Shown: one piece after another, positions 1 through 64,000 of the stretch
Position numbering within the stretch: position 1 is the first letter of the stretch
Layout: each line of letters starts with the position of its first letter
Source of the DNA: a virus
DNA length: 64,000 nt
Virus genome (UHGV): UHGV-1430452
Direction: 5' to 3' (one strand)
Translations under genes and position numbers: made by a program
The notes under the pieces: model-generated
Databases searched by the model: none
What the model saw: only the letters and a program-made list of their open reading frames with translations
What the model was told of the DNA's origin: nothing

Positions 1-46
1 ATAATGATTATCACTGCTATTAAAATATCAATCATACTTACTCCTT

Positions 47-499
47 TCATCTATGCTGATCGCAGCACCCATTATCGTAATCGAATTCTTCTCGATCTAA
101 TGCGCAGTAATAGCCAGATATGTTATCGCAAGTCTCTTCATCATAATAGTCTTCAAAATCACAATGAACACACTCCCCGCAGCAATGTTTTTCTCTAATA
201 TCTTCAACATTCGCATACTCATCATCTCCGGTTAAACGTAATAATTCTTTAATCTCATCGTCTGTTAAATCGAGTTCACCAGAGTTAAGTCTACTTCTCA
301 AATATTCTGAAAATACAACATCCGAATTACTTGTATAATCAGAAATGATATCACCTAACTTGTCATAAGCATCCGGTCCTTCTCCATATTCCTCAGCACA
401 TTTCTTACTATTCGGAATATAGTACATACACTGATCTCCGGAAACATCACAATAGTATCTTCCTTCATCCGGATCAAATTTTGCAGCTTTACAAGACAT
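47..499 (-). CDS. Cys-rich hypothetical protein; start moved to internal Met preceded by RBS AAGGAG
   Basis: ORF 47..550 overlaps the upstream gene; the internal ATG (MSCKAAK...) has a good RBS; many CxxC pairs. Confidence 0.4.
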   Translation of the reverse strand: MSCKAAKFDPDEGRYYCDVSGDQCMYYIPNSKKCAEEYGEGPDAYDKLGDIISDYTSNSDVVFSEYLRSRLNSGELDLTDDEIKELLRLTGDDEYANVEDIREKHCCGECVHCDFEDYYDEETCDNISGYYCALDREEFDYDNGCCDQHR

Positions 500-518
500 A
501 GTTTTCTCCTTTCTACAA

Positions 519-803
519 TTAACAAAATTCAAGTCCATACCAAGTATCATTGATTTTAGTTACTTTTAATTTGTCTTCATAATACTCGTTTTTATAATTA
601 TCAATCAGCTTCTTTTTAGCTTTTGATAAATTTGTAAACCATTCCTTATCATACATATCGTAATCCCATTCCCAACTGTCTGGTTCAGTCGCTGTACCGA
701 AGCTATCAATAATAAAGCTATCCTTGCCTAAGAACCCGACAGTATCGACTAAGATACCATCGTCGTAAATACAATATACTTTTCTACCAAGCTTTGGTTT
801 CAT
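519..803 (-). CDS. hypothetical protein
   Basis: 94-aa ORF in compact minus-strand array. Confidence 0.4.
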   Translation of the reverse strand: MKPKLGRKVYCIYDDGILVDTVGFLGKDSFIIDSFGTATEPDSWEWDYDMYDKEWFTNLSKAKKKLIDNYKNEYYEDKLKVTKINDTWYGLEFC

Positions 804-1046
804 AGTTTCCCCTTTCCTATTTATTGCTCTTTAATTCGTTAGATAACGATAACACGATAAGTCCAGCAAATATCAACCAAGCATCCGGTGAAATATTTGA
901 AGTCTGTGCGTTAGTTCCAAAGACAAAACATAAAATTAATAGTATTAATATAGTAATCATATATTTATTCGAATCCTTTCCGTAAAAATAAAACAAAAGA
1001 GTCTCAACTAAATATCAATCTAGTTAAGACTCCTTTGTGTGATAAA

Positions 1047-1262
1047 TCATCTTTTTTTAGTAATCGGAATATTCAAATTCATACCACTCTCTTTCAAATC
1101 CTTACGGACATTATCGAATTCCTCTTTCCACTTATCAGTCCAGTCTCCGGCCTTTGTCTTTTCAGGTCTTGTGAACCTGATTTTAGACAGATCGCATCCC
1201 TTTTCTTTAAGTCCGTTTGCTACTTCGATAATTTCCTTAATAATTTTTCCATCAGTATTCAT
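1047..1262 (-). CDS. hypothetical protein
   Basis: 71-aa ORF; conserved upstream motif at 1298..1322 and RBS AAAGGAGG. Confidence 0.4.
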   Translation of the reverse strand: MNTDGKIIKEIIEVANGLKEKGCDLSKIRFTRPEKTKAGDWTDKWKEEFDNVRKDLKESGMNLNIPITKKR

Positions 1263-1322
1263 TTCAATTCCTCCTTTAATAAAAAAATGTTTTATTTCAT
1301 TAAAGTAGATGTTTTTTACGCG

Positions 1323-1580
1323 TTATTTCCTAATAAACTGTCCACATGATCCGCAATAATGATCATACTCAGCTGTAGGTATTGGTGCCTCGCATGTCGG
1401 ACATAATTTAAGAGATCCCTGGTCTGGATCGTCCGCCACTCGATATTTTAATTCACTAACTACTTCTGTAAAAAGATCGGCGTTAGGTCCACCGTTTTTA
1501 ATTTCCAAATCTCTAAGTTCTCTCATTCTATTTACAATATTGATTACTCTCTGATTTCTTTCTTCTAAATATTTTTTCAT
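1323..1580 (-). CDS. hypothetical protein with C-terminal zinc-ribbon (CxxC...CxxC)
   Basis: 85-aa ORF; C-terminus LCPTCE...YCGSCG. Confidence 0.45.
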   Translation of the reverse strand: MKKYLEERNQRVINIVNRMRELRDLEIKNGGPNADLFTEVVSELKYRVADDPDQGSLKLCPTCEAPIPTAEYDHYCGSCGQFIRK

Positions 1581-1581
1581 C

Positions 1582-2196
1582 TTATTTCTCCTTTCTTACT
1601 ACCCTAGCTCTCTCAAAAATATAATTGTTAATATTATCAGGACCGTTACCATAGCGTTGTACATATGGCACTCCTAAAACATTTCTACCATTTACAAATC
1701 TATGTTCTCCGATCCCGATAACTTCGTGTTTCTCATATCGTCCACTACTATTCATAATGAACACAATATCACCGACTTTAATCTCATTTACTGGAGTTTC
1801 TACAGCATCTAGGAATTCTCCGAGCTGTTCTTTTAATGGTTGACGAATATCAATCTCTTTAAGGAATTCGTCTAGATCATAACCTTCATGATAGTCTTCA
1901 CCACCAACATGTCTAACAATATCCCAGTCTTTTACGACATAAATACCATTATCCAACCAGTAATCCTCGACTTCACTTTCCCTTACATCAGTCTCAATTC
2001 CGATAGATAAGTTTCCACCAAAGAAATTACCTACGACCTGACAGAATCTAGCCATACCGTAGGAATCATCAAATCCTCTATGCTCTTTTAACTCACAGTA
2101 TTTAAGAAATGCAGTAACGCTATCAATACCTCCATTCCAATGCAAATATACTCCGATGTCTTTTCCTTCTGGTTTTACGATAGCTCTGTTACCCAT
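1582..2196 (-). CDS. hypothetical protein
   Basis: 204-aa ORF immediately upstream of, and probably coupled to, 1323..1580. Confidence 0.5.
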   Translation of the reverse strand: MGNRAIVKPEGKDIGVYLHWNGGIDSVTAFLKYCELKEHRGFDDSYGMARFCQVVGNFFGGNLSIGIETDVRESEVEDYWLDNGIYVVKDWDIVRHVGGEDYHEGYDLDEFLKEIDIRQPLKEQLGEFLDAVETPVNEIKVGDIVFIMNSSGRYEKHEVIGIGEHRFVNGRNVLGVPYVQRYGNGPDNINNYIFERARVVRKEK

Positions 2197-2219
2197 GTTA
2201 AGTCAGCTCCTAAGTTGAT

Positions 2220-2420
2220 TTATTTTAAAATGCCTTTATGTCTACATAACTCTAGCAACATTTCATTCTCTTCTTGTAAAGCCTCTAATTTATCGGCAGC
2301 ATTCTTACAGTAAATATGAATCGCATTAGACATTTTATCCGTTTCATCCAACGGAACTTTCGTTAATGGAAACATATTTACAAGCCAACGTAGAGACTTA
2401 GCTTCTGGTACTTCTTTCAT
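2220..2420 (-). CDS. hypothetical protein
   Basis: 66-aa ORF. Confidence 0.35.
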   Translation of the reverse strand: MKEVPEAKSLRWLVNMFPLTKVPLDETDKMSNAIHIYCKNAADKLEALQEENEMLLELCRHKGILK

Positions 2421-2451
2421 TCGTTTCTCCTTTCAAATATCAGCTCCTAAT

Positions 2452-2601
2452 TTAGTCTATCTTTACTATTTGTTCTATGCCGCCATCCCTAAGCTCACGA
2501 TTTACAACTTGTGCTCCGTAAATTTCAAAATAGTCTGATTCTACAATTTGCAAATCCTTTGGCAATTGTTCTAAAATATCGATAAGTTCACCTACTGTCA
2601 T
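2452..2601 (-). CDS. small hypothetical protein (49 aa), found by eye
   Basis: ATG preceded by GAAAGGAGAAACTAA; fills the gap between neighbouring genes; below the ORF-track size cutoff. Confidence 0.3.
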   Translation of the reverse strand: MTVGELIDILEQLPKDLQIVESDYFEIYGAQVVNRELRDGGIEQIVKID

Positions 2602-2626
2602 TTAGTTTCTCCTTTCAAATATCAAC

Positions 2627-2977
2627 TCACAAATCCTCATAGCTATGAGCAATCAATGCGTAAATACTTTTATCTAAAACAAACGCATTATCGCCATCAT
2701 TTCCGAAACCGATTACTCTATGATTCTTCAAGTTGTCACCGTGGAATTTCGCATCAATACAACTTTCATCTTTGCTAGTCTGCATAACACAAAAAGTGAC
2801 ATAATTATCGTTAGGAAGTTTTATAGATATAGTGTTCATCCAGTCTTTAGATTTATGGTCCAAATGAGACATATCAACTGTATAGTGATTACATTTGTTG
2901 AATGTCGGATAACCTAATTTCTCAGCTTCCTCGATTGAACATTTAGTAAATATCAATTCTTTTTGTGTTGCTTCCAT
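2627..2977 (-). CDS. hypothetical protein
   Basis: 116-aa ORF. Confidence 0.45.
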   Translation of the reverse strand: MEATQKELIFTKCSIEEAEKLGYPTFNKCNHYTVDMSHLDHKSKDWMNTISIKLPNDNYVTFCVMQTSKDESCIDAKFHGDNLKNHRVIGFGNDGDNAFVLDKSIYALIAHSYEDL

Positions 2978-3066
2978 TGTTGGTCAGCTCCCTAAGTTAG
3001 TTTTAATGCTTAACATTAAATATAAAAAGAAGAAGCCCCAGCTAAATATAGCCAGAGCTTCATACT

Positions 3067-3321
3067 TTACTTGCAATGAAATCCCATTACTACTTTTTCT
3101 TCAGATTCATTTTCCTTATTTTCTTCCGGTTCAACTTTGATTTTCGCTTTCTCGCATACCTCCTGTGCGATTTCGTTACCTTCTTTAGCAGCAAACTTCA
3201 ATGTACCAAGGCCGATACCTGTAATAACTGCCTGAGCCATTTCCGCTGCAAACTTACCCATAGCAACTCCAAATGACACTGCAAATGCTGCTTTGCGTAA
3301 ATCTTTAAATTGTCCATTCAT
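3067..3321 (-). CDS. hypothetical protein
   Basis: 84-aa ORF; conserved motif at 3358..3382 upstream. Confidence 0.4.
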   Translation of the reverse strand: MNGQFKDLRKAAFAVSFGVAMGKFAAEMAQAVITGIGLGTLKFAAKEGNEIAQEVCEKAKIKVEPEENKENESEEKVVMGFHCK

Positions 3322-3357
3322 TTTAAGTTCCTCCTTTAAGAAATATAGACTTCATTC

Positions 3358-3382
3358 CATTAAAGGCGATGTTTATGTCGCG
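3358..3382 (-). promoter_or_regulatory. Instance of conserved promoter-like motif
   Basis: CATTAAAGGCGATGTTTATGTCGCG upstream of 3067..3321. Confidence 0.45.
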
Positions 3383-3384
3383 TA

Positions 3385-3714
3385 TTATCTATTTTTCTTA
3401 CCGTAAGCGGAATAATCCCTACGCTTTGGAGTTACTGGTGCTTCTGGTTTTTCCGGACTTTCTTCCACCACCTCAACAGCATCGACGGGAGTGTCTGGCT
3501 TCTCTTCTTTTTTGACTTCTCCGTATGCGCTGCTAGTCTCGACTTTCTTACCGTTAACTCTTTTCTTCCATTCACAATCAAACTCTTCATCGATGCCAGA
3601 CTTGTAAGAAAACGTGCAAATATACTCCTGTCCTGTTTTTGAATCTGTGTAAATATCACCGATAGCTCCTTCTGTTCTTCTTGTTGGTGCTCCTACTCCT
3701 GTTAATTTAGCCAT
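3385..3714 (-). CDS. hypothetical protein
   Basis: 109-aa ORF, charged and Pro-rich C-terminal half. Confidence 0.4.
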   Translation of the reverse strand: MAKLTGVGAPTRRTEGAIGDIYTDSKTGQEYICTFSYKSGIDEEFDCEWKKRVNGKKVETSSAYGEVKKEEKPDTPVDAVEVVEESPEKPEAPVTPKRRDYSAYGKKNR

Positions 3715-3733
3715 TGATATTATCCTCCATAAT

Positions 3734-3952
3734 TTAAACTTTTTCTATTTTGCATTCATCACTGAGTAACCAGTTAAGACTTACTCCAGATAAACAAGGG
3801 TGTGGTGCAAAACCAGGTAATTTGATTAATGAACCCTGCTTACTATCGAAATAATAAATATCGTTACTCTTCTGATTTGTAAATCTGAAGTATTCAGACG
3901 GCCCAATACCGAGCCGCCTTCTGATTAAAAATATAATTAATCTATTTAACAT
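3734..3952 (-). CDS. hypothetical protein
   Basis: 72-aa ORF. Confidence 0.3.
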   Translation of the reverse strand: MLNRLIIFLIRRRLGIGPSEYFRFTNQKSNDIYYFDSKQGSLIKLPGFAPHPCLSGVSLNWLLSDECKIEKV

Positions 3953-3967
3953 ATCGCTCCTTTCTGA

Positions 3968-4465
3968 TTACTCTTCCGGATGTTCCTCCGCTGCAAATCT
4001 GGATGAGAATCTGTCAATATCCTGAGTTACACACATTGACTGCAAATATGCTGCACGGAATGGTTTACCGTTAATCTCAGAATCATACGGTCTGATATCA
4101 AGATCGACACTTGCAATATCAATTTCGTCGAGCATGGATACTGTTTCTTCATCAAGTTTGACTCTATTTCTACCAGACTGAAGATATACAATAGGGCCTC
4201 TGTCGTTAAATTTGACTTTAACTGGAAGATAGATAAATGGTTCATCTCCATCTTCTCTTGGCGGTTTGATCTTTACATTCCATCCTGCTCCAAACTTATT
4301 TACATCATTCTGCAAAGCTTCTGCCATTTCTTCGTTAGGGATAATCAAAGCGAAGTTACGGTCTCCTTCTTTGTTGAATTTACCGCCTTCTCCTCTGAAG
4401 TTTCTGAAAATGATTCTTGCGTCATCGATCTGTAATACTCCTCTTGGTGCGAATGTTAATTCCAT
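3968..4465 (-). CDS. hypothetical protein; possibly an ssDNA-binding or recombination-associated protein (acidic C-terminal tail)
   Basis: 165-aa ORF next to the replication gene; acidic tail ...FAAEEHPEE; functional guess is weak. Confidence 0.4.
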   Translation of the reverse strand: MELTFAPRGVLQIDDARIIFRNFRGEGGKFNKEGDRNFALIIPNEEMAEALQNDVNKFGAGWNVKIKPPREDGDEPFIYLPVKVKFNDRGPIVYLQSGRNRVKLDEETVSMLDEIDIASVDLDIRPYDSEINGKPFRAAYLQSMCVTQDIDRFSSRFAAEEHPEE

Positions 4466-4655
4466 AATGTTAATCTCCTTTTAAATAAATATAGTTTTTA
4501 ATGGATTTGATTTAATTGCTGCGTTGGACTTTTGTTTAACTTCCTCGCATATGATTGCTCCTTTCTTGTGATAGAAAAACAAAAAGAGTCTCAACCATAA
4601 TCGGTCAAGACTCCTTATCTCTTCATTAAAGCCGTTGTATTTTTCGCGATTCGTA

Positions 4656-4946
4656 CTATCGTAAAGATTTTGGGACAAGGCTTTTGATAATCTTTTTCTG
4701 ATGCTCGTCCAGATCGTGATATAGAGTGAAACCCGTTGCCCCATTATACTCATCGCCAAACTGTTTGTAGTACATAGATTGTTTCCATAACTCCGGATAC
4801 TCTTTTTTGTACTTTGCGAGTTCTTTTGCTTTCTTGTCATACTGTTTATCCGAAATTATATTATTATCTAACTCGTAATAAATATATGAATGAAGTATGA
4901 TATATCTTTGCAAGTAATCTATGTATTCGAGGGTTGTTAGTTCCAT
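4656..4946 (-). CDS. hypothetical protein
   Basis: 96-aa ORF overlapping the 3' end of the replication gene by a few nt. Confidence 0.4.
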   Translation of the reverse strand: MELTTLEYIDYLQRYIILHSYIYYELDNNIISDKQYDKKAKELAKYKKEYPELWKQSMYYKQFGDEYNGATGFTLYHDLDEHQKKIIKSLVPKSLR

Positions 4947-7900
4947 GGCAGCTCTACATCTTCATCATCGAATGGAATTTCCTCAGGAGATCCTTCCGGT
5001 ATGTTCATGAAGTCTGGTAAATGAGAATCTCTAAAAGGAGGTTCATGCCGATCTGAAGCATCCCAAGGCGGAGTACCAACATATGGATCGTCTGATATGA
5101 ACCACTCAGCGTCTCCGTATTGACCAATAGTTTCAAGAGCATCATCCACAAGCTTTCGATAATATGAACGATCAATATTTTCTTCATTTCCCGGAGACAT
5201 CATTAACTCGGATTCAAGCCAACGGAAACCAGTTGTTCCTGTAGCTGCATAATATTTACCGTTCTGTTCTCGCATCAATAGTCCTCCACCCTTTCCAGGC
5301 TTAACCGGACAAAATTGCCCAACTTTACCTACGAAATGATAGTCATGACCTTCAGCTATTAAATCGTTTAATCTTCGACACTCACTTTCGAAAGTTGTGT
5401 CCGATAACTTACCTTTCCTGTACTTATCTTCAAGTTTGGATAGTTCTTTTTCATACTCGGATACATCTGGAAGTTTTTCGTTCATATCCAAATATAAAGC
5501 AGATTTTACTGAGAATGCTTCGCACATATCTTTCAACTCAATTGGTTCTTTACTGAACAGTGTTTTAAATACATACGGAACTGCAAACTGTTTTCCAGTA
5601 GCTGTCCATTCTCCGGCATTCTTTCCATCTTTAAACCTAGCCACGTACACAGCATCATTTACTAAACAGAATTTTTCAAAGTTAGCCTCTGTTTCAAATG
5701 TATATCCGTATTCTTTACCGAATTTGGTTACGAAATCAATAATATCAGGAGTAGCATCGGGTATCTTTATGGAATCTGTCTTGATATGACAAACAGTAAA
5801 TCCTCGTTTCTGAACTTCTCTTTTCAATAATGTCATGAAGAGAGCTCCTCTTTTGGCAACAATGTTATCCTTATTTCTAGGATCTCTAAATTCATTTACG
5901 AAGCCAGCTGATGTCAAACCATAAATGGAATTGATAACAATCTTAAGTGCCTGCGCTAAATCAGCAGCCTGTTCTTCATTTAAGTATGGTTTCAACGCTC
6001 CACCTAATAATTGTCCAGCTGTTTCAAAGTCTTTATGCTTAATTGCAACACGAGCTTTTACAATATCCTCAAACCGTTTTGTATATTCTGGTCCAAATAG
6101 ACATTCGAATATAATACTGTGAGGATGCTGAGAAGCAATGTCTCCATCCCATACATTACCGTAATGCCCAGGTTCAGAGTAAACCCGACCGCCTTCTCCA
6201 ATGGCTTCGCCTAAATATGTTGATTTACCAAACTCAAAAGTATAGCCTTTAAAGAATGGAAGAATGCTATAACCTTCTGGAAGCTTTTCGCCAGGAACGT
6301 AAGATCGATATAATGGAAGACCCTCAGAATCAAATACTCTGAAATCATAATCATCTCCGAATTTAATTCTATATTCATCATAACGATCTGAGCTAACCGG
6401 TTCCGCCAAGTATCTATAGTTGAATACATTCTGCGGTTTTTTATTATTTCCAAATATAATTCTTTTAGAAAGAGTATTTGTCGTATCATTAACTGTAACG
6501 TTTGTAATATCATGTAAGAGTTTTACAAGATCAACCTGAATCTGTCTAGCAACAAAGTCTGCTTTTCTTGCATTGAATACAGCTTCCGTCGCAATGACAT
6601 CATTATCGCAATACTCAGCAACCTTTGCCCATAATTCTTCTGGAACTGGTTGATCCCAAGGAAGACCAAGCTCTTGATGATGAATACCCAGTTCAATCTC
6701 CCATTTCTTTAAACTCTGTTTCACAGTTGACATATCATATACATCAATGTAACCAAGATTATATGCCTCACCAAACATGCCATTATCACGGCTTCCCTTT
6801 GGAGCATTAATAATTCTTTGAGATAACTTATATATTTCCTCATTTGTGTATCCCATAAGTCTAGCATAAATGATATGTCTGTCGTATTTACGTCCATTAA
6901 AATCAACAAGTTTAAACTTTAGAAGATTTTCTATTTCTGCTGGTGTAGGATTAATTAATCTAACTACTGTTTTTCCTTCTCCAGCAAACTTATAGTTTAC
7001 CAAAAATAAATTTGGGAATACCTCACAATCATAGAATACAAGATCGTCAGTATCACCCTCATTACTTGTCTCTGAAGCCTCTTCACTCTTAAACGCCATC
7101 TGATTAACTAACTTCAAACACTCATCAGCCTGGTTACTACTACTCGCCGCCAAAGCAAATACAGCATTTTTCATATCAGACACATCATATCCAATACCAC
7201 TCTCATAAGCCTCATCCAAAAGTTTCTTAATCATTTGAATACTTGGAGCTGTGTTACCCATAATTTCTTTATTCAGATGTTTCTTAAGAACGGATCTCAA
7301 ATATTTCTCATTCTTAATACCATCAAAGTTAATCACATTTTTCACCTCTTTCAACGGAAGACCTGAGCTAATTGTACGAATAACAAGATTGACACACTTA
7401 GTAAGTTTTCTTCTAAGAGATGTTTTACCGGTAAATACCTTAATCTCGATATCCTCATCAAATATACGACTTAATTCACTCACATCACCGTTATAAATAT
7501 AATGAAGATGAATACCTCCACCACTTTTGCTTAACTCAGCATATGTTGGAGGCCATTTACTAGCTGCTTCAAGATTCTTCTCGAAACATTTATTACCATT
7601 CTCGTCCTTAATATCAAAGTCAATAACTACATGATTTTCAGGGACCTTGACGTAATGAAGTTTTGATGTGTCAAGTTCTGATAGGGTAGTTGAAACTTCA
7701 TCCCATGGCTTCGTCGGAGTTTCTTTTGAAGTAGCATATTGAGCTGGACAATCAGAACATTCTTTATCAAAAATAGACTCCTGTTCTTCAAATATAAGCC
7801 AGCTCTCAGTTTTCTCATCTCCAATAGGTTTCTCTGCTTTAACCTTTTTCTTCCCACCAATAGAGTCTTCGAAAATATCAGTCTTAAAACCGTCGTAATA

Positions 7901-9163
7901 ACTCAGCAGCTTACTTCCATCTTCTTTCTCCACCTTCTCATCAAATTCCAAAAAATAGTTTCTCAACTCGTCTTTGAATTTTGTCTTAGAAAATGGATAC
8001 GGCACTTTTGCTTCCTCACAGTAGTTTTTATACATCTCCCATGCTGCTTTTAGCGTAGTACCATCTTCTTTCTTGAAGACACTGAATGAATCACATACGA
8101 AGTTATAAAAGTCATTAGAAGCCATAAGCATGTCCTTCGGAGCGTAAGTATCGTAATACTCTGGATCTTCTTTAAAGACTTGTAAACAATGATATGCGAT
8201 TGCTCCCAACTCAAAATCAACCTGTTTGGTCAATCTACGATATTCTCGAATCGGTATCTTGTTTCCAGTAGGACGAACGTCAATCAAACGCCTTAGTAAA
8301 CCAGACTTAGCATCAGTGATCTTAACAGGTGTGTTTGTACCCATAAATAAAAAACATTTGAATCTTGTTTCATATTGTCCTTTAAATTTTTCATTCATGG
8401 TCATTATCTCGTGTGAAATCACCGAGTTTAAGCGCGTATTATCTTCGATTTTTGATAAATCACCATCATGTTGTATCGCTACAAGAGGGTTATTCTTAAA
8501 CGGTTCCAGAGCGAAAACATTATTCGGATTACCCAAAGCTTTTGCGTCAAAAGAACAACAATATCCTTCAAATAATTTCTCGATAATATTTATGATAGTT
8601 GATTTACCAGTACCACCAGCTCCGTAAAGCACCAGGAACTTTTGAAGTATTTTTGATTCCCCAGATACAACGGAGCCGATAGCCCATTCTATTTTACGTC
8701 GTTCTTCTTCGGAATATAGAGTACCGATGAGTTTATCCCATGCAGAAATATCGCCAGGTTCGAGAGGATACGGGAGTCTCTTGCTTGCGAAATTCTCTCT
8801 GCTTAATTCTGTGTTTGAAAATATAAGTTCATCATCGAGTACAGCAAAGTTATCACGCATCTGTTTCTGACAATATTTATGGAACTTATCGATTGAGCCA
8901 CTGTCAGCATCCCACATATACTTAATTACAGGAGTACCTTCAAGACGTCCTTCATTTTCAGCGACATATCTATCAAGTTCTCTATCTACAAGACGGGTTA
9001 CATCGTCTTCATCTGTACTCCACATCTTTCGATCTTCATCCCAGATAGCGTAAAAGTCCCTACCTCGAATCATGAGATCTTTAGATTTCAACATTTTGAA
9101 CTTAGGAGAAACATCAACACTGCTTTTATTCGTCTTCGTTGATACTGTCATGAAGTCCAACAT
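4937..9163 (-). CDS. Multidomain replication protein: SF3/D5-like helicase P-loop, primase-polymerase-like domain and family-B DNA polymerase (exonuclease + polymerase motifs)
   Basis: 1408 aa; Walker A VLYGAGGTGKST; prim-pol-like VIDFDIKD and SGGGIHLHY; Exo I YDCEVF, Exo II YCDNDVIAT; PolB motif B KIVINSIYG; motif C IKTDSI. Confidence 0.85.
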   Translation of the reverse strand: MLDFMTVSTKTNKSSVDVSPKFKMLKSKDLMIRGRDFYAIWDEDRKMWSTDEDDVTRLVDRELDRYVAENEGRLEGTPVIKYMWDADSGSIDKFHKYCQKQMRDNFAVLDDELIFSNTELSRENFASKRLPYPLEPGDISAWDKLIGTLYSEEERRKIEWAIGSVVSGESKILQKFLVLYGAGGTGKSTIINIIEKLFEGYCCSFDAKALGNPNNVFALEPFKNNPLVAIQHDGDLSKIEDNTRLNSVISHEIMTMNEKFKGQYETRFKCFLFMGTNTPVKITDAKSGLLRRLIDVRPTGNKIPIREYRRLTKQVDFELGAIAYHCLQVFKEDPEYYDTYAPKDMLMASNDFYNFVCDSFSVFKKEDGTTLKAAWEMYKNYCEEAKVPYPFSKTKFKDELRNYFLEFDEKVEKEDGSKLLSYYDGFKTDIFEDSIGGKKKVKAEKPIGDEKTESWLIFEEQESIFDKECSDCPAQYATSKETPTKPWDEVSTTLSELDTSKLHYVKVPENHVVIDFDIKDENGNKCFEKNLEAASKWPPTYAELSKSGGGIHLHYIYNGDVSELSRIFDEDIEIKVFTGKTSLRRKLTKCVNLVIRTISSGLPLKEVKNVINFDGIKNEKYLRSVLKKHLNKEIMGNTAPSIQMIKKLLDEAYESGIGYDVSDMKNAVFALAASSSNQADECLKLVNQMAFKSEEASETSNEGDTDDLVFYDCEVFPNLFLVNYKFAGEGKTVVRLINPTPAEIENLLKFKLVDFNGRKYDRHIIYARLMGYTNEEIYKLSQRIINAPKGSRDNGMFGEAYNLGYIDVYDMSTVKQSLKKWEIELGIHHQELGLPWDQPVPEELWAKVAEYCDNDVIATEAVFNARKADFVARQIQVDLVKLLHDITNVTVNDTTNTLSKRIIFGNNKKPQNVFNYRYLAEPVSSDRYDEYRIKFGDDYDFRVFDSEGLPLYRSYVPGEKLPEGYSILPFFKGYTFEFGKSTYLGEAIGEGGRVYSEPGHYGNVWDGDIASQHPHSIIFECLFGPEYTKRFEDIVKARVAIKHKDFETAGQLLGGALKPYLNEEQAADLAQALKIVINSIYGLTSAGFVNEFRDPRNKDNIVAKRGALFMTLLKREVQKRGFTVCHIKTDSIKIPDATPDIIDFVTKFGKEYGYTFETEANFEKFCLVNDAVYVARFKDGKNAGEWTATGKQFAVPYVFKTLFSKEPIELKDMCEAFSVKSALYLDMNEKLPDVSEYEKELSKLEDKYRKGKLSDTTFESECRRLNDLIAEGHDYHFVGKVGQFCPVKPGKGGGLLMREQNGKYYAATGTTGFRWLESELMMSPGNEENIDRSYYRKLVDDALETIGQYGDAEWFISDDPYVGTPPWDASDRHEPPFRDSHLPDFMNIPEGSPEEIPFDDEDVELPWN

Positions 9164-9374
9164 TCATCTTATGGCCTCCTTTCATTTTTTTAATATATGA
9201 TTCTAATGTTTCATAGCACCAGTCATAAAAATTATGGTAAGTAAAAACAAAATCCGAGCCGCTTTTTATGCGAACTCGGACACTATCTTTACCGTTGGGG
9301 AACCAGTCTTCTACATGAATTGCAATTTCCGGAAATTGTTTGCTAAATTGTTTATATACATCTTCGTGCTTCAT
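9126..9374 (-). CDS. hypothetical protein
   Basis: 82-aa ORF whose 3' end overlaps the polymerase start, suggesting translational coupling. Confidence 0.4.
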   Translation of the reverse strand: MKHEDVYKQFSKQFPEIAIHVEDWFPNGKDSVRVRIKSGSDFVFTYHNFYDWCYETLESYIKKMKGGHKMNVGLHDSINEDE

Positions 9375-9383
9375 ATCTTACCT

Positions 9384-9938
9384 CTAAACAAAAGTATCTA
9401 AATACCATAACATTTGAATCCAGATTTCAAATTTACGTAAGTCATGATCGCAATTCTTAACTCTGAATAATCCACCGCGGCCGTCGGGTTCATATTCACG
9501 TTTGAGAAATGTGTTGATCACTTCTCTAACATACTTTTTATCAAACCTGGAATCATACATACCGCCCAAACCGAGATTTACGATCATCTTCCAGAACCAT
9601 TGTCCTGTTCTATCGCCGACACTCGGATCGTCCATAATATCTTCGCAACGAATTGCAAGAGCTATTATCATTTCTAGGATACTACATGGACGAGATAACA
9701 TATCGACGATAACTTCTCGGCTTTCAGGGCTGTATATTTCATAAGCAAACCGACTTCTCAGATTTTCTCCGTCAGTTTCTCTGTTCTCATCTTTTGGGAT
9801 GCTGTATCTGAATTCAATCTCATGTAAATATTCCAAAAGCTTTTTATATGAATTTGCTTTGGCATATCTACCACTGCATACCAGATTATACATCCACTCG
9901 AAATATTCTATCTCAATTTCAGTCCTCGTCACCGCCAA
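9384..9938 (-). CDS. hypothetical protein
   Basis: 184-aa ORF. Confidence 0.45.
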   Translation of the reverse strand: MAVTRTEIEIEYFEWMYNLVCSGRYAKANSYKKLLEYLHEIEFRYSIPKDENRETDGENLRSRFAYEIYSPESREVIVDMLSRPCSILEMIIALAIRCEDIMDDPSVGDRTGQWFWKMIVNLGLGGMYDSRFDKKYVREVINTFLKREYEPDGRGGLFRVKNCDHDLRKFEIWIQMLWYLDTFV

Positions 9939-10512
9939 CTACCTCGCTGTAACTTCCGTAATCTCTAAGGATTTCGTAATATGACTTAAAATTAGGATTT
10001 TTGATATACACAGTATCGTCTTCATACTCTCCGAAATGGGAAGCGAAATCCTCTCCTACCATCTCGTCAATATTACCAATTATTCTGTCACGTTCATCCG
10101 CGAGCACTCCATCACCTTCATAATATGTCAGAGTGATCATCGGATAATCCTGCTCCCATGTCTCTTCTGGAGCAATTACTTCAGGTCCGCCCATGTCATC
10201 TGCTTCCTCCTTTTCTTTCTCTTTCATAGCCTGCTCGTTAATATAACCGAGCTCCTGTACTTTATCTCTGATTTCCTGAACAGTAAGTTTATCCGGATTT
10301 TCAATACCATCTTTTAAACCTTCCGTTAAAGCCTCTCCAACTTTTTTACAAGCTTTGCTCTCAGAATAGCGATCCCTAAGGAATTCATTCTCTTCGGTTT
10401 TGTCAGCAATGATCTGCTCGTACTTGGTTTTAACTAACTTCCATGTTACTACCGAACCGATTGCACCTCCAGCTAAGAATATCATTCCTTTAATTAATAA
10501 ATTCTTGTTCAT
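9919..10512 (-). CDS. hypothetical membrane-anchored protein
   Basis: 197 aa; N-terminal hydrophobic helix MIFLAGGAIGSVVTW; acidic C-terminus. Confidence 0.45.
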   Translation of the reverse strand: MNKNLLIKGMIFLAGGAIGSVVTWKLVKTKYEQIIADKTEENEFLRDRYSESKACKKVGEALTEGLKDGIENPDKLTVQEIRDKVQELGYINEQAMKEKEKEEADDMGGPEVIAPEETWEQDYPMITLTYYEGDGVLADERDRIIGNIDEMVGEDFASHFGEYEDDTVYIKNPNFKSYYEILRDYGSYSEVVGGDED

Positions 10513-10524
10513 TTGTTTCTCCTT

Positions 10525-10722
10525 TCACTCAGAGTATATAAGTTCGTACTCACCGCTATCATTTTGTTCCTCGTTTGGATCAGTCTTTACCGATAACACC
10601 GTCACTGCTAGTCCACCGAATAACAGTGAAATACTCATAAGAATCCCTCCTGCGATATGACGTCTTTTCTTTGTATTTAACGAATGGTCTATCATTGATA
10701 GAATTCTTCCGAGCTTCTCCAC
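10525..10722 (-). CDS. small membrane protein
   Basis: 65 aa; hydrophobic segment GILMSISLLFGGLAVTVL. Confidence 0.35.
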   Translation of the reverse strand: MEKLGRILSMIDHSLNTKKRRHIAGGILMSISLLFGGLAVTVLSVKTDPNEEQNDSGEYELIYSE

Positions 10723-10866
10723 TTATATCTCTCCCTTTGTTTTATTTAGTTGCTGTTGTAGTTTTTAAAATATGCGAATTCCCCTCAATAGGATGAGTAA
10801 GAATCATAAGTCCACTGACAAAACAAATCCCAGCAATAGTGGCAAACGTAATTGATAACTTTTCTT

Positions 10867-11118
10867 TCACGTTAAGTCAGTCCTTTCATTCTTTTCGAAC
10901 GGATTTGGTTGCAACGCTAAAACAAAGTAGTCATCGACGATTTTAGCACCTTTTACTTTGCCGATTTCAATCATTGCTTTAACTGTTGCAGTTCCACAAT
11001 TCCATCTCACAGCTGCTTTTTCTGCTGAGATAAATAACGGCGTAAGATTCTGACTGAATAACTCTTTGTCTTCCAAACCGTTCTCCAAAATATAAATGAT
11101 TAACTCTCTACCGGTCAT
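10867..11118 (-). CDS. hypothetical protein
   Basis: 83-aa ORF. Confidence 0.4.
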   Translation of the reverse strand: MTGRELIIYILENGLEDKELFSQNLTPLFISAEKAAVRWNCGTATVKAMIEIGKVKGAKIVDDYFVLALQPNPFEKNERTDLT

Positions 11119-11270
11119 AAATCTCTCTCCATTTTTGATATATACTCTTCAGGAAATATGGAATCGATAGACTTCAAGATGTCATTTAGATCATCTTCAT
11201 CCATCGGTTCACTTAGAGTACAGGCTACTGCAATTTTTAAGTTATTGAGTCTTTCTCGTAAATCGGTCAT
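11115..11270 (-). CDS. small hypothetical protein (51 aa), found by eye
   Basis: ATG with RBS GGAG; stop TGA overlaps the ATG of the next gene (ATGA junction). Confidence 0.3.
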   Translation of the reverse strand: MTDLRERLNNLKIAVACTLSEPMDEDDLNDILKSIDSIFPEEYISKMERDL

Positions 11271-11373
11271 TCAATTCTCCTTATACTTACCCTCAGCCTC
11301 ATGCACGAAGCCAAGGGTAGTCAAACATATCTCTGTAGGGATTCCCAGACCCGAGATTATCGAGTCCTGACAT

Positions 11374-12312
11374 TCAAATCATGTTGAGAATATCCCCATC
11401 CACATTGAAATCAAGAAGAATAGTTCTCTCATAACCGTTCACGAAGTTACGATTTGCCTCGTTGTAAGTGTTATAGATTCCGAAATCTACGAAATTATCA
11501 CCTACTGGATGTTTCTCGTCATAAATCCATCCAACAATCTGACCTGCCTGTGTACGCGGGATTCCGAGCATATCATATACTTCATTCAGGAACAGATGAC
11601 CTTTCGTTTTCAACATGTCATTTGCATAACGCTGCTGATCTTTAAGGAACATTAGATTGAATTCAGGATCTTTAGTCCATCCTGTACATCCATCATCGAA
11701 GAATTTAGCATAATCGCTGTAACTGTCGAGAGTTGCTACATTTGCTGTTTTCTTAACAGTAGTTTCTGTACCATCTTCATTTACAACAGTCTCTTCGATT
11801 TCTTTTGCTTTGATGTTGTACTTCAGTTCTTTATCAAGCTCTTCACCAAATCTCTCAATAACACGACCACGATATTCCTTGAAGCCTTTGTCAATAGTTG
11901 CATAAGCGGCTGCAAGTGCTAAGTTACGTTTACGAAGAATATGATGACCACTAAGAATAGCAGCGATAGAAACTGTTCCAAGGATTACTGCTGGAGCATA
12001 AAGTTTTGCTACCTTTACGGCTGTTTGAGTATACATGATAGTTAAATCTTTCTTACCATCTTCTTCTGTGTACTCTTTACCTTCTGGAACCATATCTGGA
12101 TTTTCCATAAATTCATGAATTTTCTCGATTTTTTCTTTTGGCTCAGCGAGCACCTCATCGAGTTTAGTAGTTGCTTTACATGCCATTACAGCAGAGCCAA
12201 CTACACCAACAATACCTGCGCCAACCAAGATTTCAGGGCTATGCTTTTTAAATTTAAAACCTACACGATGGAGGCTTCTAGTTACTGTGTTCATAATTTC
12301 TAATTTTGCCAT
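11374..12312 (-). CDS. Membrane protein, paralog family member 1 (two hydrophobic helices near N-terminus)
   Basis: 312 aa; shares SPEIL-hydrophobic-VKAT N-terminus and C-terminal G..GW region with 14387..15214 and 16675..17451. Confidence 0.55.
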   Translation of the reverse strand: MAKLEIMNTVTRSLHRVGFKFKKHSPEILVGAGIVGVVGSAVMACKATTKLDEVLAEPKEKIEKIHEFMENPDMVPEGKEYTEEDGKKDLTIMYTQTAVKVAKLYAPAVILGTVSIAAILSGHHILRKRNLALAAAYATIDKGFKEYRGRVIERFGEELDKELKYNIKAKEIEETVVNEDGTETTVKKTANVATLDSYSDYAKFFDDGCTGWTKDPEFNLMFLKDQQRYANDMLKTKGHLFLNEVYDMLGIPRTQAGQIVGWIYDEKHPVGDNFVDFGIYNTYNEANRNFVNGYERTILLDFNVDGDILNMI

Positions 12313-12314
12313 GA

Positions 12315-12761
12315 TTATTTACTCTCCTTTTCTAATTCTTTACAAAATTCCATTAAACTTTTACCGCGAATAAGAATATCGTTTGGTGTTAAAACAATAT
12401 CAGGTTCCTTGCTCTTATTCGGATTCTCAACATATTCAATAAGCCTATTGAGATACCACTGAGCTTTCTTTAAGTCCTCAATGCCGTTTTTCTTTTTCCA
12501 GCGACATAAATACTTCATTGCATTACCTGTACAAAATGCTTCTAATCCGTTAAGACCATCACAAAAGGCCTCGATAACGTCGATAGTTTCGAGACCTGAT
12601 TTTGACTGATAATGATCCGGATGATTCACCATATCGTTTTTGGCAACCCATTGTGTCGGAATACAAAAAGGATCATCGCTCGTTATACAGTGTTTACAAG
12701 CTTCCGATCCCATTGTACGACCACAATTGTCACAATCATATTTGCTTTTTGTTATACTCAT
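12315..12761 (-). CDS. DUF3310-like phage protein with N-terminal zinc-ribbon
   Basis: 148 aa; CDNCG...CKHC then HPDHY...IDVIEAF...GNAMKYLCRW...DLKKAQWYL pattern, recalled from memory as typical of DUF3310. Confidence 0.55.
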   Translation of the reverse strand: MSITKSKYDCDNCGRTMGSEACKHCITSDDPFCIPTQWVAKNDMVNHPDHYQSKSGLETIDVIEAFCDGLNGLEAFCTGNAMKYLCRWKKKNGIEDLKKAQWYLNRLIEYVENPNKSKEPDIVLTPNDILIRGKSLMEFCKELEKESK

Positions 12762-12771
12762 AGTTTTCCTT

Positions 12772-13080
12772 TCAAATATAATCTTTTACCTTCTTGCCAG
12801 TGTTATAAATCTCTCGTTCGATTCCTAGACCAAAAGGTAATCTAACACTCTCTAATTCAGACAGCATTACATAACCCCATTCCCATTCAAAAAGATGACA
12901 ATAACCGTATAATAACCAGTCACCGTCATCTTGTTTTTCACCTTCTGTAATTAACCAGGTACCTGTTCCAGTTGGATTAAAATACTTAACTACTACATCA
13001 GCTTCTTCCATCTTTCCTTCCTGAGAACCAATCGGATAATTTTCAAAAGTTTTCTCCAATTCATCGGTCATTAGTAGCAT
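12772..13080 (-). CDS. hypothetical protein
   Basis: 102-aa ORF. Confidence 0.4.
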   Translation of the reverse strand: MLLMTDELEKTFENYPIGSQEGKMEEADVVVKYFNPTGTGTWLITEGEKQDDGDWLLYGYCHLFEWEWGYVMLSELESVRLPFGLGIEREIYNTGKKVKDYI

Positions 13081-13112
13081 CGTAACGACACATCCTTATT
13101 GTGTATTTTTAT

Positions 13113-13721
13113 TTAGTCAATTGGCATAGCTTTTGGCAACTTAAGAACATATCCATCTTTAATTCTCACAGTCTCGGCAGTACGAATGTTTGTCCATCCG
13201 TATTTGTTACTTGTATACGGTGCTGGAAGAGCAGCCATATCATACATATCAGCTACAGTAACAAAGCCATATGTGTCTATAAGATCTACCATCTGTTCTC
13301 TTACAGCCTCACATTCACCGCGAGAATCAAACACAAGATCATCATAATCAAACCGGCCTTTTGCACGTAGACCACCATCACGTCGATCGTCTTTCTTATC
13401 GTCATAATAACTTCGGTAAGATATCTTGTTCCCAGTCTTACGCTTATTACTTCCAGAACCGCCGTAAAGAATCATGTCGGCACCATCAGTAACAATATCC
13501 AAGATTGCTTTCTTAATTGCTGGAATCAAAACATCCAAGACAATATATGATTTAACATTAGCTGCATCTTCGGAAATGAACATGCTTGCTAATTTACGTC
13601 CTTCGTTTTTCTTCGTTTTCACTTTACCATTAACAACTTTCTGCACCCTCTTTTCTTTCGTAGGCGCTTCAGTTGCTTTTTCTTCTTTGCTCTTATGAGA
13701 ATTCGGTTGATATTCTCTCAT
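13113..13721 (-). CDS. hypothetical protein, basic N-terminal region
   Basis: 202-aa ORF. Confidence 0.45.
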   Translation of the reverse strand: MREYQPNSHKSKEEKATEAPTKEKRVQKVVNGKVKTKKNEGRKLASMFISEDAANVKSYIVLDVLIPAIKKAILDIVTDGADMILYGGSGSNKRKTGNKISYRSYYDDKKDDRRDGGLRAKGRFDYDDLVFDSRGECEAVREQMVDLIDTYGFVTVADMYDMAALPAPYTSNKYGWTNIRTAETVRIKDGYVLKLPKAMPID

Positions 13722-13735
13722 TTTCTTATCACCTC

Positions 13736-13939
13736 TTAATTAACCATTTTGATTTCACCAGGCAATGTTATCCTCACACCTGGCAATAAATTTAATTGTT
13801 TCTTAGCCTGATAAGTTAAGTTACTCCTGGCTTTTTGTTTTGATGAAGCACTTGTTTCACCCTTCCAACGATCGATCATGCATTTATCAAACGACATTAC
13901 AGGACCTTCGTATGTGTATTTGTCATACTCTTCGTTCAT
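13736..13939 (-). CDS. hypothetical protein
   Basis: 67-aa ORF. Confidence 0.35.
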   Translation of the reverse strand: MNEEYDKYTYEGPVMSFDKCMIDRWKGETSASSKQKARSNLTYQAKKQLNLLPGVRITLPGEIKMVN

Positions 13940-14011
13940 TGTTACCTCCTAGAAACAAAAAGAGAAGAGTCCCATAATTGAGACCCGTCTCTTTTTCGAA
14001 TACTTTAAATG

Positions 14012-14359
14012 TTATTTCTCGGCTGCTTCCTCGTCGATTTCTTCCTCGATAACGGATTCATCTTCAGGTTCATCAACCTCTTCAACCTCGACCCATTTCA
14101 GTCTTTTCTTGGCTTTCTTCTTTTTAGGCTGCTCGTCTTTCTTTTTGGATTTGATTTTCTTGTAAGCTGCTGCTCCTAATGCAACTGCTCCAGCAATCAA
14201 TCCTACTGTCAGACCGATAGCCTTTCCAGATCCACCTTCTTCTACTGAATAGTCTTCCGGCTCCAGGTCAATAACCTCAACCTCGTTATCCATTACTTCG
14301 TCTTTGATTTCGCTCATAGCAAGATCCTCCTTTAAAATAATTTTAAGTATTTTCTTCAT
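14012..14359 (-). CDS. hypothetical membrane protein with acidic termini and basic KKKAKK stretch
   Basis: 115 aa; central hydrophobic helix GLTVGLIAGAVALGAAA. Confidence 0.4.
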   Translation of the reverse strand: MKKILKIILKEDLAMSEIKDEVMDNEVEVIDLEPEDYSVEEGGSGKAIGLTVGLIAGAVALGAAAYKKIKSKKKDEQPKKKKAKKRLKWVEVEEVDEPEDESVIEEEIDEEAAEK

Positions 14360-14386
14360 AAAGCACTGTGTATTTTTCGCGTATGA

Positions 14387-15214
14387 TTAATAGTAGCTAT
14401 CGAAACCATATTCCGGAGGCATCAGATGATCAATAACAATACACGGTTCATTATCTTCCGTAATTTGAGCACTATATCTCACATCGATTTTGCCTTTATC
14501 GATTCTCCAACCGATGCTATTACCAACTTCGGTATGCTTAAGACCAATTTCGTCATAGAAATCATTCAGAGAAATATACATCTCGTTACCGTTGATCATT
14601 CTCTCATTAAGAGTAAGAACAGCATTTTTAATCTTGTCGATATCCGATCTGAAATATCTGTCGGAATGACTGTCATAACACAACGTGTTACCTTTACCTG
14701 TCATGATAATCTGAGTGTCTGCAACCGGATGTTCTTCAACTTGCTTCTTAGCGACTTTATCTCTGATGTTATTTTCCTTCTTCTCTCCGATAGTCTCTAC
14801 CACTTTCTCTCTGTAGTCAGACAGTGCTGTTGTAGATAACTGATATGCTGTTGCCAATGCTGCGTTACGTCTTACATGTACGGAATTAGCACCGATAAGA
14901 CAAGCGACTGACGCAATGCCAGTGATAGCTGCTGGAATATAAGGTTTCCAAGCTGCTTTTACTGTTTCGACAGGTGTGAGATTTAAAGCGTTTCTTTCGT
15001 CTTCTTCTGTGAAAATACCGCCTTCATGAGCTTCTTTCTCTTTAAACTTCTTCTCTTCCTCGATTAACTCCATAGCTTTTGGTGTTGCTTTTACTGCAAG
15101 CACAACAGTAGATATCATACCTGCGATACCAATGCCAGTAAGAATTTCCGGACTGCGTTTTTTCATTACATATTTTGCAGTGTTTAAAAATTTTGTTACA
15201 TTTGGTTTGTTCAT
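14387..15214 (-). CDS. Membrane protein, paralog family member 2
   Basis: 275 aa; paralog of 11374..12312 and 16675..17451. Confidence 0.55.
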   Translation of the reverse strand: MNKPNVTKFLNTAKYVMKKRSPEILTGIGIAGMISTVVLAVKATPKAMELIEEEKKFKEKEAHEGGIFTEEDERNALNLTPVETVKAAWKPYIPAAITGIASVACLIGANSVHVRRNAALATAYQLSTTALSDYREKVVETIGEKKENNIRDKVAKKQVEEHPVADTQIIMTGKGNTLCYDSHSDRYFRSDIDKIKNAVLTLNERMINGNEMYISLNDFYDEIGLKHTEVGNSIGWRIDKGKIDVRYSAQITEDNEPCIVIDHLMPPEYGFDSYY

Positions 15215-15303
15215 TTTTTATCTCCTTTCATGAACAGTTAAATTGTTTTTACCAAAAATCCCACTCGGGAAAATTTTGATCTTGAAAAAATAGAAATCGA
15301 AAA

Positions 15304-15375
15304 GAAACAGTGTAGGACTCGAACCCACAACCTACAGATATAAGTCTGTTGCTCTACCAATTGAGCTAACTGTTT
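15304..15375 (-). tRNA. Probable tRNA; anticodon region reads CUUAUA (possibly UAU, Ile/AUA) but the loop looks one nt short in my manual fold
   Basis: Acceptor stem AAACAGT/ACTGTTT, D-arm GCTC/GAGC, T-arm GTGGG-TTCGAGT-CCTAC all pair; anticodon stem ACAGA/TCTGT. Confidence 0.55.
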
Positions 15376-15709
15376 CTTCTCATAATAGCGCTTGTAAATT
15401 TCGCGAATATAGATCTTCAGAAACAAAAAAGAAGAACCCCGAAGGATTCTCCTAGACTTTCTTCTGAAGCTCAGAAACTGCTTTCTTCAACTCTTCAAAC
15501 TCCTTTTCTTTTTTCTGATCTGATAATGCACCTGCTATAGCCATAATACCTGTTACTACAACACCTGCATATTTTCCGACAGACTTCAGAAGCGGATTAT
15601 TGATAATACCTTTGAATTTCATTTTTCTCGTCTCCTTTCTTCATTCCATTAAAGGAAATGTTTTTGTCGCGATACCGGTTTCGCTATATCAAAATATCAT
15701 CGTTTATCG

Positions 15710-16198
15710 TCACCCGTGTATGGGTAAATCCATTTTGATTTTGTCAGGATTCATAATGAGGATACTATCGCAGTCCCAGCCATACAGATCCCAATATAAC
15801 TGATGATCAGCTGATAAATTTAACTCGATGGCATCATAGCCAAGTTCAATGCATTTCTCGAAATCTATCAGTGTACTTATTGATTTCCATACCGGGTCAG
15901 CAATTGTTGGAAGTTCCTTTAATTTTTCTACGGAATCTATAACGAATATATTGGCTTCCGGAAGAGTGAATATGAAACTATTTTCTTCAATACATTCACG
16001 AAAATTTTCTCTTTCACACCAGTCTTTCCAACCTAATTTGGCATCTATCGGACTAGCCCAAAGACCTCCTCTAGGTTTAACCCAGCATTGCTCATTTTGA
16101 ATAGGTTTAAATAAGTTTGGATTAAAAGTTGCATGTCCGTAATGAATATAAATCTTGTCTTGCATATTACTATCCTTTCGTTCAAAAACATATGTCAC
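15710..16198 (-). CDS. hypothetical protein
   Basis: 162-aa ORF. Confidence 0.45.
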   Translation of the reverse strand: MTYVFERKDSNMQDKIYIHYGHATFNPNLFKPIQNEQCWVKPRGGLWASPIDAKLGWKDWCERENFRECIEENSFIFTLPEANIFVIDSVEKLKELPTIADPVWKSISTLIDFEKCIELGYDAIELNLSADHQLYWDLYGWDCDSILIMNPDKIKMDLPIHG

Positions 16199-16223
16199 TT
16201 AGTAACAAAAAGAAAAGAGGCCC

Positions 16224-16427
16224 CTATTTCAGGACCTCAAATTTCTCTTTTTTATTTTTCTTGATTTTATTCTCAACGGATTCTTTCCATTGATTCGCTT
16301 TAGTTGCCACTGCCTGTCTGACTTCTGGAATAGCAAGTGCCGAACCGACAACCGTTACTGCCGGCACAACAATCTGTCCAATCCAAAGTCTTACTTCTCT
16401 CATAGCATCAATATTTTTGCGTTTCAT
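16224..16427 (-). CDS. small hypothetical protein with hydrophobic segment
   Basis: 67 aa. Confidence 0.35.
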   Translation of the reverse strand: MKRKNIDAMREVRLWIGQIVVPAVTVVGSALAIPEVRQAVATKANQWKESVENKIKKNKKEKFEVLK

Positions 16428-16478
16428 AGTTTTATCCTCCTTTAAAAATATAATCTTTTCATTAAAGGCGTTGTTTAT

Positions 16479-16694
16479 TTAGCGAGTGTAATGGATATGC
16501 TCATTGTTTAATTCGTCGAGATGTTTAATAAAATCTAAATATCTTTTATTTCGTCTATTCTCCACAAAGTTTATAACTAACCAAGCAATCCCTACGATAG
16601 GCAAGCCAACGAATACTAATAGAAATAGTAAGCATGTAATCATAGAAACAAGCGTATTCATAAATCTTCTCCTTTCAATACTCTTCGTAATCAA
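16479..16694 (-). CDS. small membrane protein
   Basis: 71 aa; hydrophobic CLLFLLVFVGLPIVGIAWLV. Confidence 0.4.
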   Translation of the reverse strand: MITKSIERRRFMNTLVSMITCLLFLLVFVGLPIVGIAWLVINFVENRRNKRYLDFIKHLDELNNEHIHYTR

Positions 16695-17451
16695 TGAACG
16701 GCTCTGTGAAATCTACAATATAACATTCAATACCGTCGTCCATTTCTACTTTTGTATGGTGGAAATATAGCCAACCATCCCAGTACATTTCATACATCTG
16801 AGCTGCGGACCAACCCATAAATTCACCGTAATCCTGTCGATCAATCTCTAGTAAATCGTAATAATCGTTTAAAGATGCACCACCGGATTGAGATAGCATT
16901 TTATTAATCTCATACTCTGCTCTCAATTGAGTTTCTTTCGTCACACGGTAATAACGTTTGGAATATTCATCGTAGAATAGTGTTTTGCCATCCTCGTATT
17001 CGTCGTCATATTCTTCTTTGTCTTCTTCCTCGTAATGGTCTTTTGCTACAGCAGCACGAATGAGTTTGTCTCCGTCTTCACCATATAACTTTTTAACTTT
17101 GTTTTTGTACTCTTTGTGAGTTTGGTCTAGTAAGGCATAAGCAGATGCGATGGCTGCTTGGGAATGTTTGTTTAATAGATTCGCGCCAAATATGCAAGCT
17201 AGGGTTCCTGTTCCAATCAATAAGGAAGGAATATATGTTGGTCCTGCTACTCGAATAGTCTCCCATTTTGTTAATTCATCTCCTTTCTCTTCTTCAGCTA
17301 GTTCAATAAGTTCCATTGCTTTCGGAGTAGCTTTAACCGCCATTACAGCTGTACCTACCACTCCGGCAGCTCCTAATACTGTTAATATAGTAGAGCTGTT
17401 TTTCTTTACGAATCTTTTCGAAACTGTTAGTAAGTCATTCATTTCCAGCAC
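16675..17451 (-). CDS. Membrane protein, paralog family member 3
   Basis: 258 aa; paralog of 11374..12312 and 14387..15214. Confidence 0.55.
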   Translation of the reverse strand: MLEMNDLLTVSKRFVKKNSSTILTVLGAAGVVGTAVMAVKATPKAMELIELAEEEKGDELTKWETIRVAGPTYIPSLLIGTGTLACIFGANLLNKHSQAAIASAYALLDQTHKEYKNKVKKLYGEDGDKLIRAAVAKDHYEEEDKEEYDDEYEDGKTLFYDEYSKRYYRVTKETQLRAEYEINKMLSQSGGASLNDYYDLLEIDRQDYGEFMGWSAAQMYEMYWDGWLYFHHTKVEMDDGIECYIVDFTEPFIDYEEY

Positions 17452-17563
17452 GCTCCTTGGCGATAAATTTGGTAAAAATAAAAAGAGAAAGAAAAGAGTC
17501 AGCTTGTTGTGTAAACCAAGTCTAACTCAATTCTTTTTGTCATTATCCGAAATAACAATATCC

Positions 17564-17590
17564 CATAACAGGTGATGTAATTTTCGCGAA
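17564..17590 (-). promoter_or_regulatory. Instance of conserved promoter-like motif
   Basis: CATAACAGGTGATGTAATTTTCGCGAA. Confidence 0.5.
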
Positions 17591-17593
17591 TCC

Positions 17594-17824
17594 CTACTGC
17601 TCAAAAAATAAAACTACATCTACCGGATCTTTGAAGTGCTGCTCCTCCACTACTTCTTTAAATTCTTCAAATGATTCCGGTTCGTATTCTTGTAAATATA
17701 AAATCTGTTCAAGCAATCTTCCGTAAAATCCTTGAGAATTAGATAGCATTTTTACCACACCAATGACTTGTTCAACATCATAACCGTCTGCTTTCTTTTC
17801 CATAGCGTTTGCCATTTTGAACAC
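17594..17824 (-). CDS. hypothetical protein
   Basis: 76 aa; preceded by a long GC-richer leader. Confidence 0.4.
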   Translation of the reverse strand: MFKMANAMEKKADGYDVEQVIGVVKMLSNSQGFYGRLLEQILYLQEYEPESFEEFKEVVEEQHFKDPVDVVLFFEQ

Positions 17825-17993
17825 TCCTTTAATTGGTTTTTGATAAAAATAAAAAGAGAATACAATGACTTCAGGGTCGGCCCAACGAAAACCGTTGCCC
17901 GGTGGGTAGCATGTTTTATTACGTTATTACGTGCCGCTACGCCTTCGTGTCTCACCACTGGATTTCCACCAGTATCTATCCATTGCTTTCTCT

Positions 17994-18020
17994 CATAATA
18001 GGTGATGTAATTTTCGCGAA
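17994..18020 (-). promoter_or_regulatory. Instance of conserved promoter-like motif (minus-strand TTCGCGAAAATTACATCACCTATTATG)
   Basis: -10-like TATTAT and palindromic TTCGCGAA core; one of about 20 copies. Confidence 0.5.
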
Positions 18021-18047
18021 TAGAAAAAGAAAATGCCTAGTTTTTAA

Positions 18048-18311
18048 CTAGACAAATTCTTTAATAATTATTGTTCCACCAACTACATCGATTTTTATTT
18101 TATTCATCGCTTTCAACATACTAGCCACTTTTTGCACTGGTAACTTACTTGTGAAACCATAGAACACCAAGTCGCCCATGGTATATACATGCCCTACTGA
18201 ATACTTAACTTCAATATCGGCTGTATATTTGCCAAGGCAATCCATTGCTCCTAAATTTTTCACAACTTCGTTTTTATTCGCGCATAAAGTAATTTCATAT
18301 TTAGTAAACAT
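18048..18311 (-). CDS. hypothetical protein
   Basis: 87 aa; conserved motif 18347..18373 and RBS AAGGAGG upstream. Confidence 0.45.
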   Translation of the reverse strand: MFTKYEITLCANKNEVVKNLGAMDCLGKYTADIEVKYSVGHVYTMGDLVFYGFTSKLPVQKVASMLKAMNKIKIDVVGGTIIIKEFV

Positions 18312-18346
18312 ATAAATTCCTCCTTATTCGATTTCATTGTTTTTCT

Positions 18347-18373
18347 CATAATAGGTGATGTAATTTTCGCGAA
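18347..18373 (-). promoter_or_regulatory. Instance of conserved promoter-like motif
   Basis: Identical core CATAATAGGTGATGTAATTTTCGCGAA on the plus strand; 36 nt upstream of the ATG of 18048..18311. Confidence 0.5.
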
Positions 18374-18395
18374 AACAAAAGAGAAAGGGCCCATG

Positions 18396-18536
18396 TTACT
18401 GAGCCACTTTCGCTTTCTTATGATTTTTAACTGCTTTCTTAGAAACCTCTACTGCTTTATTCACTGCATCACTTGCCAAACTACCGACTACCAATCCGCC
18501 AGCAATCTCAATAATGTGTCTAACTAAAACATTCAT
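18396..18536 (-). CDS. small membrane peptide (46 aa), found by eye
   Basis: ATG with RBS GGAGGAATCT; hydrophobic IIEIAGGLVVGSLA; motif 18573..18599 upstream. Confidence 0.3.
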   Translation of the reverse strand: MNVLVRHIIEIAGGLVVGSLASDAVNKAVEVSKKAVKNHKKAKVAQ

Positions 18537-18629
18537 TTTAGATTCCTCCTGTTAAGCAATTTATTATCTTTCCATAATAGGACTTGTAATTTTCGCGAAT
18601 TAAAAGAAAAGACACCGTGTTTCAGGTGC

Positions 18630-18857
18630 CTAATCCTCTGAATCAACCATTTGTTCAATTTTCAGTAATACTTTCTGATCAATTTCTCCATCCGCATTGA
18701 TATGAAATCGTATTTTACCATCCTTCATCTCAGCTTCTATCTCACTAATACGGATGTCTGGTTTGACTCCAATATTTTTGTATATAGCTCTAGATATAAG
18801 TTTGGCTACCATACCTCTCATAAATCTAGTAGATAATTTAATTTTCATTTCGTCCAT
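18630..18857 (-). CDS. hypothetical protein
   Basis: 75 aa. Confidence 0.4.
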   Translation of the reverse strand: MDEMKIKLSTRFMRGMVAKLISRAIYKNIGVKPDIRISEIEAEMKDGKIRFHINADGEIDQKVLLKIEQMVDSED

Positions 18858-18943
18858 AATTACCTCCTCCTTCTAGGTTGTTTCCTATAATAGGGGAAGT
18901 TTAAGTCGCGAAAACAAAAGAAAGAGCAGTGGGTGACACCGCT

Positions 18944-19051
18944 CTAACTGTTTCTCAAAAATCGAATGAGAATCCATACAAGCCATAATCCTCCGGTTGC
19001 AAATACTAATACAAAGTCGATAAGCAATCCGAATAATCCACGCTTTTTCAT
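18944..19051 (-). CDS. small membrane peptide (35 aa), found by eye
   Basis: RBS GAAAGGAGAAG before ATG; hydrophobic LFGLLIDFVLVFATGGLWLVWILI; motif 19079..19103 upstream. Confidence 0.3.
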   Translation of the reverse strand: MKKRGLFGLLIDFVLVFATGGLWLVWILIRFLRNS

Positions 19052-19335
19052 GATTATCTTCTCCTTTCATTTTCTTTTCACAATAGGAGAAGTTTTTATC
19101 GCGTGCATTATCAGTTCCTTCAAATACAAAATAAAAGAGACCAATCGGCCTCTCTTACATGTTTCGTTTAGAAAGTTCTTCTGCTACCTTCTTTGCAATC
19201 TTTTCATCCAATAACTTATCTGTACTTTGTTTCCCTGCGAATGTTAATCCCGCACTAACAATAGCTGTTATAAGCTTTGCAATTCTAATTACTTTTGGTG
19301 ACATAAATATACCTCCTTTCTATAATAGAAGAGGT

Positions 19336-19695
19336 TTAAATCGCGCGTCTATCGAAGCAAGTTTCCCATCGTTCTCGCTTAACTGGCTTCATTTTCATAG
19401 TCCACATCATTTGTCGGACCGTTACGGTGGGATATAAACCGTTCTCAGGTTCTCCCGATCTATCCTCGAAGAACTCCAGGAATCTTTCATGTAAATATAA
19501 AGTGTCTGTCAGCCACGGATCAATCTCGCCCCACCAGGTATTTTTCGTCGCTGGATCATATCGCTGCTGAATAACAGCTAGTCCTTTTCGTCCCATTTTG
19601 AATAAAGTACATTTACTGTAAACTGGATGATCACATTCATAAGTTTCTCCGTACATCGATACATAAACTTTTGGCTTTTCGTAGTGATAACGCAT
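19336..19695 (-). CDS. hypothetical protein
   Basis: 119 aa. Confidence 0.4.
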   Translation of the reverse strand: MRYHYEKPKVYVSMYGETYECDHPVYSKCTLFKMGRKGLAVIQQRYDPATKNTWWGEIDPWLTDTLYLHERFLEFFEDRSGEPENGLYPTVTVRQMMWTMKMKPVKRERWETCFDRRAI

Positions 19696-19791
19696 ATTAC
19701 TATTATCCTTTCTTTAACTTTAGTTATATAACTTTTGTTTAAACTCTCGCGTTAGGAAATATAAAAGAAGAAAAAAAAAGAAAAGACTATG

Positions 19792-19868
19792 GGAATAGCG
19801 CGGGATTCGAACCCACGACGTTGAGTTTCCTCTTATTCTTCCATTAGAACTAACCGTCTTAACTATTC
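19792..19868 (-). ncRNA. tRNA-like element: acceptor stem and T-arm (GGTTCGAATCC) recognisable, anticodon arm not
   Basis: GAATAGT...GTGGG-TTCGAAT-CCCGC-GCTATTC-C; I could not fold a canonical D or anticodon arm by eye. Confidence 0.35.
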
Positions 19869-19988
19869 CAGAGACTTCTTCCGATATATTGCTATACGGG
19901 AATTGTTCTCTTCTTTTCTATAATAGGAAATGTTTATTTAGCGAAAGAAAATAGCCCAGGCGTTTAACCCGAGCTAATTCTCTTAAAC

Positions 19989-20357
19989 TTATTCGTTACC
20001 ATTGAGTTTCTCAATAGCTTCAACCTTCCTGCTGTCAAACATCGTAGAATTTACAATACTCATCACAGCTTTGTAATATGTTTTCGGCTGATCCTTCTTG
20101 AGCAACTCTATCGCCTGAACTTTACGACTATCAAACATGCTGCTGTTCATTATCGAAGCTACCGCACTGTCATAATCTGCTGTGCTAAATATATCCGCTA
20201 ATAAATCAACTTCATATGTGTCCTGTTTTCGTTTCTTTTCACGCAATACAACTGCCACAATTGGAATCGCAATACCAATCCCATTTGCTACATATTCTGT
20301 GATTTTCCATAAACTCTCTTTTGTTTTCTCGCTAGTTAAAACTTCTTTGATTTTCAT
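19989..20357 (-). CDS. hypothetical protein with internal duplication (STMFDSRKVEAIEKL twice) and N-terminal hydrophobic helix
   Basis: 122 aa. Confidence 0.4.
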   Translation of the reverse strand: MKIKEVLTSEKTKESLWKITEYVANGIGIAIPIVAVVLREKKRKQDTYEVDLLADIFSTADYDSAVASIMNSSMFDSRKVQAIELLKKDQPKTYYKAVMSIVNSTMFDSRKVEAIEKLNGNE

Positions 20358-20457
20358 ATCAATAACCTCCTATAAGTTTATTCTCATAACAGGCGTTGTA
20401 ATAATAGCGAAAAAGAAGAGCCTAAGTCATTTCGACTCAAGCCCTTCCATTTTGAAA

Positions 20458-20871
20458 TTACTTTTTTGGGAGTAACTTCTGAATGAATCCTCGACCCATT
20501 ATTGTTGTGATGGTTCCAGTCTCTTCGAATTTGATAGACTTGATTGTGCCCCAGATAGTAACCGCTGTCGGTATAACAATACCCGCTCCTGTTAAGCAAT
20601 TCTTAACAACTCGATCTTTTCGTTCATCTTTAAGCTGCTCTGCTCTTAATTCAGCATCAACATTTTGCTGATCCTTTTTAAGTTCTTGTTCAGCCTTAAT
20701 TTTCTCAAGTTCGATTGCTCGATCACATAACTTTGTCAGGCCGTCTACCGTATTTTTGTACTTATCTGTACCTACTTCAAGTTTTCCTAACTCTTCGAAT
20801 TCGTCCTGAATCTCATCTTTTAATAATGTTTCAATACTCATTTTGAACTCCTCCTTATATTCGTATTTCAT
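20458..20871 (-). CDS. hypothetical protein, coiled-coil with C-terminal hydrophobic helix
   Basis: 137 aa. Confidence 0.4.
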   Translation of the reverse strand: MKYEYKEEFKMSIETLLKDEIQDEFEELGKLEVGTDKYKNTVDGLTKLCDRAIELEKIKAEQELKKDQQNVDAELRAEQLKDERKDRVVKNCLTGAGIVIPTAVTIWGTIKSIKFEETGTITTIMGRGFIQKLLPKK

Positions 20872-20882
20872 AATAGGGAATG

Positions 20883-21092
20883 TTATTTTTGCGACAGATC
20901 TACTCTAAGCATTACGTGTTTATCTTTTCGTAGCTTATATGCCTTACCACTATCTATTTCTAAAAATAAATACGGTGCTGAGTCTGGATCTGAGCTGTCT
21001 ACTTTCAGTGTGCCGATTGGCTTTTTTACTAAGAGTGTCGTTGCCACAACTGCACCTATCAGCATACCTACTAATAAAAATAAAAGTTCCAC
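20883..21092 (-). CDS. small membrane protein; start reassigned to GTG preceded by RBS AGGAGG
   Basis: Track ORF 20883..21158 begins inside a conserved intergenic motif; the downstream GTG has a strong RBS and gives a 69-aa hydrophobic protein. Confidence 0.35.
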   Translation of the reverse strand: MELLFLLVGMLIGAVVATTLLVKKPIGTLKVDSSDPDSAPYLFLEIDSGKAYKLRKDKHVMLRVDLSQK

Positions 21093-21252
21093 TACGCTAC
21101 TTCCTCCTTTCTTCAATAGAATTGTTTTATCGAAAACTCCCTCCCGGGAAATTTTCACTTTAGAATTTTAATATTGTTTCCTGTCACCTATGTACGGAAT
21201 ATCTATTCTAGATTAGAGTTTGTTTTAATCTAGGTTAAAGAAAAAAGAGAGC

Positions 21253-21489
21253 CTAAGCCCTCTTATCTGTCATAAAACTTGGTAACTGAAGTTCTGGTTT
21301 ATAAGTCATTAACTCTGCTTCATATAGCCTCATGATAATAGCTATCTCATCTTCATGAATACTTTTTATCAACTTAAAGACTTTATCATAATCAACATCT
21401 GATTTATTCTTCATTTGACAAATATAATCCACGAGTCTGGTATACTTATCATCCGCAGTTCCTATCATTGCCGCAAATTTAACTTCCAT
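21253..21489 (-). CDS. hypothetical protein
   Basis: 78 aa. Confidence 0.4.
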   Translation of the reverse strand: MEVKFAAMIGTADDKYTRLVDYICQMKNKSDVDYDKVFKLIKSIHEDEIAIIMRLYEAELMTYKPELQLPSFMTDKRA

Positions 21490-21570
21490 AATTTATCCTC
21501 CTTAAATTTAAAGTTTTATGTTTCTATAAAGTAGTATGTATTTTTGGCGAAAAAGAAAAGAAGAGACCGA

Positions 21571-21771
21571 TTAGGCCTCCTCTTTAAATAACTCAGGGTA
21601 TTTCTCCATCAGTTCTTTTCTGTCTCGTTCAATGTCTTTTTCTATATGCTCGATTTCTGCTTCCAATTTACCTGTGCTTTTACCTAAACGGTAACCCAGA
21701 TAAGATCCTACAGCATAAACCAATCCGGCATATAAACCAAAACCTAAACCAGCTTTTAAATTAGCTTTCAT
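21571..21771 (-). CDS. small membrane protein
   Basis: 66 aa; hydrophobic LGFGLYAGLVYAVGSYLG. Confidence 0.4.
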   Translation of the reverse strand: MKANLKAGLGFGLYAGLVYAVGSYLGYRLGKSTGKLEAEIEHIEKDIERDRKELMEKYPELFKEEA

Positions 21772-21813
21772 GATAGATCACTCCTATAATTTATTCTCAT
21801 AATAGGCGTTGTT

Positions 21814-22062
21814 TTAGTCGCGATCATCAAACGGTACTTCTATGTTTTCAATCTCGTCAGAAATAATCTCCCCGTCACCGATAAGTAGTTCTCTTTTGTT
21901 TATTTGATTAACGCTAGTTCGATATATACCCTCAGCTACTGCTAGTCCGATAAATGTACTTACTCCCCAAAGAATTCCTTTGATTAATTTATTAGTATCC
22001 ATTTTGAATTTTCCTCTCATGATATATTCTCTATTGGAAATCAAAAGGAAGAGTATCTGCAT
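21814..22062 (-). CDS. small membrane protein
   Basis: 82 aa. Confidence 0.35.
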   Translation of the reverse strand: MQILFLLISNREYIMRGKFKMDTNKLIKGILWGVSTFIGLAVAEGIYRTSVNQINKRELLIGDGEIISDEIENIEVPFDDRD

Positions 22063-22082
22063 AGATACCCGCCTTTTTGTTT

Positions 22083-22298
22083 TTAATTATTGCTTGTGGT
22101 CCAACCCATGTTGTTCTGTGTGAATGAGTTGTTAATGCCGTTGATAGTTCTTACTCTATCCTCGTACAATGAATTGTCGCTAATGATGCTAACTCCGAAT
22201 TTCCATTTGAAGTCTGGAATTTCGTTAGCTGCTTTCATAGCTTCATCCCATTTCTCAAGGAAGACTTCTATCGCATATCCTCTCTCTACACTATCCAT
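22083..22298 (-). CDS. hypothetical protein
   Basis: 71 aa. Confidence 0.35.
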   Translation of the reverse strand: MDSVERGYAIEVFLEKWDEAMKAANEIPDFKWKFGVSIISDNSLYEDRVRTINGINNSFTQNNMGWTTSNN

Positions 22299-22325
22299 GT
22301 CGTTACCCTCCTTTATAATAATTTT

Positions 22326-22353
22326 CTATAAAGGAGCGTGTAATTTTCGCGAA
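22326..22353 (-). promoter_or_regulatory. Instance of conserved promoter-like motif
   Basis: CTATAAAGGAGCGTGTAATTTTCGCGAA upstream of 22083..22298. Confidence 0.45.
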
Positions 22354-22401
22354 TATCTAATCCCGTGCATTAATCAACTTCAGATTCTCACTTCGTTCTA
22401 A

Positions 22402-22821
22402 TCAATCCCTAGCATTCGATAGCAGCCAAAAGAACCTTCTGTACCTGTCGTAATACATGTCTCTACCGCACGGAATATCTAACTTTGACCGCAGGTAAGT
22501 ATACGATAAACCCTCTGTAACCGCTTTTAAAATGTAATCGTACAAATAACGGTCTGCATCCAAAGCTATCCTCTCGATTAGATCGATTTTCTCTTTATAA
22601 TAAGCTCTCAAGATTGCTCTCTTACCTGTTGGATCACCAGGCATATTGCTCGTTGGGATTTTCTCGATCATGGATAACGGTACAGAATGATCGTTAAAAG
22701 CAGCATAAGCACTCTTCCATATCGGATACTGTAAACAAAAATGTTTTAGTTCGTAATATCGATGTTTGCTAATCCAGTATTTGTTGTTCTCAGACAGCTC
22801 TGGACGTATTCTTGTTGCCAT
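22402..22821 (-). CDS. hypothetical protein, possibly an early transcriptional regulator
   Basis: 139 aa; second gene of the leftward early operon; functional guess rests on position only. Confidence 0.35.
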   Translation of the reverse strand: MATRIRPELSENNKYWISKHRYYELKHFCLQYPIWKSAYAAFNDHSVPLSMIEKIPTSNMPGDPTGKRAILRAYYKEKIDLIERIALDADRYLYDYILKAVTEGLSYTYLRSKLDIPCGRDMYYDRYRRFFWLLSNARD

Positions 22822-22962
22822 TTTGATTTTTCTCCTTCAATTTATTCTTCCTGCATTTATCTGCTTTCTTCATAAATTTAACAGTGGCTTTTTCCAACTT
22901 CTCTCTATCAACTTCTCCATAAACATTAACGATAGCATTCTTATAACGGTATGTTTCCATCA

Positions 22963-23181
22963 CTATTTACTCCGTGATAAGAATATGTCCAATGCTTCTA
23001 GGTTAGTTAATCCAAGAACCTCTTTTAACTTAGCCGCTTCATTTACCGTAAATGCATCAAATCCATTTAGCTTACGATAAAAAGAAGATCTGTTGATGTC
23101 GATCAGATCAGCGGTCTTAGCCACGTTCAATCCCTTTTCGACTATCTTGCCTTTTAATTTATTCGCATTCATGCACATCAC
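22963..23181 (-). CDS. Cro-like helix-turn-helix regulator
   Basis: 72 aa; HTH-like GLNVAKTADLIDINRSSFYRKLNG; divergent from the repressor gene across a 216-bp switch region. Confidence 0.55.
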   Translation of the reverse strand: MMCMNANKLKGKIVEKGLNVAKTADLIDINRSSFYRKLNGFDAFTVNEAAKLKEVLGLTNLEALDIFLSRSK

Positions 23182-23397
23182 CTCTCGCTGTATTTGTCGC
23201 TTATCTGCAACAACACGAGAATATCACCAGCTTACTTTTTCTGTCAATAACTTTTTCGCATAAAACGAAAACGATTTATTCTAGAATACAATTTATTTGC
23301 ATATATGCGATTTTGTGTGTATCATATGGATTGATAAGAGAAGAATAAGAAAGAGTCCTAAGACTCATCTTCGCGATAGTATAAAGGAGTTAACCGA
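23182..23397. promoter_or_regulatory. Divergent lysis-lysogeny switch region between the Cro-like and cI-like genes
   Basis: AT-rich 216-bp intergenic region flanked by divergent HTH regulator genes; contains TTCGCGATAGTATAAAGGAG just before the repressor ATG. Confidence 0.6.
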
Positions 23398-23994
23398 ATG
23401 ACAATAGGACAAAAAATAAAAGAATTACGCAATCAACTTAATATGTCGGTGGATGATCTTGCTGTGAAACTGGGTAAGAACCGTGCGACTATCTACCGCT
23501 ATGAACGAGGAGATATCGAGAACCTCCCTCTCGATGTACTAGAACCATTAGCAAATGCTCTTGAGACCACACCTGGTTATTTAATGGGATGGGAAGAAAC
23601 TACGAAAAAGAAAGAGCCTTCAATTATCGATGAAGTTACCATGGGTGACGTTTTTAAAGCGTTACGTCTAGGAAGTAATTTATCGATAGAGGAATTTTCG
23701 CATGAGATTGGATTATCTGCCCAAGACATAAGCAATTATGAAGCAGGAAAGACTCCTATACCTGTAAATATAATTAATCTTGTTGCTGATTTCTTTGGCA
23801 TATCAATAGCGGAAATAGTTAAGGCACACAAAAACAGCGAAAATAGAACGCCTTCTGGTTTCGAAATGAAAAAGGAACGATTTGAACGTTTTAAAGTTTG
23901 GAATAAAGAGTTTGGACGAATACATTTTACTGATGAAGAAATCAATAAAATAATGGAATATACAAGGTTCTTACTTAGCCAAAGAAGACAGTAA
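23398..23994 (+). CDS. XRE-family (cI-like) repressor with two HTH domains
   Basis: 198 aa; IKELRNQLNMSVDDLAVKLGKNRATIYRYERG and a second HTH EEFSHEIGLSAQDISNYEAGK; RBS AAAGGAG. Confidence 0.8.
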   Translation: MTIGQKIKELRNQLNMSVDDLAVKLGKNRATIYRYERGDIENLPLDVLEPLANALETTPGYLMGWEETTKKKEPSIIDEVTMGDVFKALRLGSNLSIEEFSHEIGLSAQDISNYEAGKTPIPVNIINLVADFFGISIAEIVKAHKNSENRTPSGFEMKKERFERFKVWNKEFGRIHFTDEEINKIMEYTRFLLSQRRQ

Positions 23995-24070
23995 GTCTAC
24001 ATAGGTTTACTCTATTTAAAGGAGGTGATGCCTGAATTCAGTTCATCGTAGAATTTACATCAAAGGAAAG

Positions 24071-25657
24071 GTGGAACCAATGACAACGTTTGATATGAAC
24101 AACGCTGTAGACAATGCGTTCGGTATGGACGTATATGCTATCTATCTTCGGAAAAGTCGAGCCGATGTAGAAGCAGAAAAACTTGGAGAAGGAGAAACAC
24201 TAGCAAGGCATAGAAAGATACTAACAGAACTTGCTGCTAGAAAAGGATTGTATATCGGTAAGATTTACGAGGAAATTGTATCTGGTGAAACAATCGAAGC
24301 TAGACCTGAAATACAAAAACTGATAGAAGATTGTTATAAAGGGAAATATAGAGGAATCCTAATAGTAGAAGTTACTCGTCTATCTCGTGGTAATCAAGGA
24401 GACGCTCAAAAAATACTCGACTGTCTCAAATATTCGAATAGAAACAATGGTGTATTAGTTATCACTCCTACTAAGACTTATGACGTTGCACACAGCCAAG
24501 AAGACGAAGAATATATGGAGTTTGAATTGTTTATGTCTCGTCGAGAATATAAGATGATTCAAAAGCGTATGGATCGTGGCCGTAAACAAGCAGTCGTAGA
24601 AGGAAACTTCATGGGTAGTTACCGTCCCTATGGATATGACATCTTAAAAACCAAGACCGGACGAACACTTATACCGAATGAAGATGAAGCTCCTATCGTG
24701 AAAATGATTTACGAATGGACAGTTAACGATAATTTATCTCCTTTCAAGATAGCTGAGCGTTTAACTAATATGGGTGTTCCTACTTATTATGGTGAGAAGG
24801 ATTGGTCTAAAGAAACAGTTAAAACCATTTTGACGAATCAGACATACATGGGTAAAGTTCGTTGGAATGATCGAATGACTGTTAAGACTATGGTCGACGG
24901 AGAACTTAAAGCTACACGACCTCGTTCAAATCATTCCGATCACTTCATGCTATATGATGGAAAACATATGAAACACGCACTCGTCGACGAAGAAACATTC
25001 AAAGCAGCCTCCTCTCGCTTTCATAACGATAGGACAAGATCAAATCTAAAACTTGTTAATCCTCTTGCAGGACTTCTATTTTGTAAGAAATGTGGTAAAT
25101 CTATGGGTTATCAATCATATAGACATAAGAAAAACGGACCAATGGATCGATACAATCATAGACAGTCTGCTAATGGATGCAAGGTTAAGTCAGCAGTTGC
25201 TGAGGATGTTATAAAAGCTGTTATACATGCTTTGAAACTTTATATAGAAGATTTCGAATTTAAGTTAGACAACACTCCAGATGTTGACGAAAATTCAATC
25301 AATACGCAGCTCGAAGCTTTACAAAAAGAAATACGAAAATCCGAACGAAAACTTGCTAAGCTATTCGATTCTTGGGAAGATGAGAAGATAACAGATAATG
25401 AATTTGTTCAAAGGAAAGCCGTCCATAATCAGAAGATAGAAAATATAAAGAGGCAAATGGAAGAACTCGAATATTCGATACCAGAAAGAGAAGAATATGA
25501 GGATAAAATAATATTGCTGTCTGAAGCACTTGTCGCTATCACAGACGAATCGCTTGACGCAGATATTAAGAACGAGTATCTTAAAAGAATCATTGATAGA
25601 ATAGAGTTTAGTAGAGAGAATAACTCAGAGTTTATACTAGATATAGACTTATGCTAA
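24071..25657 (+). CDS. Large serine recombinase (integrase)
   Basis: 528 aa; resolvase-like N-terminus with catalytic-Ser context YLRKSRADVE; C-terminal zinc-ribbon CKKCGKS and coiled-coil; true start may be the ATG at 24080. Confidence 0.88.
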   Translation: MEPMTTFDMNNAVDNAFGMDVYAIYLRKSRADVEAEKLGEGETLARHRKILTELAARKGLYIGKIYEEIVSGETIEARPEIQKLIEDCYKGKYRGILIVEVTRLSRGNQGDAQKILDCLKYSNRNNGVLVITPTKTYDVAHSQEDEEYMEFELFMSRREYKMIQKRMDRGRKQAVVEGNFMGSYRPYGYDILKTKTGRTLIPNEDEAPIVKMIYEWTVNDNLSPFKIAERLTNMGVPTYYGEKDWSKETVKTILTNQTYMGKVRWNDRMTVKTMVDGELKATRPRSNHSDHFMLYDGKHMKHALVDEETFKAASSRFHNDRTRSNLKLVNPLAGLLFCKKCGKSMGYQSYRHKKNGPMDRYNHRQSANGCKVKSAVAEDVIKAVIHALKLYIEDFEFKLDNTPDVDENSINTQLEALQKEIRKSERKLAKLFDSWEDEKITDNEFVQRKAVHNQKIENIKRQMEELEYSIPEREEYEDKIILLSEALVAITDESLDADIKNEYLKRIIDRIEFSRENNSEFILDIDLC

Positions 25658-25715
25658 ATGGTGGCTTTGCTGCCTGTAAGACCTGCACTAAAATGGTGTA
25701 GGTAACTTTTTCCCC

Positions 25716-25770
25716 GACATATATATCATGGTTGTGTTTCTTTTATATCGCCACCATGATATATATCACA
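25716..25770. repeat. Perfect 14-bp inverted repeat (ATATATATCATGGT) with 20-bp spacer downstream of the recombinase gene
   Basis: Arms at 25719..25732 and 25753..25766; candidate attP core or operator. Confidence 0.5.
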
Positions 25771-25813
25771 GGGAAACTATTCTAAACGTTGATATATCAA
25801 GGAGGAGATATAC

Positions 25814-26065
25814 ATGAGAATAGTATGGAAAGACAGTGCGCCTAAAACAAAACCTTGGTTGACGTTCAAATATAGAGAACATATCGTTAGCCAATATGGA
25901 GATGGATGGATTACCGATATACCTGGTGATAACAATATCTATTTTCCGAGAGAGTGTGCTTATAATGCAATCGATAAGTCTCTAGGTGGAAAGACACGAA
26001 AAGCTAATCCTCAAAGACATAAATTAGGAATAAAAGTTATTGGTAGAAAGGACGATGTATCATGA
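25814..26065 (+). CDS. Small hypothetical protein, tandem paralog A (MRIVWKDS...)
   Basis: 83 aa; RBS GGAGGAG; paralog of the next gene. Confidence 0.5.
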   Translation: MRIVWKDSAPKTKPWLTFKYREHIVSQYGDGWITDIPGDNNIYFPRECAYNAIDKSLGGKTRKANPQRHKLGIKVIGRKDDVS

Positions 26066-26313
26066 GAATCGTATGGAAAGATAGTCATAAGCCAAAAGAA
26101 TATGAACCTATGAAATATCGAAATATTTACATCTTCGGTACTCCTGAAGGATGGGAAGTAAATATAAAAGGAGATAATAATCTATACAAGACTCATTACT
26201 GTGCTATGAATGCGATTGATGATTACTTTGGAGATTTTGGAGAACGTGGTACAGAAAAACGTAAACGATATGGAATACAAATAATAGGTAAGAAAAATGA
26301 TGAGACTGCATGA
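26062..26313 (+). CDS. Small hypothetical protein, tandem paralog B (MRIVWKDS...)
   Basis: 83 aa; start overlaps stop of paralog A (ATGA); shared MRIVWKDS, GDNN.Y, NAID, G.RG.. K+.+ GI..IG+K.D. Confidence 0.5.
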   Translation: MRIVWKDSHKPKEYEPMKYRNIYIFGTPEGWEVNIKGDNNLYKTHYCAMNAIDDYFGDFGERGTEKRKRYGIQIIGKKNDETA

Positions 26314-26361
26314 ATCTCAAAAGCCACTTCCTTTTCTGGAGGTGGCATATTTTTATCTAGG

Positions 26362-26913
26362 TTAGACATTTCTATTTTCGTATGACGTAAATTTTACATT
26401 TGTGTACTCGTTAACCAAAAAGCTACATGCTTCATTAACTGTTTTAACGACGGATTCCCCTTCTATATAACTCTGATAATTCCTTCTTTGATTTTCAAAT
26501 TTAAGATCAGGTTCAACCATGGTATCTACACTTAACCATATTAGTTCCGTAGTATAGTCTTCGGTAAAATATCCTTTTATAAAAACCTCTTTCTTTCCAA
26601 CCGTTCCGATTAGTTTTATAAACGACATATCATGCTTCGTCAGATTAAACGCATATCTTATTCCTTTTACATATTGCCCGCCAAGTTTCCTCGACTTAAT
26701 TGTTTCATAGTAATTATCTTTATTGTTGTTCTTTTTATGCCACTCATCCGATATACAAATCCACATTAAAAGTTCGCTTAAAGTTGCAACCATGGATATG
26801 CTATTTTGTTTGTCGCTTGTGCTTAAATATTCATGAAATCTTTTATGAGATTCTCTTAATCCATGGTTTATATACATTAGCCTAAATTCTTCGACACTAT
26901 TCATTATCTGCAT
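26362..26913 (-). CDS. hypothetical protein (moron/accessory candidate)
   Basis: 183 aa; very AT-rich; convergent with the paralog pair; between the lysis and integration modules. Confidence 0.45.
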   Translation of the reverse strand: MQIMNSVEEFRLMYINHGLRESHKRFHEYLSTSDKQNSISMVATLSELLMWICISDEWHKKNNNKDNYYETIKSRKLGGQYVKGIRYAFNLTKHDMSFIKLIGTVGKKEVFIKGYFTEDYTTELIWLSVDTMVEPDLKFENQRRNYQSYIEGESVVKTVNEACSFLVNEYTNVKFTSYENRNV

Positions 26914-27009
26914 TCCTCCTTTTATCGTAATATTCGACCATATAGGAGAAATTTCCTTTTAACCATATGAAGAAAAATAAAAGGGGCTGTTTTATTCGCC
27001 CCAATTATT

Positions 27010-27318
27010 TTACATCTTGTGTGAAATCTCCTCGCAATGCTTTTCCAATGATTTGATTCGTTCTTCGTGACCCTGATTTTGAATTTTCAGCTCGTCTATT
27101 TCAGATCCATGATTCGTAACCCGAGTCTTCAAGTTATTAATCATCTCGGTCAAGAAGTTTATAGTCGCGTTGAGTTTGATTATGTTTTCGTTTAGCTTTT
27201 CGATAGGCTCATTTTTAGAATGTTCTTCCTGAGTAATATCCTTCCTCAGTTTCATATAGAAAGCGAACACTGAGCCTATGACTGTTAAGACAATGATTAT
27301 AACTTGATTCTCTGCCAT
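27010..27318 (-). CDS. Membrane-anchored coiled-coil protein (lysis-associated?)
   Basis: 102 aa; N-terminal helix IIIVLTVIGSVFAFY then coiled-coil; immediately after the holin. Confidence 0.45.
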   Translation of the reverse strand: MAENQVIIIVLTVIGSVFAFYMKLRKDITQEEHSKNEPIEKLNENIIKLNATINFLTEMINNLKTRVTNHGSEIDELKIQNQGHEERIKSLEKHCEEISHKM

Positions 27319-27320
27319 AG

Positions 27321-27614
27321 TTATTTTTCCTTCGCTGTATTATTATCGTCTTTCTTACCTTCTACAAATCTACTAAATCCCTGATGTAGACCTGTAGATG
27401 CCAGACCCATAACTGCACCATATACGATGGAATCGACAGAGATGCCGCTTACTGCCGTATTCAATGCTGCGCCGACAACAGCCAGGATGACTGGAATATC
27501 GTCGTTAGGGATACGTTTTAAAAAAGTCGCATGTTTGATGATATATCCAACCACCAGACAAGCGACCATTACTACAAGTACGAAATGTTCAGTTAAAATT
27601 TTTGCGAAATCCAT
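27321..27614 (-). CDS. Putative holin
   Basis: 97 aa; two hydrophobic helices and a charged C-terminus (KKDDNNTAKEK). Confidence 0.55.
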   Translation of the reverse strand: MDFAKILTEHFVLVVMVACLVVGYIIKHATFLKRIPNDDIPVILAVVGAALNTAVSGISVDSIVYGAVMGLASTGLHQGFSRFVEGKKDDNNTAKEK

Positions 27615-27638
27615 TTTGAATTACCTTCCTTTCTTTTA

Positions 27639-28274
27639 CTAATTAACTTTTTCCCATCCAGCAGGATATGCCTCAGGGGAGTACACGTTGTTATCGATAA
27701 GTGAAACGTACTTCTCGTTATTGAATGTTATCTTATCTCCCTTTTTATATGCCGTCTCAGCGTTGATCGGCTGTTTAAATTCTGGATACTCAACGTTAGG
27801 ATCTGAGATTTCAACATACAAGGACGGAGAAACATCCGGCTTCCATTCTTCAGTAGATGTGAACGGATCTGACGCGACAACCTTATAGAATTTATCCTGA
27901 TAGATAAAGCGATCTCCTTTGCTATATGTAACTCCCACAACATATTCCGGATACATATATCTCATAATATAAGCATCTTTGTCAGAAGCTTGTTTAAGTG
28001 TAAGATCGAACTGCAACTCTTCAAGTTTCTTAGTTCCTTCTTCGATAGCTGCTTCTTTTTCTTTTTCTTTCAGGATATTATTGTAATGCTCTTCGTCATA
28101 AACTAGATGGTATTTCTTATCCTCTTCGTTAAGTTTCAAAGCATAACAATGTAATTTGGAAAGATCCACAACAGTATCATCGAGAATCGCACAAATATAA
28201 TTATTGCGTAATTGACGAAGAGAAATGTTAGTTATCTCTCCATTGACGTTTTCCGCTTCAACATAAACATTCAT
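27639..28274 (-). CDS. hypothetical protein (tail/lysis region)
   Basis: 211 aa. Confidence 0.45.
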   Translation of the reverse strand: MNVYVEAENVNGEITNISLRQLRNNYICAILDDTVVDLSKLHCYALKLNEEDKKYHLVYDEEHYNNILKEKEKEAAIEEGTKKLEELQFDLTLKQASDKDAYIMRYMYPEYVVGVTYSKGDRFIYQDKFYKVVASDPFTSTEEWKPDVSPSLYVEISDPNVEYPEFKQPINAETAYKKGDKITFNNEKYVSLIDNNVYSPEAYPAGWEKVN

Positions 28275-28290
28275 TGCTCATCACCTCCCC

Positions 28291-28626
28291 TTAAACATCA
28301 ACAGCCCCCGTATAGGAAGGCTGAGTTTTTAACCAATCGTATGCATTTTGAATTAGATCGCCTATAAGTAGTTTCTGAGCCTCATCCCATTCAATGCTAA
28401 GATAATCCATGTTGGTGTATGGAAAAGATGGCTCTCCTATGATTCTACCAGCCATATAATCCTTATCGTATTGACGACCTTCTTTATCAATGTACGATTC
28501 TACAATAATAGTAGCTCGCTGATTAATTTCTACGTTAATGGCGGCAATATGATGATAGCTTACTACTACACCATTAGCGGTTTTAATGTTTACTTCTATA
28601 GCCAAAATATCACTCCTAAACTCCAA
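28291..28626 (-). CDS. Small protein, paralog of 31069..31350; possible fibre assembly or accessory protein
   Basis: 111 aa; shared SYID and C-terminal LKT.P...GA.D with 31069..31350; each sits just after a fibre gene. Confidence 0.45.
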   Translation of the reverse strand: MEFRSDILAIEVNIKTANGVVVSYHHIAAINVEINQRATIIVESYIDKEGRQYDKDYMAGRIIGEPSFPYTNMDYLSIEWDEAQKLLIGDLIQNAYDWLKTQPSYTGAVDV

Positions 28627-31048
28627 TTACTTGTCTAAGAACAAACCTGTTATTGGTATAAGCAACTCCATTGTTTCCCTGTCCGGTATAGTTATTTTCA
28701 ACCCCACCGGTGAGTTTGCCATCAGATATGTTCAATACTTTAACACTCGCATATCCGCAAACTTCAGACATAAGCGTGAAACACCACGGTTTTCCTGAGT
28801 ATGTAGAAACAGCGCTTTTAGGCACGAAGAAGCTATGTAATCTTGTATTAGTAGCAGACCCATTATAATAGTCAGAGAATATCAATACGATTCCATGAGG
28901 TTGATTTGATACAGGGCTACTAAAAGTTATGGTATGAGTATTACTCGGCCATAAACTTCCGGTCCATAGTGTATTATTTGTAAACCTTTCGGTAACTGAA
29001 CCTCTTACAAAGCCATTATCAGCAGTAAACGTCATAGCAGTTCTGATACTGTGAGGGGAATATGAATCTGTTGGGGTCATGAGAAAATAATTTTCGCTAC
29101 TCCCATCAACTTTTCTAGCAAACATTTTTACTGTAGGACTGACTCCTCCTCTATCCCCTTTAACGCTAACATAAGAAGCCACACCATCGTGTGACTCAAA
29201 ATTTGCTAACATATCAGCAATATCTGCTCTTAATACCACGCGATACTCTCCATCATAGCGGCTAGTGTAAATTGTTTCAGTAGTTGAGGCAGCATTAGCT
29301 TCGTATGTAATGATTGGATCATCATCATCTTCGAAATAAACGAGAACATCGTCTGTAAATGCTTCATCGTTTTCGATGACTAAAGTACCTTTTACAGTAG
29401 ATATCTTACCTCTACCGTTATTCATGGATATTACTGTATTATCTGAATTTTTCCCGAGATCTATTAACGATTCACCAAAAGTAGCCAACTCAGTAATTCC
29501 GTTTCTCATTTCGATGTCTGTACTACTAATAAGAATATTTCTGCCAAGAGTTGATGTTCTCTTATCAGCAACCATAAGTCCATTAGCATCGAAACCGAGG
29601 AAGTTTGTAGCGGTTTTAGCAGCTTCTACAGCCTGACCATAAGGATCAATCCAGCTACTCCATGTTGAAGTTGAAGTTCCAACACGCCAATATTCTTTTC
29701 CAGTACCTTCGACTTTGGCTGTCTGTCTCGGATATCCTCCGCTAGTATCTTTGTACGGCATATCAGTTCGTAAATGACAGTAAGTCCCTACTCCAGACAA
29801 TCCTATAGTAGAACAATACTTGAATTCGGCAACTGATGTACTAGGATAATTATTTATGTAATATAGCGGCGGGTAATTCGAATTTTTGGTATCTTTTACG
29901 TCAAGTCCGTCGCCTTTTGGTCCTTGTGGTCCAGTAGGTCCTTGTGGTCCTGTTGCGCCTGTACTACCAGTTTCTCCTCGTGGTCCAGTAGGTCCTTGTG
30001 GTCCAGTGGCTCCTGTGGCTCCGGTGTTACCAGTAATACATACACCATTAGATGATGGAGTATATGATGTAGTGTTGTCTGTGTACGTTACCAGTGTTCT
30101 TCTCCAAATATACTTTCCATCAGCCCACGTAGGTTGACTCGTACTCCATGATCCACCTGTTAATGTTGTCGGGGAATTGGATGAATAGAACTGTTCTTGT
30201 GTACTTTTTATGGTAGAACCCAGTGTTACGCTCAATCCATTAGCAGTCTGTTCTAGAGTAGAGACCTCGCCTTCCAAATCTGTTACTTTCGAACTTAAAC
30301 CACTGGCAGTCTGTTCTACCGTACTAACCCTGTTTCCAAGAGAAGTAGTTTCCTGTACATTTGCTTCTATTCTGTCAGCATTTTGATCGATACTGGATTT
30401 AGCGTTTGTTAGATCTGTAGTGAGCTTCGATACATCCGAAGTTAAGCCATCAGCAGTCTGTTCAAGCGTGCTTGTCCTGACACCTAATTCATTTGTGGCG
30501 TTCACATTTGCTGTAATACGTTCTCTTTCTATGTTCAGATCAGCTTCGTACTCCGTTCTGAGGTCATTCACGGCTTCCCATGAACTATCACAAACTGGGC
30601 TTGTGTATGCATTTGACGTTGGGTTCTTATACGTAATGAGATATCTCGTCCATAAATACATACCAGTAGACCAGGTAGGCATGGAAGTTACCCATGACCC
30701 GCCTGTCTGTGTTGTTTTGGAAGTGCTTAAATAATATTGCTGAGTGATGCTATCAATGCCAGTACCAGTAGGACCCTGAGATCCTGTTGCCCCGTCGGTT
30801 CCATTCTTAGGTATGTAAGATACTGAATATGTTGTAGATGTATCACCCTCTGTATATGTAATGACGGTTCTGCTCCACAAATACTGTCCAGGTGATACAG
30901 AGGGGATTGTCGTACTCCATGTACCGTTTGGAGGATTTGTGCCTGACGTACCAGCCTGATAAGTTATGACTGTGGATGTAATTCCCTTGCCGTCTATTCC
31001 GTCTATAATGTCCGAGATAGTAACCTCGGCTTTAGCTATCACAGCCAA
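28616..31048 (-). CDS. Tail fibre protein with collagen-like G-x-y repeats and repeated coiled-coil segments
   Basis: 810 aa; GATGATGPQGPTGPRGETGSTGATGPQGPTGPQGPKGDG; repeated LEQTA.GL.S.V..L motifs. Confidence 0.7.
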   Translation of the reverse strand: MAVIAKAEVTISDIIDGIDGKGITSTVITYQAGTSGTNPPNGTWSTTIPSVSPGQYLWSRTVITYTEGDTSTTYSVSYIPKNGTDGATGSQGPTGTGIDSITQQYYLSTSKTTQTGGSWVTSMPTWSTGMYLWTRYLITYKNPTSNAYTSPVCDSSWEAVNDLRTEYEADLNIERERITANVNATNELGVRTSTLEQTADGLTSDVSKLTTDLTNAKSSIDQNADRIEANVQETTSLGNRVSTVEQTASGLSSKVTDLEGEVSTLEQTANGLSVTLGSTIKSTQEQFYSSNSPTTLTGGSWSTSQPTWADGKYIWRRTLVTYTDNTTSYTPSSNGVCITGNTGATGATGPQGPTGPRGETGSTGATGPQGPTGPQGPKGDGLDVKDTKNSNYPPLYYINNYPSTSVAEFKYCSTIGLSGVGTYCHLRTDMPYKDTSGGYPRQTAKVEGTGKEYWRVGTSTSTWSSWIDPYGQAVEAAKTATNFLGFDANGLMVADKRTSTLGRNILISSTDIEMRNGITELATFGESLIDLGKNSDNTVISMNNGRGKISTVKGTLVIENDEAFTDDVLVYFEDDDDPIITYEANAASTTETIYTSRYDGEYRVVLRADIADMLANFESHDGVASYVSVKGDRGGVSPTVKMFARKVDGSSENYFLMTPTDSYSPHSIRTAMTFTADNGFVRGSVTERFTNNTLWTGSLWPSNTHTITFSSPVSNQPHGIVLIFSDYYNGSATNTRLHSFFVPKSAVSTYSGKPWCFTLMSEVCGYASVKVLNISDGKLTGGVENNYTGQGNNGVAYTNNRFVLRQVIGV

Positions 31049-31068
31049 ATAACATCACTGTCCTTTCT

Positions 31069-31350
31069 CTAAATATCTGTAGCTCCCTCGAATTCAGGAA
31101 GTGTTTTAAGATACTCATATGCAAGTTCAATTGTCATATTAGGACTATAATCTGTCTCATAAGTCTTGCTCTTTTTATAAGCAACAGAATCGAATGTGTC
31201 TTTTTCGTCATTCCTTGCATGTTCATCAATGTATGAGAGAACCGCTATGGAATTCTGCCGATTGATTGTCGACTGAATAAATAAGATTCTATGATAGTTT
31301 GTAGTAACGCCGTCCAGTTGTTTAATAGCTTTACATAATGCCATAATCAT
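31069..31350 (-). CDS. Small protein, paralog of 28291..28626
   Basis: 93 aa. Confidence 0.45.
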   Translation of the reverse strand: MIMALCKAIKQLDGVTTNYHRILFIQSTINRQNSIAVLSYIDEHARNDEKDTFDSVAYKKSKTYETDYSPNMTIELAYEYLKTLPEFEGATDI

Positions 31351-31358
31351 CAGTCTCC

Positions 31359-33143
31359 TTAACTAAAAGTAATCTTTCCGTCCCAATATATACCAATAGC
31401 ATCATTGTTTGTTACATTTGTTGTGTTAGTAAAAACTACTTTAATATAAACACCAACTCCATATGTAGCGTACGTATCATATGAATCGGGTTTCACATAA
31501 ACAGAAGCAGCCGATCCGTGTGTATACTTAGTGTTCTGCCTTAATACAAAACCGTCCAAACTGGTAGCCGTTGCAGTTGGTGATCCTATTATTGGTTTTG
31601 ACATAGGAACCCAGAATGAAATATCTCTGCCGGAATTAGTCACATAACCAGCAGTTCGTAATGTTATCGAAATGGTATCTCCACGCGAATAATATGGTTT
31701 GTATGTACCTGGACTAGCCAAGTCACTAATACCAAATGTTATGTTATGACCATAAATATTCGTGTTGCCCGTTCTAGCATCCCAGTTTCCATACCCGACA
31801 ATAGTATTACCATATTGGTTCTGAGCCTGGAATGCTTCGTGATAAGTCCCATCGGTAGCATTTTTAGCTATAATGGAATTCGGAGAATCCAGAACCACAT
31901 CTTGCCTAAAATAAGCTTTATAATTAACATCAAAAGCGTCATTTAACTCAGCTGGTTTACCAATTGATACACCTTTTCCTCCAGCTTTAAAGTCGATAGG
32001 AAATCTAGCACCACCAAGAGTTTTCTTAACCGATGTAGTACCATTCTTACTATCAGTTACTTTAATTGTGAATTCATAAGATTTATCAACGTTTAACGCA
32101 TTATCTCCTACTACTACAGAAGCGCTTCCACTATTACCAGATGCAGAGATGGTTTTCGTGTTGGTCAACCATGACACAGTTACTGATGTTACCGGGTTTG
32201 ATCCGGTTAACTGACTACAAGACCAATTAAATGTAATCTTACAATAAGTTCCGGTTTCCTGTGTCGTACCGCTTGAATTACAACGAGTAACTTTCACGCT
32301 TGATATAGTTGGAGGCTTATACGCAAGTTCCCATACAGCGTAAAGAGTAATAGCAGCATTTGAAGTATAGTTAGCTCCTGCCGCATAAGCTACAGCACCT
32401 GTCGCAGACTTAGCCCAACCTTTAAAGTTATAGTTCGTCCTGGTAGGTTTAGTAGTTGATAATTTAAGAGTTACACCGTACGTTTTCGTTTGCTGTGCAG
32501 GTGCTCCACTTCCTCCGTTAGCATTATAAGTAACTTTGTAAGTGATAGCCTGCCATACCGCATAAAGAGTAACACTCGCATTTGCTGTATAACTTGCCCC
32601 AGCAGCATAAGCCACACCCCCAGTAGAAGATGTGGCCCAACCTTTAAATGTATATCCTGTTCTCGTAGGTTTTGTAGACGATAATGTAATGTTTGTTCCA
32701 TGCCATTTTGTCTGTTGAGATGGAGCACCTGAACCTCCGTTTGCGTTATAACTAATCTTATAGGAAGTTTTAGCCGCAACCGAGATCGATCCACTGGCAG
32801 TCTTAGTTCCAGCGTAGGTTCCGCTCCATGTGAAATTCATTTCAAAGGAGAACCACAAAGCGATAGATCTTGCTGATGTTCCCTTTGTAATAGTTACGGT
32901 TCCACTTGTAATTGTCTGAGAACTTTTACCACCTATGGAGAATGTTCCAGATTTAACAACTTTACCATCTATTTTGACACTGTAATTTTTCGCAACGCTA
33001 GAGTTAACAGTATATCCATGAGTTACCCATTTGAGTGTCCAAGAAAGTGTGGCAGTGGTTGCAGTACTACTTGACTGAGTTACTACAAGTTGAACCTGCG
33101 GACAGGATGAACTACCAAATTGTGCCGTTGTTAAAGTTGCCAT
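31359..33143 (-). CDS. Tail protein with two Listeria-Bacteroides-type (Flg_new-like) repeats; probable receptor-binding protein
   Basis: 594 aa; duplicated YNANGGSGAP.QQTK...TKPTRTGY.FKGWA...AYAAGA.YT.NA..TLYAVW. Confidence 0.65.
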   Translation of the reverse strand: MATLTTAQFGSSSCPQVQLVVTQSSSTATTATLSWTLKWVTHGYTVNSSVAKNYSVKIDGKVVKSGTFSIGGKSSQTITSGTVTITKGTSARSIALWFSFEMNFTWSGTYAGTKTASGSISVAAKTSYKISYNANGGSGAPSQQTKWHGTNITLSSTKPTRTGYTFKGWATSSTGGVAYAAGASYTANASVTLYAVWQAITYKVTYNANGGSGAPAQQTKTYGVTLKLSTTKPTRTNYNFKGWAKSATGAVAYAAGANYTSNAAITLYAVWELAYKPPTISSVKVTRCNSSGTTQETGTYCKITFNWSCSQLTGSNPVTSVTVSWLTNTKTISASGNSGSASVVVGDNALNVDKSYEFTIKVTDSKNGTTSVKKTLGGARFPIDFKAGGKGVSIGKPAELNDAFDVNYKAYFRQDVVLDSPNSIIAKNATDGTYHEAFQAQNQYGNTIVGYGNWDARTGNTNIYGHNITFGISDLASPGTYKPYYSRGDTISITLRTAGYVTNSGRDISFWVPMSKPIIGSPTATATSLDGFVLRQNTKYTHGSAASVYVKPDSYDTYATYGVGVYIKVVFTNTTNVTNNDAIGIYWDGKITFS

Positions 33144-34516
33144 TATGAATCACTTCCTTTCCAAATGAGACCCATGTTACCGTTACTGCGCTCTGCAAAT
33201 GCAAATCCGCCAAATGCTAATTCATCCTCAACTTCTGCTTTTCCGATTTTTAACGATTGGTTAGTTACATATGCCGGGACGGTTGTACCATCCATGAATT
33301 TTATAGCTGTATTGGTGATTAGAACTTTAAACGAACTCTCATTTCCAAGCTCAATGCACGGTTCGTCTCCATCAGTTGTGATTCGAATATAATTCGTTAA
33401 CTCTTCCAAACCTGTCACAGCATTTTCCAATGCAGTGATATCTCCACCTTGAGCGTCAATATCATTCTCCAAAGACTTTATTCCATCAATAGCATTCTGT
33501 AATTGAGTTAAAGTCTCACCCATAGAAAATATCCATCCACTTGATGTTTGCTCCATTAACGAAGCTCCGCTACCGTCAACAACCATGGTAGATATTGAAT
33601 CAGCTATCTGTGAAATCCTAGATTCTGCTTGTTCGATACGTTCAGTCAATCTATCGGCTGCATCTTGAGCAGCATTTTCCGCTGCTTCTAAGCCATTAGA
33701 TGACGCTAAATCTTCCGGAGCCGGTGTCCAGTCGGTTGCTTTGTTTCCGAGTTCGAATTTAACATTTCGAATTTTGCAACCTACCTGTGTTGGACAATAT
33801 ATCTCTATTTTGTTACTACTAATCAAGTCAGTTCCTTCTTCTCCTTTATCAGCAACGGTAATGTCCAATTCTTGATGTACCCAAGTAGTTCCAACAGCCT
33901 GGATTGAATTGTTTATAGTCATTACATATCTGGGTGTTCCGTTCGTATTATATACATTGCAAGTTGTACTTCCGTTTGGACTAACGATATCAAAACTCAT
34001 TTTGACTTTTTCCCCAACGAAGTTACTCATAGGAACTGTCAGATTATAAAATTGTGAAAAAGAACCTGTATCTTGATATGTTGCTAAGACATATTCATTA
34101 TTTTCATCAAATGGTAAACCACTACGACCATCACCATCATAATCAACGTCTCTTGTTCCGAAATAGTTTCTTCCTCCTATTTCAAGTCCGTCAATCTTAT
34201 TATTAGTGCTATTCGCAGTGTTCTGTGCATTAACCGCTTTGTTGTATGCCTGCTTCGCCGCTTCATACGAGCTCGATTTCGAAACTGACGAATATCTAAA
34301 ATTCCCATTTGTAAATACAGTACAATCCACGAAATATAAAGTATTAGTAGATCCAGCACTGTATGAAGGTTCCGTCAATGACCAATTACCGCCTGGCGGA
34401 TTACTTGTGGGTTTGGCCGGGATGTTGGTAGTAGACGATTGTAACAGATAATATCGAGTTACAGATTCTATATCAACGATATGGGATATTGTTATCTCGG
34501 CCTTCCCCCTAATCAT
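33143..34516 (-). CDS. Tail fibre-like protein with coiled-coil
   Basis: 457 aa; position in fibre cluster. Confidence 0.55.
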   Translation of the reverse strand: MIRGKAEITISHIVDIESVTRYYLLQSSTTNIPAKPTSNPPGGNWSLTEPSYSAGSTNTLYFVDCTVFTNGNFRYSSVSKSSSYEAAKQAYNKAVNAQNTANSTNNKIDGLEIGGRNYFGTRDVDYDGDGRSGLPFDENNEYVLATYQDTGSFSQFYNLTVPMSNFVGEKVKMSFDIVSPNGSTTCNVYNTNGTPRYVMTINNSIQAVGTTWVHQELDITVADKGEEGTDLISSNKIEIYCPTQVGCKIRNVKFELGNKATDWTPAPEDLASSNGLEAAENAAQDAADRLTERIEQAESRISQIADSISTMVVDGSGASLMEQTSSGWIFSMGETLTQLQNAIDGIKSLENDIDAQGGDITALENAVTGLEELTNYIRITTDGDEPCIELGNESSFKVLITNTAIKFMDGTTVPAYVTNQSLKIGKAEVEDELAFGGFAFAERSNGNMGLIWKGSDS

Positions 34517-34526
34517 ATTAAGCTCC

Positions 34527-35651
34527 TTACTGCTCTAACTGAGCGGTATAAACTACAGAATTAGTAACCTCAGCCGCTGATACGCTCAATGTCTTACTGG
34601 TTTTAATTGCTGTAGTTGATCCCTGTTTATACCATTTAATACTTCCAAGAGATCCGCATACTCCGGCGTCCGTGATTGACTGTTCAATAGCGCCTTTAAA
34701 TACATGAGCTGTTAATACAGTAGAGCCGGAATTGTTCTTAAATATAGTTCCGTTTGAGGAAGTAATGGTAATTGTAATAGCATCAGCTCCAGCATTACCC
34801 TGAGCACCTGTTGCTCCATGAGTTCCGATGATTGCTGGAGTAGAAGAAGCTGTCTGACCATTTGTATATGTAGTCTTCTGATATGACCAAATATATTTGT
34901 TTGTTGTTGTAGTTGCTGTCGGTGTAGTTGACCATCCACTTGTAGATGTAGTCACTCCACTTGATGCGGATGTTGTAAGGTAGAAAGTTTCAACCTTCGA
35001 TATGCCATTACCTGTAGCACCTGTCTGACCTGTAGCTCCTGTTGCCCCATGAGTACCAATAATGACAGGTGTGGTTGTGGTCGGAGAACCTGTAGTATAC
35101 GAAATTTTCTGATAACTCCACAAATATTTGTTAGTTGTTGTAGTGGACTGCATTGATGTTGTCCATCCGGTAGTAGAAGTAGTAACACCAGAAGGAGATG
35201 ATGAAGCCAGGTAGTAGGTTTCAACTCCCGTAATACCTTTTCCCGGAGATCCAGTAGCTCCTGTCTGTCCAGTTGCTCCTGTCTGCCCCTTCATCGCTAC
35301 CGCAAACGAGAACTTCTTATTTACGGTGATTCCATCCACTACTACAGGTATTGTAGCCTCACAAGCTTCTGTAATTGCAGCTGTTGTTGTGAATGTTATT
35401 TTCACGGCTGATGTTCCACTGTTTGCCACAGATGCACTAATTCCTTCTGGACAAGTTATATTAGCTGCTGTAACACTAACCGATGAACACTGATTTGTTC
35501 CGCAGAATGCAACAGCTTCTGTAGTACAAGTCAGACCAGTAGCTGTACCGCTAGTACCTCCAACAAAAGTGTAAGCTTCACTAGTTAACATGACTGAATA
35601 CGCGTCTGTAACGTCTATAATCGTAATCTGATCAGCTGATCTAATTGCCAT
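34527..35651 (-). CDS. Tail fibre-like protein with tandem Thr-rich domain duplication and short G-x-y tracts
   Basis: 374 aa; two repeats of about 75 aa ending in IIGTHGATGA.G..GA. Confidence 0.55.
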   Translation of the reverse strand: MAIRSADQITIIDVTDAYSVMLTSEAYTFVGGTSGTATGLTCTTEAVAFCGTNQCSSVSVTAANITCPEGISASVANSGTSAVKITFTTTAAITEACEATIPVVVDGITVNKKFSFAVAMKGQTGATGQTGATGSPGKGITGVETYYLASSSPSGVTTSTTGWTTSMQSTTTTNKYLWSYQKISYTTGSPTTTTPVIIGTHGATGATGQTGATGNGISKVETFYLTTSASSGVTTSTSGWSTTPTATTTTNKYIWSYQKTTYTNGQTASSTPAIIGTHGATGAQGNAGADAITITITSSNGTIFKNNSGSTVLTAHVFKGAIEQSITDAGVCGSLGSIKWYKQGSTTAIKTSKTLSVSAAEVTNSVVYTAQLEQ

Positions 35652-35669
35652 TTTGATTTTCCTCCCTTA

Positions 35670-37244
35670 TTAAACAATTAATTGACATAGAAATGTGATT
35701 TTTGTATCGACGTCTTCAGGACTTAGTGTGAAGGTAAAACCATCGTTGCCAAGTCGCTCATCGTCGGCTGATATAACTCCAAATGAATCGTCATTAAGTC
35801 GTTGCCAGCTCCATTCAAGGTATGCACCAGGACCAACTGCCTCTTTAAGGGTTTTCATATCTGTAATTCTTCTGCTTCCACGATAAATAACCGCCGATAA
35901 TACGGTGGCTACTTGATCGTTCTTAAATACAGTTCCTCTCGATGATTCAATCCTCAAAAGAGTTGTTACTTCATCCTCAATCTGGGTCATATGATTTTTG
36001 ATGCTATCAATCTCTTCTTGAAGACTTGGACCGCTGCTACCACCAGCAGACATTGATATGCTGTTTGCTGATATTTCGAGCTTATAAGTACCGTCTTCTG
36101 TTTTATAATATTTCAAGAAATTGCTAGAGTCTCCGAAAGCTATTTGCCCCTCATTATCGAGATAAATACCACGAGTATTGTTATCTACAGTCTCTTTAAC
36201 TCCAGAATATATGGAATTGTTTGTTATATTAAGTCCACCAATAGTTGCGCCAAAAGCAACCAAATCGCTAACTGATATCTTCTCTGCTGTTACTGATTTC
36301 GCTCTAATGACTTGTCCATTAAGGCTGTTATAATCAGTTTGTTCGGCTTCTGTGGTAACTCCATCTGTATTAAGTTTGTAATATAGACCGTCTTCACCTT
36401 TCACCACTAACTTATCAGCAACAATAGTATTGGCTTCAATCATGTCACCACGGATAGTAACACCGACCAACTCTCCTGTGAGCGTTTGATCTCCTACAAC
36501 CAAATCTTTAATAAGACCACTTTCAGTAAATAAGTTTGTAATAGCAGCTTTTCCGATATTGGAAAAATCGATATTGGCATATTTACCGTCAAGGTTGGCA
36601 ATTGTAGCGTTGATGGCAGTTAAATCCTCTGTGGTAAGATTCTTGAAGTTACCAAAGTCAGATTCTAAATTATGAATATTAGCGTCGACAGCTTCCAGAC
36701 TTCCTATTGTCGCGTATTTAATATCAGCTATATCGGCATCGAGTTTCTTAGCGTTTAAGTTTTCTATTTCCGCAGAATTAGCGGTTAGTTTCCCTTCAAT
36801 TGTTGCATCATTGGCTTTTAATGTTTCAATATCGGCTTTGCTAGCAGTCAATGTATCTTTAATAGTCACATTATCACTGACTAAGTCATCGATACGACCC
36901 ATCTGAGCATCGAATTCTTTAGTACTTACTTTGTCAGCAATTACTATTTCGAATTCTGATATTTGATCACCAATTTCCGTAACAACTTTATTACTAGCCG
37001 ACGGGGATGACGTGCTACCAGTGACAGTCGCAGAATGGTCTTTAATTGTCACAATAACTCGGTCACCGTTTTCTACTACTGTAGTAGATTTCATAGGTGT
37101 TAATAGATCAGACCCATCAAGCTTTACAAATTTCTCACCATTGTAATCGACTATTGTTCCAAAAGAGGTGCTTTCGGAAGGTTCCTTTTTGGTATCTTTA
37201 GTCGCTTTTACGAATTGTGATATCAAATCGCTAGAGAGTCCCAT
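35670..37244 (-). CDS. Tail fibre or baseplate protein, coiled-coil rich
   Basis: 524 aa. Confidence 0.55.
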   Translation of the reverse strand: MGLSSDLISQFVKATKDTKKEPSESTSFGTIVDYNGEKFVKLDGSDLLTPMKSTTVVENGDRVIVTIKDHSATVTGSTSSPSASNKVVTEIGDQISEFEIVIADKVSTKEFDAQMGRIDDLVSDNVTIKDTLTASKADIETLKANDATIEGKLTANSAEIENLNAKKLDADIADIKYATIGSLEAVDANIHNLESDFGNFKNLTTEDLTAINATIANLDGKYANIDFSNIGKAAITNLFTESGLIKDLVVGDQTLTGELVGVTIRGDMIEANTIVADKLVVKGEDGLYYKLNTDGVTTEAEQTDYNSLNGQVIRAKSVTAEKISVSDLVAFGATIGGLNITNNSIYSGVKETVDNNTRGIYLDNEGQIAFGDSSNFLKYYKTEDGTYKLEISANSISMSAGGSSGPSLQEEIDSIKNHMTQIEDEVTTLLRIESSRGTVFKNDQVATVLSAVIYRGSRRITDMKTLKEAVGPGAYLEWSWQRLNDDSFGVISADDERLGNDGFTFTLSPEDVDTKITFLCQLIV

Positions 37245-37250
37245 TAAATA

Positions 37251-38327
37251 TCACCCCCATAATTTAGTTGTAAATACAGCTTTCTCTGTAACTGGACATC
37301 CAGGCTCACATTTGATAGATTGACTAACAACTTTGGCTTTTATGTTACTTATTCCAGCTCGTTTATAGTTAAGACGTACACAATCATTTAACCGTACAGG
37401 ACAATACGCGTGAGTATATGTCACCGTATATTCAAGGCAGGACACTTCACGGAGTAATTGCTCTGCATATTTTTGAATCTGTGATTCGGTCGGTATACCT
37501 GACAAGCTAGGATTAGTCACTCGATGTAAAATCTCTCGACCGCGATTGATAGTAGAAGTTGGACTATTTTCGTCGTCATTAACTGCCCTACCGTAATAAA
37601 TATCGTTAGCGTCAGAGTATACTACCTCAACAACATTCGGTATTCCGTACAGATCATGATTTACTGTTATCTCAGGATACAAGATAGAACTATTATTATC
37701 ATCATAGGTATGAACAGGTTGCAAAGAGGCCGTATCCTGATCGGGAGCGAAAAGAATACGACCTAATTCGTCTAAACTAAGTTTATATTTTGCATTTGAT
37801 ATCAAATCCGAAGTAAATGTTATCCAAGTATCATCCGTGTTTGCTACAAAATCGTTATATAATTCAGTCTCATTGTCTGCTTTTATAACTGGTGCTCTTA
37901 CGTTGTCACGACATATCTGATAGGCCATTTTCATGATGTTCTCGCCTTTTAATATGGAATATCCAAGAGGTGGTGGATTCTCCTTTAACTCAATCAGTGG
38001 TGTGTAAGCGTCAAGAGTGTTGTCTTGTTTCTTACCGTCGAATGATGAGGATGGGGTTTGAACTAAGTAAGTGCCTAGAGGATGTTTCTCAGTTAATCCA
38101 TTTTGAATCGTAATGAGATAAACCCTCACATAGCACTCACCGATAGTTTCCGTAATATCTAATGTAGCTGATCCAAGTGTTTCAGCCCCTGAGTCTCTGG
38201 AAATAGAACACGATTTCACGGTATCTATTCGTTTCATATCTTTCCATGTGCCTGGATCGACTATATAGTATTCAAATGTCTGTTCCATCGACTTAGTCCA
38301 ATCTGGCATATCAGATACCTCCTTCAA
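37251..38327 (-). CDS. Tail/baseplate structural protein
   Basis: 358 aa; second gene after the tape measure. Confidence 0.5.
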   Translation of the reverse strand: MKEVSDMPDWTKSMEQTFEYYIVDPGTWKDMKRIDTVKSCSISRDSGAETLGSATLDITETIGECYVRVYLITIQNGLTEKHPLGTYLVQTPSSSFDGKKQDNTLDAYTPLIELKENPPPLGYSILKGENIMKMAYQICRDNVRAPVIKADNETELYNDFVANTDDTWITFTSDLISNAKYKLSLDELGRILFAPDQDTASLQPVHTYDDNNSSILYPEITVNHDLYGIPNVVEVVYSDANDIYYGRAVNDDENSPTSTINRGREILHRVTNPSLSGIPTESQIQKYAEQLLREVSCLEYTVTYTHAYCPVRLNDCVRLNYKRAGISNIKAKVVSQSIKCEPGCPVTEKAVFTTKLWG

Positions 38328-40890
38328 CTCTTGTTATGTCTAGAGTAACCGGAATAGTGACATCGGAATGTTTCTGATTAAAAGATACAGTGATGTTTGC
38401 CCAATAGCCGCTTCCGGACGGTTCCCTAACATACACATCACCCATCCATACGGATAAACGCCGTAATGCATAAAGAGTCTCTTTGTCTTCCTTAGGAATA
38501 ACCATATTCCAAGTTGCAGAAGCGCCAACATGAGTGCCATAATAACTAACCGGATACTTTCTTCCGATATAATTTACGAGTGTACTATCCGGTTTGTTAT
38601 TGTCTGATACATCAATGTTGTAAGGGATTTTCAGCATCGAACCTACCCATGGAGGAGTTTCGAGTTCTTCGTCTTCAGTTGTGTTAAAATTGGTCCATTC
38701 ATCGTCCCACTGAATTATTACGGAATTGCCTCCTACTGGATACCCAGGTGGATCATAGTAACTAACAGAACCTGTACTTTTCGATGTGGCGACAATTCTA
38801 TATCGCGCGTAATCTAAAGCTGGGTGTGGATCAGTTACGTATGATTCATCTAAAGGAGATAGACCGGTAGCTAGCTCGGTAAATGTTCCATCAAACTCTT
38901 TCCTATAAACCGATAGCTCAACATCGGCCACAGCTTCCGACATTTCGTTCAAACAATATGGACTTATGTATGCTGTGTATGTTTCTTCGTCAATTCCTAT
39001 TTCTGCATCCGGTTCATATGTGAATTCAGTCCATGATACATCGAATTCTAATTCCGCTTCTGACGTAAGACCGGAATCCATAGAAGCAGTGCATTTAACT
39101 GTATAGCTGATGGCATTTTCGAGATCTATACTATGTGCAGAGATCTCCAATAACAACTGCTCTTTAGTGTCAAAGTACTGAGAATATAATGCTTCTCCTG
39201 CGTTTATTATTTTCTCATTGCCTATTTCATCAACTGTTGTGTAAACTTCATTCGATGTTATTTCAACATGATATCCAATTGGCATCTGAGTGTTAGGACC
39301 AGTTTCACACTTAAGATAAATAGGAAACGAATTTACTGTAGTGATAATATTATTTTGATTATCAGTCAAATTCATGGACAATGTGGCCGGAGCATAAACG
39401 TTAACTGTTCTCTGTATCGACCAATCGCCATACTGTTTAGTTACACCAGCAGTTCTAACTCGCCACTTTATAACAGTGCCTTCTTTGTATTGGGTAGTAT
39501 CCACAGAATAGAAACTGGTTCTATCTTTATCTTCTTCGACATTGGTATTTTCTATAGTGTGGGTTATTTTTTCTTCATCATAATATATCTCTAATTCAGC
39601 AAACGTCTGACTAGAGCCGTCTTCCGCATTATGAACCCAATATAGAAGTAACTCTTCCCCAGTAATCGCGGTAGTTGTTGAAGACCATGTTGTAGGAGCT
39701 GATGGACTTTTACCAATAACTATGGATTTAATCGATGTCCATGACGATTCTCCATTATCGTTTACAGCTCGTACTCTAAAGAAATATTCCTGTCCTGATT
39801 CCATCCCGGTTATCTGAGCATATTGGTAAGCAGTAGATGTCACGCTTTTAACCTCTCCAGGATTTTGATCGAAATACGATTGTTTTGTTGTATATTCGAT
39901 AGTAAAGCTTGTAGCATTCTCTACTTTTTCCCATTTAAGCTGCACAGACGTGTCCGACGTAGCCTTGATGAAAATTATTTCTTTAGGAGCTGCTGGTACT
40001 GTTCCTGCTGAATTCGAGTAATCAGACCATTCGCCATAGATTTTATCGCTTCCGTATAGGTTCACTGCTCTACAACGAACTCTGTAGTCTGAACCTGGAT
40101 TAATAGTAAAAGACGCCACAGCTCTACAGGTCTGAACCTTTACTGTCGACGTCTTAAACCGAGTTGCCCCACTATAAACTTCAAAAGCGATCTGGTCAGT
40201 TCTAGGATCATCAATGTTATCGATAGTTGCTGTTAATGTGTACTTATCGATTTTTACACTTGGTGCATTAGGCTTAGCAGGAGGATTACCTGCAAAATTC
40301 AAGTATGCACTAGCTTTAGTGGCAGTCCAATAAGCAACGTCTTTACCATTCACCTTATGCTTTTTAGCGACAGGTTTAACATATACCATGACACTTATCG
40401 CATTTGACGGGACGGTGTATGTAGATTGGTGTACTTTTTCTTGTGAATTACTTCCTACAAAAAATATTCCATCACCAGTGCTATAACGCCATTCAACTTG
40501 ATAATAATCTACATAAGAGGTAGCTCTTGGTGCTGCGAAAAAAGATACTGACCTGGTTCCATCACCGAAGTCAGTACCACTTCCATCTTTTATCAGATAT
40601 CCGACATTTATAGCGGACTGAATATTATGAGTACCACTTTTATTCCTGCCTAGAACAGCTCTTGCTCCTTTAATCTGAGTAATTTTCCATGTCTCATTAA
40701 AAACCCAGGAGGAAATGCTAACACCGTTATACCATGTAGCACCACTTTGAATTGTTACCCATTCGCCTACTCGATAGTTTCCAATTTGTTCTGCATATAT
40801 TTTTGCCGGTTCTTTAAAGTCCCATGTAGCGTAATATGTACTATCTGTACCAGACTGAAGCGCTAATTTAAGATTGGTAACTGACGCCAT
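38311..40890 (-). CDS. Distal tail (Dit-like) protein with fibronectin type III-like repeats
   Basis: 859 aa; immediately downstream of the tape measure; FN3-like segments (PSAP..W, EYTTKQ...RVRAVN). Confidence 0.6.
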   Translation of the reverse strand: MASVTNLKLALQSGTDSTYYATWDFKEPAKIYAEQIGNYRVGEWVTIQSGATWYNGVSISSWVFNETWKITQIKGARAVLGRNKSGTHNIQSAINVGYLIKDGSGTDFGDGTRSVSFFAAPRATSYVDYYQVEWRYSTGDGIFFVGSNSQEKVHQSTYTVPSNAISVMVYVKPVAKKHKVNGKDVAYWTATKASAYLNFAGNPPAKPNAPSVKIDKYTLTATIDNIDDPRTDQIAFEVYSGATRFKTSTVKVQTCRAVASFTINPGSDYRVRCRAVNLYGSDKIYGEWSDYSNSAGTVPAAPKEIIFIKATSDTSVQLKWEKVENATSFTIEYTTKQSYFDQNPGEVKSVTSTAYQYAQITGMESGQEYFFRVRAVNDNGESSWTSIKSIVIGKSPSAPTTWSSTTTAITGEELLLYWVHNAEDGSSQTFAELEIYYDEEKITHTIENTNVEEDKDRTSFYSVDTTQYKEGTVIKWRVRTAGVTKQYGDWSIQRTVNVYAPATLSMNLTDNQNNIITTVNSFPIYLKCETGPNTQMPIGYHVEITSNEVYTTVDEIGNEKIINAGEALYSQYFDTKEQLLLEISAHSIDLENAISYTVKCTASMDSGLTSEAELEFDVSWTEFTYEPDAEIGIDEETYTAYISPYCLNEMSEAVADVELSVYRKEFDGTFTELATGLSPLDESYVTDPHPALDYARYRIVATSKSTGSVSYYDPPGYPVGGNSVIIQWDDEWTNFNTTEDEELETPPWVGSMLKIPYNIDVSDNNKPDSTLVNYIGRKYPVSYYGTHVGASATWNMVIPKEDKETLYALRRLSVWMGDVYVREPSGSGYWANITVSFNQKHSDVTIPVTLDITRVEGGI

Positions 40891-40894
40891 TAGC

Positions 40895-43800
40895 TTATAT
40901 CCTCCTTTCTATCACGGCTGCTCTTACAATTTCTTTAACAGCTTCTGTAATATTGCTTCCATCATCATAAGTAAGACCGTTAATGTTATATGAAACACCA
41001 CCAACATTACCTAAGTCTTTACGAAGTCTGTTTATTGCTGAAACAACATCATCCATAGATCCATTTTGAATTCTTTCACCCATCATAGAATTTATGGTGT
41101 TTAGTCTTGACATTACTCCCAATGTAGGAGTTCCATTCAACATGCCGTTAATTGCACTAGCTCCAGATTTAATATCAGACAAATCAAGGACTGGTCTTAT
41201 TGTCGGCTGAGTGTTGATATCTCCGTCAAGAAGACTCGAAATTCTCGACATTGCTGTTTGAGTACTGTTAACAGCGTTATCGGACATTCTAGAAATAGAT
41301 TGTTTCACTAATCCTCCGAACATACCGATACCCTTAGCAAATCCAATAGGAACATATGAACCTATTTTCATGAACACCCTTGAAGGTGAATGAATAGCAA
41401 GATTAGCCCTAGCTGCTGCCGATGCTGCCGCTGCCATTGAAGCTGCTGCATTTGCCGCCGACCAAATGTTCGCTTGAATACCTGCTACAAATCCGCTAGC
41501 TACATAAGATCCAGAACTATAAAAGCTTGAATAATATCCTCTAGTAGAAGATACTGCTGAAGACAATATCGACGTTGTTGTGTTCACAACACTTGAAGCT
41601 CTACTTCGCATACCGTTTACGAATTGTGTCATTAAAGCAACGCCATTAGTTCCAAATACGGATCTTTTACTGCTAATAGCTTTAAGCATCGAGTTGATAA
41701 TATTGGTAGCTGTTGATGTTACCAATGCTTGTTTTGATTTCAAACCATTAGAGAAAGATGTAATTAAGTTCGATCCAATGTTCGACATCTTAGACGTTGA
41801 ACCACTAAATGATTTAGTAATACTATTCATAGAAGTTTGACCCAAAGTAGATACAGCAGTTTTAAACGATGCTACGCCGCTTGTGTTAAGTCCGGCCAAA
41901 CTACTAATAAAATTCTTAATCTTAGTAGCCGCTGTTATAGAGCTAGATATTGATCCGACATTTATACCTGCAACAGAATCAGAGTAACTTTTTAAAGTAC
42001 TTCCGATAGTTCCTATCTTAAAGTTTGAAACTCCACTAGAATCCAAACTTGATAGTCCCTGAATAAAAGTCTTTAATCTATTTGCCGCAGTAACAGAAGA
42101 TGTAACTTTACCAGAGTCCACATTTTCAACCGACTTAGAGTAGCTCTTCAAAGTAGTTCCAATAGATCCTATTTTGAAGTTACTAACACCACTACTATCC
42201 AATCCCGTAAGACTTGATACAAAATTTCTAAGTCTATTTGCTGATGATATGGATGATGAGACTATACCCGGGTCCATATCTTTAACGGAGTTTCCGTAGT
42301 CCTGCATAGCCTTACCTATGGAATTAATCTTGAAGTTTTCAATACCGCTTGTATCAAGACCCACCAGACTAGCTATTAAACTCTTAAGTCTTAAAGCTAC
42401 TGAGACTGCTGTGTTTACTTTAGCGATATCGATATCGGCTACAGATTCTCCGAACTTACCTATAGCCTGTCCAATATTAACCAAATGACCGTCTCCGGCT
42501 CCAACACCTGCAAAGCTACTAACACCACTTGCATCGAGATCGGCTAAAGCGGTAATCAGGTTTTTAATCCTATAAGCGGCTGTTATGGCGGTGTTTATAC
42601 CATCAGAGTTTATGTTTGCAGCGTCTGTTGAGAATGTAGTCATGGCCGAGCTGAATTTTTCGACGTATTTTGAGAATTCCTCAAGATTCATCTTACCGTC
42701 AAACCAGCCTTCTTCTGGAAGGGCTTCTTGAAGAGCTATAATAGCGCTACCTGCATTCGTTACGGATGTTACGACTGCTTCCGATATACCGTCCTCTCCC
42801 ATTCCGGTTTTAAGTTTGCCCATAGCTGTAGCAAATTGACCTATGTTTTCGCCAAAAGTTCCTAAGTCATCTTTTCCGGTAAACCAGTCGATTACTCCTC
42901 CCATATTCTCAAGAGAAGATTGTAATCCAGCAAGTTTAGTAGCCGCATTTATAATAGAAGTAATTGAATCATCATCTATTTTTGTATCTCCTAAATCGGC
43001 AAAAGCAGTTTTCATCGATCCCATAAAGCTAGCGACACTAGACCCAAAAGTCCCTAAGTCGTCCCTTCCAGTGAACCAGTCAACCACTCCTCCTATATTT
43101 TCAAGCGATGACTGCAAGCCTGATAATTTAGTAGCTGCGTCGATGATTATGCCGATTGCTTCGGTATTTATTTTGACTCCGTCTAAGCTTGAAAATGCTT
43201 TTGTCATAGATCCTATAAATAGACCTATATTTACACCAAATGTGCCGAGGTCGTCTCTACCTTTAAACCAGCTTATTACTCCACCTATTGGTTCGAGTGC
43301 TGACTGCAATCCTGCTAATTTAGTTGATCCATCGATAATGGTAGTCAAAGCTTCAGAATTAAATTCAACACCATCAAGACTCTGAAAAGCAGTTTTCATA
43401 GAGAATATAAATTGAGCTACGTTTGTTCCAAAAGTTCCAAGATCATCTCTACCTTTAAACCAACTTATTACTCCGCCTATAGGTTCCAATGACGATTGTA
43501 AATTAGCTAGAATAGTAGTAGCACTTATTATTGCGGTTAATCCTTCTGTGTTTAAAGTAATTCCTTCTAGATCAGAGAACGCAACTTTCATGGAAGATAT
43601 GAATTCTCCTACACTTTCTCCAAATGTGCCGAGGTCGTCTCTACCTTTAAACCAGCTTATTACTCCGCCTATTGGTTCAAGGCTAGATTGAAGTTTACTC
43701 AGTTCAGCAGCTCCAGTAATGATCGATGTTAAAGCTTCCGTATTGAAGGATACTCCGTCAAGACCTAGAAAAGCATTCTTCATTGAGAATATAAATTGAC

Positions 43801-46800
43801 CGACGTTAGTTCCGAAAGTCGCGAGGTCATCCCTGCCAGAGAACCAATCCATAACACCGCCTATAGGCTCCAATGACGATTGTAATTCGCTAAGTTTCGT
43901 TGCTACATTTATCACAGCGCCCATTGCCGCCTCGTCTATTGTGATTCCAGCAGAAGCTTGCGATATCGCTTTCATAGCATTGAAGAACGCAACACCATCG
44001 GTCTCAAACTTCTCCATAGAAGTACCACCGAGAGTGAATATGTCAGCGATAGAAGTACCAACTGTTGTAAATCCTATCTCTGCCATAGCACTCATTAAAT
44101 CGGACACGCCATCGAAAGATCCTGATTTAATACCACTAGCATTTTCGCTTGCTATAGCTAGTTTGTCCATGAAATCAGCAATATTTTGACCTATTTCCGG
44201 TAAACTTCCGGTAATACCTTCTCCGATTCCTCCTATGAATGCTCCGATTCCTTTGCCGATTGCGTTTCCTATTTTTCCTAATAATCCACCGCCAGCTTCA
44301 ACAAGGGACGAAAAACCTGGAATTTTAGATAACCCACCGATTGCTGCCAGAAGTACTGCTATCTCAGCTATTACAGCACCAACGGCTAATACTCCGGTCA
44401 TTGCTGGGCCGGCTAAAGCTCCAGCTCCGGCGAATACTTTCATCAATATTCCGATTACTCCGAATGCACCTATGCCTTTTAGCATAGTATCCATATCTAA
44501 ATTGCCTATCGAATCGACGATACCTTTGACAACTTGTCCGACAAAATTCATTATTGCCGATATTAATTCTGGAGTATGCTCGGCAAGACTATTAATAACT
44601 CCGATTATAAAACCGAGAAGTGAATCGACAATCTGTGGTGCATACTGTTCTAATGCGTCTAAAACGCCTAAGAGCAGTTTCAGAAAACTTTCAGCCAATT
44701 GAGGTGCATATTCTCCTATAACTTTTGCGATTTCGACGATACCTCGACCTATTACTTCAGCAATTTGTGGAATCAATCCTAAAATACCGGTGATTATAAC
44801 TGTTATTGATGCGACAAGCGCTGTGGCACCAGCAGTTCCAGCAGTAGCAAGAGCTGTGAATCCAGCTGATAGAGCAAGTATACCAACGCCAATTCCAGCT
44901 ATAGCTACAGCAAATATAGCCATCGCAGCGGATAAACCAAGTATTGCCGGAGTGAGTGGACTCAGAAGAGCTCCAGCTACTCCTATTACTACAAAGGCTC
45001 CAGCAAGAGTTACGAGACCTTTTACTATGCTCTCCCAACTCATAGATCCTAATGATTTCAATACAGGTGTTAAAATTGCTAATCCAGCAGCTGCAACAAC
45101 TAATGCGGCAGACCCCTTAAGAGATCCACTCATGGCTTTTAATCCAATAGATAGCTCGACCAAAGCTATTCCAAGTACAACGAGTCCTTTTCCTATACTC
45201 TCCCAGCTCATCGATCCTAATGATTTTAAGACTGGAGTTAATATAGCAAGTGCTGACGCCATCAAAAGCATTTGACCGCCGAACTTAGCGATAGATCCAC
45301 TACCCTTGCTCATAATTTTAGAAGCTAACACCAGCATTGTAACAATACCTAATATTCCAGCTCCACCTTTAGCTAATTCGTTCCAACTCATAGAACCCAA
45401 ACTCTTACCAACAGCAGCCAAAATGCCAACCGCAGCTGACATGATAAGCATCTGTCCAGCAAATTTGGTTATAGACTTACTTTCAGTATTCATGAGTTTG
45501 GCAGCACCAACTAATATAGCGACTATTCCTAATATTCCGGCCCCACCTTTGGCTAATTCTTCCCAACTCATTGAACTGAGAATTTTAGCGACTCCAGATA
45601 ACGCTGCTATTGCTGCTGATAATATAAGCATCTGTCCAGCAAATTTGGTTATAGACTTACTTTCGGTATTCATAAGTTTAGCAGCCGCGACGAGTATAGC
45701 TACCATTCCACCAATACCAACGAGGCCTTTTGCTACACCGTTCCAATCAAGTCCAGCTATAATTTTCATAGCGCCTGCTAATATAAGAATAGCTGCTCCG
45801 AGTCCAATCATCTGAACAGTTCTAGCTATACCTGACAAACTTGATACTATACCAGATAAAGGTTTGACACTTTTGCTGTTTATTTTTTCAAGCACTGCTA
45901 ATGCAGATATCAACTCTACAAACAAACCGCCTATTGCGCCTAAAGAACTTCCGAGTTTATCCTCGTCTATTCCAGATATGACAAAAAGAGCCGCTGCCAG
46001 TATTCCAATAGCACCCGCTATTTTTAGCAATGTTCCGGCTTTAAGATTCTGTTGCCATGATTCCAAACTTCCCTTAACGCCATCAAGTATTTTTTTAACG
46101 TTATCTAAGAAACTTATTTTTTCGAATGGATCAGATAATCCTTTAATAAAGTTTCTTATGGCTAGTAATATTCCAGCAAACAATCCGCTGTTTAATACTT
46201 CGAAAATATCGCCTTTACCAAAGGCATCGGCTATCATATTACCTATATCGGAAAAAGCTTCTCCGATGGCCGCGCCAACCGACTTTATAGTGTTCCATAG
46301 ACCGGAAAAGAAGCCAAGAAAACCTTGAAGTGTAGGAGAAATCTTAAAACTCTCAATAAGTGAGCGTCCAAACTCTGCTATTTTTGAAATCCCGTTGCTA
46401 AGAAATCCAACAATTTTATCAACTGCGTCGCCAAACAGATTTCCTTCTACTATGGAGTCTCTCACATTCGAGATAAAATCTCCAAAAGAACTCGTTGCAT
46501 CCAGTATTCCTCCACCAAGTCCGGTGAAGTTTCCAATAATATCTAGAGCGCCTTTTCCAACAGCTTTAAAAGCCTCTATAACAATATCGATAGCGGAAAA
46601 GATTCCTTTAAATGTAGATTTTATTTTAGATGCAGCGCCTTCACTTACTTTTAAAGTATCAGTGAAAGCTTTGAATCTATCAATCATACTTACTACTTGG
46701 TCGACTGTAGTAGGTGGAAATATCTCTCTAAAAGCTTCTTTTATCGGTTTTATTATATCTCCAAGGAATTTGAATATATTTTTCAAACCCTCTATAATTT

Positions 46801-48442
46801 TTTCTCTACCGCCAAGCTCGGTTATTCCATCGATAAGACCATCTATGTTGTCTTTTAATTTATTCGTAGATTCGTTTGCTTCATTTAGCGCTTTTAATGT
46901 AGCGTCATCAACGATACCTGTTATTTCTAAATCGTTAGCTTCCTGAAAAGCTTTAATAGCTGACTCTGTGGCACTTCCGAAAATTCCATCAGCACCAGAA
47001 TCGCCAATATCATAGTTAAGGCTTTGTAATGCTTTTTGTACTTTTGTTACGTCGTCTCCTGTATTACCTTTCGATAAACCGGCTTCGACTCCACTTAAAT
47101 CTACAAGTTCGCCTTTTAATCCGCTAACAGCTTCTTTTAAAATATCAGAAGATATGGCACCAGATTGAAAAGCTTTTTCTAGAGAACCATATTTTTTTAT
47201 GATCTCGTCCATATTAACGCCATGGTCCTCAGCAATCGATCTAACTTTTTCCTCAAAAGTATCGGTTTCTACACCAGCTTCATTTATTTTTTTTACAAGC
47301 TTATCCCAGTTAGAAGACATCGCGCCTTCCAATAATTCGTTACGAGATTTCGCTGATGATTCAACCATCTTTCCAATGGTATCTGAAATTCCAGTGAACA
47401 ATTCTTTGGAGTCTTCAAAATCACCGACAAGTATTCTCCAAGTTTGACCCCATCCAGATTGGAGAGATTCTTTTACCGTATCTATCAGCTGTGTGAATGT
47501 TTTTACTTTTGTAGCAGCGTCTTCAGCGTCCTTCGCTAAAGCCATAATATCGTTTGCTTGAGATTCGCTATAACCTTGGGCAATAAGATCGGCCTTACTA
47601 TATGCGCCAGACAATTGGTTAAGAGTTTCAGTTAATACCTCGGTCGTTAACCATTCACCTTTTGTTAGGCTTTCTCTAAAGCTGCCATATGTATCAATAG
47701 CTTGTTTAGCGCCTGTTCCCAAAAGTTCAGACGTTCTAACAAGTGCGTCCTGAAATACCTTACCACCCATACCGGCATTAACAACTGAGTTCCAGTCCAT
47801 AAGACTAACTTTACCTGCCGCCAATGCCTGAGAAAGCTGATACATCGCAGTAGATGCCTGTTGAGAAGTTGATCCAGAAACTGCGGCCAAGTTCGCAATA
47901 CCTTTAATAGCATTAACTGAGGTATCAAGTTTTACACCAGCTGCTGTAAACGTACCGATATTACGAGTCATTTCCGTAAAATTGTAAATCGTCTTATCGG
48001 CATATGTATTTAGCTCATCTAAAGCCTTATTTACAATATCAACATTAGTGCCTTCCTGCCTTGTATTGGATAGAATTGTCTGAATAGCACCAATCTGAGT
48101 TTCGTATTCTTGGAAACCGCTTTTAACCGGATCTATAGTTAATGCTGATATCATACGTTTACCAGTGTTAACAGCCTGGTTAGTGATGTTTGCTAAAGCA
48201 GTTACACCAGCGACCTGTAGTGCTGAAAATTTAGCCTGAACTGTCTCTATACCACTGCTCATTCCTGCAAAGCTAACACCTTTAGCAGCCTTACCGACAT
48301 TCTCCAACCCTTTGGAGGCACCAGATAGATTTAACTTTTGTTTGAGCTTATCGAGAGTTGACATACTGGTTGCGACTCCGCTCTCAAACTGCTTATTGTC
48401 GAACCGCATCTCCAAGACTCTGTTGTCAATAGTCGTACTCAT
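40895..48442 (-). CDS. Tail tape measure protein (2515 aa) with peptidoglycan-binding domain, hydrophobic segments and two internal repeat arrays
   Basis: TMP-like N-terminus; PG_binding_1-like GNTGDDVTKVQKALQSLNYDIGDSGADGIFGSATESAIKAFQ; repeated LQSSLEPIGGVISWFKGRDDLGTFG and SGVSNFKIGSIG units. Confidence 0.9.
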   Translation of the reverse strand: MSTTIDNRVLEMRFDNKQFESGVATSMSTLDKLKQKLNLSGASKGLENVGKAAKGVSFAGMSSGIETVQAKFSALQVAGVTALANITNQAVNTGKRMISALTIDPVKSGFQEYETQIGAIQTILSNTRQEGTNVDIVNKALDELNTYADKTIYNFTEMTRNIGTFTAAGVKLDTSVNAIKGIANLAAVSGSTSQQASTAMYQLSQALAAGKVSLMDWNSVVNAGMGGKVFQDALVRTSELLGTGAKQAIDTYGSFRESLTKGEWLTTEVLTETLNQLSGAYSKADLIAQGYSESQANDIMALAKDAEDAATKVKTFTQLIDTVKESLQSGWGQTWRILVGDFEDSKELFTGISDTIGKMVESSAKSRNELLEGAMSSNWDKLVKKINEAGVETDTFEEKVRSIAEDHGVNMDEIIKKYGSLEKAFQSGAISSDILKEAVSGLKGELVDLSGVEAGLSKGNTGDDVTKVQKALQSLNYDIGDSGADGIFGSATESAIKAFQEANDLEITGIVDDATLKALNEANESTNKLKDNIDGLIDGITELGGREKIIEGLKNIFKFLGDIIKPIKEAFREIFPPTTVDQVVSMIDRFKAFTDTLKVSEGAASKIKSTFKGIFSAIDIVIEAFKAVGKGALDIIGNFTGLGGGILDATSSFGDFISNVRDSIVEGNLFGDAVDKIVGFLSNGISKIAEFGRSLIESFKISPTLQGFLGFFSGLWNTIKSVGAAIGEAFSDIGNMIADAFGKGDIFEVLNSGLFAGILLAIRNFIKGLSDPFEKISFLDNVKKILDGVKGSLESWQQNLKAGTLLKIAGAIGILAAALFVISGIDEDKLGSSLGAIGGLFVELISALAVLEKINSKSVKPLSGIVSSLSGIARTVQMIGLGAAILILAGAMKIIAGLDWNGVAKGLVGIGGMVAILVAAAKLMNTESKSITKFAGQMLILSAAIAALSGVAKILSSMSWEELAKGGAGILGIVAILVGAAKLMNTESKSITKFAGQMLIMSAAVGILAAVGKSLGSMSWNELAKGGAGILGIVTMLVLASKIMSKGSGSIAKFGGQMLLMASALAILTPVLKSLGSMSWESIGKGLVVLGIALVELSIGLKAMSGSLKGSAALVVAAAGLAILTPVLKSLGSMSWESIVKGLVTLAGAFVVIGVAGALLSPLTPAILGLSAAMAIFAVAIAGIGVGILALSAGFTALATAGTAGATALVASITVIITGILGLIPQIAEVIGRGIVEIAKVIGEYAPQLAESFLKLLLGVLDALEQYAPQIVDSLLGFIIGVINSLAEHTPELISAIMNFVGQVVKGIVDSIGNLDMDTMLKGIGAFGVIGILMKVFAGAGALAGPAMTGVLAVGAVIAEIAVLLAAIGGLSKIPGFSSLVEAGGGLLGKIGNAIGKGIGAFIGGIGEGITGSLPEIGQNIADFMDKLAIASENASGIKSGSFDGVSDLMSAMAEIGFTTVGTSIADIFTLGGTSMEKFETDGVAFFNAMKAISQASAGITIDEAAMGAVINVATKLSELQSSLEPIGGVMDWFSGRDDLATFGTNVGQFIFSMKNAFLGLDGVSFNTEALTSIITGAAELSKLQSSLEPIGGVISWFKGRDDLGTFGESVGEFISSMKVAFSDLEGITLNTEGLTAIISATTILANLQSSLEPIGGVISWFKGRDDLGTFGTNVAQFIFSMKTAFQSLDGVEFNSEALTTIIDGSTKLAGLQSALEPIGGVISWFKGRDDLGTFGVNIGLFIGSMTKAFSSLDGVKINTEAIGIIIDAATKLSGLQSSLENIGGVVDWFTGRDDLGTFGSSVASFMGSMKTAFADLGDTKIDDDSITSIINAATKLAGLQSSLENMGGVIDWFTGKDDLGTFGENIGQFATAMGKLKTGMGEDGISEAVVTSVTNAGSAIIALQEALPEEGWFDGKMNLEEFSKYVEKFSSAMTTFSTDAANINSDGINTAITAAYRIKNLITALADLDASGVSSFAGVGAGDGHLVNIGQAIGKFGESVADIDIAKVNTAVSVALRLKSLIASLVGLDTSGIENFKINSIGKAMQDYGNSVKDMDPGIVSSSISSANRLRNFVSSLTGLDSSGVSNFKIGSIGTTLKSYSKSVENVDSGKVTSSVTAANRLKTFIQGLSSLDSSGVSNFKIGTIGSTLKSYSDSVAGINVGSISSSITAATKIKNFISSLAGLNTSGVASFKTAVSTLGQTSMNSITKSFSGSTSKMSNIGSNLITSFSNGLKSKQALVTSTATNIINSMLKAISSKRSVFGTNGVALMTQFVNGMRSRASSVVNTTTSILSSAVSSTRGYYSSFYSSGSYVASGFVAGIQANIWSAANAAASMAAAASAAARANLAIHSPSRVFMKIGSYVPIGFAKGIGMFGGLVKQSISRMSDNAVNSTQTAMSRISSLLDGDINTQPTIRPVLDLSDIKSGASAINGMLNGTPTLGVMSRLNTINSMMGERIQNGSMDDVVSAINRLRKDLGNVGGVSYNINGLTYDDGSNITEAVKEIVRAAVIERRI
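42800..43950. repeat. Tandem in-frame repeats of about 190 bp inside the tape measure gene
   Basis: Near-identical DNA blocks, e.g. around 43241 and 43610 (CCAAATGTGCCGAGGTCGTCTCTACCTTTAAACCAGCTTATTACTCC); boundaries approximate. Confidence 0.6.
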
Positions 48443-48816
48443 ATCTTAGTAACCTCCCTCCAGGCCTCTTCTGCCATTTTGTCAAAAATAGGCTGAATCG
48501 CAGGATTGATATAATCTCTCCCTTGAACCCAGCCTCCAGTACCAGTCCCATGACCATATTGCAAAATAATAGCGATTGGTACACCTTTATTAATGTTAGA
48601 GTTTGTAAAAGTAATCTTTGCTGATCCGGATGTATTCTCAATTTCGTATCCCCACGATTTAGCAGTCAATCCAGATTCTACAGGAGTAGCAGACATAAGA
48701 GCAGCCACCCCTTCCCGACCATATTTGTCGAGTACGCTGAGCTTTGCATTCCCTTTAAGTTTCTCAAAATATCGAGTAACTTTAGAGAAGTCTCCCTTAT
48801 GTCTGAAACTAATCAT
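48439..48816 (-). CDS. hypothetical protein, tail-module
   Basis: 125 aa immediately upstream of the tape measure gene. Confidence 0.5.
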   Translation of the reverse strand: MISFRHKGDFSKVTRYFEKLKGNAKLSVLDKYGREGVAALMSATPVESGLTAKSWGYEIENTSGSAKITFTNSNINKGVPIAIILQYGHGTGTGGWVQGRDYINPAIQPIFDKMAEEAWREVTKI

Positions 48817-48831
48817 TTTGATCTTTCTCCT

Positions 48832-50550
48832 TTACAGTAGCTCGTTAACTCGATCCTGAATTTTCTGAATCATGTTGTGATCGTATCCAGCTTTTGCGAG
48901 GGCATTAATTCGTGCATCTCCATTACCGTATTTTCCGGCAATGACATCACGGGCTACATTATCAATCACTATCTGATTTACTTTCTTCTGCACAGTGTCT
49001 GGATTATAACCAGCTTTCTTGAGAGCAGACACACGAGCATCACCATTACCCCATTTTCCAGCTAAAACCTCTTTAGCTACTTCATCGATAGATTTAGTAG
49101 GTTTTGCAGGAGCTTTAAGTAGTTCATTCACTTTCTTCTGTACAGTGTCTGGATTATAACCAGCTTTCTTGAGAGCAGACACACGAGCATCACCATTACC
49201 CCATTTTCCAGCTAAAACCTCTTTAGCTACTTCATCGATAGATTTAGTAGGTTTTGCAGGAGCTTTAAGTAGTTCATTCACTTTCTTCTGTACAGTGTCT
49301 GGATTATAACCAGCTTTCTTGAGAGCAGACACACGAGCATCACCATTACCCCATTTACCGGCGATTACTTCTTTAGCAATTTCATCGATAGATTTGGTCG
49401 GTTTTGGCGTAGATGTAGGTTTAGATGTTGGTGCTGGTGTGGAAGAACTTTTCGCATATTTTGGTCTAGCAAAACCACGAATCATACCCCAGCCAACCGG
49501 AATGGTACGTCTTGCTACTGCTTCTCCTCTGTTACCTTCAATCGCTGTGATTTGTCCGTTTGAAACAGATTCCACATACCCGATATGATCAGAATATCCG
49601 TCGTTTGGCTGAGTCTTATCATCCCAGTTATAAACAATTACATCACCAGGTTTCGGAGTAATGGTGCCGTCCTCGACCCAAATGCCTTTCTGCTTAAAAA
49701 TCTTAATATGTTCCTCACAACCAACTTCTGTACCGATGAGATCGACTGCTCCGGATTTGATAGCTGCTGCTGATACTGTACAATCACACCATTCATCATT
49801 AGGTTTAATAGCGTATCCGCGAGCCAAAGGTTTGTGAGAATTATAGATGTTAAGAATCTCAATATATTTACCGTTAGCTTCAGAATAACCGAGCCAACTT
49901 CTCATAACATTAAGAACGTCCTGTGCTGTTACACCCAATTCCGTATCCTCCTGTTTTCCGTAAAAATAGTTCATGTCGACTTTACCTTTAATACCGCCTA
50001 CAGTTCCGGAACTCGTATACTGATGAACCAAACAACCGTAATCTGCTTTTCCGTTATAATCAGCGAGCCAGAATTTGTACTGTTTAATCAGATCATGATT
50101 ATACCAATTTCGATAGTAGTCGATATTTGCGTAGATTCCAGCTTTGTATCCCTGAGATTCTACGTACTCACAAAAGATTCTTGTAAAGTTATTACATTCA
50201 TTTTTACCAAGTCTCACACCTTTTGCAGCTGCTTTCTTGACTGTGTCATATTCGAAATCTGCGAAGATGATTGTGTTTTTATCAAGACCAGCTTTTCTAA
50301 CAACATCAACACAGAATTTTGCTTCGTCAAGTGCGCCCTGTTCGTTTAAGGCATAAATAAAATGGTAAGTTCCTATAATCGGAATCTTGTTGTTTTTACA
50401 CCCATTGACATACTCATAGAATTTTGAATCTACTGTCTTCCTGTAAGAAGATCTAAGAATCGCGAACTCTATTCCGGAGGACTTGACTTTAGAAAAATCT
50501 ACATCTCCCTGCCAATAGCTGATATCAATTCCTTTCTTCACAATCATCAT
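48832..50550 (-). CDS. Endolysin: GH25 muramidase + Cys/His peptidase domain (CHAP or NlpC/P60-like) + tandem CW_7 cell-wall-binding repeats
   Basis: 572 aa; GH25-like GIDISYWQG; Cys...His block; repeated IDEVAKEVLAGKWGNGDARVSALKKAGYNPDTVQKKVNELL. Confidence 0.88.
   Translation of the reverse strand: MMIVKKGIDISYWQGDVDFSKVKSSGIEFAILRSSYRKTVDSKFYEYVNGCKNNKIPIIGTYHFIYALNEQGALDEAKFCVDVVRKAGLDKNTIIFADFEYDTVKKAAAKGVRLGKNECNNFTRIFCEYVESQGYKAGIYANIDYYRNWYNHDLIKQYKFWLADYNGKADYGCLVHQYTSSGTVGGIKGKVDMNYFYGKQEDTELGVTAQDVLNVMRSWLGYSEANGKYIEILNIYNSHKPLARGYAIKPNDEWCDCTVSAAAIKSGAVDLIGTEVGCEEHIKIFKQKGIWVEDGTITPKPGDVIVYNWDDKTQPNDGYSDHIGYVESVSNGQITAIEGNRGEAVARRTIPVGWGMIRGFARPKYAKSSSTPAPTSKPTSTPKPTKSIDEIAKEVIAGKWGNGDARVSALKKAGYNPDTVQKKVNELLKAPAKPTKSIDEVAKEVLAGKWGNGDARVSALKKAGYNPDTVQKKVNELLKAPAKPTKSIDEVAKEVLAGKWGNGDARVSALKKAGYNPDTVQKKVNQIVIDNVARDVIAGKYGNGDARINALAKAGYDHNMIQKIQDRVNELL
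48981..49430. repeat. Three near-identical 150-bp tandem repeats (plus one divergent copy upstream) encoding the CW_7 repeats
   Basis: CTTTCTTCTG(C/T)ACAGTGTCTGGATTATAACCAGCTTTCTTGAGAGCAGACACACGAGCATCACC units at about 48981, 49132 and 49282. Confidence 0.8.
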
Positions 50551-51107
50551 CCTTTCGAATTGAATTTCTTTCTTCGAGCTGCATTCATTTCAGCATAACG
50601 ACTCATTAATTCTCGCTTACTTGTCTGTTTAGGTGGCTCATTGTGAGCACTACATACCCTTATCAAAGTAATAAGTCTATTAAGATGCCATTTTTCACAC
50701 TCAAATGGAATATTGTTTGCAATCATCCAATAATATATAAGCTCTGACGTTATGATCTCTCGATTTTTCTTTCCAGATCTTCTGTCATTGATAGTAGTTG
50801 CTGTCATTGGAGCATAAATATAGTCAGTTATTTGCTTTAAGTTATCTTCACTTAACCGACCATACACACTTGGATCAACATTCTTATTGAGTGTCATACA
50901 CCTTATGTAATCTATTGTTTCTTCAATGGTTTTCTCTTTATTTGTATAAAAAGGTTTACACCATTTTGATTCCCATTTTGAAAGAGAGATGAGTGAATGT
51001 TCTAATTGTAGTGTCTGCTCTTTCTGAGCTGGCACGGGTATAAACACTTGATTTCCTTCATCCCATAATTCGTCAGCTTCTCTAGCAGGTACTATAATCT
51101 GAATCAT
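50547..51107 (-). CDS. hypothetical protein, tail-module
   Basis: 186 aa; own RBS GGAGGG. Confidence 0.5.
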   Translation of the reverse strand: MIQIIVPAREADELWDEGNQVFIPVPAQKEQTLQLEHSLISLSKWESKWCKPFYTNKEKTIEETIDYIRCMTLNKNVDPSVYGRLSEDNLKQITDYIYAPMTATTINDRRSGKKNREIITSELIYYWMIANNIPFECEKWHLNRLITLIRVCSAHNEPPKQTSKRELMSRYAEMNAARRKKFNSKG

Positions 51108-51136
51108 TACTCATCCCTCCATTGTGTTCGAATTTA

Positions 51137-51550
51137 TTAAGCTCCTGGAAGCAGATTCTTTGAATTAGCTTCCTGTGCAACATCAGCCGGAACGATGCCG
51201 TTAATAAATGCCGCTGCTGCTTCTGCGTCTGTAGCAAGTTCCATGAAGAGTGTGGAATAAGCTTCTGTCTGTGAAAACTTTCTTGACAGTGGTCTTCCGT
51301 CCTCATCAAGTTTCATGAAACCTTTACCATCCGGAGCCTTTTCTCCATATGCTTTAAGAATAAGATCTTTAAAGATAGCTACGATTGTCGGAGTATCCTG
51401 TGCTGCCACGACTTTCTCAATCATCTCAGCGAATCCACCAACTGTAGATAATTCCATCTCCATAATTTCTGCTTTAGAAAGGTTGAAGTAATATGTATCT
51501 TCTCTTTCTACTCCGTTGTAATCTGTGTATTTAATAGCTTTTTTTAACAT
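51137..51550 (-). CDS. Putative tail assembly chaperone
   Basis: 137 aa; size, acidic composition and position just after the major tail gene. Confidence 0.5.
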   Translation of the reverse strand: MLKKAIKYTDYNGVEREDTYYFNLSKAEIMEMELSTVGGFAEMIEKVVAAQDTPTIVAIFKDLILKAYGEKAPDGKGFMKLDEDGRPLSRKFSQTEAYSTLFMELATDAEAAAAFINGIVPADVAQEANSKNLLPGA

Positions 51551-51646
51551 GTTGTTCTCCTTTCAATTTTTCAACGTTTAATAATTAAAAAAAAAGACCC
51601 CACCTATTGCTAAGCGGGGCCTATCGTTATTCCATTACTTAGTTAC

Positions 51647-52312
51647 TTACGCACCTGTCGTAGTTTTCATCATAGTAGCAACCTCATCCGGGAGTGGAAG
51701 TCTTGCTTCTGTATCCTCGTCACCGTAAAGAACTGCCTCCAGTGCTGCCAGTTTAGTTGGATCAGCTGTGGTAGAGTCGATTATGAGATGAGATGTAGGT
51801 TTGAAATTAGCTACAGATACCGGAGTAGTACTACACTCCCAGGACATAGTAGCCGCTTCCGGACTATCATTTACAGTCGCACGAGATACTTCGGAAGGAG
51901 CTGCAAGAGCACCGTATACCAGATGCAGTTTGTAACCATGTGATTCGCCCTCTGTATCATTACCAATAAGGCTTCGATAAGATAAACCGAAATTTTTACG
52001 TTTCTGCTGTCCAATCTTAACGCCGGTTGCAATTTCTCCTTCACCGTTACATTCTGCGAATTCATCGGGATACATATAAGCTTCGATTGTGAAACCAAAT
52101 TCCTCAGCGGACATAAGTGTCACATACTTAATGTTATCTGCATAGAGCGGTGTCGGTTCTGCTCCAGATGGTGATTCTGTTACAGCTGTAAGACCATTCC
52201 ATGCTGCTCCTTTCGGATAGTTTCCATCAGTTCCCATTGGATAAATTACGCCATGATCGACGCCAGTTTCAAACAAACGTTCGCCTGTTGCGTCCCATAC
52301 AAGTTTAGCCAT
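51647..52312 (-). CDS. Putative major tail (tube) protein
   Basis: 221 aa; between head-tail connector genes and the chaperone. Confidence 0.55.
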   Translation of the reverse strand: MAKLVWDATGERLFETGVDHGVIYPMGTDGNYPKGAAWNGLTAVTESPSGAEPTPLYADNIKYVTLMSAEEFGFTIEAYMYPDEFAECNGEGEIATGVKIGQQKRKNFGLSYRSLIGNDTEGESHGYKLHLVYGALAAPSEVSRATVNDSPEAATMSWECSTTPVSVANFKPTSHLIIDSTTADPTKLAALEAVLYGDEDTEARLPLPDEVATMMKTTTGA

Positions 52313-52326
52313 ATTTGATTTCCTCC

Positions 52327-52647
52327 TTAATAATATAGCGTTAATACATCGTGATTGAGATTATCGGCTTTATACAGCCTATCGTAAGAGCAGTATGGAA
52401 GTTCCATAAGCTTCTGTATAACAGGATTATCCGGTAATTTACTAATCACGGTAATGTCATATTTCCTACGTGTTAAATATGTTGAGTTGTTAGCTTTCAT
52501 GGTTTCGATATCACTTAATGAATACACAATAGCTGGATAACTCATTTGAAGTGACGCTGGGGGTTGATAGAAAACCTGGTTACTACCAAGAAGTTCTTCA
52601 AGTTTCGCTTGTAGTTCTAATCTACTAGCCACGCCACACACCCCCAA
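52327..52647 (-). CDS. Putative head-tail connector/completion protein
   Basis: 106 aa; position. Confidence 0.45.
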   Translation of the reverse strand: MGVCGVASRLELQAKLEELLGSNQVFYQPPASLQMSYPAIVYSLSDIETMKANNSTYLTRRKYDITVISKLPDNPVIQKLMELPYCSYDRLYKADNLNHDVLTLYY

Positions 52648-52942
52648 TCGATAATATCAGTCTAGGATACTGAACTTCGACGTCTGTCACTTTCCATTTC
52701 TCATTTGAGAATTCAATCCAAGTCATGGCAGATACATGATCTCTGGCGTAGGGATCGGCCACTATACTAATCTGGTTTGAGATATTAATATCATCGTTAA
52801 CGTTTCCAGAATTCTGCCGTTTCCACCGATTGCTCATGATATCACCAAAATACTGACGTTCGACGATTTCATCTTCTATCCAGACACCAGGCTCAACCTC
52901 GCCAGTATAAGTAAATCCGATCTTCCCACACCATTTATTCAT
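52625..52942 (-). CDS. Putative head-tail adaptor/head closure protein
   Basis: 105 aa; first gene after the capsid gene. Confidence 0.45.
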   Translation of the reverse strand: MNKWCGKIGFTYTGEVEPGVWIEDEIVERQYFGDIMSNRWKRQNSGNVNDDINISNQISIVADPYARDHVSAMTWIEFSNEKWKVTDVEVQYPRLILSIGGVWRG

Positions 52943-52966
52943 GTTCTATCACTCCATTTTGAATTG

Positions 52967-54904
52967 TTAGGCAGTTTCTTTCACGAATTCAAGAGCTACT
53001 GCGGAATACGGTTTAACAAGTGTACCGGAGCAACGTGTCTCCATAAGATACTTCTGCTTGTTGTAATCGATATCGAAATCATCGAAGAAGTTGATTTCTC
53101 CACCCTTATCTGTACCTACGTTGTAATCTTTAAGATTTACATAGATACCAGCAAGCTCATATGTCTTATTTTCATCGTCTGTTCTTGTAAGACCTTCCAT
53201 TACCGGAACCGGAACGATTTCTCTTACGCGAAGAGATGCTGCAAGTTTCTGTACGCTATCATAGATAACACGTCCGTTTGTATCTTCAATGAGCAAGCAA
53301 TCTGTAAGCATATCCTCAGACATGAACATATCAGGGTTGCCAGATCCTTTATAATTCTTTCTGGATTTGATGCAAGCTTTGATGAATGCCTTAGCTTTCT
53401 CTTCAGCAGTAGCGGAATCGCTTACATTGATAGCTGCTTTAACTGTGAAAAGATCTTCCATCTTCCAGATAGGTCTGATGCAGTCCTCATTGATTTTATC
53501 GTTAGCCTCTTCAACCGGATCTCTTCCATCACCGATAAGGAATGCGCGAGCAAGTTCCTCATCAAGCATCATACGAACTTCTCTCTTCAGCCATGGAAGA
53601 ATATCGAAATCTGTAATATCAAGCATGTCATCGCGATCTAATGCCTGTTTCTTGTATACAGTTGTTGGATTTGTTACACGTTTGAGAAGCTTAAATACTT
53701 CTTCAATTTTAAGTTTGCCTTTCTGGTATCCCTTTGCTCTAGCCTGTGCTGCTGTGATGTCAGCAAAGATAGTTTTGATACGGGAGAACGGTGTGTGATG
53801 TACTCCGCCAAGTACTTTTGATACCCAATCGTCATTACGTTTGATAAATTCCGGTTCATTGTTAAGATTCTTTGCATCCGGGAATAAGATGTCAATGTCT
53901 GTGATACCATGAGCAAGCACTGCCTCTTTAAGAGAACCTGAGCGTTTCGCATCTTCGAAAATCGCAGTCATCTCGGAGTGTGTAAGCACATCATCTGCCA
54001 TAGGGGTTTCATTGTCGAATACGTTGTGTTTCATATTTTTGTTTCCTCCTTCATTTTCATCATCTTCTTCGGTTTCAACACCAGCATCTTCTAATGCCTG
54101 TCCGATCATAGCGTACACAACAGTTTTCTGTTTCTCAGAAAGAGTGTTGAATACATCAGCTACAGTTTCTTCTTTGTTTTCTCCCTTTGTTTCTTCCTCG
54201 GCATGTTTTACTTCTTCCTCAGAATGGGTTACTTCTTCTTTGTCTGGTTTATCATCGTTTTCTTCTTTGATACCAGCATCTTCTAATGCCTGTCCGATCA
54301 TAGCGTACACAACAGTTTTCTGTTTTTCAGAAAGAGTGTTGAATACATCAGCTACAGTTTCGTCCTTATTTTCTTCGGCATTATGTTTTTTGGTTTCTTC
54401 TGCCATTTTTTCTTCTCCTTTCTCAGAAGTATCTGCGTGGAACAATGACTCCACATTTTCGATATATTCGCCTGAGCTGATATATCCCTCTTCATAAGAA
54501 TCTTCGCCATGCATCATGACAGACTCTATTACTGCGCCTGGATTAGCACCAGCTAAAACCAAACTAAGCTCACGAATGACTCCGTGAACTACATTACTTC
54601 CCTGCTGTTTAAGTCTGTTGGCATATATGGAAAATCTATTCACATCACCATGCTGAACCAGCAATTTAGCATTCTGCCCTGATTCCGTATCGTTAAATGT
54701 GCAATATGCATACACACCTTCGTCCCTGTTTTCCAGCAAGGCATGACCGAGCACTTCATCTACGCTATTATGCTGATGATTCCAAACTAACGGTACAGTT
54801 TCACCATCGCACTCTTTGAATGCATCTTTCATGATGACTCTACCGTCCGCACACAGCATGTCAGCTTTAGTAGCCCAGCCAGAACAATCATATGACTTAG
54901 CCAT
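52967..54904 (-). CDS. Fusion of prohead protease-like domain, acidic scaffold-like duplicated linker and HK97-fold major capsid protein
   Basis: 645 aa; N-terminal S78-like block (WNHQH...VLG...GDVNRFSIY); duplicated EETVADVFNTLSEKQKTVVYAMIGQALEDAG; C-terminal 370 aa is the only capsid-sized candidate. Confidence 0.65.
   Translation of the reverse strand: MAKSYDCSGWATKADMLCADGRVIMKDAFKECDGETVPLVWNHQHNSVDEVLGHALLENRDEGVYAYCTFNDTESGQNAKLLVQHGDVNRFSIYANRLKQQGSNVVHGVIRELSLVLAGANPGAVIESVMMHGEDSYEEGYISSGEYIENVESLFHADTSEKGEEKMAEETKKHNAEENKDETVADVFNTLSEKQKTVVYAMIGQALEDAGIKEENDDKPDKEEVTHSEEEVKHAEEETKGENKEETVADVFNTLSEKQKTVVYAMIGQALEDAGVETEEDDENEGGNKNMKHNVFDNETPMADDVLTHSEMTAIFEDAKRSGSLKEAVLAHGITDIDILFPDAKNLNNEPEFIKRNDDWVSKVLGGVHHTPFSRIKTIFADITAAQARAKGYQKGKLKIEEVFKLLKRVTNPTTVYKKQALDRDDMLDITDFDILPWLKREVRMMLDEELARAFLIGDGRDPVEEANDKINEDCIRPIWKMEDLFTVKAAINVSDSATAEEKAKAFIKACIKSRKNYKGSGNPDMFMSEDMLTDCLLIEDTNGRVIYDSVQKLAASLRVREIVPVPVMEGLTRTDDENKTYELAGIYVNLKDYNVGTDKGGEINFFDDFDIDYNKQKYLMETRCSGTLVKPYSAVALEFVKETA
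54089..54365. repeat. Direct repeat of about 90 bp (two copies) inside the protease-capsid fusion gene
   Basis: CTTCTAATGCCTGTCCGATCATAGCGTACACAACAGTTTTCTGTTT(C/T)TCAGAAAGAGTGTTGAATACATCAGCTACAGTTTC at about 54089 and 54279. Confidence 0.7.
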
Positions 54905-54943
54905 TTTGATTTTCTGCCTCCTTTTTAATTAACTTAAACTGCA

Positions 54944-55279
54944 TTAAACCGAAGCAGTGAAAGTAACAGCTGTTGAACTTCCATCACTAGCGATAAGACC
55001 AGTAGACTTAAGGCATACCGGTTTGTAATATGTATCTGTCATGTAAACAGTTACTCCTTTAAGGAATAACTCCTGGAGATCTTCCTTCATGACTTTCTCC
55101 GCTTTTGCTTCCTTATCGTAGAACAGAACTTTTGAAGAATTTGCATATAAAACAACTGTTTTTACAAACTTTTCATCATATGCTGCATTAACTGTTTCTC
55201 TTTTAGCCATAATTATTTTCCTCCATTTGTTAATAATGTGTATTGTTTCACAATCATAGGTCCGAAATTGGTGTGTCAC
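54944..55279 (-). CDS. hypothetical head-module protein (true start may be the internal MAKRETV...)
   Basis: 111-aa ORF overlapping the portal 3' end. Confidence 0.4.
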   Translation of the reverse strand: MTHQFRTYDCETIHIINKWRKIIMAKRETVNAAYDEKFVKTVVLYANSSKVLFYDKEAKAEKVMKEDLQELFLKGVTVYMTDTYYKPVCLKSTGLIASDGSSTAVTFTASV

Positions 55280-56525
55280 CTAATGAGGGTTCTTCCTCTG
55301 GTGGAATATCTTCTTCACTTATATCCGGAGTTGGATTCAATCCAGTTCCTGTTTGATTGATGTTGCTATTTACTAACTGGTCAGCTTTTGGATCATCTGA
55401 TGGTTTCATACCAATAATCTGTCGAACCTCATTAGCTGTAAGTATTTCATTCTGCGTAAACACTCCAGCGATTTCAGCCAGTTTACTAAGAGGAACGAGT
55501 CTAAACGAATCTCTGAAGAATTTGATAGTCTGATTCTGAGATCGTGCTGTCTTTGTTAAAAACTTGCGTTTCATCTCATCGACGATTGCTGCGACAATTG
55601 GCTCAATAGTCCTTGAATAGTAGTTCAGCATTTCTTCTTCGCTCGCTGATCCATCGAGTATCGCCTGTGTGATTCCAAGCTGGCTGTATAGTTGAGCAGT
55701 TAGATATTCCACTTGTTTCATCAGGTTATTGTCGAGAGGTCTGTTTAACTGCACTATCTTTTCAGTTCCATCAACATAGCCAATACCGTAAGTGGAACCG
55801 CTTAGCTGTTGCTCCAGGTCCGCACGTCTTTCATTAGCTAGTTTTCGCCGAGCTTCAGATTTAATAGAATATGGTAGCTGAATAATCATGTCCAATTTTC
55901 CACTACTGATACGTTCGTCCATTCTATCGAGAAGGGCAAGTTTTCGCGTAAGACGCTGCATGGTAGAATTATGCTCATTGATAACCGCATATAAAGGATT
56001 CTCAACTATAGCTACCATTTTCTTTTCAAGCTTAATGTCTTCTCGTTCTCCTGTTCGTTCATTGTAAACTCTAACTTTCACATGGTTTGGATACCATTCA
56101 AGAATTTTACCAGTTCGCATGGAAAGTATTTTATATGATTCAGTTTGAGATGGATCTATATCTGTATCAACAGGAACTATTGCTACACAGCCCTCGTCAA
56201 GCATAGACATAACGATATCTTGTGTGAATGCTCTACCAGTCTGATCGATATTCGCTTCAAGATTCAGACATTTATTAAGAGTCGAATCAATCTTTTCTAT
56301 AAATCTACCGTTACTGTCTATACGACAGTGATTAATATTTATAGAAGAGACATCCAAAGCTATTCGATTAAAAATAGCAGTAACAACAGATCGCTCATTA
56401 CCCCTAGTGAATCTCGGCCTATCCGGTCTATTTGAATATCCTGGACCAATGTTACGAGAGTCATATGTCGGATCTCGGTTCATGAAAGCATTCCACGAAT
56501 GCCGAAGTCTATCTATAAAATCCAT
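55254..56525 (-). CDS. Portal protein
   Basis: 423 aa; between terminase and capsid/protease; acidic C-terminus. Confidence 0.7.
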   Translation of the reverse strand: MDFIDRLRHSWNAFMNRDPTYDSRNIGPGYSNRPDRPRFTRGNERSVVTAIFNRIALDVSSININHCRIDSNGRFIEKIDSTLNKCLNLEANIDQTGRAFTQDIVMSMLDEGCVAIVPVDTDIDPSQTESYKILSMRTGKILEWYPNHVKVRVYNERTGEREDIKLEKKMVAIVENPLYAVINEHNSTMQRLTRKLALLDRMDERISSGKLDMIIQLPYSIKSEARRKLANERRADLEQQLSGSTYGIGYVDGTEKIVQLNRPLDNNLMKQVEYLTAQLYSQLGITQAILDGSASEEEMLNYYSRTIEPIVAAIVDEMKRKFLTKTARSQNQTIKFFRDSFRLVPLSKLAEIAGVFTQNEILTANEVRQIIGMKPSDDPKADQLVNSNINQTGTGLNPTPDISEEDIPPEEEPSLGDTPISDL

Positions 56526-56539
56526 TTTGATTTTACCTC

Positions 56540-57136
56540 CTATGGTGTTGATGGATTAAGACTTTCAGCGATTTTAGCGTCTATGTATGAATGTATTTCA
56601 GCTATATCCGCTTCCGTCCAATAATCAGTACCTCTGACAGGTGTCTTCCCATCAGTACCAGGATCTCCTTTTGGTCCAGCATCACCAGTATCACCTTTTG
56701 GTCCCTGAACACCCTGTTCACCTTGAGGTCCGGTTAATCCTGTATCTCCCTTTGGACCCTGAATACCTTGTTCACCTTGAGGTCCAGTAGCTCCGGTATC
56801 ACCTTTTGGTCCCTGGATACCCTGTTCACCTTTCGGGCCTGTAGCTCCGGTATCACCTTTCGGACCTTTAAGACTAGCTAACCATTCAGTCTCGCTTCCT
56901 TCGAAACCAGTAGAAAGCGCTACTTGATAAGCAGAATCACCTGGATCTCCTTTTTCACCAGGAGGGCCAGGAGTGGTTGAACCAGTTCCTCCGTTAGTAA
57001 TGAGCTCGCATAATTCCCAAAGCAATTCTTCAGCTCTAGACTGAGGTCTCGGCAATCCTTCAGTACCTTTCTGTAAGATAGTATTTTTCATATATTCTTC
57101 AAATCTACTATCCGGTATGTATGTTTCATCGATCAT
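56540..57136 (-). CDS. Collagen-like repeat protein (G-x-y triple-helix repeats)
   Basis: 198 aa; GPKGDTGATGPKGEQGIQGPKGDTGATGPQGEQGIQGPKGDTG... Confidence 0.7.
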   Translation of the reverse strand: MIDETYIPDSRFEEYMKNTILQKGTEGLPRPQSRAEELLWELCELITNGGTGSTTPGPPGEKGDPGDSAYQVALSTGFEGSETEWLASLKGPKGDTGATGPKGEQGIQGPKGDTGATGPQGEQGIQGPKGDTGLTGPQGEQGVQGPKGDTGDAGPKGDPGTDGKTPVRGTDYWTEADIAEIHSYIDAKIAESLNPSTP

Positions 57137-57154
57137 TTTGTCACCTCTAAGTGC

Positions 57155-57400
57155 TTAGAGTTCAATTCCTTCAATGGCTGCTCTTACCTCAAGACATCTG
57201 AGATACTCGCCCATGTAACGTTTCTGCTCCTGAAGTTTTGCTATCGGGCAAGTTGGTTTGAAGTCGAGAACTCCTGCTTCATGTTTTACAAGCATCTGAT
57301 GTAATTTGTCATATCGAATCTTTGTCTGATAATACTCAGCTTTAAAACGATCTTTATAATCGGAACTATTCATAAGTTCAATCGTGTCTTTTAACTCCAT
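57155..57400 (-). CDS. hypothetical protein
   Basis: 81 aa; RBS AAGGAGG. Confidence 0.45.
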   Translation of the reverse strand: MELKDTIELMNSSDYKDRFKAEYYQTKIRYDKLHQMLVKHEAGVLDFKPTCPIAKLQEQKRYMGEYLRCLEVRAAIEGIEL

Positions 57401-57420
57401 TTTGAATTTACCTCCTTATC

Positions 57421-57477
57421 TTATTTACGGCCGCCTTTCTTACCGCCTTTTCCTTTACGTCCACCTTTACATGCCAT
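57421..57477 (-). CDS. Possible micro-ORF encoding an 18-aa Gly/Lys/Arg-rich peptide (MACKGGRKGKGGKKGGRK)
   Basis: ATG 7 nt after GAGGTG; in-frame stop; coding status unproven. Confidence 0.2.
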   Translation of the reverse strand: MACKGGRKGKGGKKGGRK

Positions 57478-57489
57478 AGTTTTTCACCT

Positions 57490-64000: not shown

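What the first reader, a model, noticed from the sequence alone, without database searches (positions are those of the whole stretch)
52967..54904. Prohead protease, scaffold-like acidic linker and major capsid protein fused in one ORF
The N-terminal 140 aa resemble HK97-type prohead protease. This is followed by an acidic region with an exact internal duplication (EETVADVFNTLSEKQKTVVYAMIGQALEDAG twice, matching a 90-bp direct DNA repeat) and then a capsid-sized C-terminal domain. No separate capsid or protease gene is present in the head module. This suggests a self-processing capsid precursor.
Basis: partly seen in the sequence, partly recalled or inferred. Interest (0 to 1): 0.5.

Follow-up and report, generated by a model that had tools for sequence, protein, structure and literature searches.

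The report
Protease–capsid fusion gene with nested starts
This phage gene joins the head-maturation protease, an acidic scaffold-like tether and the major capsid protein in one reading frame, which is an already catalogued family, but a ribosome-binding site and start codon conserved inside it suggest the capsid protein is also made on its own.

Summary
A 645-codon ORF lies on the minus strand at 52967-54904. It has an HK97-type (S78) protease domain with the catalytic His and Ser conserved. Next comes an acidic, disordered linker carrying a 30-aa motif twice, then an HK97-fold capsid domain.

This is not new. [quoted passage not shown] 243 GenBank phage records match over at least 80% of its length.

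Codon 291 (ATG 54034) is preceded by GAAGGAGG plus a 10-nt A-rich spacer, the same form as this phage's strongest ribosome-binding sites. In every homolog checked that codon is ATG, GTG or TTG, with a Shine-Dalgarno sequence upstream. It is the only such position among the 645 codons, and glycine codon choice there is biased to preserve the motif.

Rare natural relatives carry a stop codon just upstream, and their stand-alone capsid gene starts at this same codon.

Best reading: 3'-coterminal nested genes, in the logic of lambda C/Nu3. They give a protease-tether-capsid polyprotein plus free capsid protein, and possibly a third product from Met167. No protein data were available, so the two products are inferred.

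The parts
52967..54904 (-). Full 645-codon ORF encoding the protease - acidic tether - major capsid protein polyprotein. Its own Shine-Dalgarno sequence, AAAAAGGAGG, lies at 54926-54917.
   Evidence: PHROG 3270 matches at E 5e-224. tblastn finds 243 phage records covering at least 80% of the protein.
54515..54904 (-). HK97-type (S78) prohead protease domain, about aa 1-130. The catalytic His43 codon is 54778-54776 and the Ser92 codon is 54631-54629.
   Evidence: Pfam PF04586. hhalign against HK97 gp4 maps gp4 H65 to H43 and S114 to S92. Both residues are invariant in 63 homologs. AlphaFold2 gives a beta-rich fold with pLDDT 70-86.
54035..54514 (-). Acidic, mostly disordered tether of about aa 131-290 that carries the two helical motifs.
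   Evidence: 29% Asp+Glu. pLDDT is below 50 for aa 118-182, 213-246 and 275-305. Its length varies widely between homologs but always stays in frame.
54272..54361 (-). Motif copy 1, aa 182-211 (ETVADVFNTLSEKQKTVVYAMIGQALEDAG), predicted as a short helix followed by a 17-residue helix.
   Evidence: This copy is absent from the 581-583-aa variants; P0002 is 99.8% identical to the query apart from an exact 64-aa deletion.
54080..54169 (-). Motif copy 2, aa 246-275. It is the copy kept in the single-copy close relatives, and at least one motif copy is present in every homolog examined.
   Evidence: In the natural split variants L209 and L222 the last motif copy forms the extreme C-terminus of the separate protease-scaffold protein.
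54045..54051 (-). Internal Shine-Dalgarno sequence AAGGAGG, encoded by Glu285-Gly286-Gly287, 10 nt upstream of ATG 54034.
   Evidence: It is conserved in 98% of aligned homologs while the encoded residues vary. Glycine codons in this window are GGA in 70 of 78 cases against 25% elsewhere. It has the same form as the strongest ribosome-binding sites in the window.
52967..54034 (-). Nested in-frame cistron Met291-Ala645, a 355-aa major capsid protein. It has N-terminal helices at aa 309-331 and the HK97-fold body at about aa 355-645.
   Evidence: The start codon is ATG, GTG or TTG in every homolog checked. Foldseek matches the RcGTA, T5 and HK97 capsids with probability 1.0. Stand-alone capsid genes in L209 and L222 start at the homologous codon.
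54404..54421 (-). Candidate second internal start: AAAGGAG (54421-54415) plus ATG for Met167 (54406-54404). It would give a 479-aa tether-capsid product.
   Evidence: A strong Shine-Dalgarno sequence plus start codon occurs at this linker position in 32 of 54 homologs, against 6.1 +/- 2.1 in codon-shuffled linkers. In L223 and L224 a separate gene starts here as 'MAEKTV...'. It is not universal.

Best explanation
The ORF belongs to the known 'major capsid and protease fusion' family of siphophages. It is best read as a set of 3'-coterminal nested genes.

Proposed mechanism:
1. Translation from ATG 54904 gives a 645-aa polyprotein. This consists of an S78 serine protease (His43/Ser92), an acidic disordered tether with two helical motifs, and an HK97-fold capsid protein.
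2. A conserved internal ribosome-binding site (AAGGAGG, a 10-nt spacer, then ATG 54034) gives the 355-aa capsid protein alone.
3. A weaker, non-universal site at Met167 may give a tether-capsid form.
4. The capsid moiety of the long form co-polymerises with free capsid protein. This places the protease and the helical motifs inside the procapsid, where the motifs are presumed to act as scaffold or coat-binding elements.
5. The protease then cuts away the tether and itself, leaving a shell of capsid protein.

Shown here:
- the domain architecture and the conserved catalytic residues;
- the HK97 fold of the C-terminal domain;
- conservation of the internal Shine-Dalgarno sequence and start codon;
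- an open frame maintained across the family;
- natural split variants that start at the same codons.

Inferred:
- that both products are actually made, and in what ratio;
- co-assembly of the two forms;
- the cleavage sites;
- the scaffold role of the motif.
For: Family membership:
- PHROG 3270 matches at E 5e-224.
- The fusion is described in PMC5513430, PMC7302621 and bioRxiv 10.1101/2020.01.10.891226.

Protease: the HK97 gp4 catalytic residues H65 and S114 align to the invariant H43 and S92.

Capsid fold: the AlphaFold model with Foldseek, and TIGR01554.

Internal start at codon 291:
- Among all 645 codon positions scanned in 55 sequences (the query plus 54 homologs at 45-66% identity), only position 291 combines a start codon in 100% with strong anti-SD pairing. 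Its mean pairing energy is -10.6 kcal/mol against a gene-wide -2.1 +/- 2.6.
- In a wider set the codon is ATG in 60 loci and GTG in 8.
- In 15 named phages from two host phyla it is ATG in 11, GTG in 2 and TTG in 2.
- GGAG or GAGG lies 5-17 nt upstream in 55 of 60 sequences, against 6.3% of other in-frame start codons.
- Glycine codons in the SD window are GGA in 70 of 78 cases, against 590 of 2320 elsewhere (p = 9e-32).
- Where the window has no glycine, glutamate codons are GAG 21 to GAA 7, against 262 to 265 elsewhere.
- In 55 aligned sequences the -30..+20 window is among the least structured 6% of windows in the gene.
- The site has the same form as this phage's strongest ribosome-binding sites.

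Natural split variants:
- L209 was seen in two samples. L222 is 76% identical to it, with a different spacer and frame.
- Both have a stop codon after the last motif, followed by AAGGAG and then a stand-alone capsid gene beginning M-K-x-N-A-F.
- L223 and L224 split after the protease domain (which retains one motif copy), at the position of the Met167-type start.
Against: - There is no protein-level evidence of any kind: no N-terminal sequence, mass spectrometry or ribosome profiling for any member. The papers most likely to hold it (Garneau 2008 on phage 1706; Summer 2011 on ReqiPepy6) could not be read.
- The upstream residues are often Glu-Gly-Gly. Part of the nucleotide conservation could therefore reflect conserved amino acids, for example a cleavage site.
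- The pooled GAG versus GAA comparison was not significant.
- In actinophage members the Shine-Dalgarno sequence is only GAAGG, with pairing energy of -5.7 to -8 kcal/mol.
- The homologs are phylogenetically related, so the p-values overstate independence.
- A T=7 to T=9 procapsid could physically hold a protease and tether on every subunit, so geometry does not force a second product.
- The AlphaFold model is only moderate overall (mean pLDDT 65, pTM 0.44).
Confidence: 0.68

Rival explanations
1. Pure polyprotein. Only the 645-aa product is made, and every capsid subunit enters the procapsid carrying its own protease and tether. Autoproteolysis then releases the mature capsid protein. The internal Shine-Dalgarno-like sequence is a by-product of a conserved Glu-Gly-Gly...Met-Lys-His-Asn-Val-Phe peptide, for example a cleavage or docking site.
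For: - The frame is open in every one of 80 IMG/VR loci and in 109 of 109 informative pattern hits.
- None of the 90 listed GenBank rows annotates a nested capsid CDS.
- The peptide after Met291 (K-H-N-V-F-D/E) is itself conserved, so protein-level constraint exists in this region.
Against: - The amino acids upstream vary (EGG, KGG, EEE, DEE, DGG, NEE) while GGAG(G) is kept.
- Glycine codon choice is biased to GGA.
- Wherever Met is replaced, the codon is GTG or TTG: 8 GTG among the IMG/VR loci plus 2 GTG and 2 TTG among the named phages.
- Split variants translate their essential capsid protein from exactly this site.
Confidence: 0.22
2. Functionally separate genes. The capsid protein is made only, or essentially only, from Met291. 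The read-through fusion to the protease-tether is a neutral consequence of a lost stop codon and has no role.
For: Split variants (L209, L222, L223/L224) exist in at least three diverged forms, and two of those forms were each recovered from two samples. The covalent link is therefore dispensable in some lineages.
Against: - The linker is rich in insertions and deletions and highly variable in length.
- It nevertheless stays in frame without a stop across Firmicutes and Actinobacteria phages down to 35% identity.
- A neutral fusion would be broken often, yet split forms are rare exceptions.
Confidence: 0.07
3. Assembly or sequencing artefact. A frameshift or missing stop codon falsely joins two genes in this window.
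For: None specific. L210 and L225 show that single-base frame changes do occur in A-rich runs of some assemblies.
Against: At least 8000 database proteins at 90% clustering have the same architecture. So do 565 representatives at 50% clustering with E <= 1e-30 and finished phage genomes.
Confidence: 0.01

Closest known systems
[quoted passage not shown]
   Same: - Full-length homology at 35-63% identity.
- The same order of S78 protease, acidic linker with the TV-D-V-F...VY-MIG-AL-E motif, and HK97-fold capsid domain.
- The same place in the genome, after the portal gene and before DUF7253 and the tail genes.
- The same internal start codon with an upstream GAAGG(AGG).
   Different: - The window protein lacks the roughly 60-100-aa C-terminal extension of the actinophage and lactococcal members.
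- Its two motif copies are almost identical at DNA level.
- It comes from an uncultured, probably Firmicutes-infecting gut phage whose relatives lie on contigs of up to about 98 kb.
HK97 gp4 protease plus gp5 (delta domain fused to the capsid protein)
   Same: The same protease family with the catalytic His and Ser, the same capsid fold, and a scaffold function placed N-terminal to the capsid protein and removed by the protease. This last point is established for HK97 and inferred here.
   Different: - In HK97 the protease is a separate gene that is targeted non-covalently.
- Here it is in frame with the capsid protein.
- The linker is acidic and disordered with short helical motifs, not a coiled-coil delta domain.
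- hhalign of the family against gp5 itself found nothing. The capsid relationship rests on Pfam, TIGR01554 and the fold search.
Nested 3'-coterminal assembly genes: lambda C/Nu3, Mu I/Z, herpesvirus UL26/UL26.5 (cited from general knowledge)
   Same: A long product carries the protease at its N-terminus. An in-frame internal start gives a more abundant shorter product with the same C-terminus. The shared C-terminal module carries the protease into the procapsid.
   Different: In those systems the shared module is the scaffolding protein. Here it is the major capsid protein itself, so the protease would be delivered as a capsid subunit. Expression of the short product is inferred here, not demonstrated.
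Unrelated small-genome protease-scaffold-capsid fusions (Arthrobacter cluster AN, Microbacterium cluster EE, Rhodococcus phage RRH1)
   Same: The same three functions are reported fused in one gene (PMC5513430, PMC7302621).
   Different: [quoted passage not shown] They were not examined here, so it is unknown whether they also carry internal starts.

Membership tests
[quoted passage not shown] | Full-length sequence homology to named members | tested here: met
   PHROG 3270 matches at E 5e-224. tblastn covers at least 80% of the protein in 243 phage records at 35-63% identity.
[quoted passage not shown] | Protease and capsid domains in one uninterrupted reading frame | tested here: met
   A single 645-codon ORF with no stop or frameshift.
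[quoted passage not shown] | Position in the head module, after the portal gene and before the connector and tail genes | tested here: met
   The portal gene is at 55254-56525. [quoted passage not shown] Phage 1706 and FP_oengus show the same order.
HK97-family prohead serine protease (MEROPS/Pfam S78) | Profile match above the curated threshold | tested here: inconclusive
   Pfam PF04586 scores 27.7 bits against a 21-bit cutoff, so that test is met. NCBIfam TIGR01543 scores 27.9 against a cutoff of 59, so that test is not met. hhalign against HK97 gp4 gives E 4.8e-5.
HK97-family prohead serine protease (MEROPS/Pfam S78) | Catalytic His and Ser (HK97 gp4 H65 and S114; residue numbers from general knowledge) conserved | tested here: met
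   They align to H43 and S92, both invariant in 63 homologs.
HK97-family prohead serine protease (MEROPS/Pfam S78) | Proteolytic activity and cleavage of the capsid precursor | not testable with these tools
   Needs biochemistry or mass spectrometry.
HK97-fold major capsid protein | Profile match above the curated threshold | tested here: met
   PF05065 scores 24.2, equal to its cutoff, for the whole ORF and 26.1 for the nested product. TIGR01554 scores 34.8 against a cutoff of 27.5.
HK97-fold major capsid protein | HK97 fold | tested here: met
   The AlphaFold2 body at aa ~440-645 has pLDDT 80-92. Foldseek against the PDB finds RcGTA 6tb9 (E 5e-9), T5 8zvi and HK97 2gp1/8cfa, with probability 1.0 and TM-score normalised to the target of 0.43-0.55.
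Nested 3'-coterminal assembly genes (lambda C/Nu3 type) | Conserved in-frame internal ribosome-binding site and start codon | tested here: met
Nested 3'-coterminal assembly genes (lambda C/Nu3 type) | Both long and short polypeptides are actually produced | not testable with these tools
   Only indirect support: split relatives must translate their capsid protein from the homologous site.
Nested 3'-coterminal assembly genes (lambda C/Nu3 type) | The shared C-terminal module is the scaffolding protein | tested here: not met
   The shared module is the HK97-fold capsid protein. The gene works like this class but is not a member of it.

The most novel reading that the evidence does not exclude
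The widely annotated 'major capsid and protease fusion' gene is not a simple polyprotein. It is a two- or three-product nested gene: protease-tether-capsid, optionally tether-capsid, and capsid alone. Translation initiation at conserved in-frame ribosome-binding sites sets the ratio of protease and scaffold to capsid protein. The protease is delivered as a minority capsid subunit. Single mutations can convert this arrangement into HK97-like or lambda-like split gene layouts. I found no nested capsid CDS in the 90 GenBank phage rows listed here, and no mention of an internal start in the searchable literature.
Probability: 0.6. Interest if true: 0.6.

Novelty: new member of a known kind. Interest (0 to 1): 0.42.

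Why it matters
The fusion itself is ordinary. It is a catalogued family, and this is one more member from an uncultured gut phage.

If the internal start is real, three things follow.
- It would resolve how a phage whose only capsid gene is fused to a protease sets the ratio of capsid protein to protease and scaffold.
- It would add a capsid-anchored variant to the nested-gene logic of lambda C/Nu3 and herpesvirus UL26/UL26.5.
- It would show that the hundreds of GenBank records in this family may be missing a capsid CDS.

It also gives a simple evolutionary route between fused and split head-gene layouts. Because the internal ribosome-binding sites are already present, one nonsense or frameshift mutation in the tether yields a viable split arrangement.

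Tried and rejected
- **PDB sequence search.** The full protein found nothing at E <= 1.
- **hhalign against HK97 gp5.** The family alignment gave no match. The capsid assignment therefore rests on Pfam, TIGR01554 and Foldseek.
- **Motif and N-terminal segment.** Pfam scans of the motif-bearing linker and of aa 291-426 at E <= 10 gave only sub-threshold noise. The motif has no named family.
- **RNA structure.** Folding around the internal start in the window gave z = -0.31, so no regulatory hairpin.
- **Frameshifting.** No canonical slippery heptamer lies near the internal Shine-Dalgarno sequence, and the spacer sequence is not conserved. I rejected programmed frameshifting.
- **GAG versus GAA.** The pooled comparison in the SD window was not significant. 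It became significant only for homologs with no glycine there.
- **First ORF extraction.** My regular expression missed 26 of the 80 loci. tblastn showed all 26 carry one continuous match, so none is split.
- **Ambiguous split candidates.** L210 and L225 look split, but through single-base frame changes in A-rich runs, so I did not count them. L211-L213 are truncated contigs.
- **Literature.** Ten searches found descriptions of the fusion but no mention of an internal start. Summer 2011 was not held, nor was a 2026 HFTV1 ribosome-profiling preprint, and Garneau 2008 never appeared in the searches.
Full report
**1. The observation**

The minus-strand ORF 52967..54904 encodes 645 aa. Its start is preceded by AAAAAGGAGG at 54926-54917.

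- Pfam places Peptidase_S78 on aa 17-94 (27.7 bits, cutoff 21). It places Phage_capsid on aa 422-639 (24.2 bits, exactly at the cutoff).
- Residues 151-300 are 29% Asp+Glu.
- The repeated peptide is ETVADVFNTLSEKQKTVVYAMIGQALEDAG, 30 aa, exact at aa 182 and aa 246.
- The two 90-nt cores differ by one synonymous base. The extended DNA repeat is 127 nt at 90% identity with 192-nt spacing.
- Between the large terminase (57490-59223) and the major tail protein (51647-52312), no other ORF matches a capsid or protease family.

**2. What the domains are**

*Protease.* A profile of 63 homologs aligns to HK97 gp4 at E 4.8e-5 (query aa 3-127 to gp4 22-156). The catalytic His65 and Ser114 of gp4 (residue numbers from general knowledge) fall on His43 and Ser92. 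Both are invariant in the 63-sequence alignment.

*Structure.* An AlphaFold2 model built on that alignment has mean pLDDT 65.

| Residues | Prediction |
|---|---|
| 1-117 | beta-rich domain, pLDDT 70-86 |
| 118-182, 213-246, 275-305 | disordered |
| 184-209 and 248-273 | each motif copy forms a short helix plus a 17-residue helix |
| 309-331 | two helices |
| ~355-645 | alpha/beta body, pLDDT 80-92 over most of aa 440-645 |

*Capsid fold.* Foldseek against the PDB returns only HK97-fold shells at probability 1.0. The hits include the RcGTA capsid 6tb9 (E 5e-9), T5, HK97 prohead II, Gordonia phage Cozz and encapsulins. NCBIfam TIGR01554 (major_cap_HK97) scores 34.8 against a cutoff of 27.5.

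**3. It is a known family**

- PHROG 3270 matches almost end to end at E 5e-224.
- tblastn against 50,697 phage records finds 244 records, 243 of them covering at least 80% of the protein. They comprise Arthrobacter (95), Gordonia (55), Streptomyces (54), Lactococcus (13), Curtobacterium, Rhodococcus, Microbacterium and Faecalibacterium phages. [quoted passage not shown]
- Named members include Lactococcus phage 1706 ORF10 ('putative capsid protein/putative protease'), FP_oengus gp71 and ReqiPoco6 gp026.
- The literature calls the fusion an 'unusual feature' of Arthrobacter clusters AM/AU (PMC5513430). It is also noted for Microbacterium cluster EL, and the unrelated cluster EE has an equivalent fusion (PMC7302621).
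- One preprint states that the protein combines capsid, protease and scaffold in one (10.1101/2020.01.10.891226).
- Another links the Streptomyces BI, Arthrobacter, Rhodococcus, Lactococcus 1706-like and Faecalibacterium phages as one deep lineage (10.1101/842583).
- The protein database holds at least 8000 clusters at 90% identity. It holds 565 representatives at 50% identity with E <= 1e-30.
- The closest relatives are unannotated metagenome proteins (98% identity) on contigs of up to about 98 kb.

**4. The repeat**

The motif is a family feature, not a peculiarity of this phage.

- Of 120 close homologs, 106 carry two copies and 14 carry one.
- Among distant named members, Gordonia Fazel, ReqiPoco6 and Arthrobacter Gordon have two copies. 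Phage 1706, P162, FP_oengus, Circum and DrGrey have one.
- In many two-copy relatives the two copies have diverged from each other. Here they are nearly identical, which points to recent homogenisation.
- P0002 (581 aa) is 99.8% identical to the window protein apart from an exact 64-aa deletion with a recombinant junction. Copy number is therefore polymorphic between near-identical phages.
- No Pfam family matches the motif.

**5. The internal start: the main new point**

Reading the sequence shows GAA GGA GGA AAC AAA AAT ATG at codons 285-291. That is AAGGAGG, a 10-nt A-rich spacer, then ATG at 54034.

*It matches this phage's own ribosome-binding sites.* The form is the same as the strongest sites in the window. 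Examples are the major tail protein (ttaaggaggaaatcaaatATG), the portal gene and the ORF's own start. Its anti-SD pairing energy is -11.7 kcal/mol, against a median of -8.7 for 36 genes in the window.

*It is the single outlier in the gene.* I took 80 IMG/VR loci at 45-66% identity. I scored anti-SD pairing upstream of every one of the 645 aligned codons in 55 sequences, the query plus 54 extracted ORFs.

- Position 291 is the only outlier. Its mean energy is -10.6 kcal/mol against a gene-wide -2.1 +/- 2.6.
- 98% of sequences score at or below -8.5 kcal/mol there, and 100% have a start codon.
- The next unrelated position averages -7.2.

*The start codon is always a start codon.*

- In a wider set the codon is ATG in 60 loci and GTG in 8.
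- In 15 named phages from Firmicutes and Actinobacteria hosts it is ATG in 11 and GTG in 2 (FP_oengus, Curtobacterium AddiRose). It is TTG in 2 (both Lactococcus phages). All 15 have GAAGG 8-13 nt upstream.

*The nucleotide motif outlasts the amino acids.*

- The encoded residues upstream vary (EGG, KGG, EEE, DEE, DGG, NEE) while GGAG(G) is retained.
- Glycine codons in the SD window are GGA in 70 of 78 cases, against 590 of 2320 elsewhere (p = 9e-32).
- Where there is no glycine, glutamate is GAG 21 times to GAA 7, against 262 to 265 elsewhere (p = 0.011).
- In the high-GC actinophage genes the motif uses GAA, although GAA is only a third of their glutamate codons.
- GGAG or GAGG lies 5-17 nt upstream in 55 of 60 sequences, against 6.3% of other in-frame start codons.

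*The site is accessible and sits at a domain boundary.*

- In 55 aligned sequences the -30..+20 window is among the least structured 6% of windows in the gene.
- Met291 lies in a predicted disordered segment, about 18 residues before the first helix of the capsid part.

These p-values overstate independence because the sequences are related. Synonymous sites are saturated at this divergence, however, and the result holds across two host phyla.

**6. Natural experiments**

*The fused state dominates.*

- All 80 loci give one continuous tblastn match.
- Of 118 loci found with the DNA pattern for MKHNVF(D/E), 109 have 200-350 open in-frame codons upstream. Six are cut by contig ends and three are chance hits.
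- Almost all of the top 150 representatives are 560-790 aa, with the capsid match beginning at residue 200-400.

*Rare split relatives exist.*

- **L209** is a 31-kb contig seen in two samples. It has a portal gene, then a 357-aa protease plus acidic linker with five motif copies ending ...FRFMLGQALQYNE. A TAA stop follows, then aaggagaaattcaaaATG and a stand-alone 354-aa capsid gene beginning MKVNAF. The downstream genes are the same as in the window: DUF7253, TAC_17 and the tape measure protein.
- **L222** is a second version at 76% identity. It has a different spacer, and its capsid gene lies in a different frame.
- **L223 and L224** come from two independent sequencing runs. A 209-aa protease gene that still carries one motif copy is followed by a 434-aa gene beginning MAEKTV(motif)...GEEEMKHNAFE. 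This is the HK97-like layout of a protease gene plus a delta-capsid gene.

In these lineages the essential capsid protein must be translated from the homologous site. The same Shine-Dalgarno sequence and start codon are kept, under codon-level constraint, in the fused majority. Since they persist across such deep divergence, they are unlikely to be decaying relics of formerly separate genes.

**7. A possible third product**

Met167 (ATG 54406-54404) is preceded by AAAGGAG at -8.7 kcal/mol. It sits at the protease-linker boundary in the context K-x-E-x-K-[M/V]-A-[D/E].

- A strong Shine-Dalgarno sequence plus start codon occurs in this part of the linker in 32 of 54 non-redundant homologs. Codon-shuffled linkers give 6.1 +/- 2.1, with a maximum of 14.
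- It coincides with the split point in L223/L224.
- It is absent from many homologs, so I rate it as plausible but optional.

**8. Mechanism**

Shown:
- the domain architecture and the conserved catalytic residues;
- the HK97 fold;
- the conserved internal ribosome-binding site;
- an open frame maintained despite a linker rich in insertions and deletions;
- split variants at the same codons.

Inferred:
- The long product is necessarily made by ribosomes that start at Met1, because no stop codon intervenes.
- The short product is made from Met291.
- The two co-assemble through the shared capsid domain, which places the protease and motifs inside the procapsid.
- The motifs act as scaffold or coat-binding helices. 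Their position at the extreme C-terminus of the separate protease-scaffold protein in L209 and L222 fits that role, by analogy with C-terminal coat-binding elements of scaffolding proteins (general knowledge).
- The protease then removes the tether and itself.
- The mature N-terminus is unknown. TIGR01554 alignment positions suggest that the equivalent of the HK97 mature N-terminus lies near aa 335.

**9. Comparison and verdict**

As an object, this is a new and unremarkable member of a known family. It works like lambda C/Nu3, Mu I/Z or herpesvirus UL26/UL26.5, in which nested 3'-coterminal genes deliver a protease. It is not a member of that class, because the shared module is the capsid protein rather than a scaffold.

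I found no nested CDS in the 90 GenBank rows listed. Ten literature searches found no mention of an internal start. The nested-gene reading may therefore be either unreported or simply not visible to me.

- Confidence in family membership: about 0.95.
- Confidence in functional internal initiation at codon 291: about 0.7.
- Confidence in the whole mechanism as stated: 0.68.

Noticed in passing
window 48832-50550 (-) and 40895-48442 (-): A 572-aa lysin (GH25 + CHAP + four CW_7 repeats) sits inside the tail module, separated from the 2515-aa tape measure protein only by a 125-aa ORF (48439-48816). The tape measure protein itself carries a PG_binding_1 domain. In relative L209 the tape measure protein carries CW_7.
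   Followed up: partly
window 54404-54421 (-): A second candidate in-frame start, AAAGGAG plus ATG for Met167, at the protease-linker boundary. A strong Shine-Dalgarno sequence plus start codon occurs there in 32 of 54 homologs against about 6 expected. It matches the split point of L223 and L224.
   Followed up: yes
window 54056-54374 (-); protein P0002: The 192-nt repeat unit varies in copy number. P0002 is 99.8% identical to the window protein but lacks exactly one 64-aa unit. Fourteen of 120 close homologs carry a single copy.
   Followed up: yes
window 56540-57136 (-) and 28616-31048 (-): A 198-aa collagen-repeat (Gly-X-Y) protein lies between the large terminase and the portal gene. An 810-aa protein elsewhere in the window also carries collagen repeats.
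   Followed up: no
window 57155-57400 (-): An 81-aa protein matching Pfam crAss001_48 (E 2e-20) lies between the terminase gene and the collagen-like gene.
   Followed up: no
window 59267-62081 (-): Three consecutive genes (190, 378 and 352 aa) upstream of the terminase each begin with the short DUF7211 N-terminal motif. DUF7211 genes occupy a similar position in relatives L210, L214 and L225.
   Followed up: no
L214 4001-6388 (NCBI GCA_016852305.1 contig): One relative has a 563-aa protease-capsid fusion gene and also a second capsid paralog of 795 aa. The paralog begins with the linker motif and ends in a GDSL lipase/esterase domain.
   Followed up: partly
window 52327-52942 (-): Only two small genes, DUF7253 (105 aa) and a tail-terminator-like gene (106 aa), separate the capsid gene from the major tail protein gene. 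The usual head-tail connector set is not found at this position.
   Followed up: no
window 54944-55279 (-): A 111-aa ORF with no family match lies between the portal gene and the fusion gene. Its GTG start overlaps the 3' end of the portal gene, so the real start may be the internal Met (MAKRETV...).
   Followed up: no
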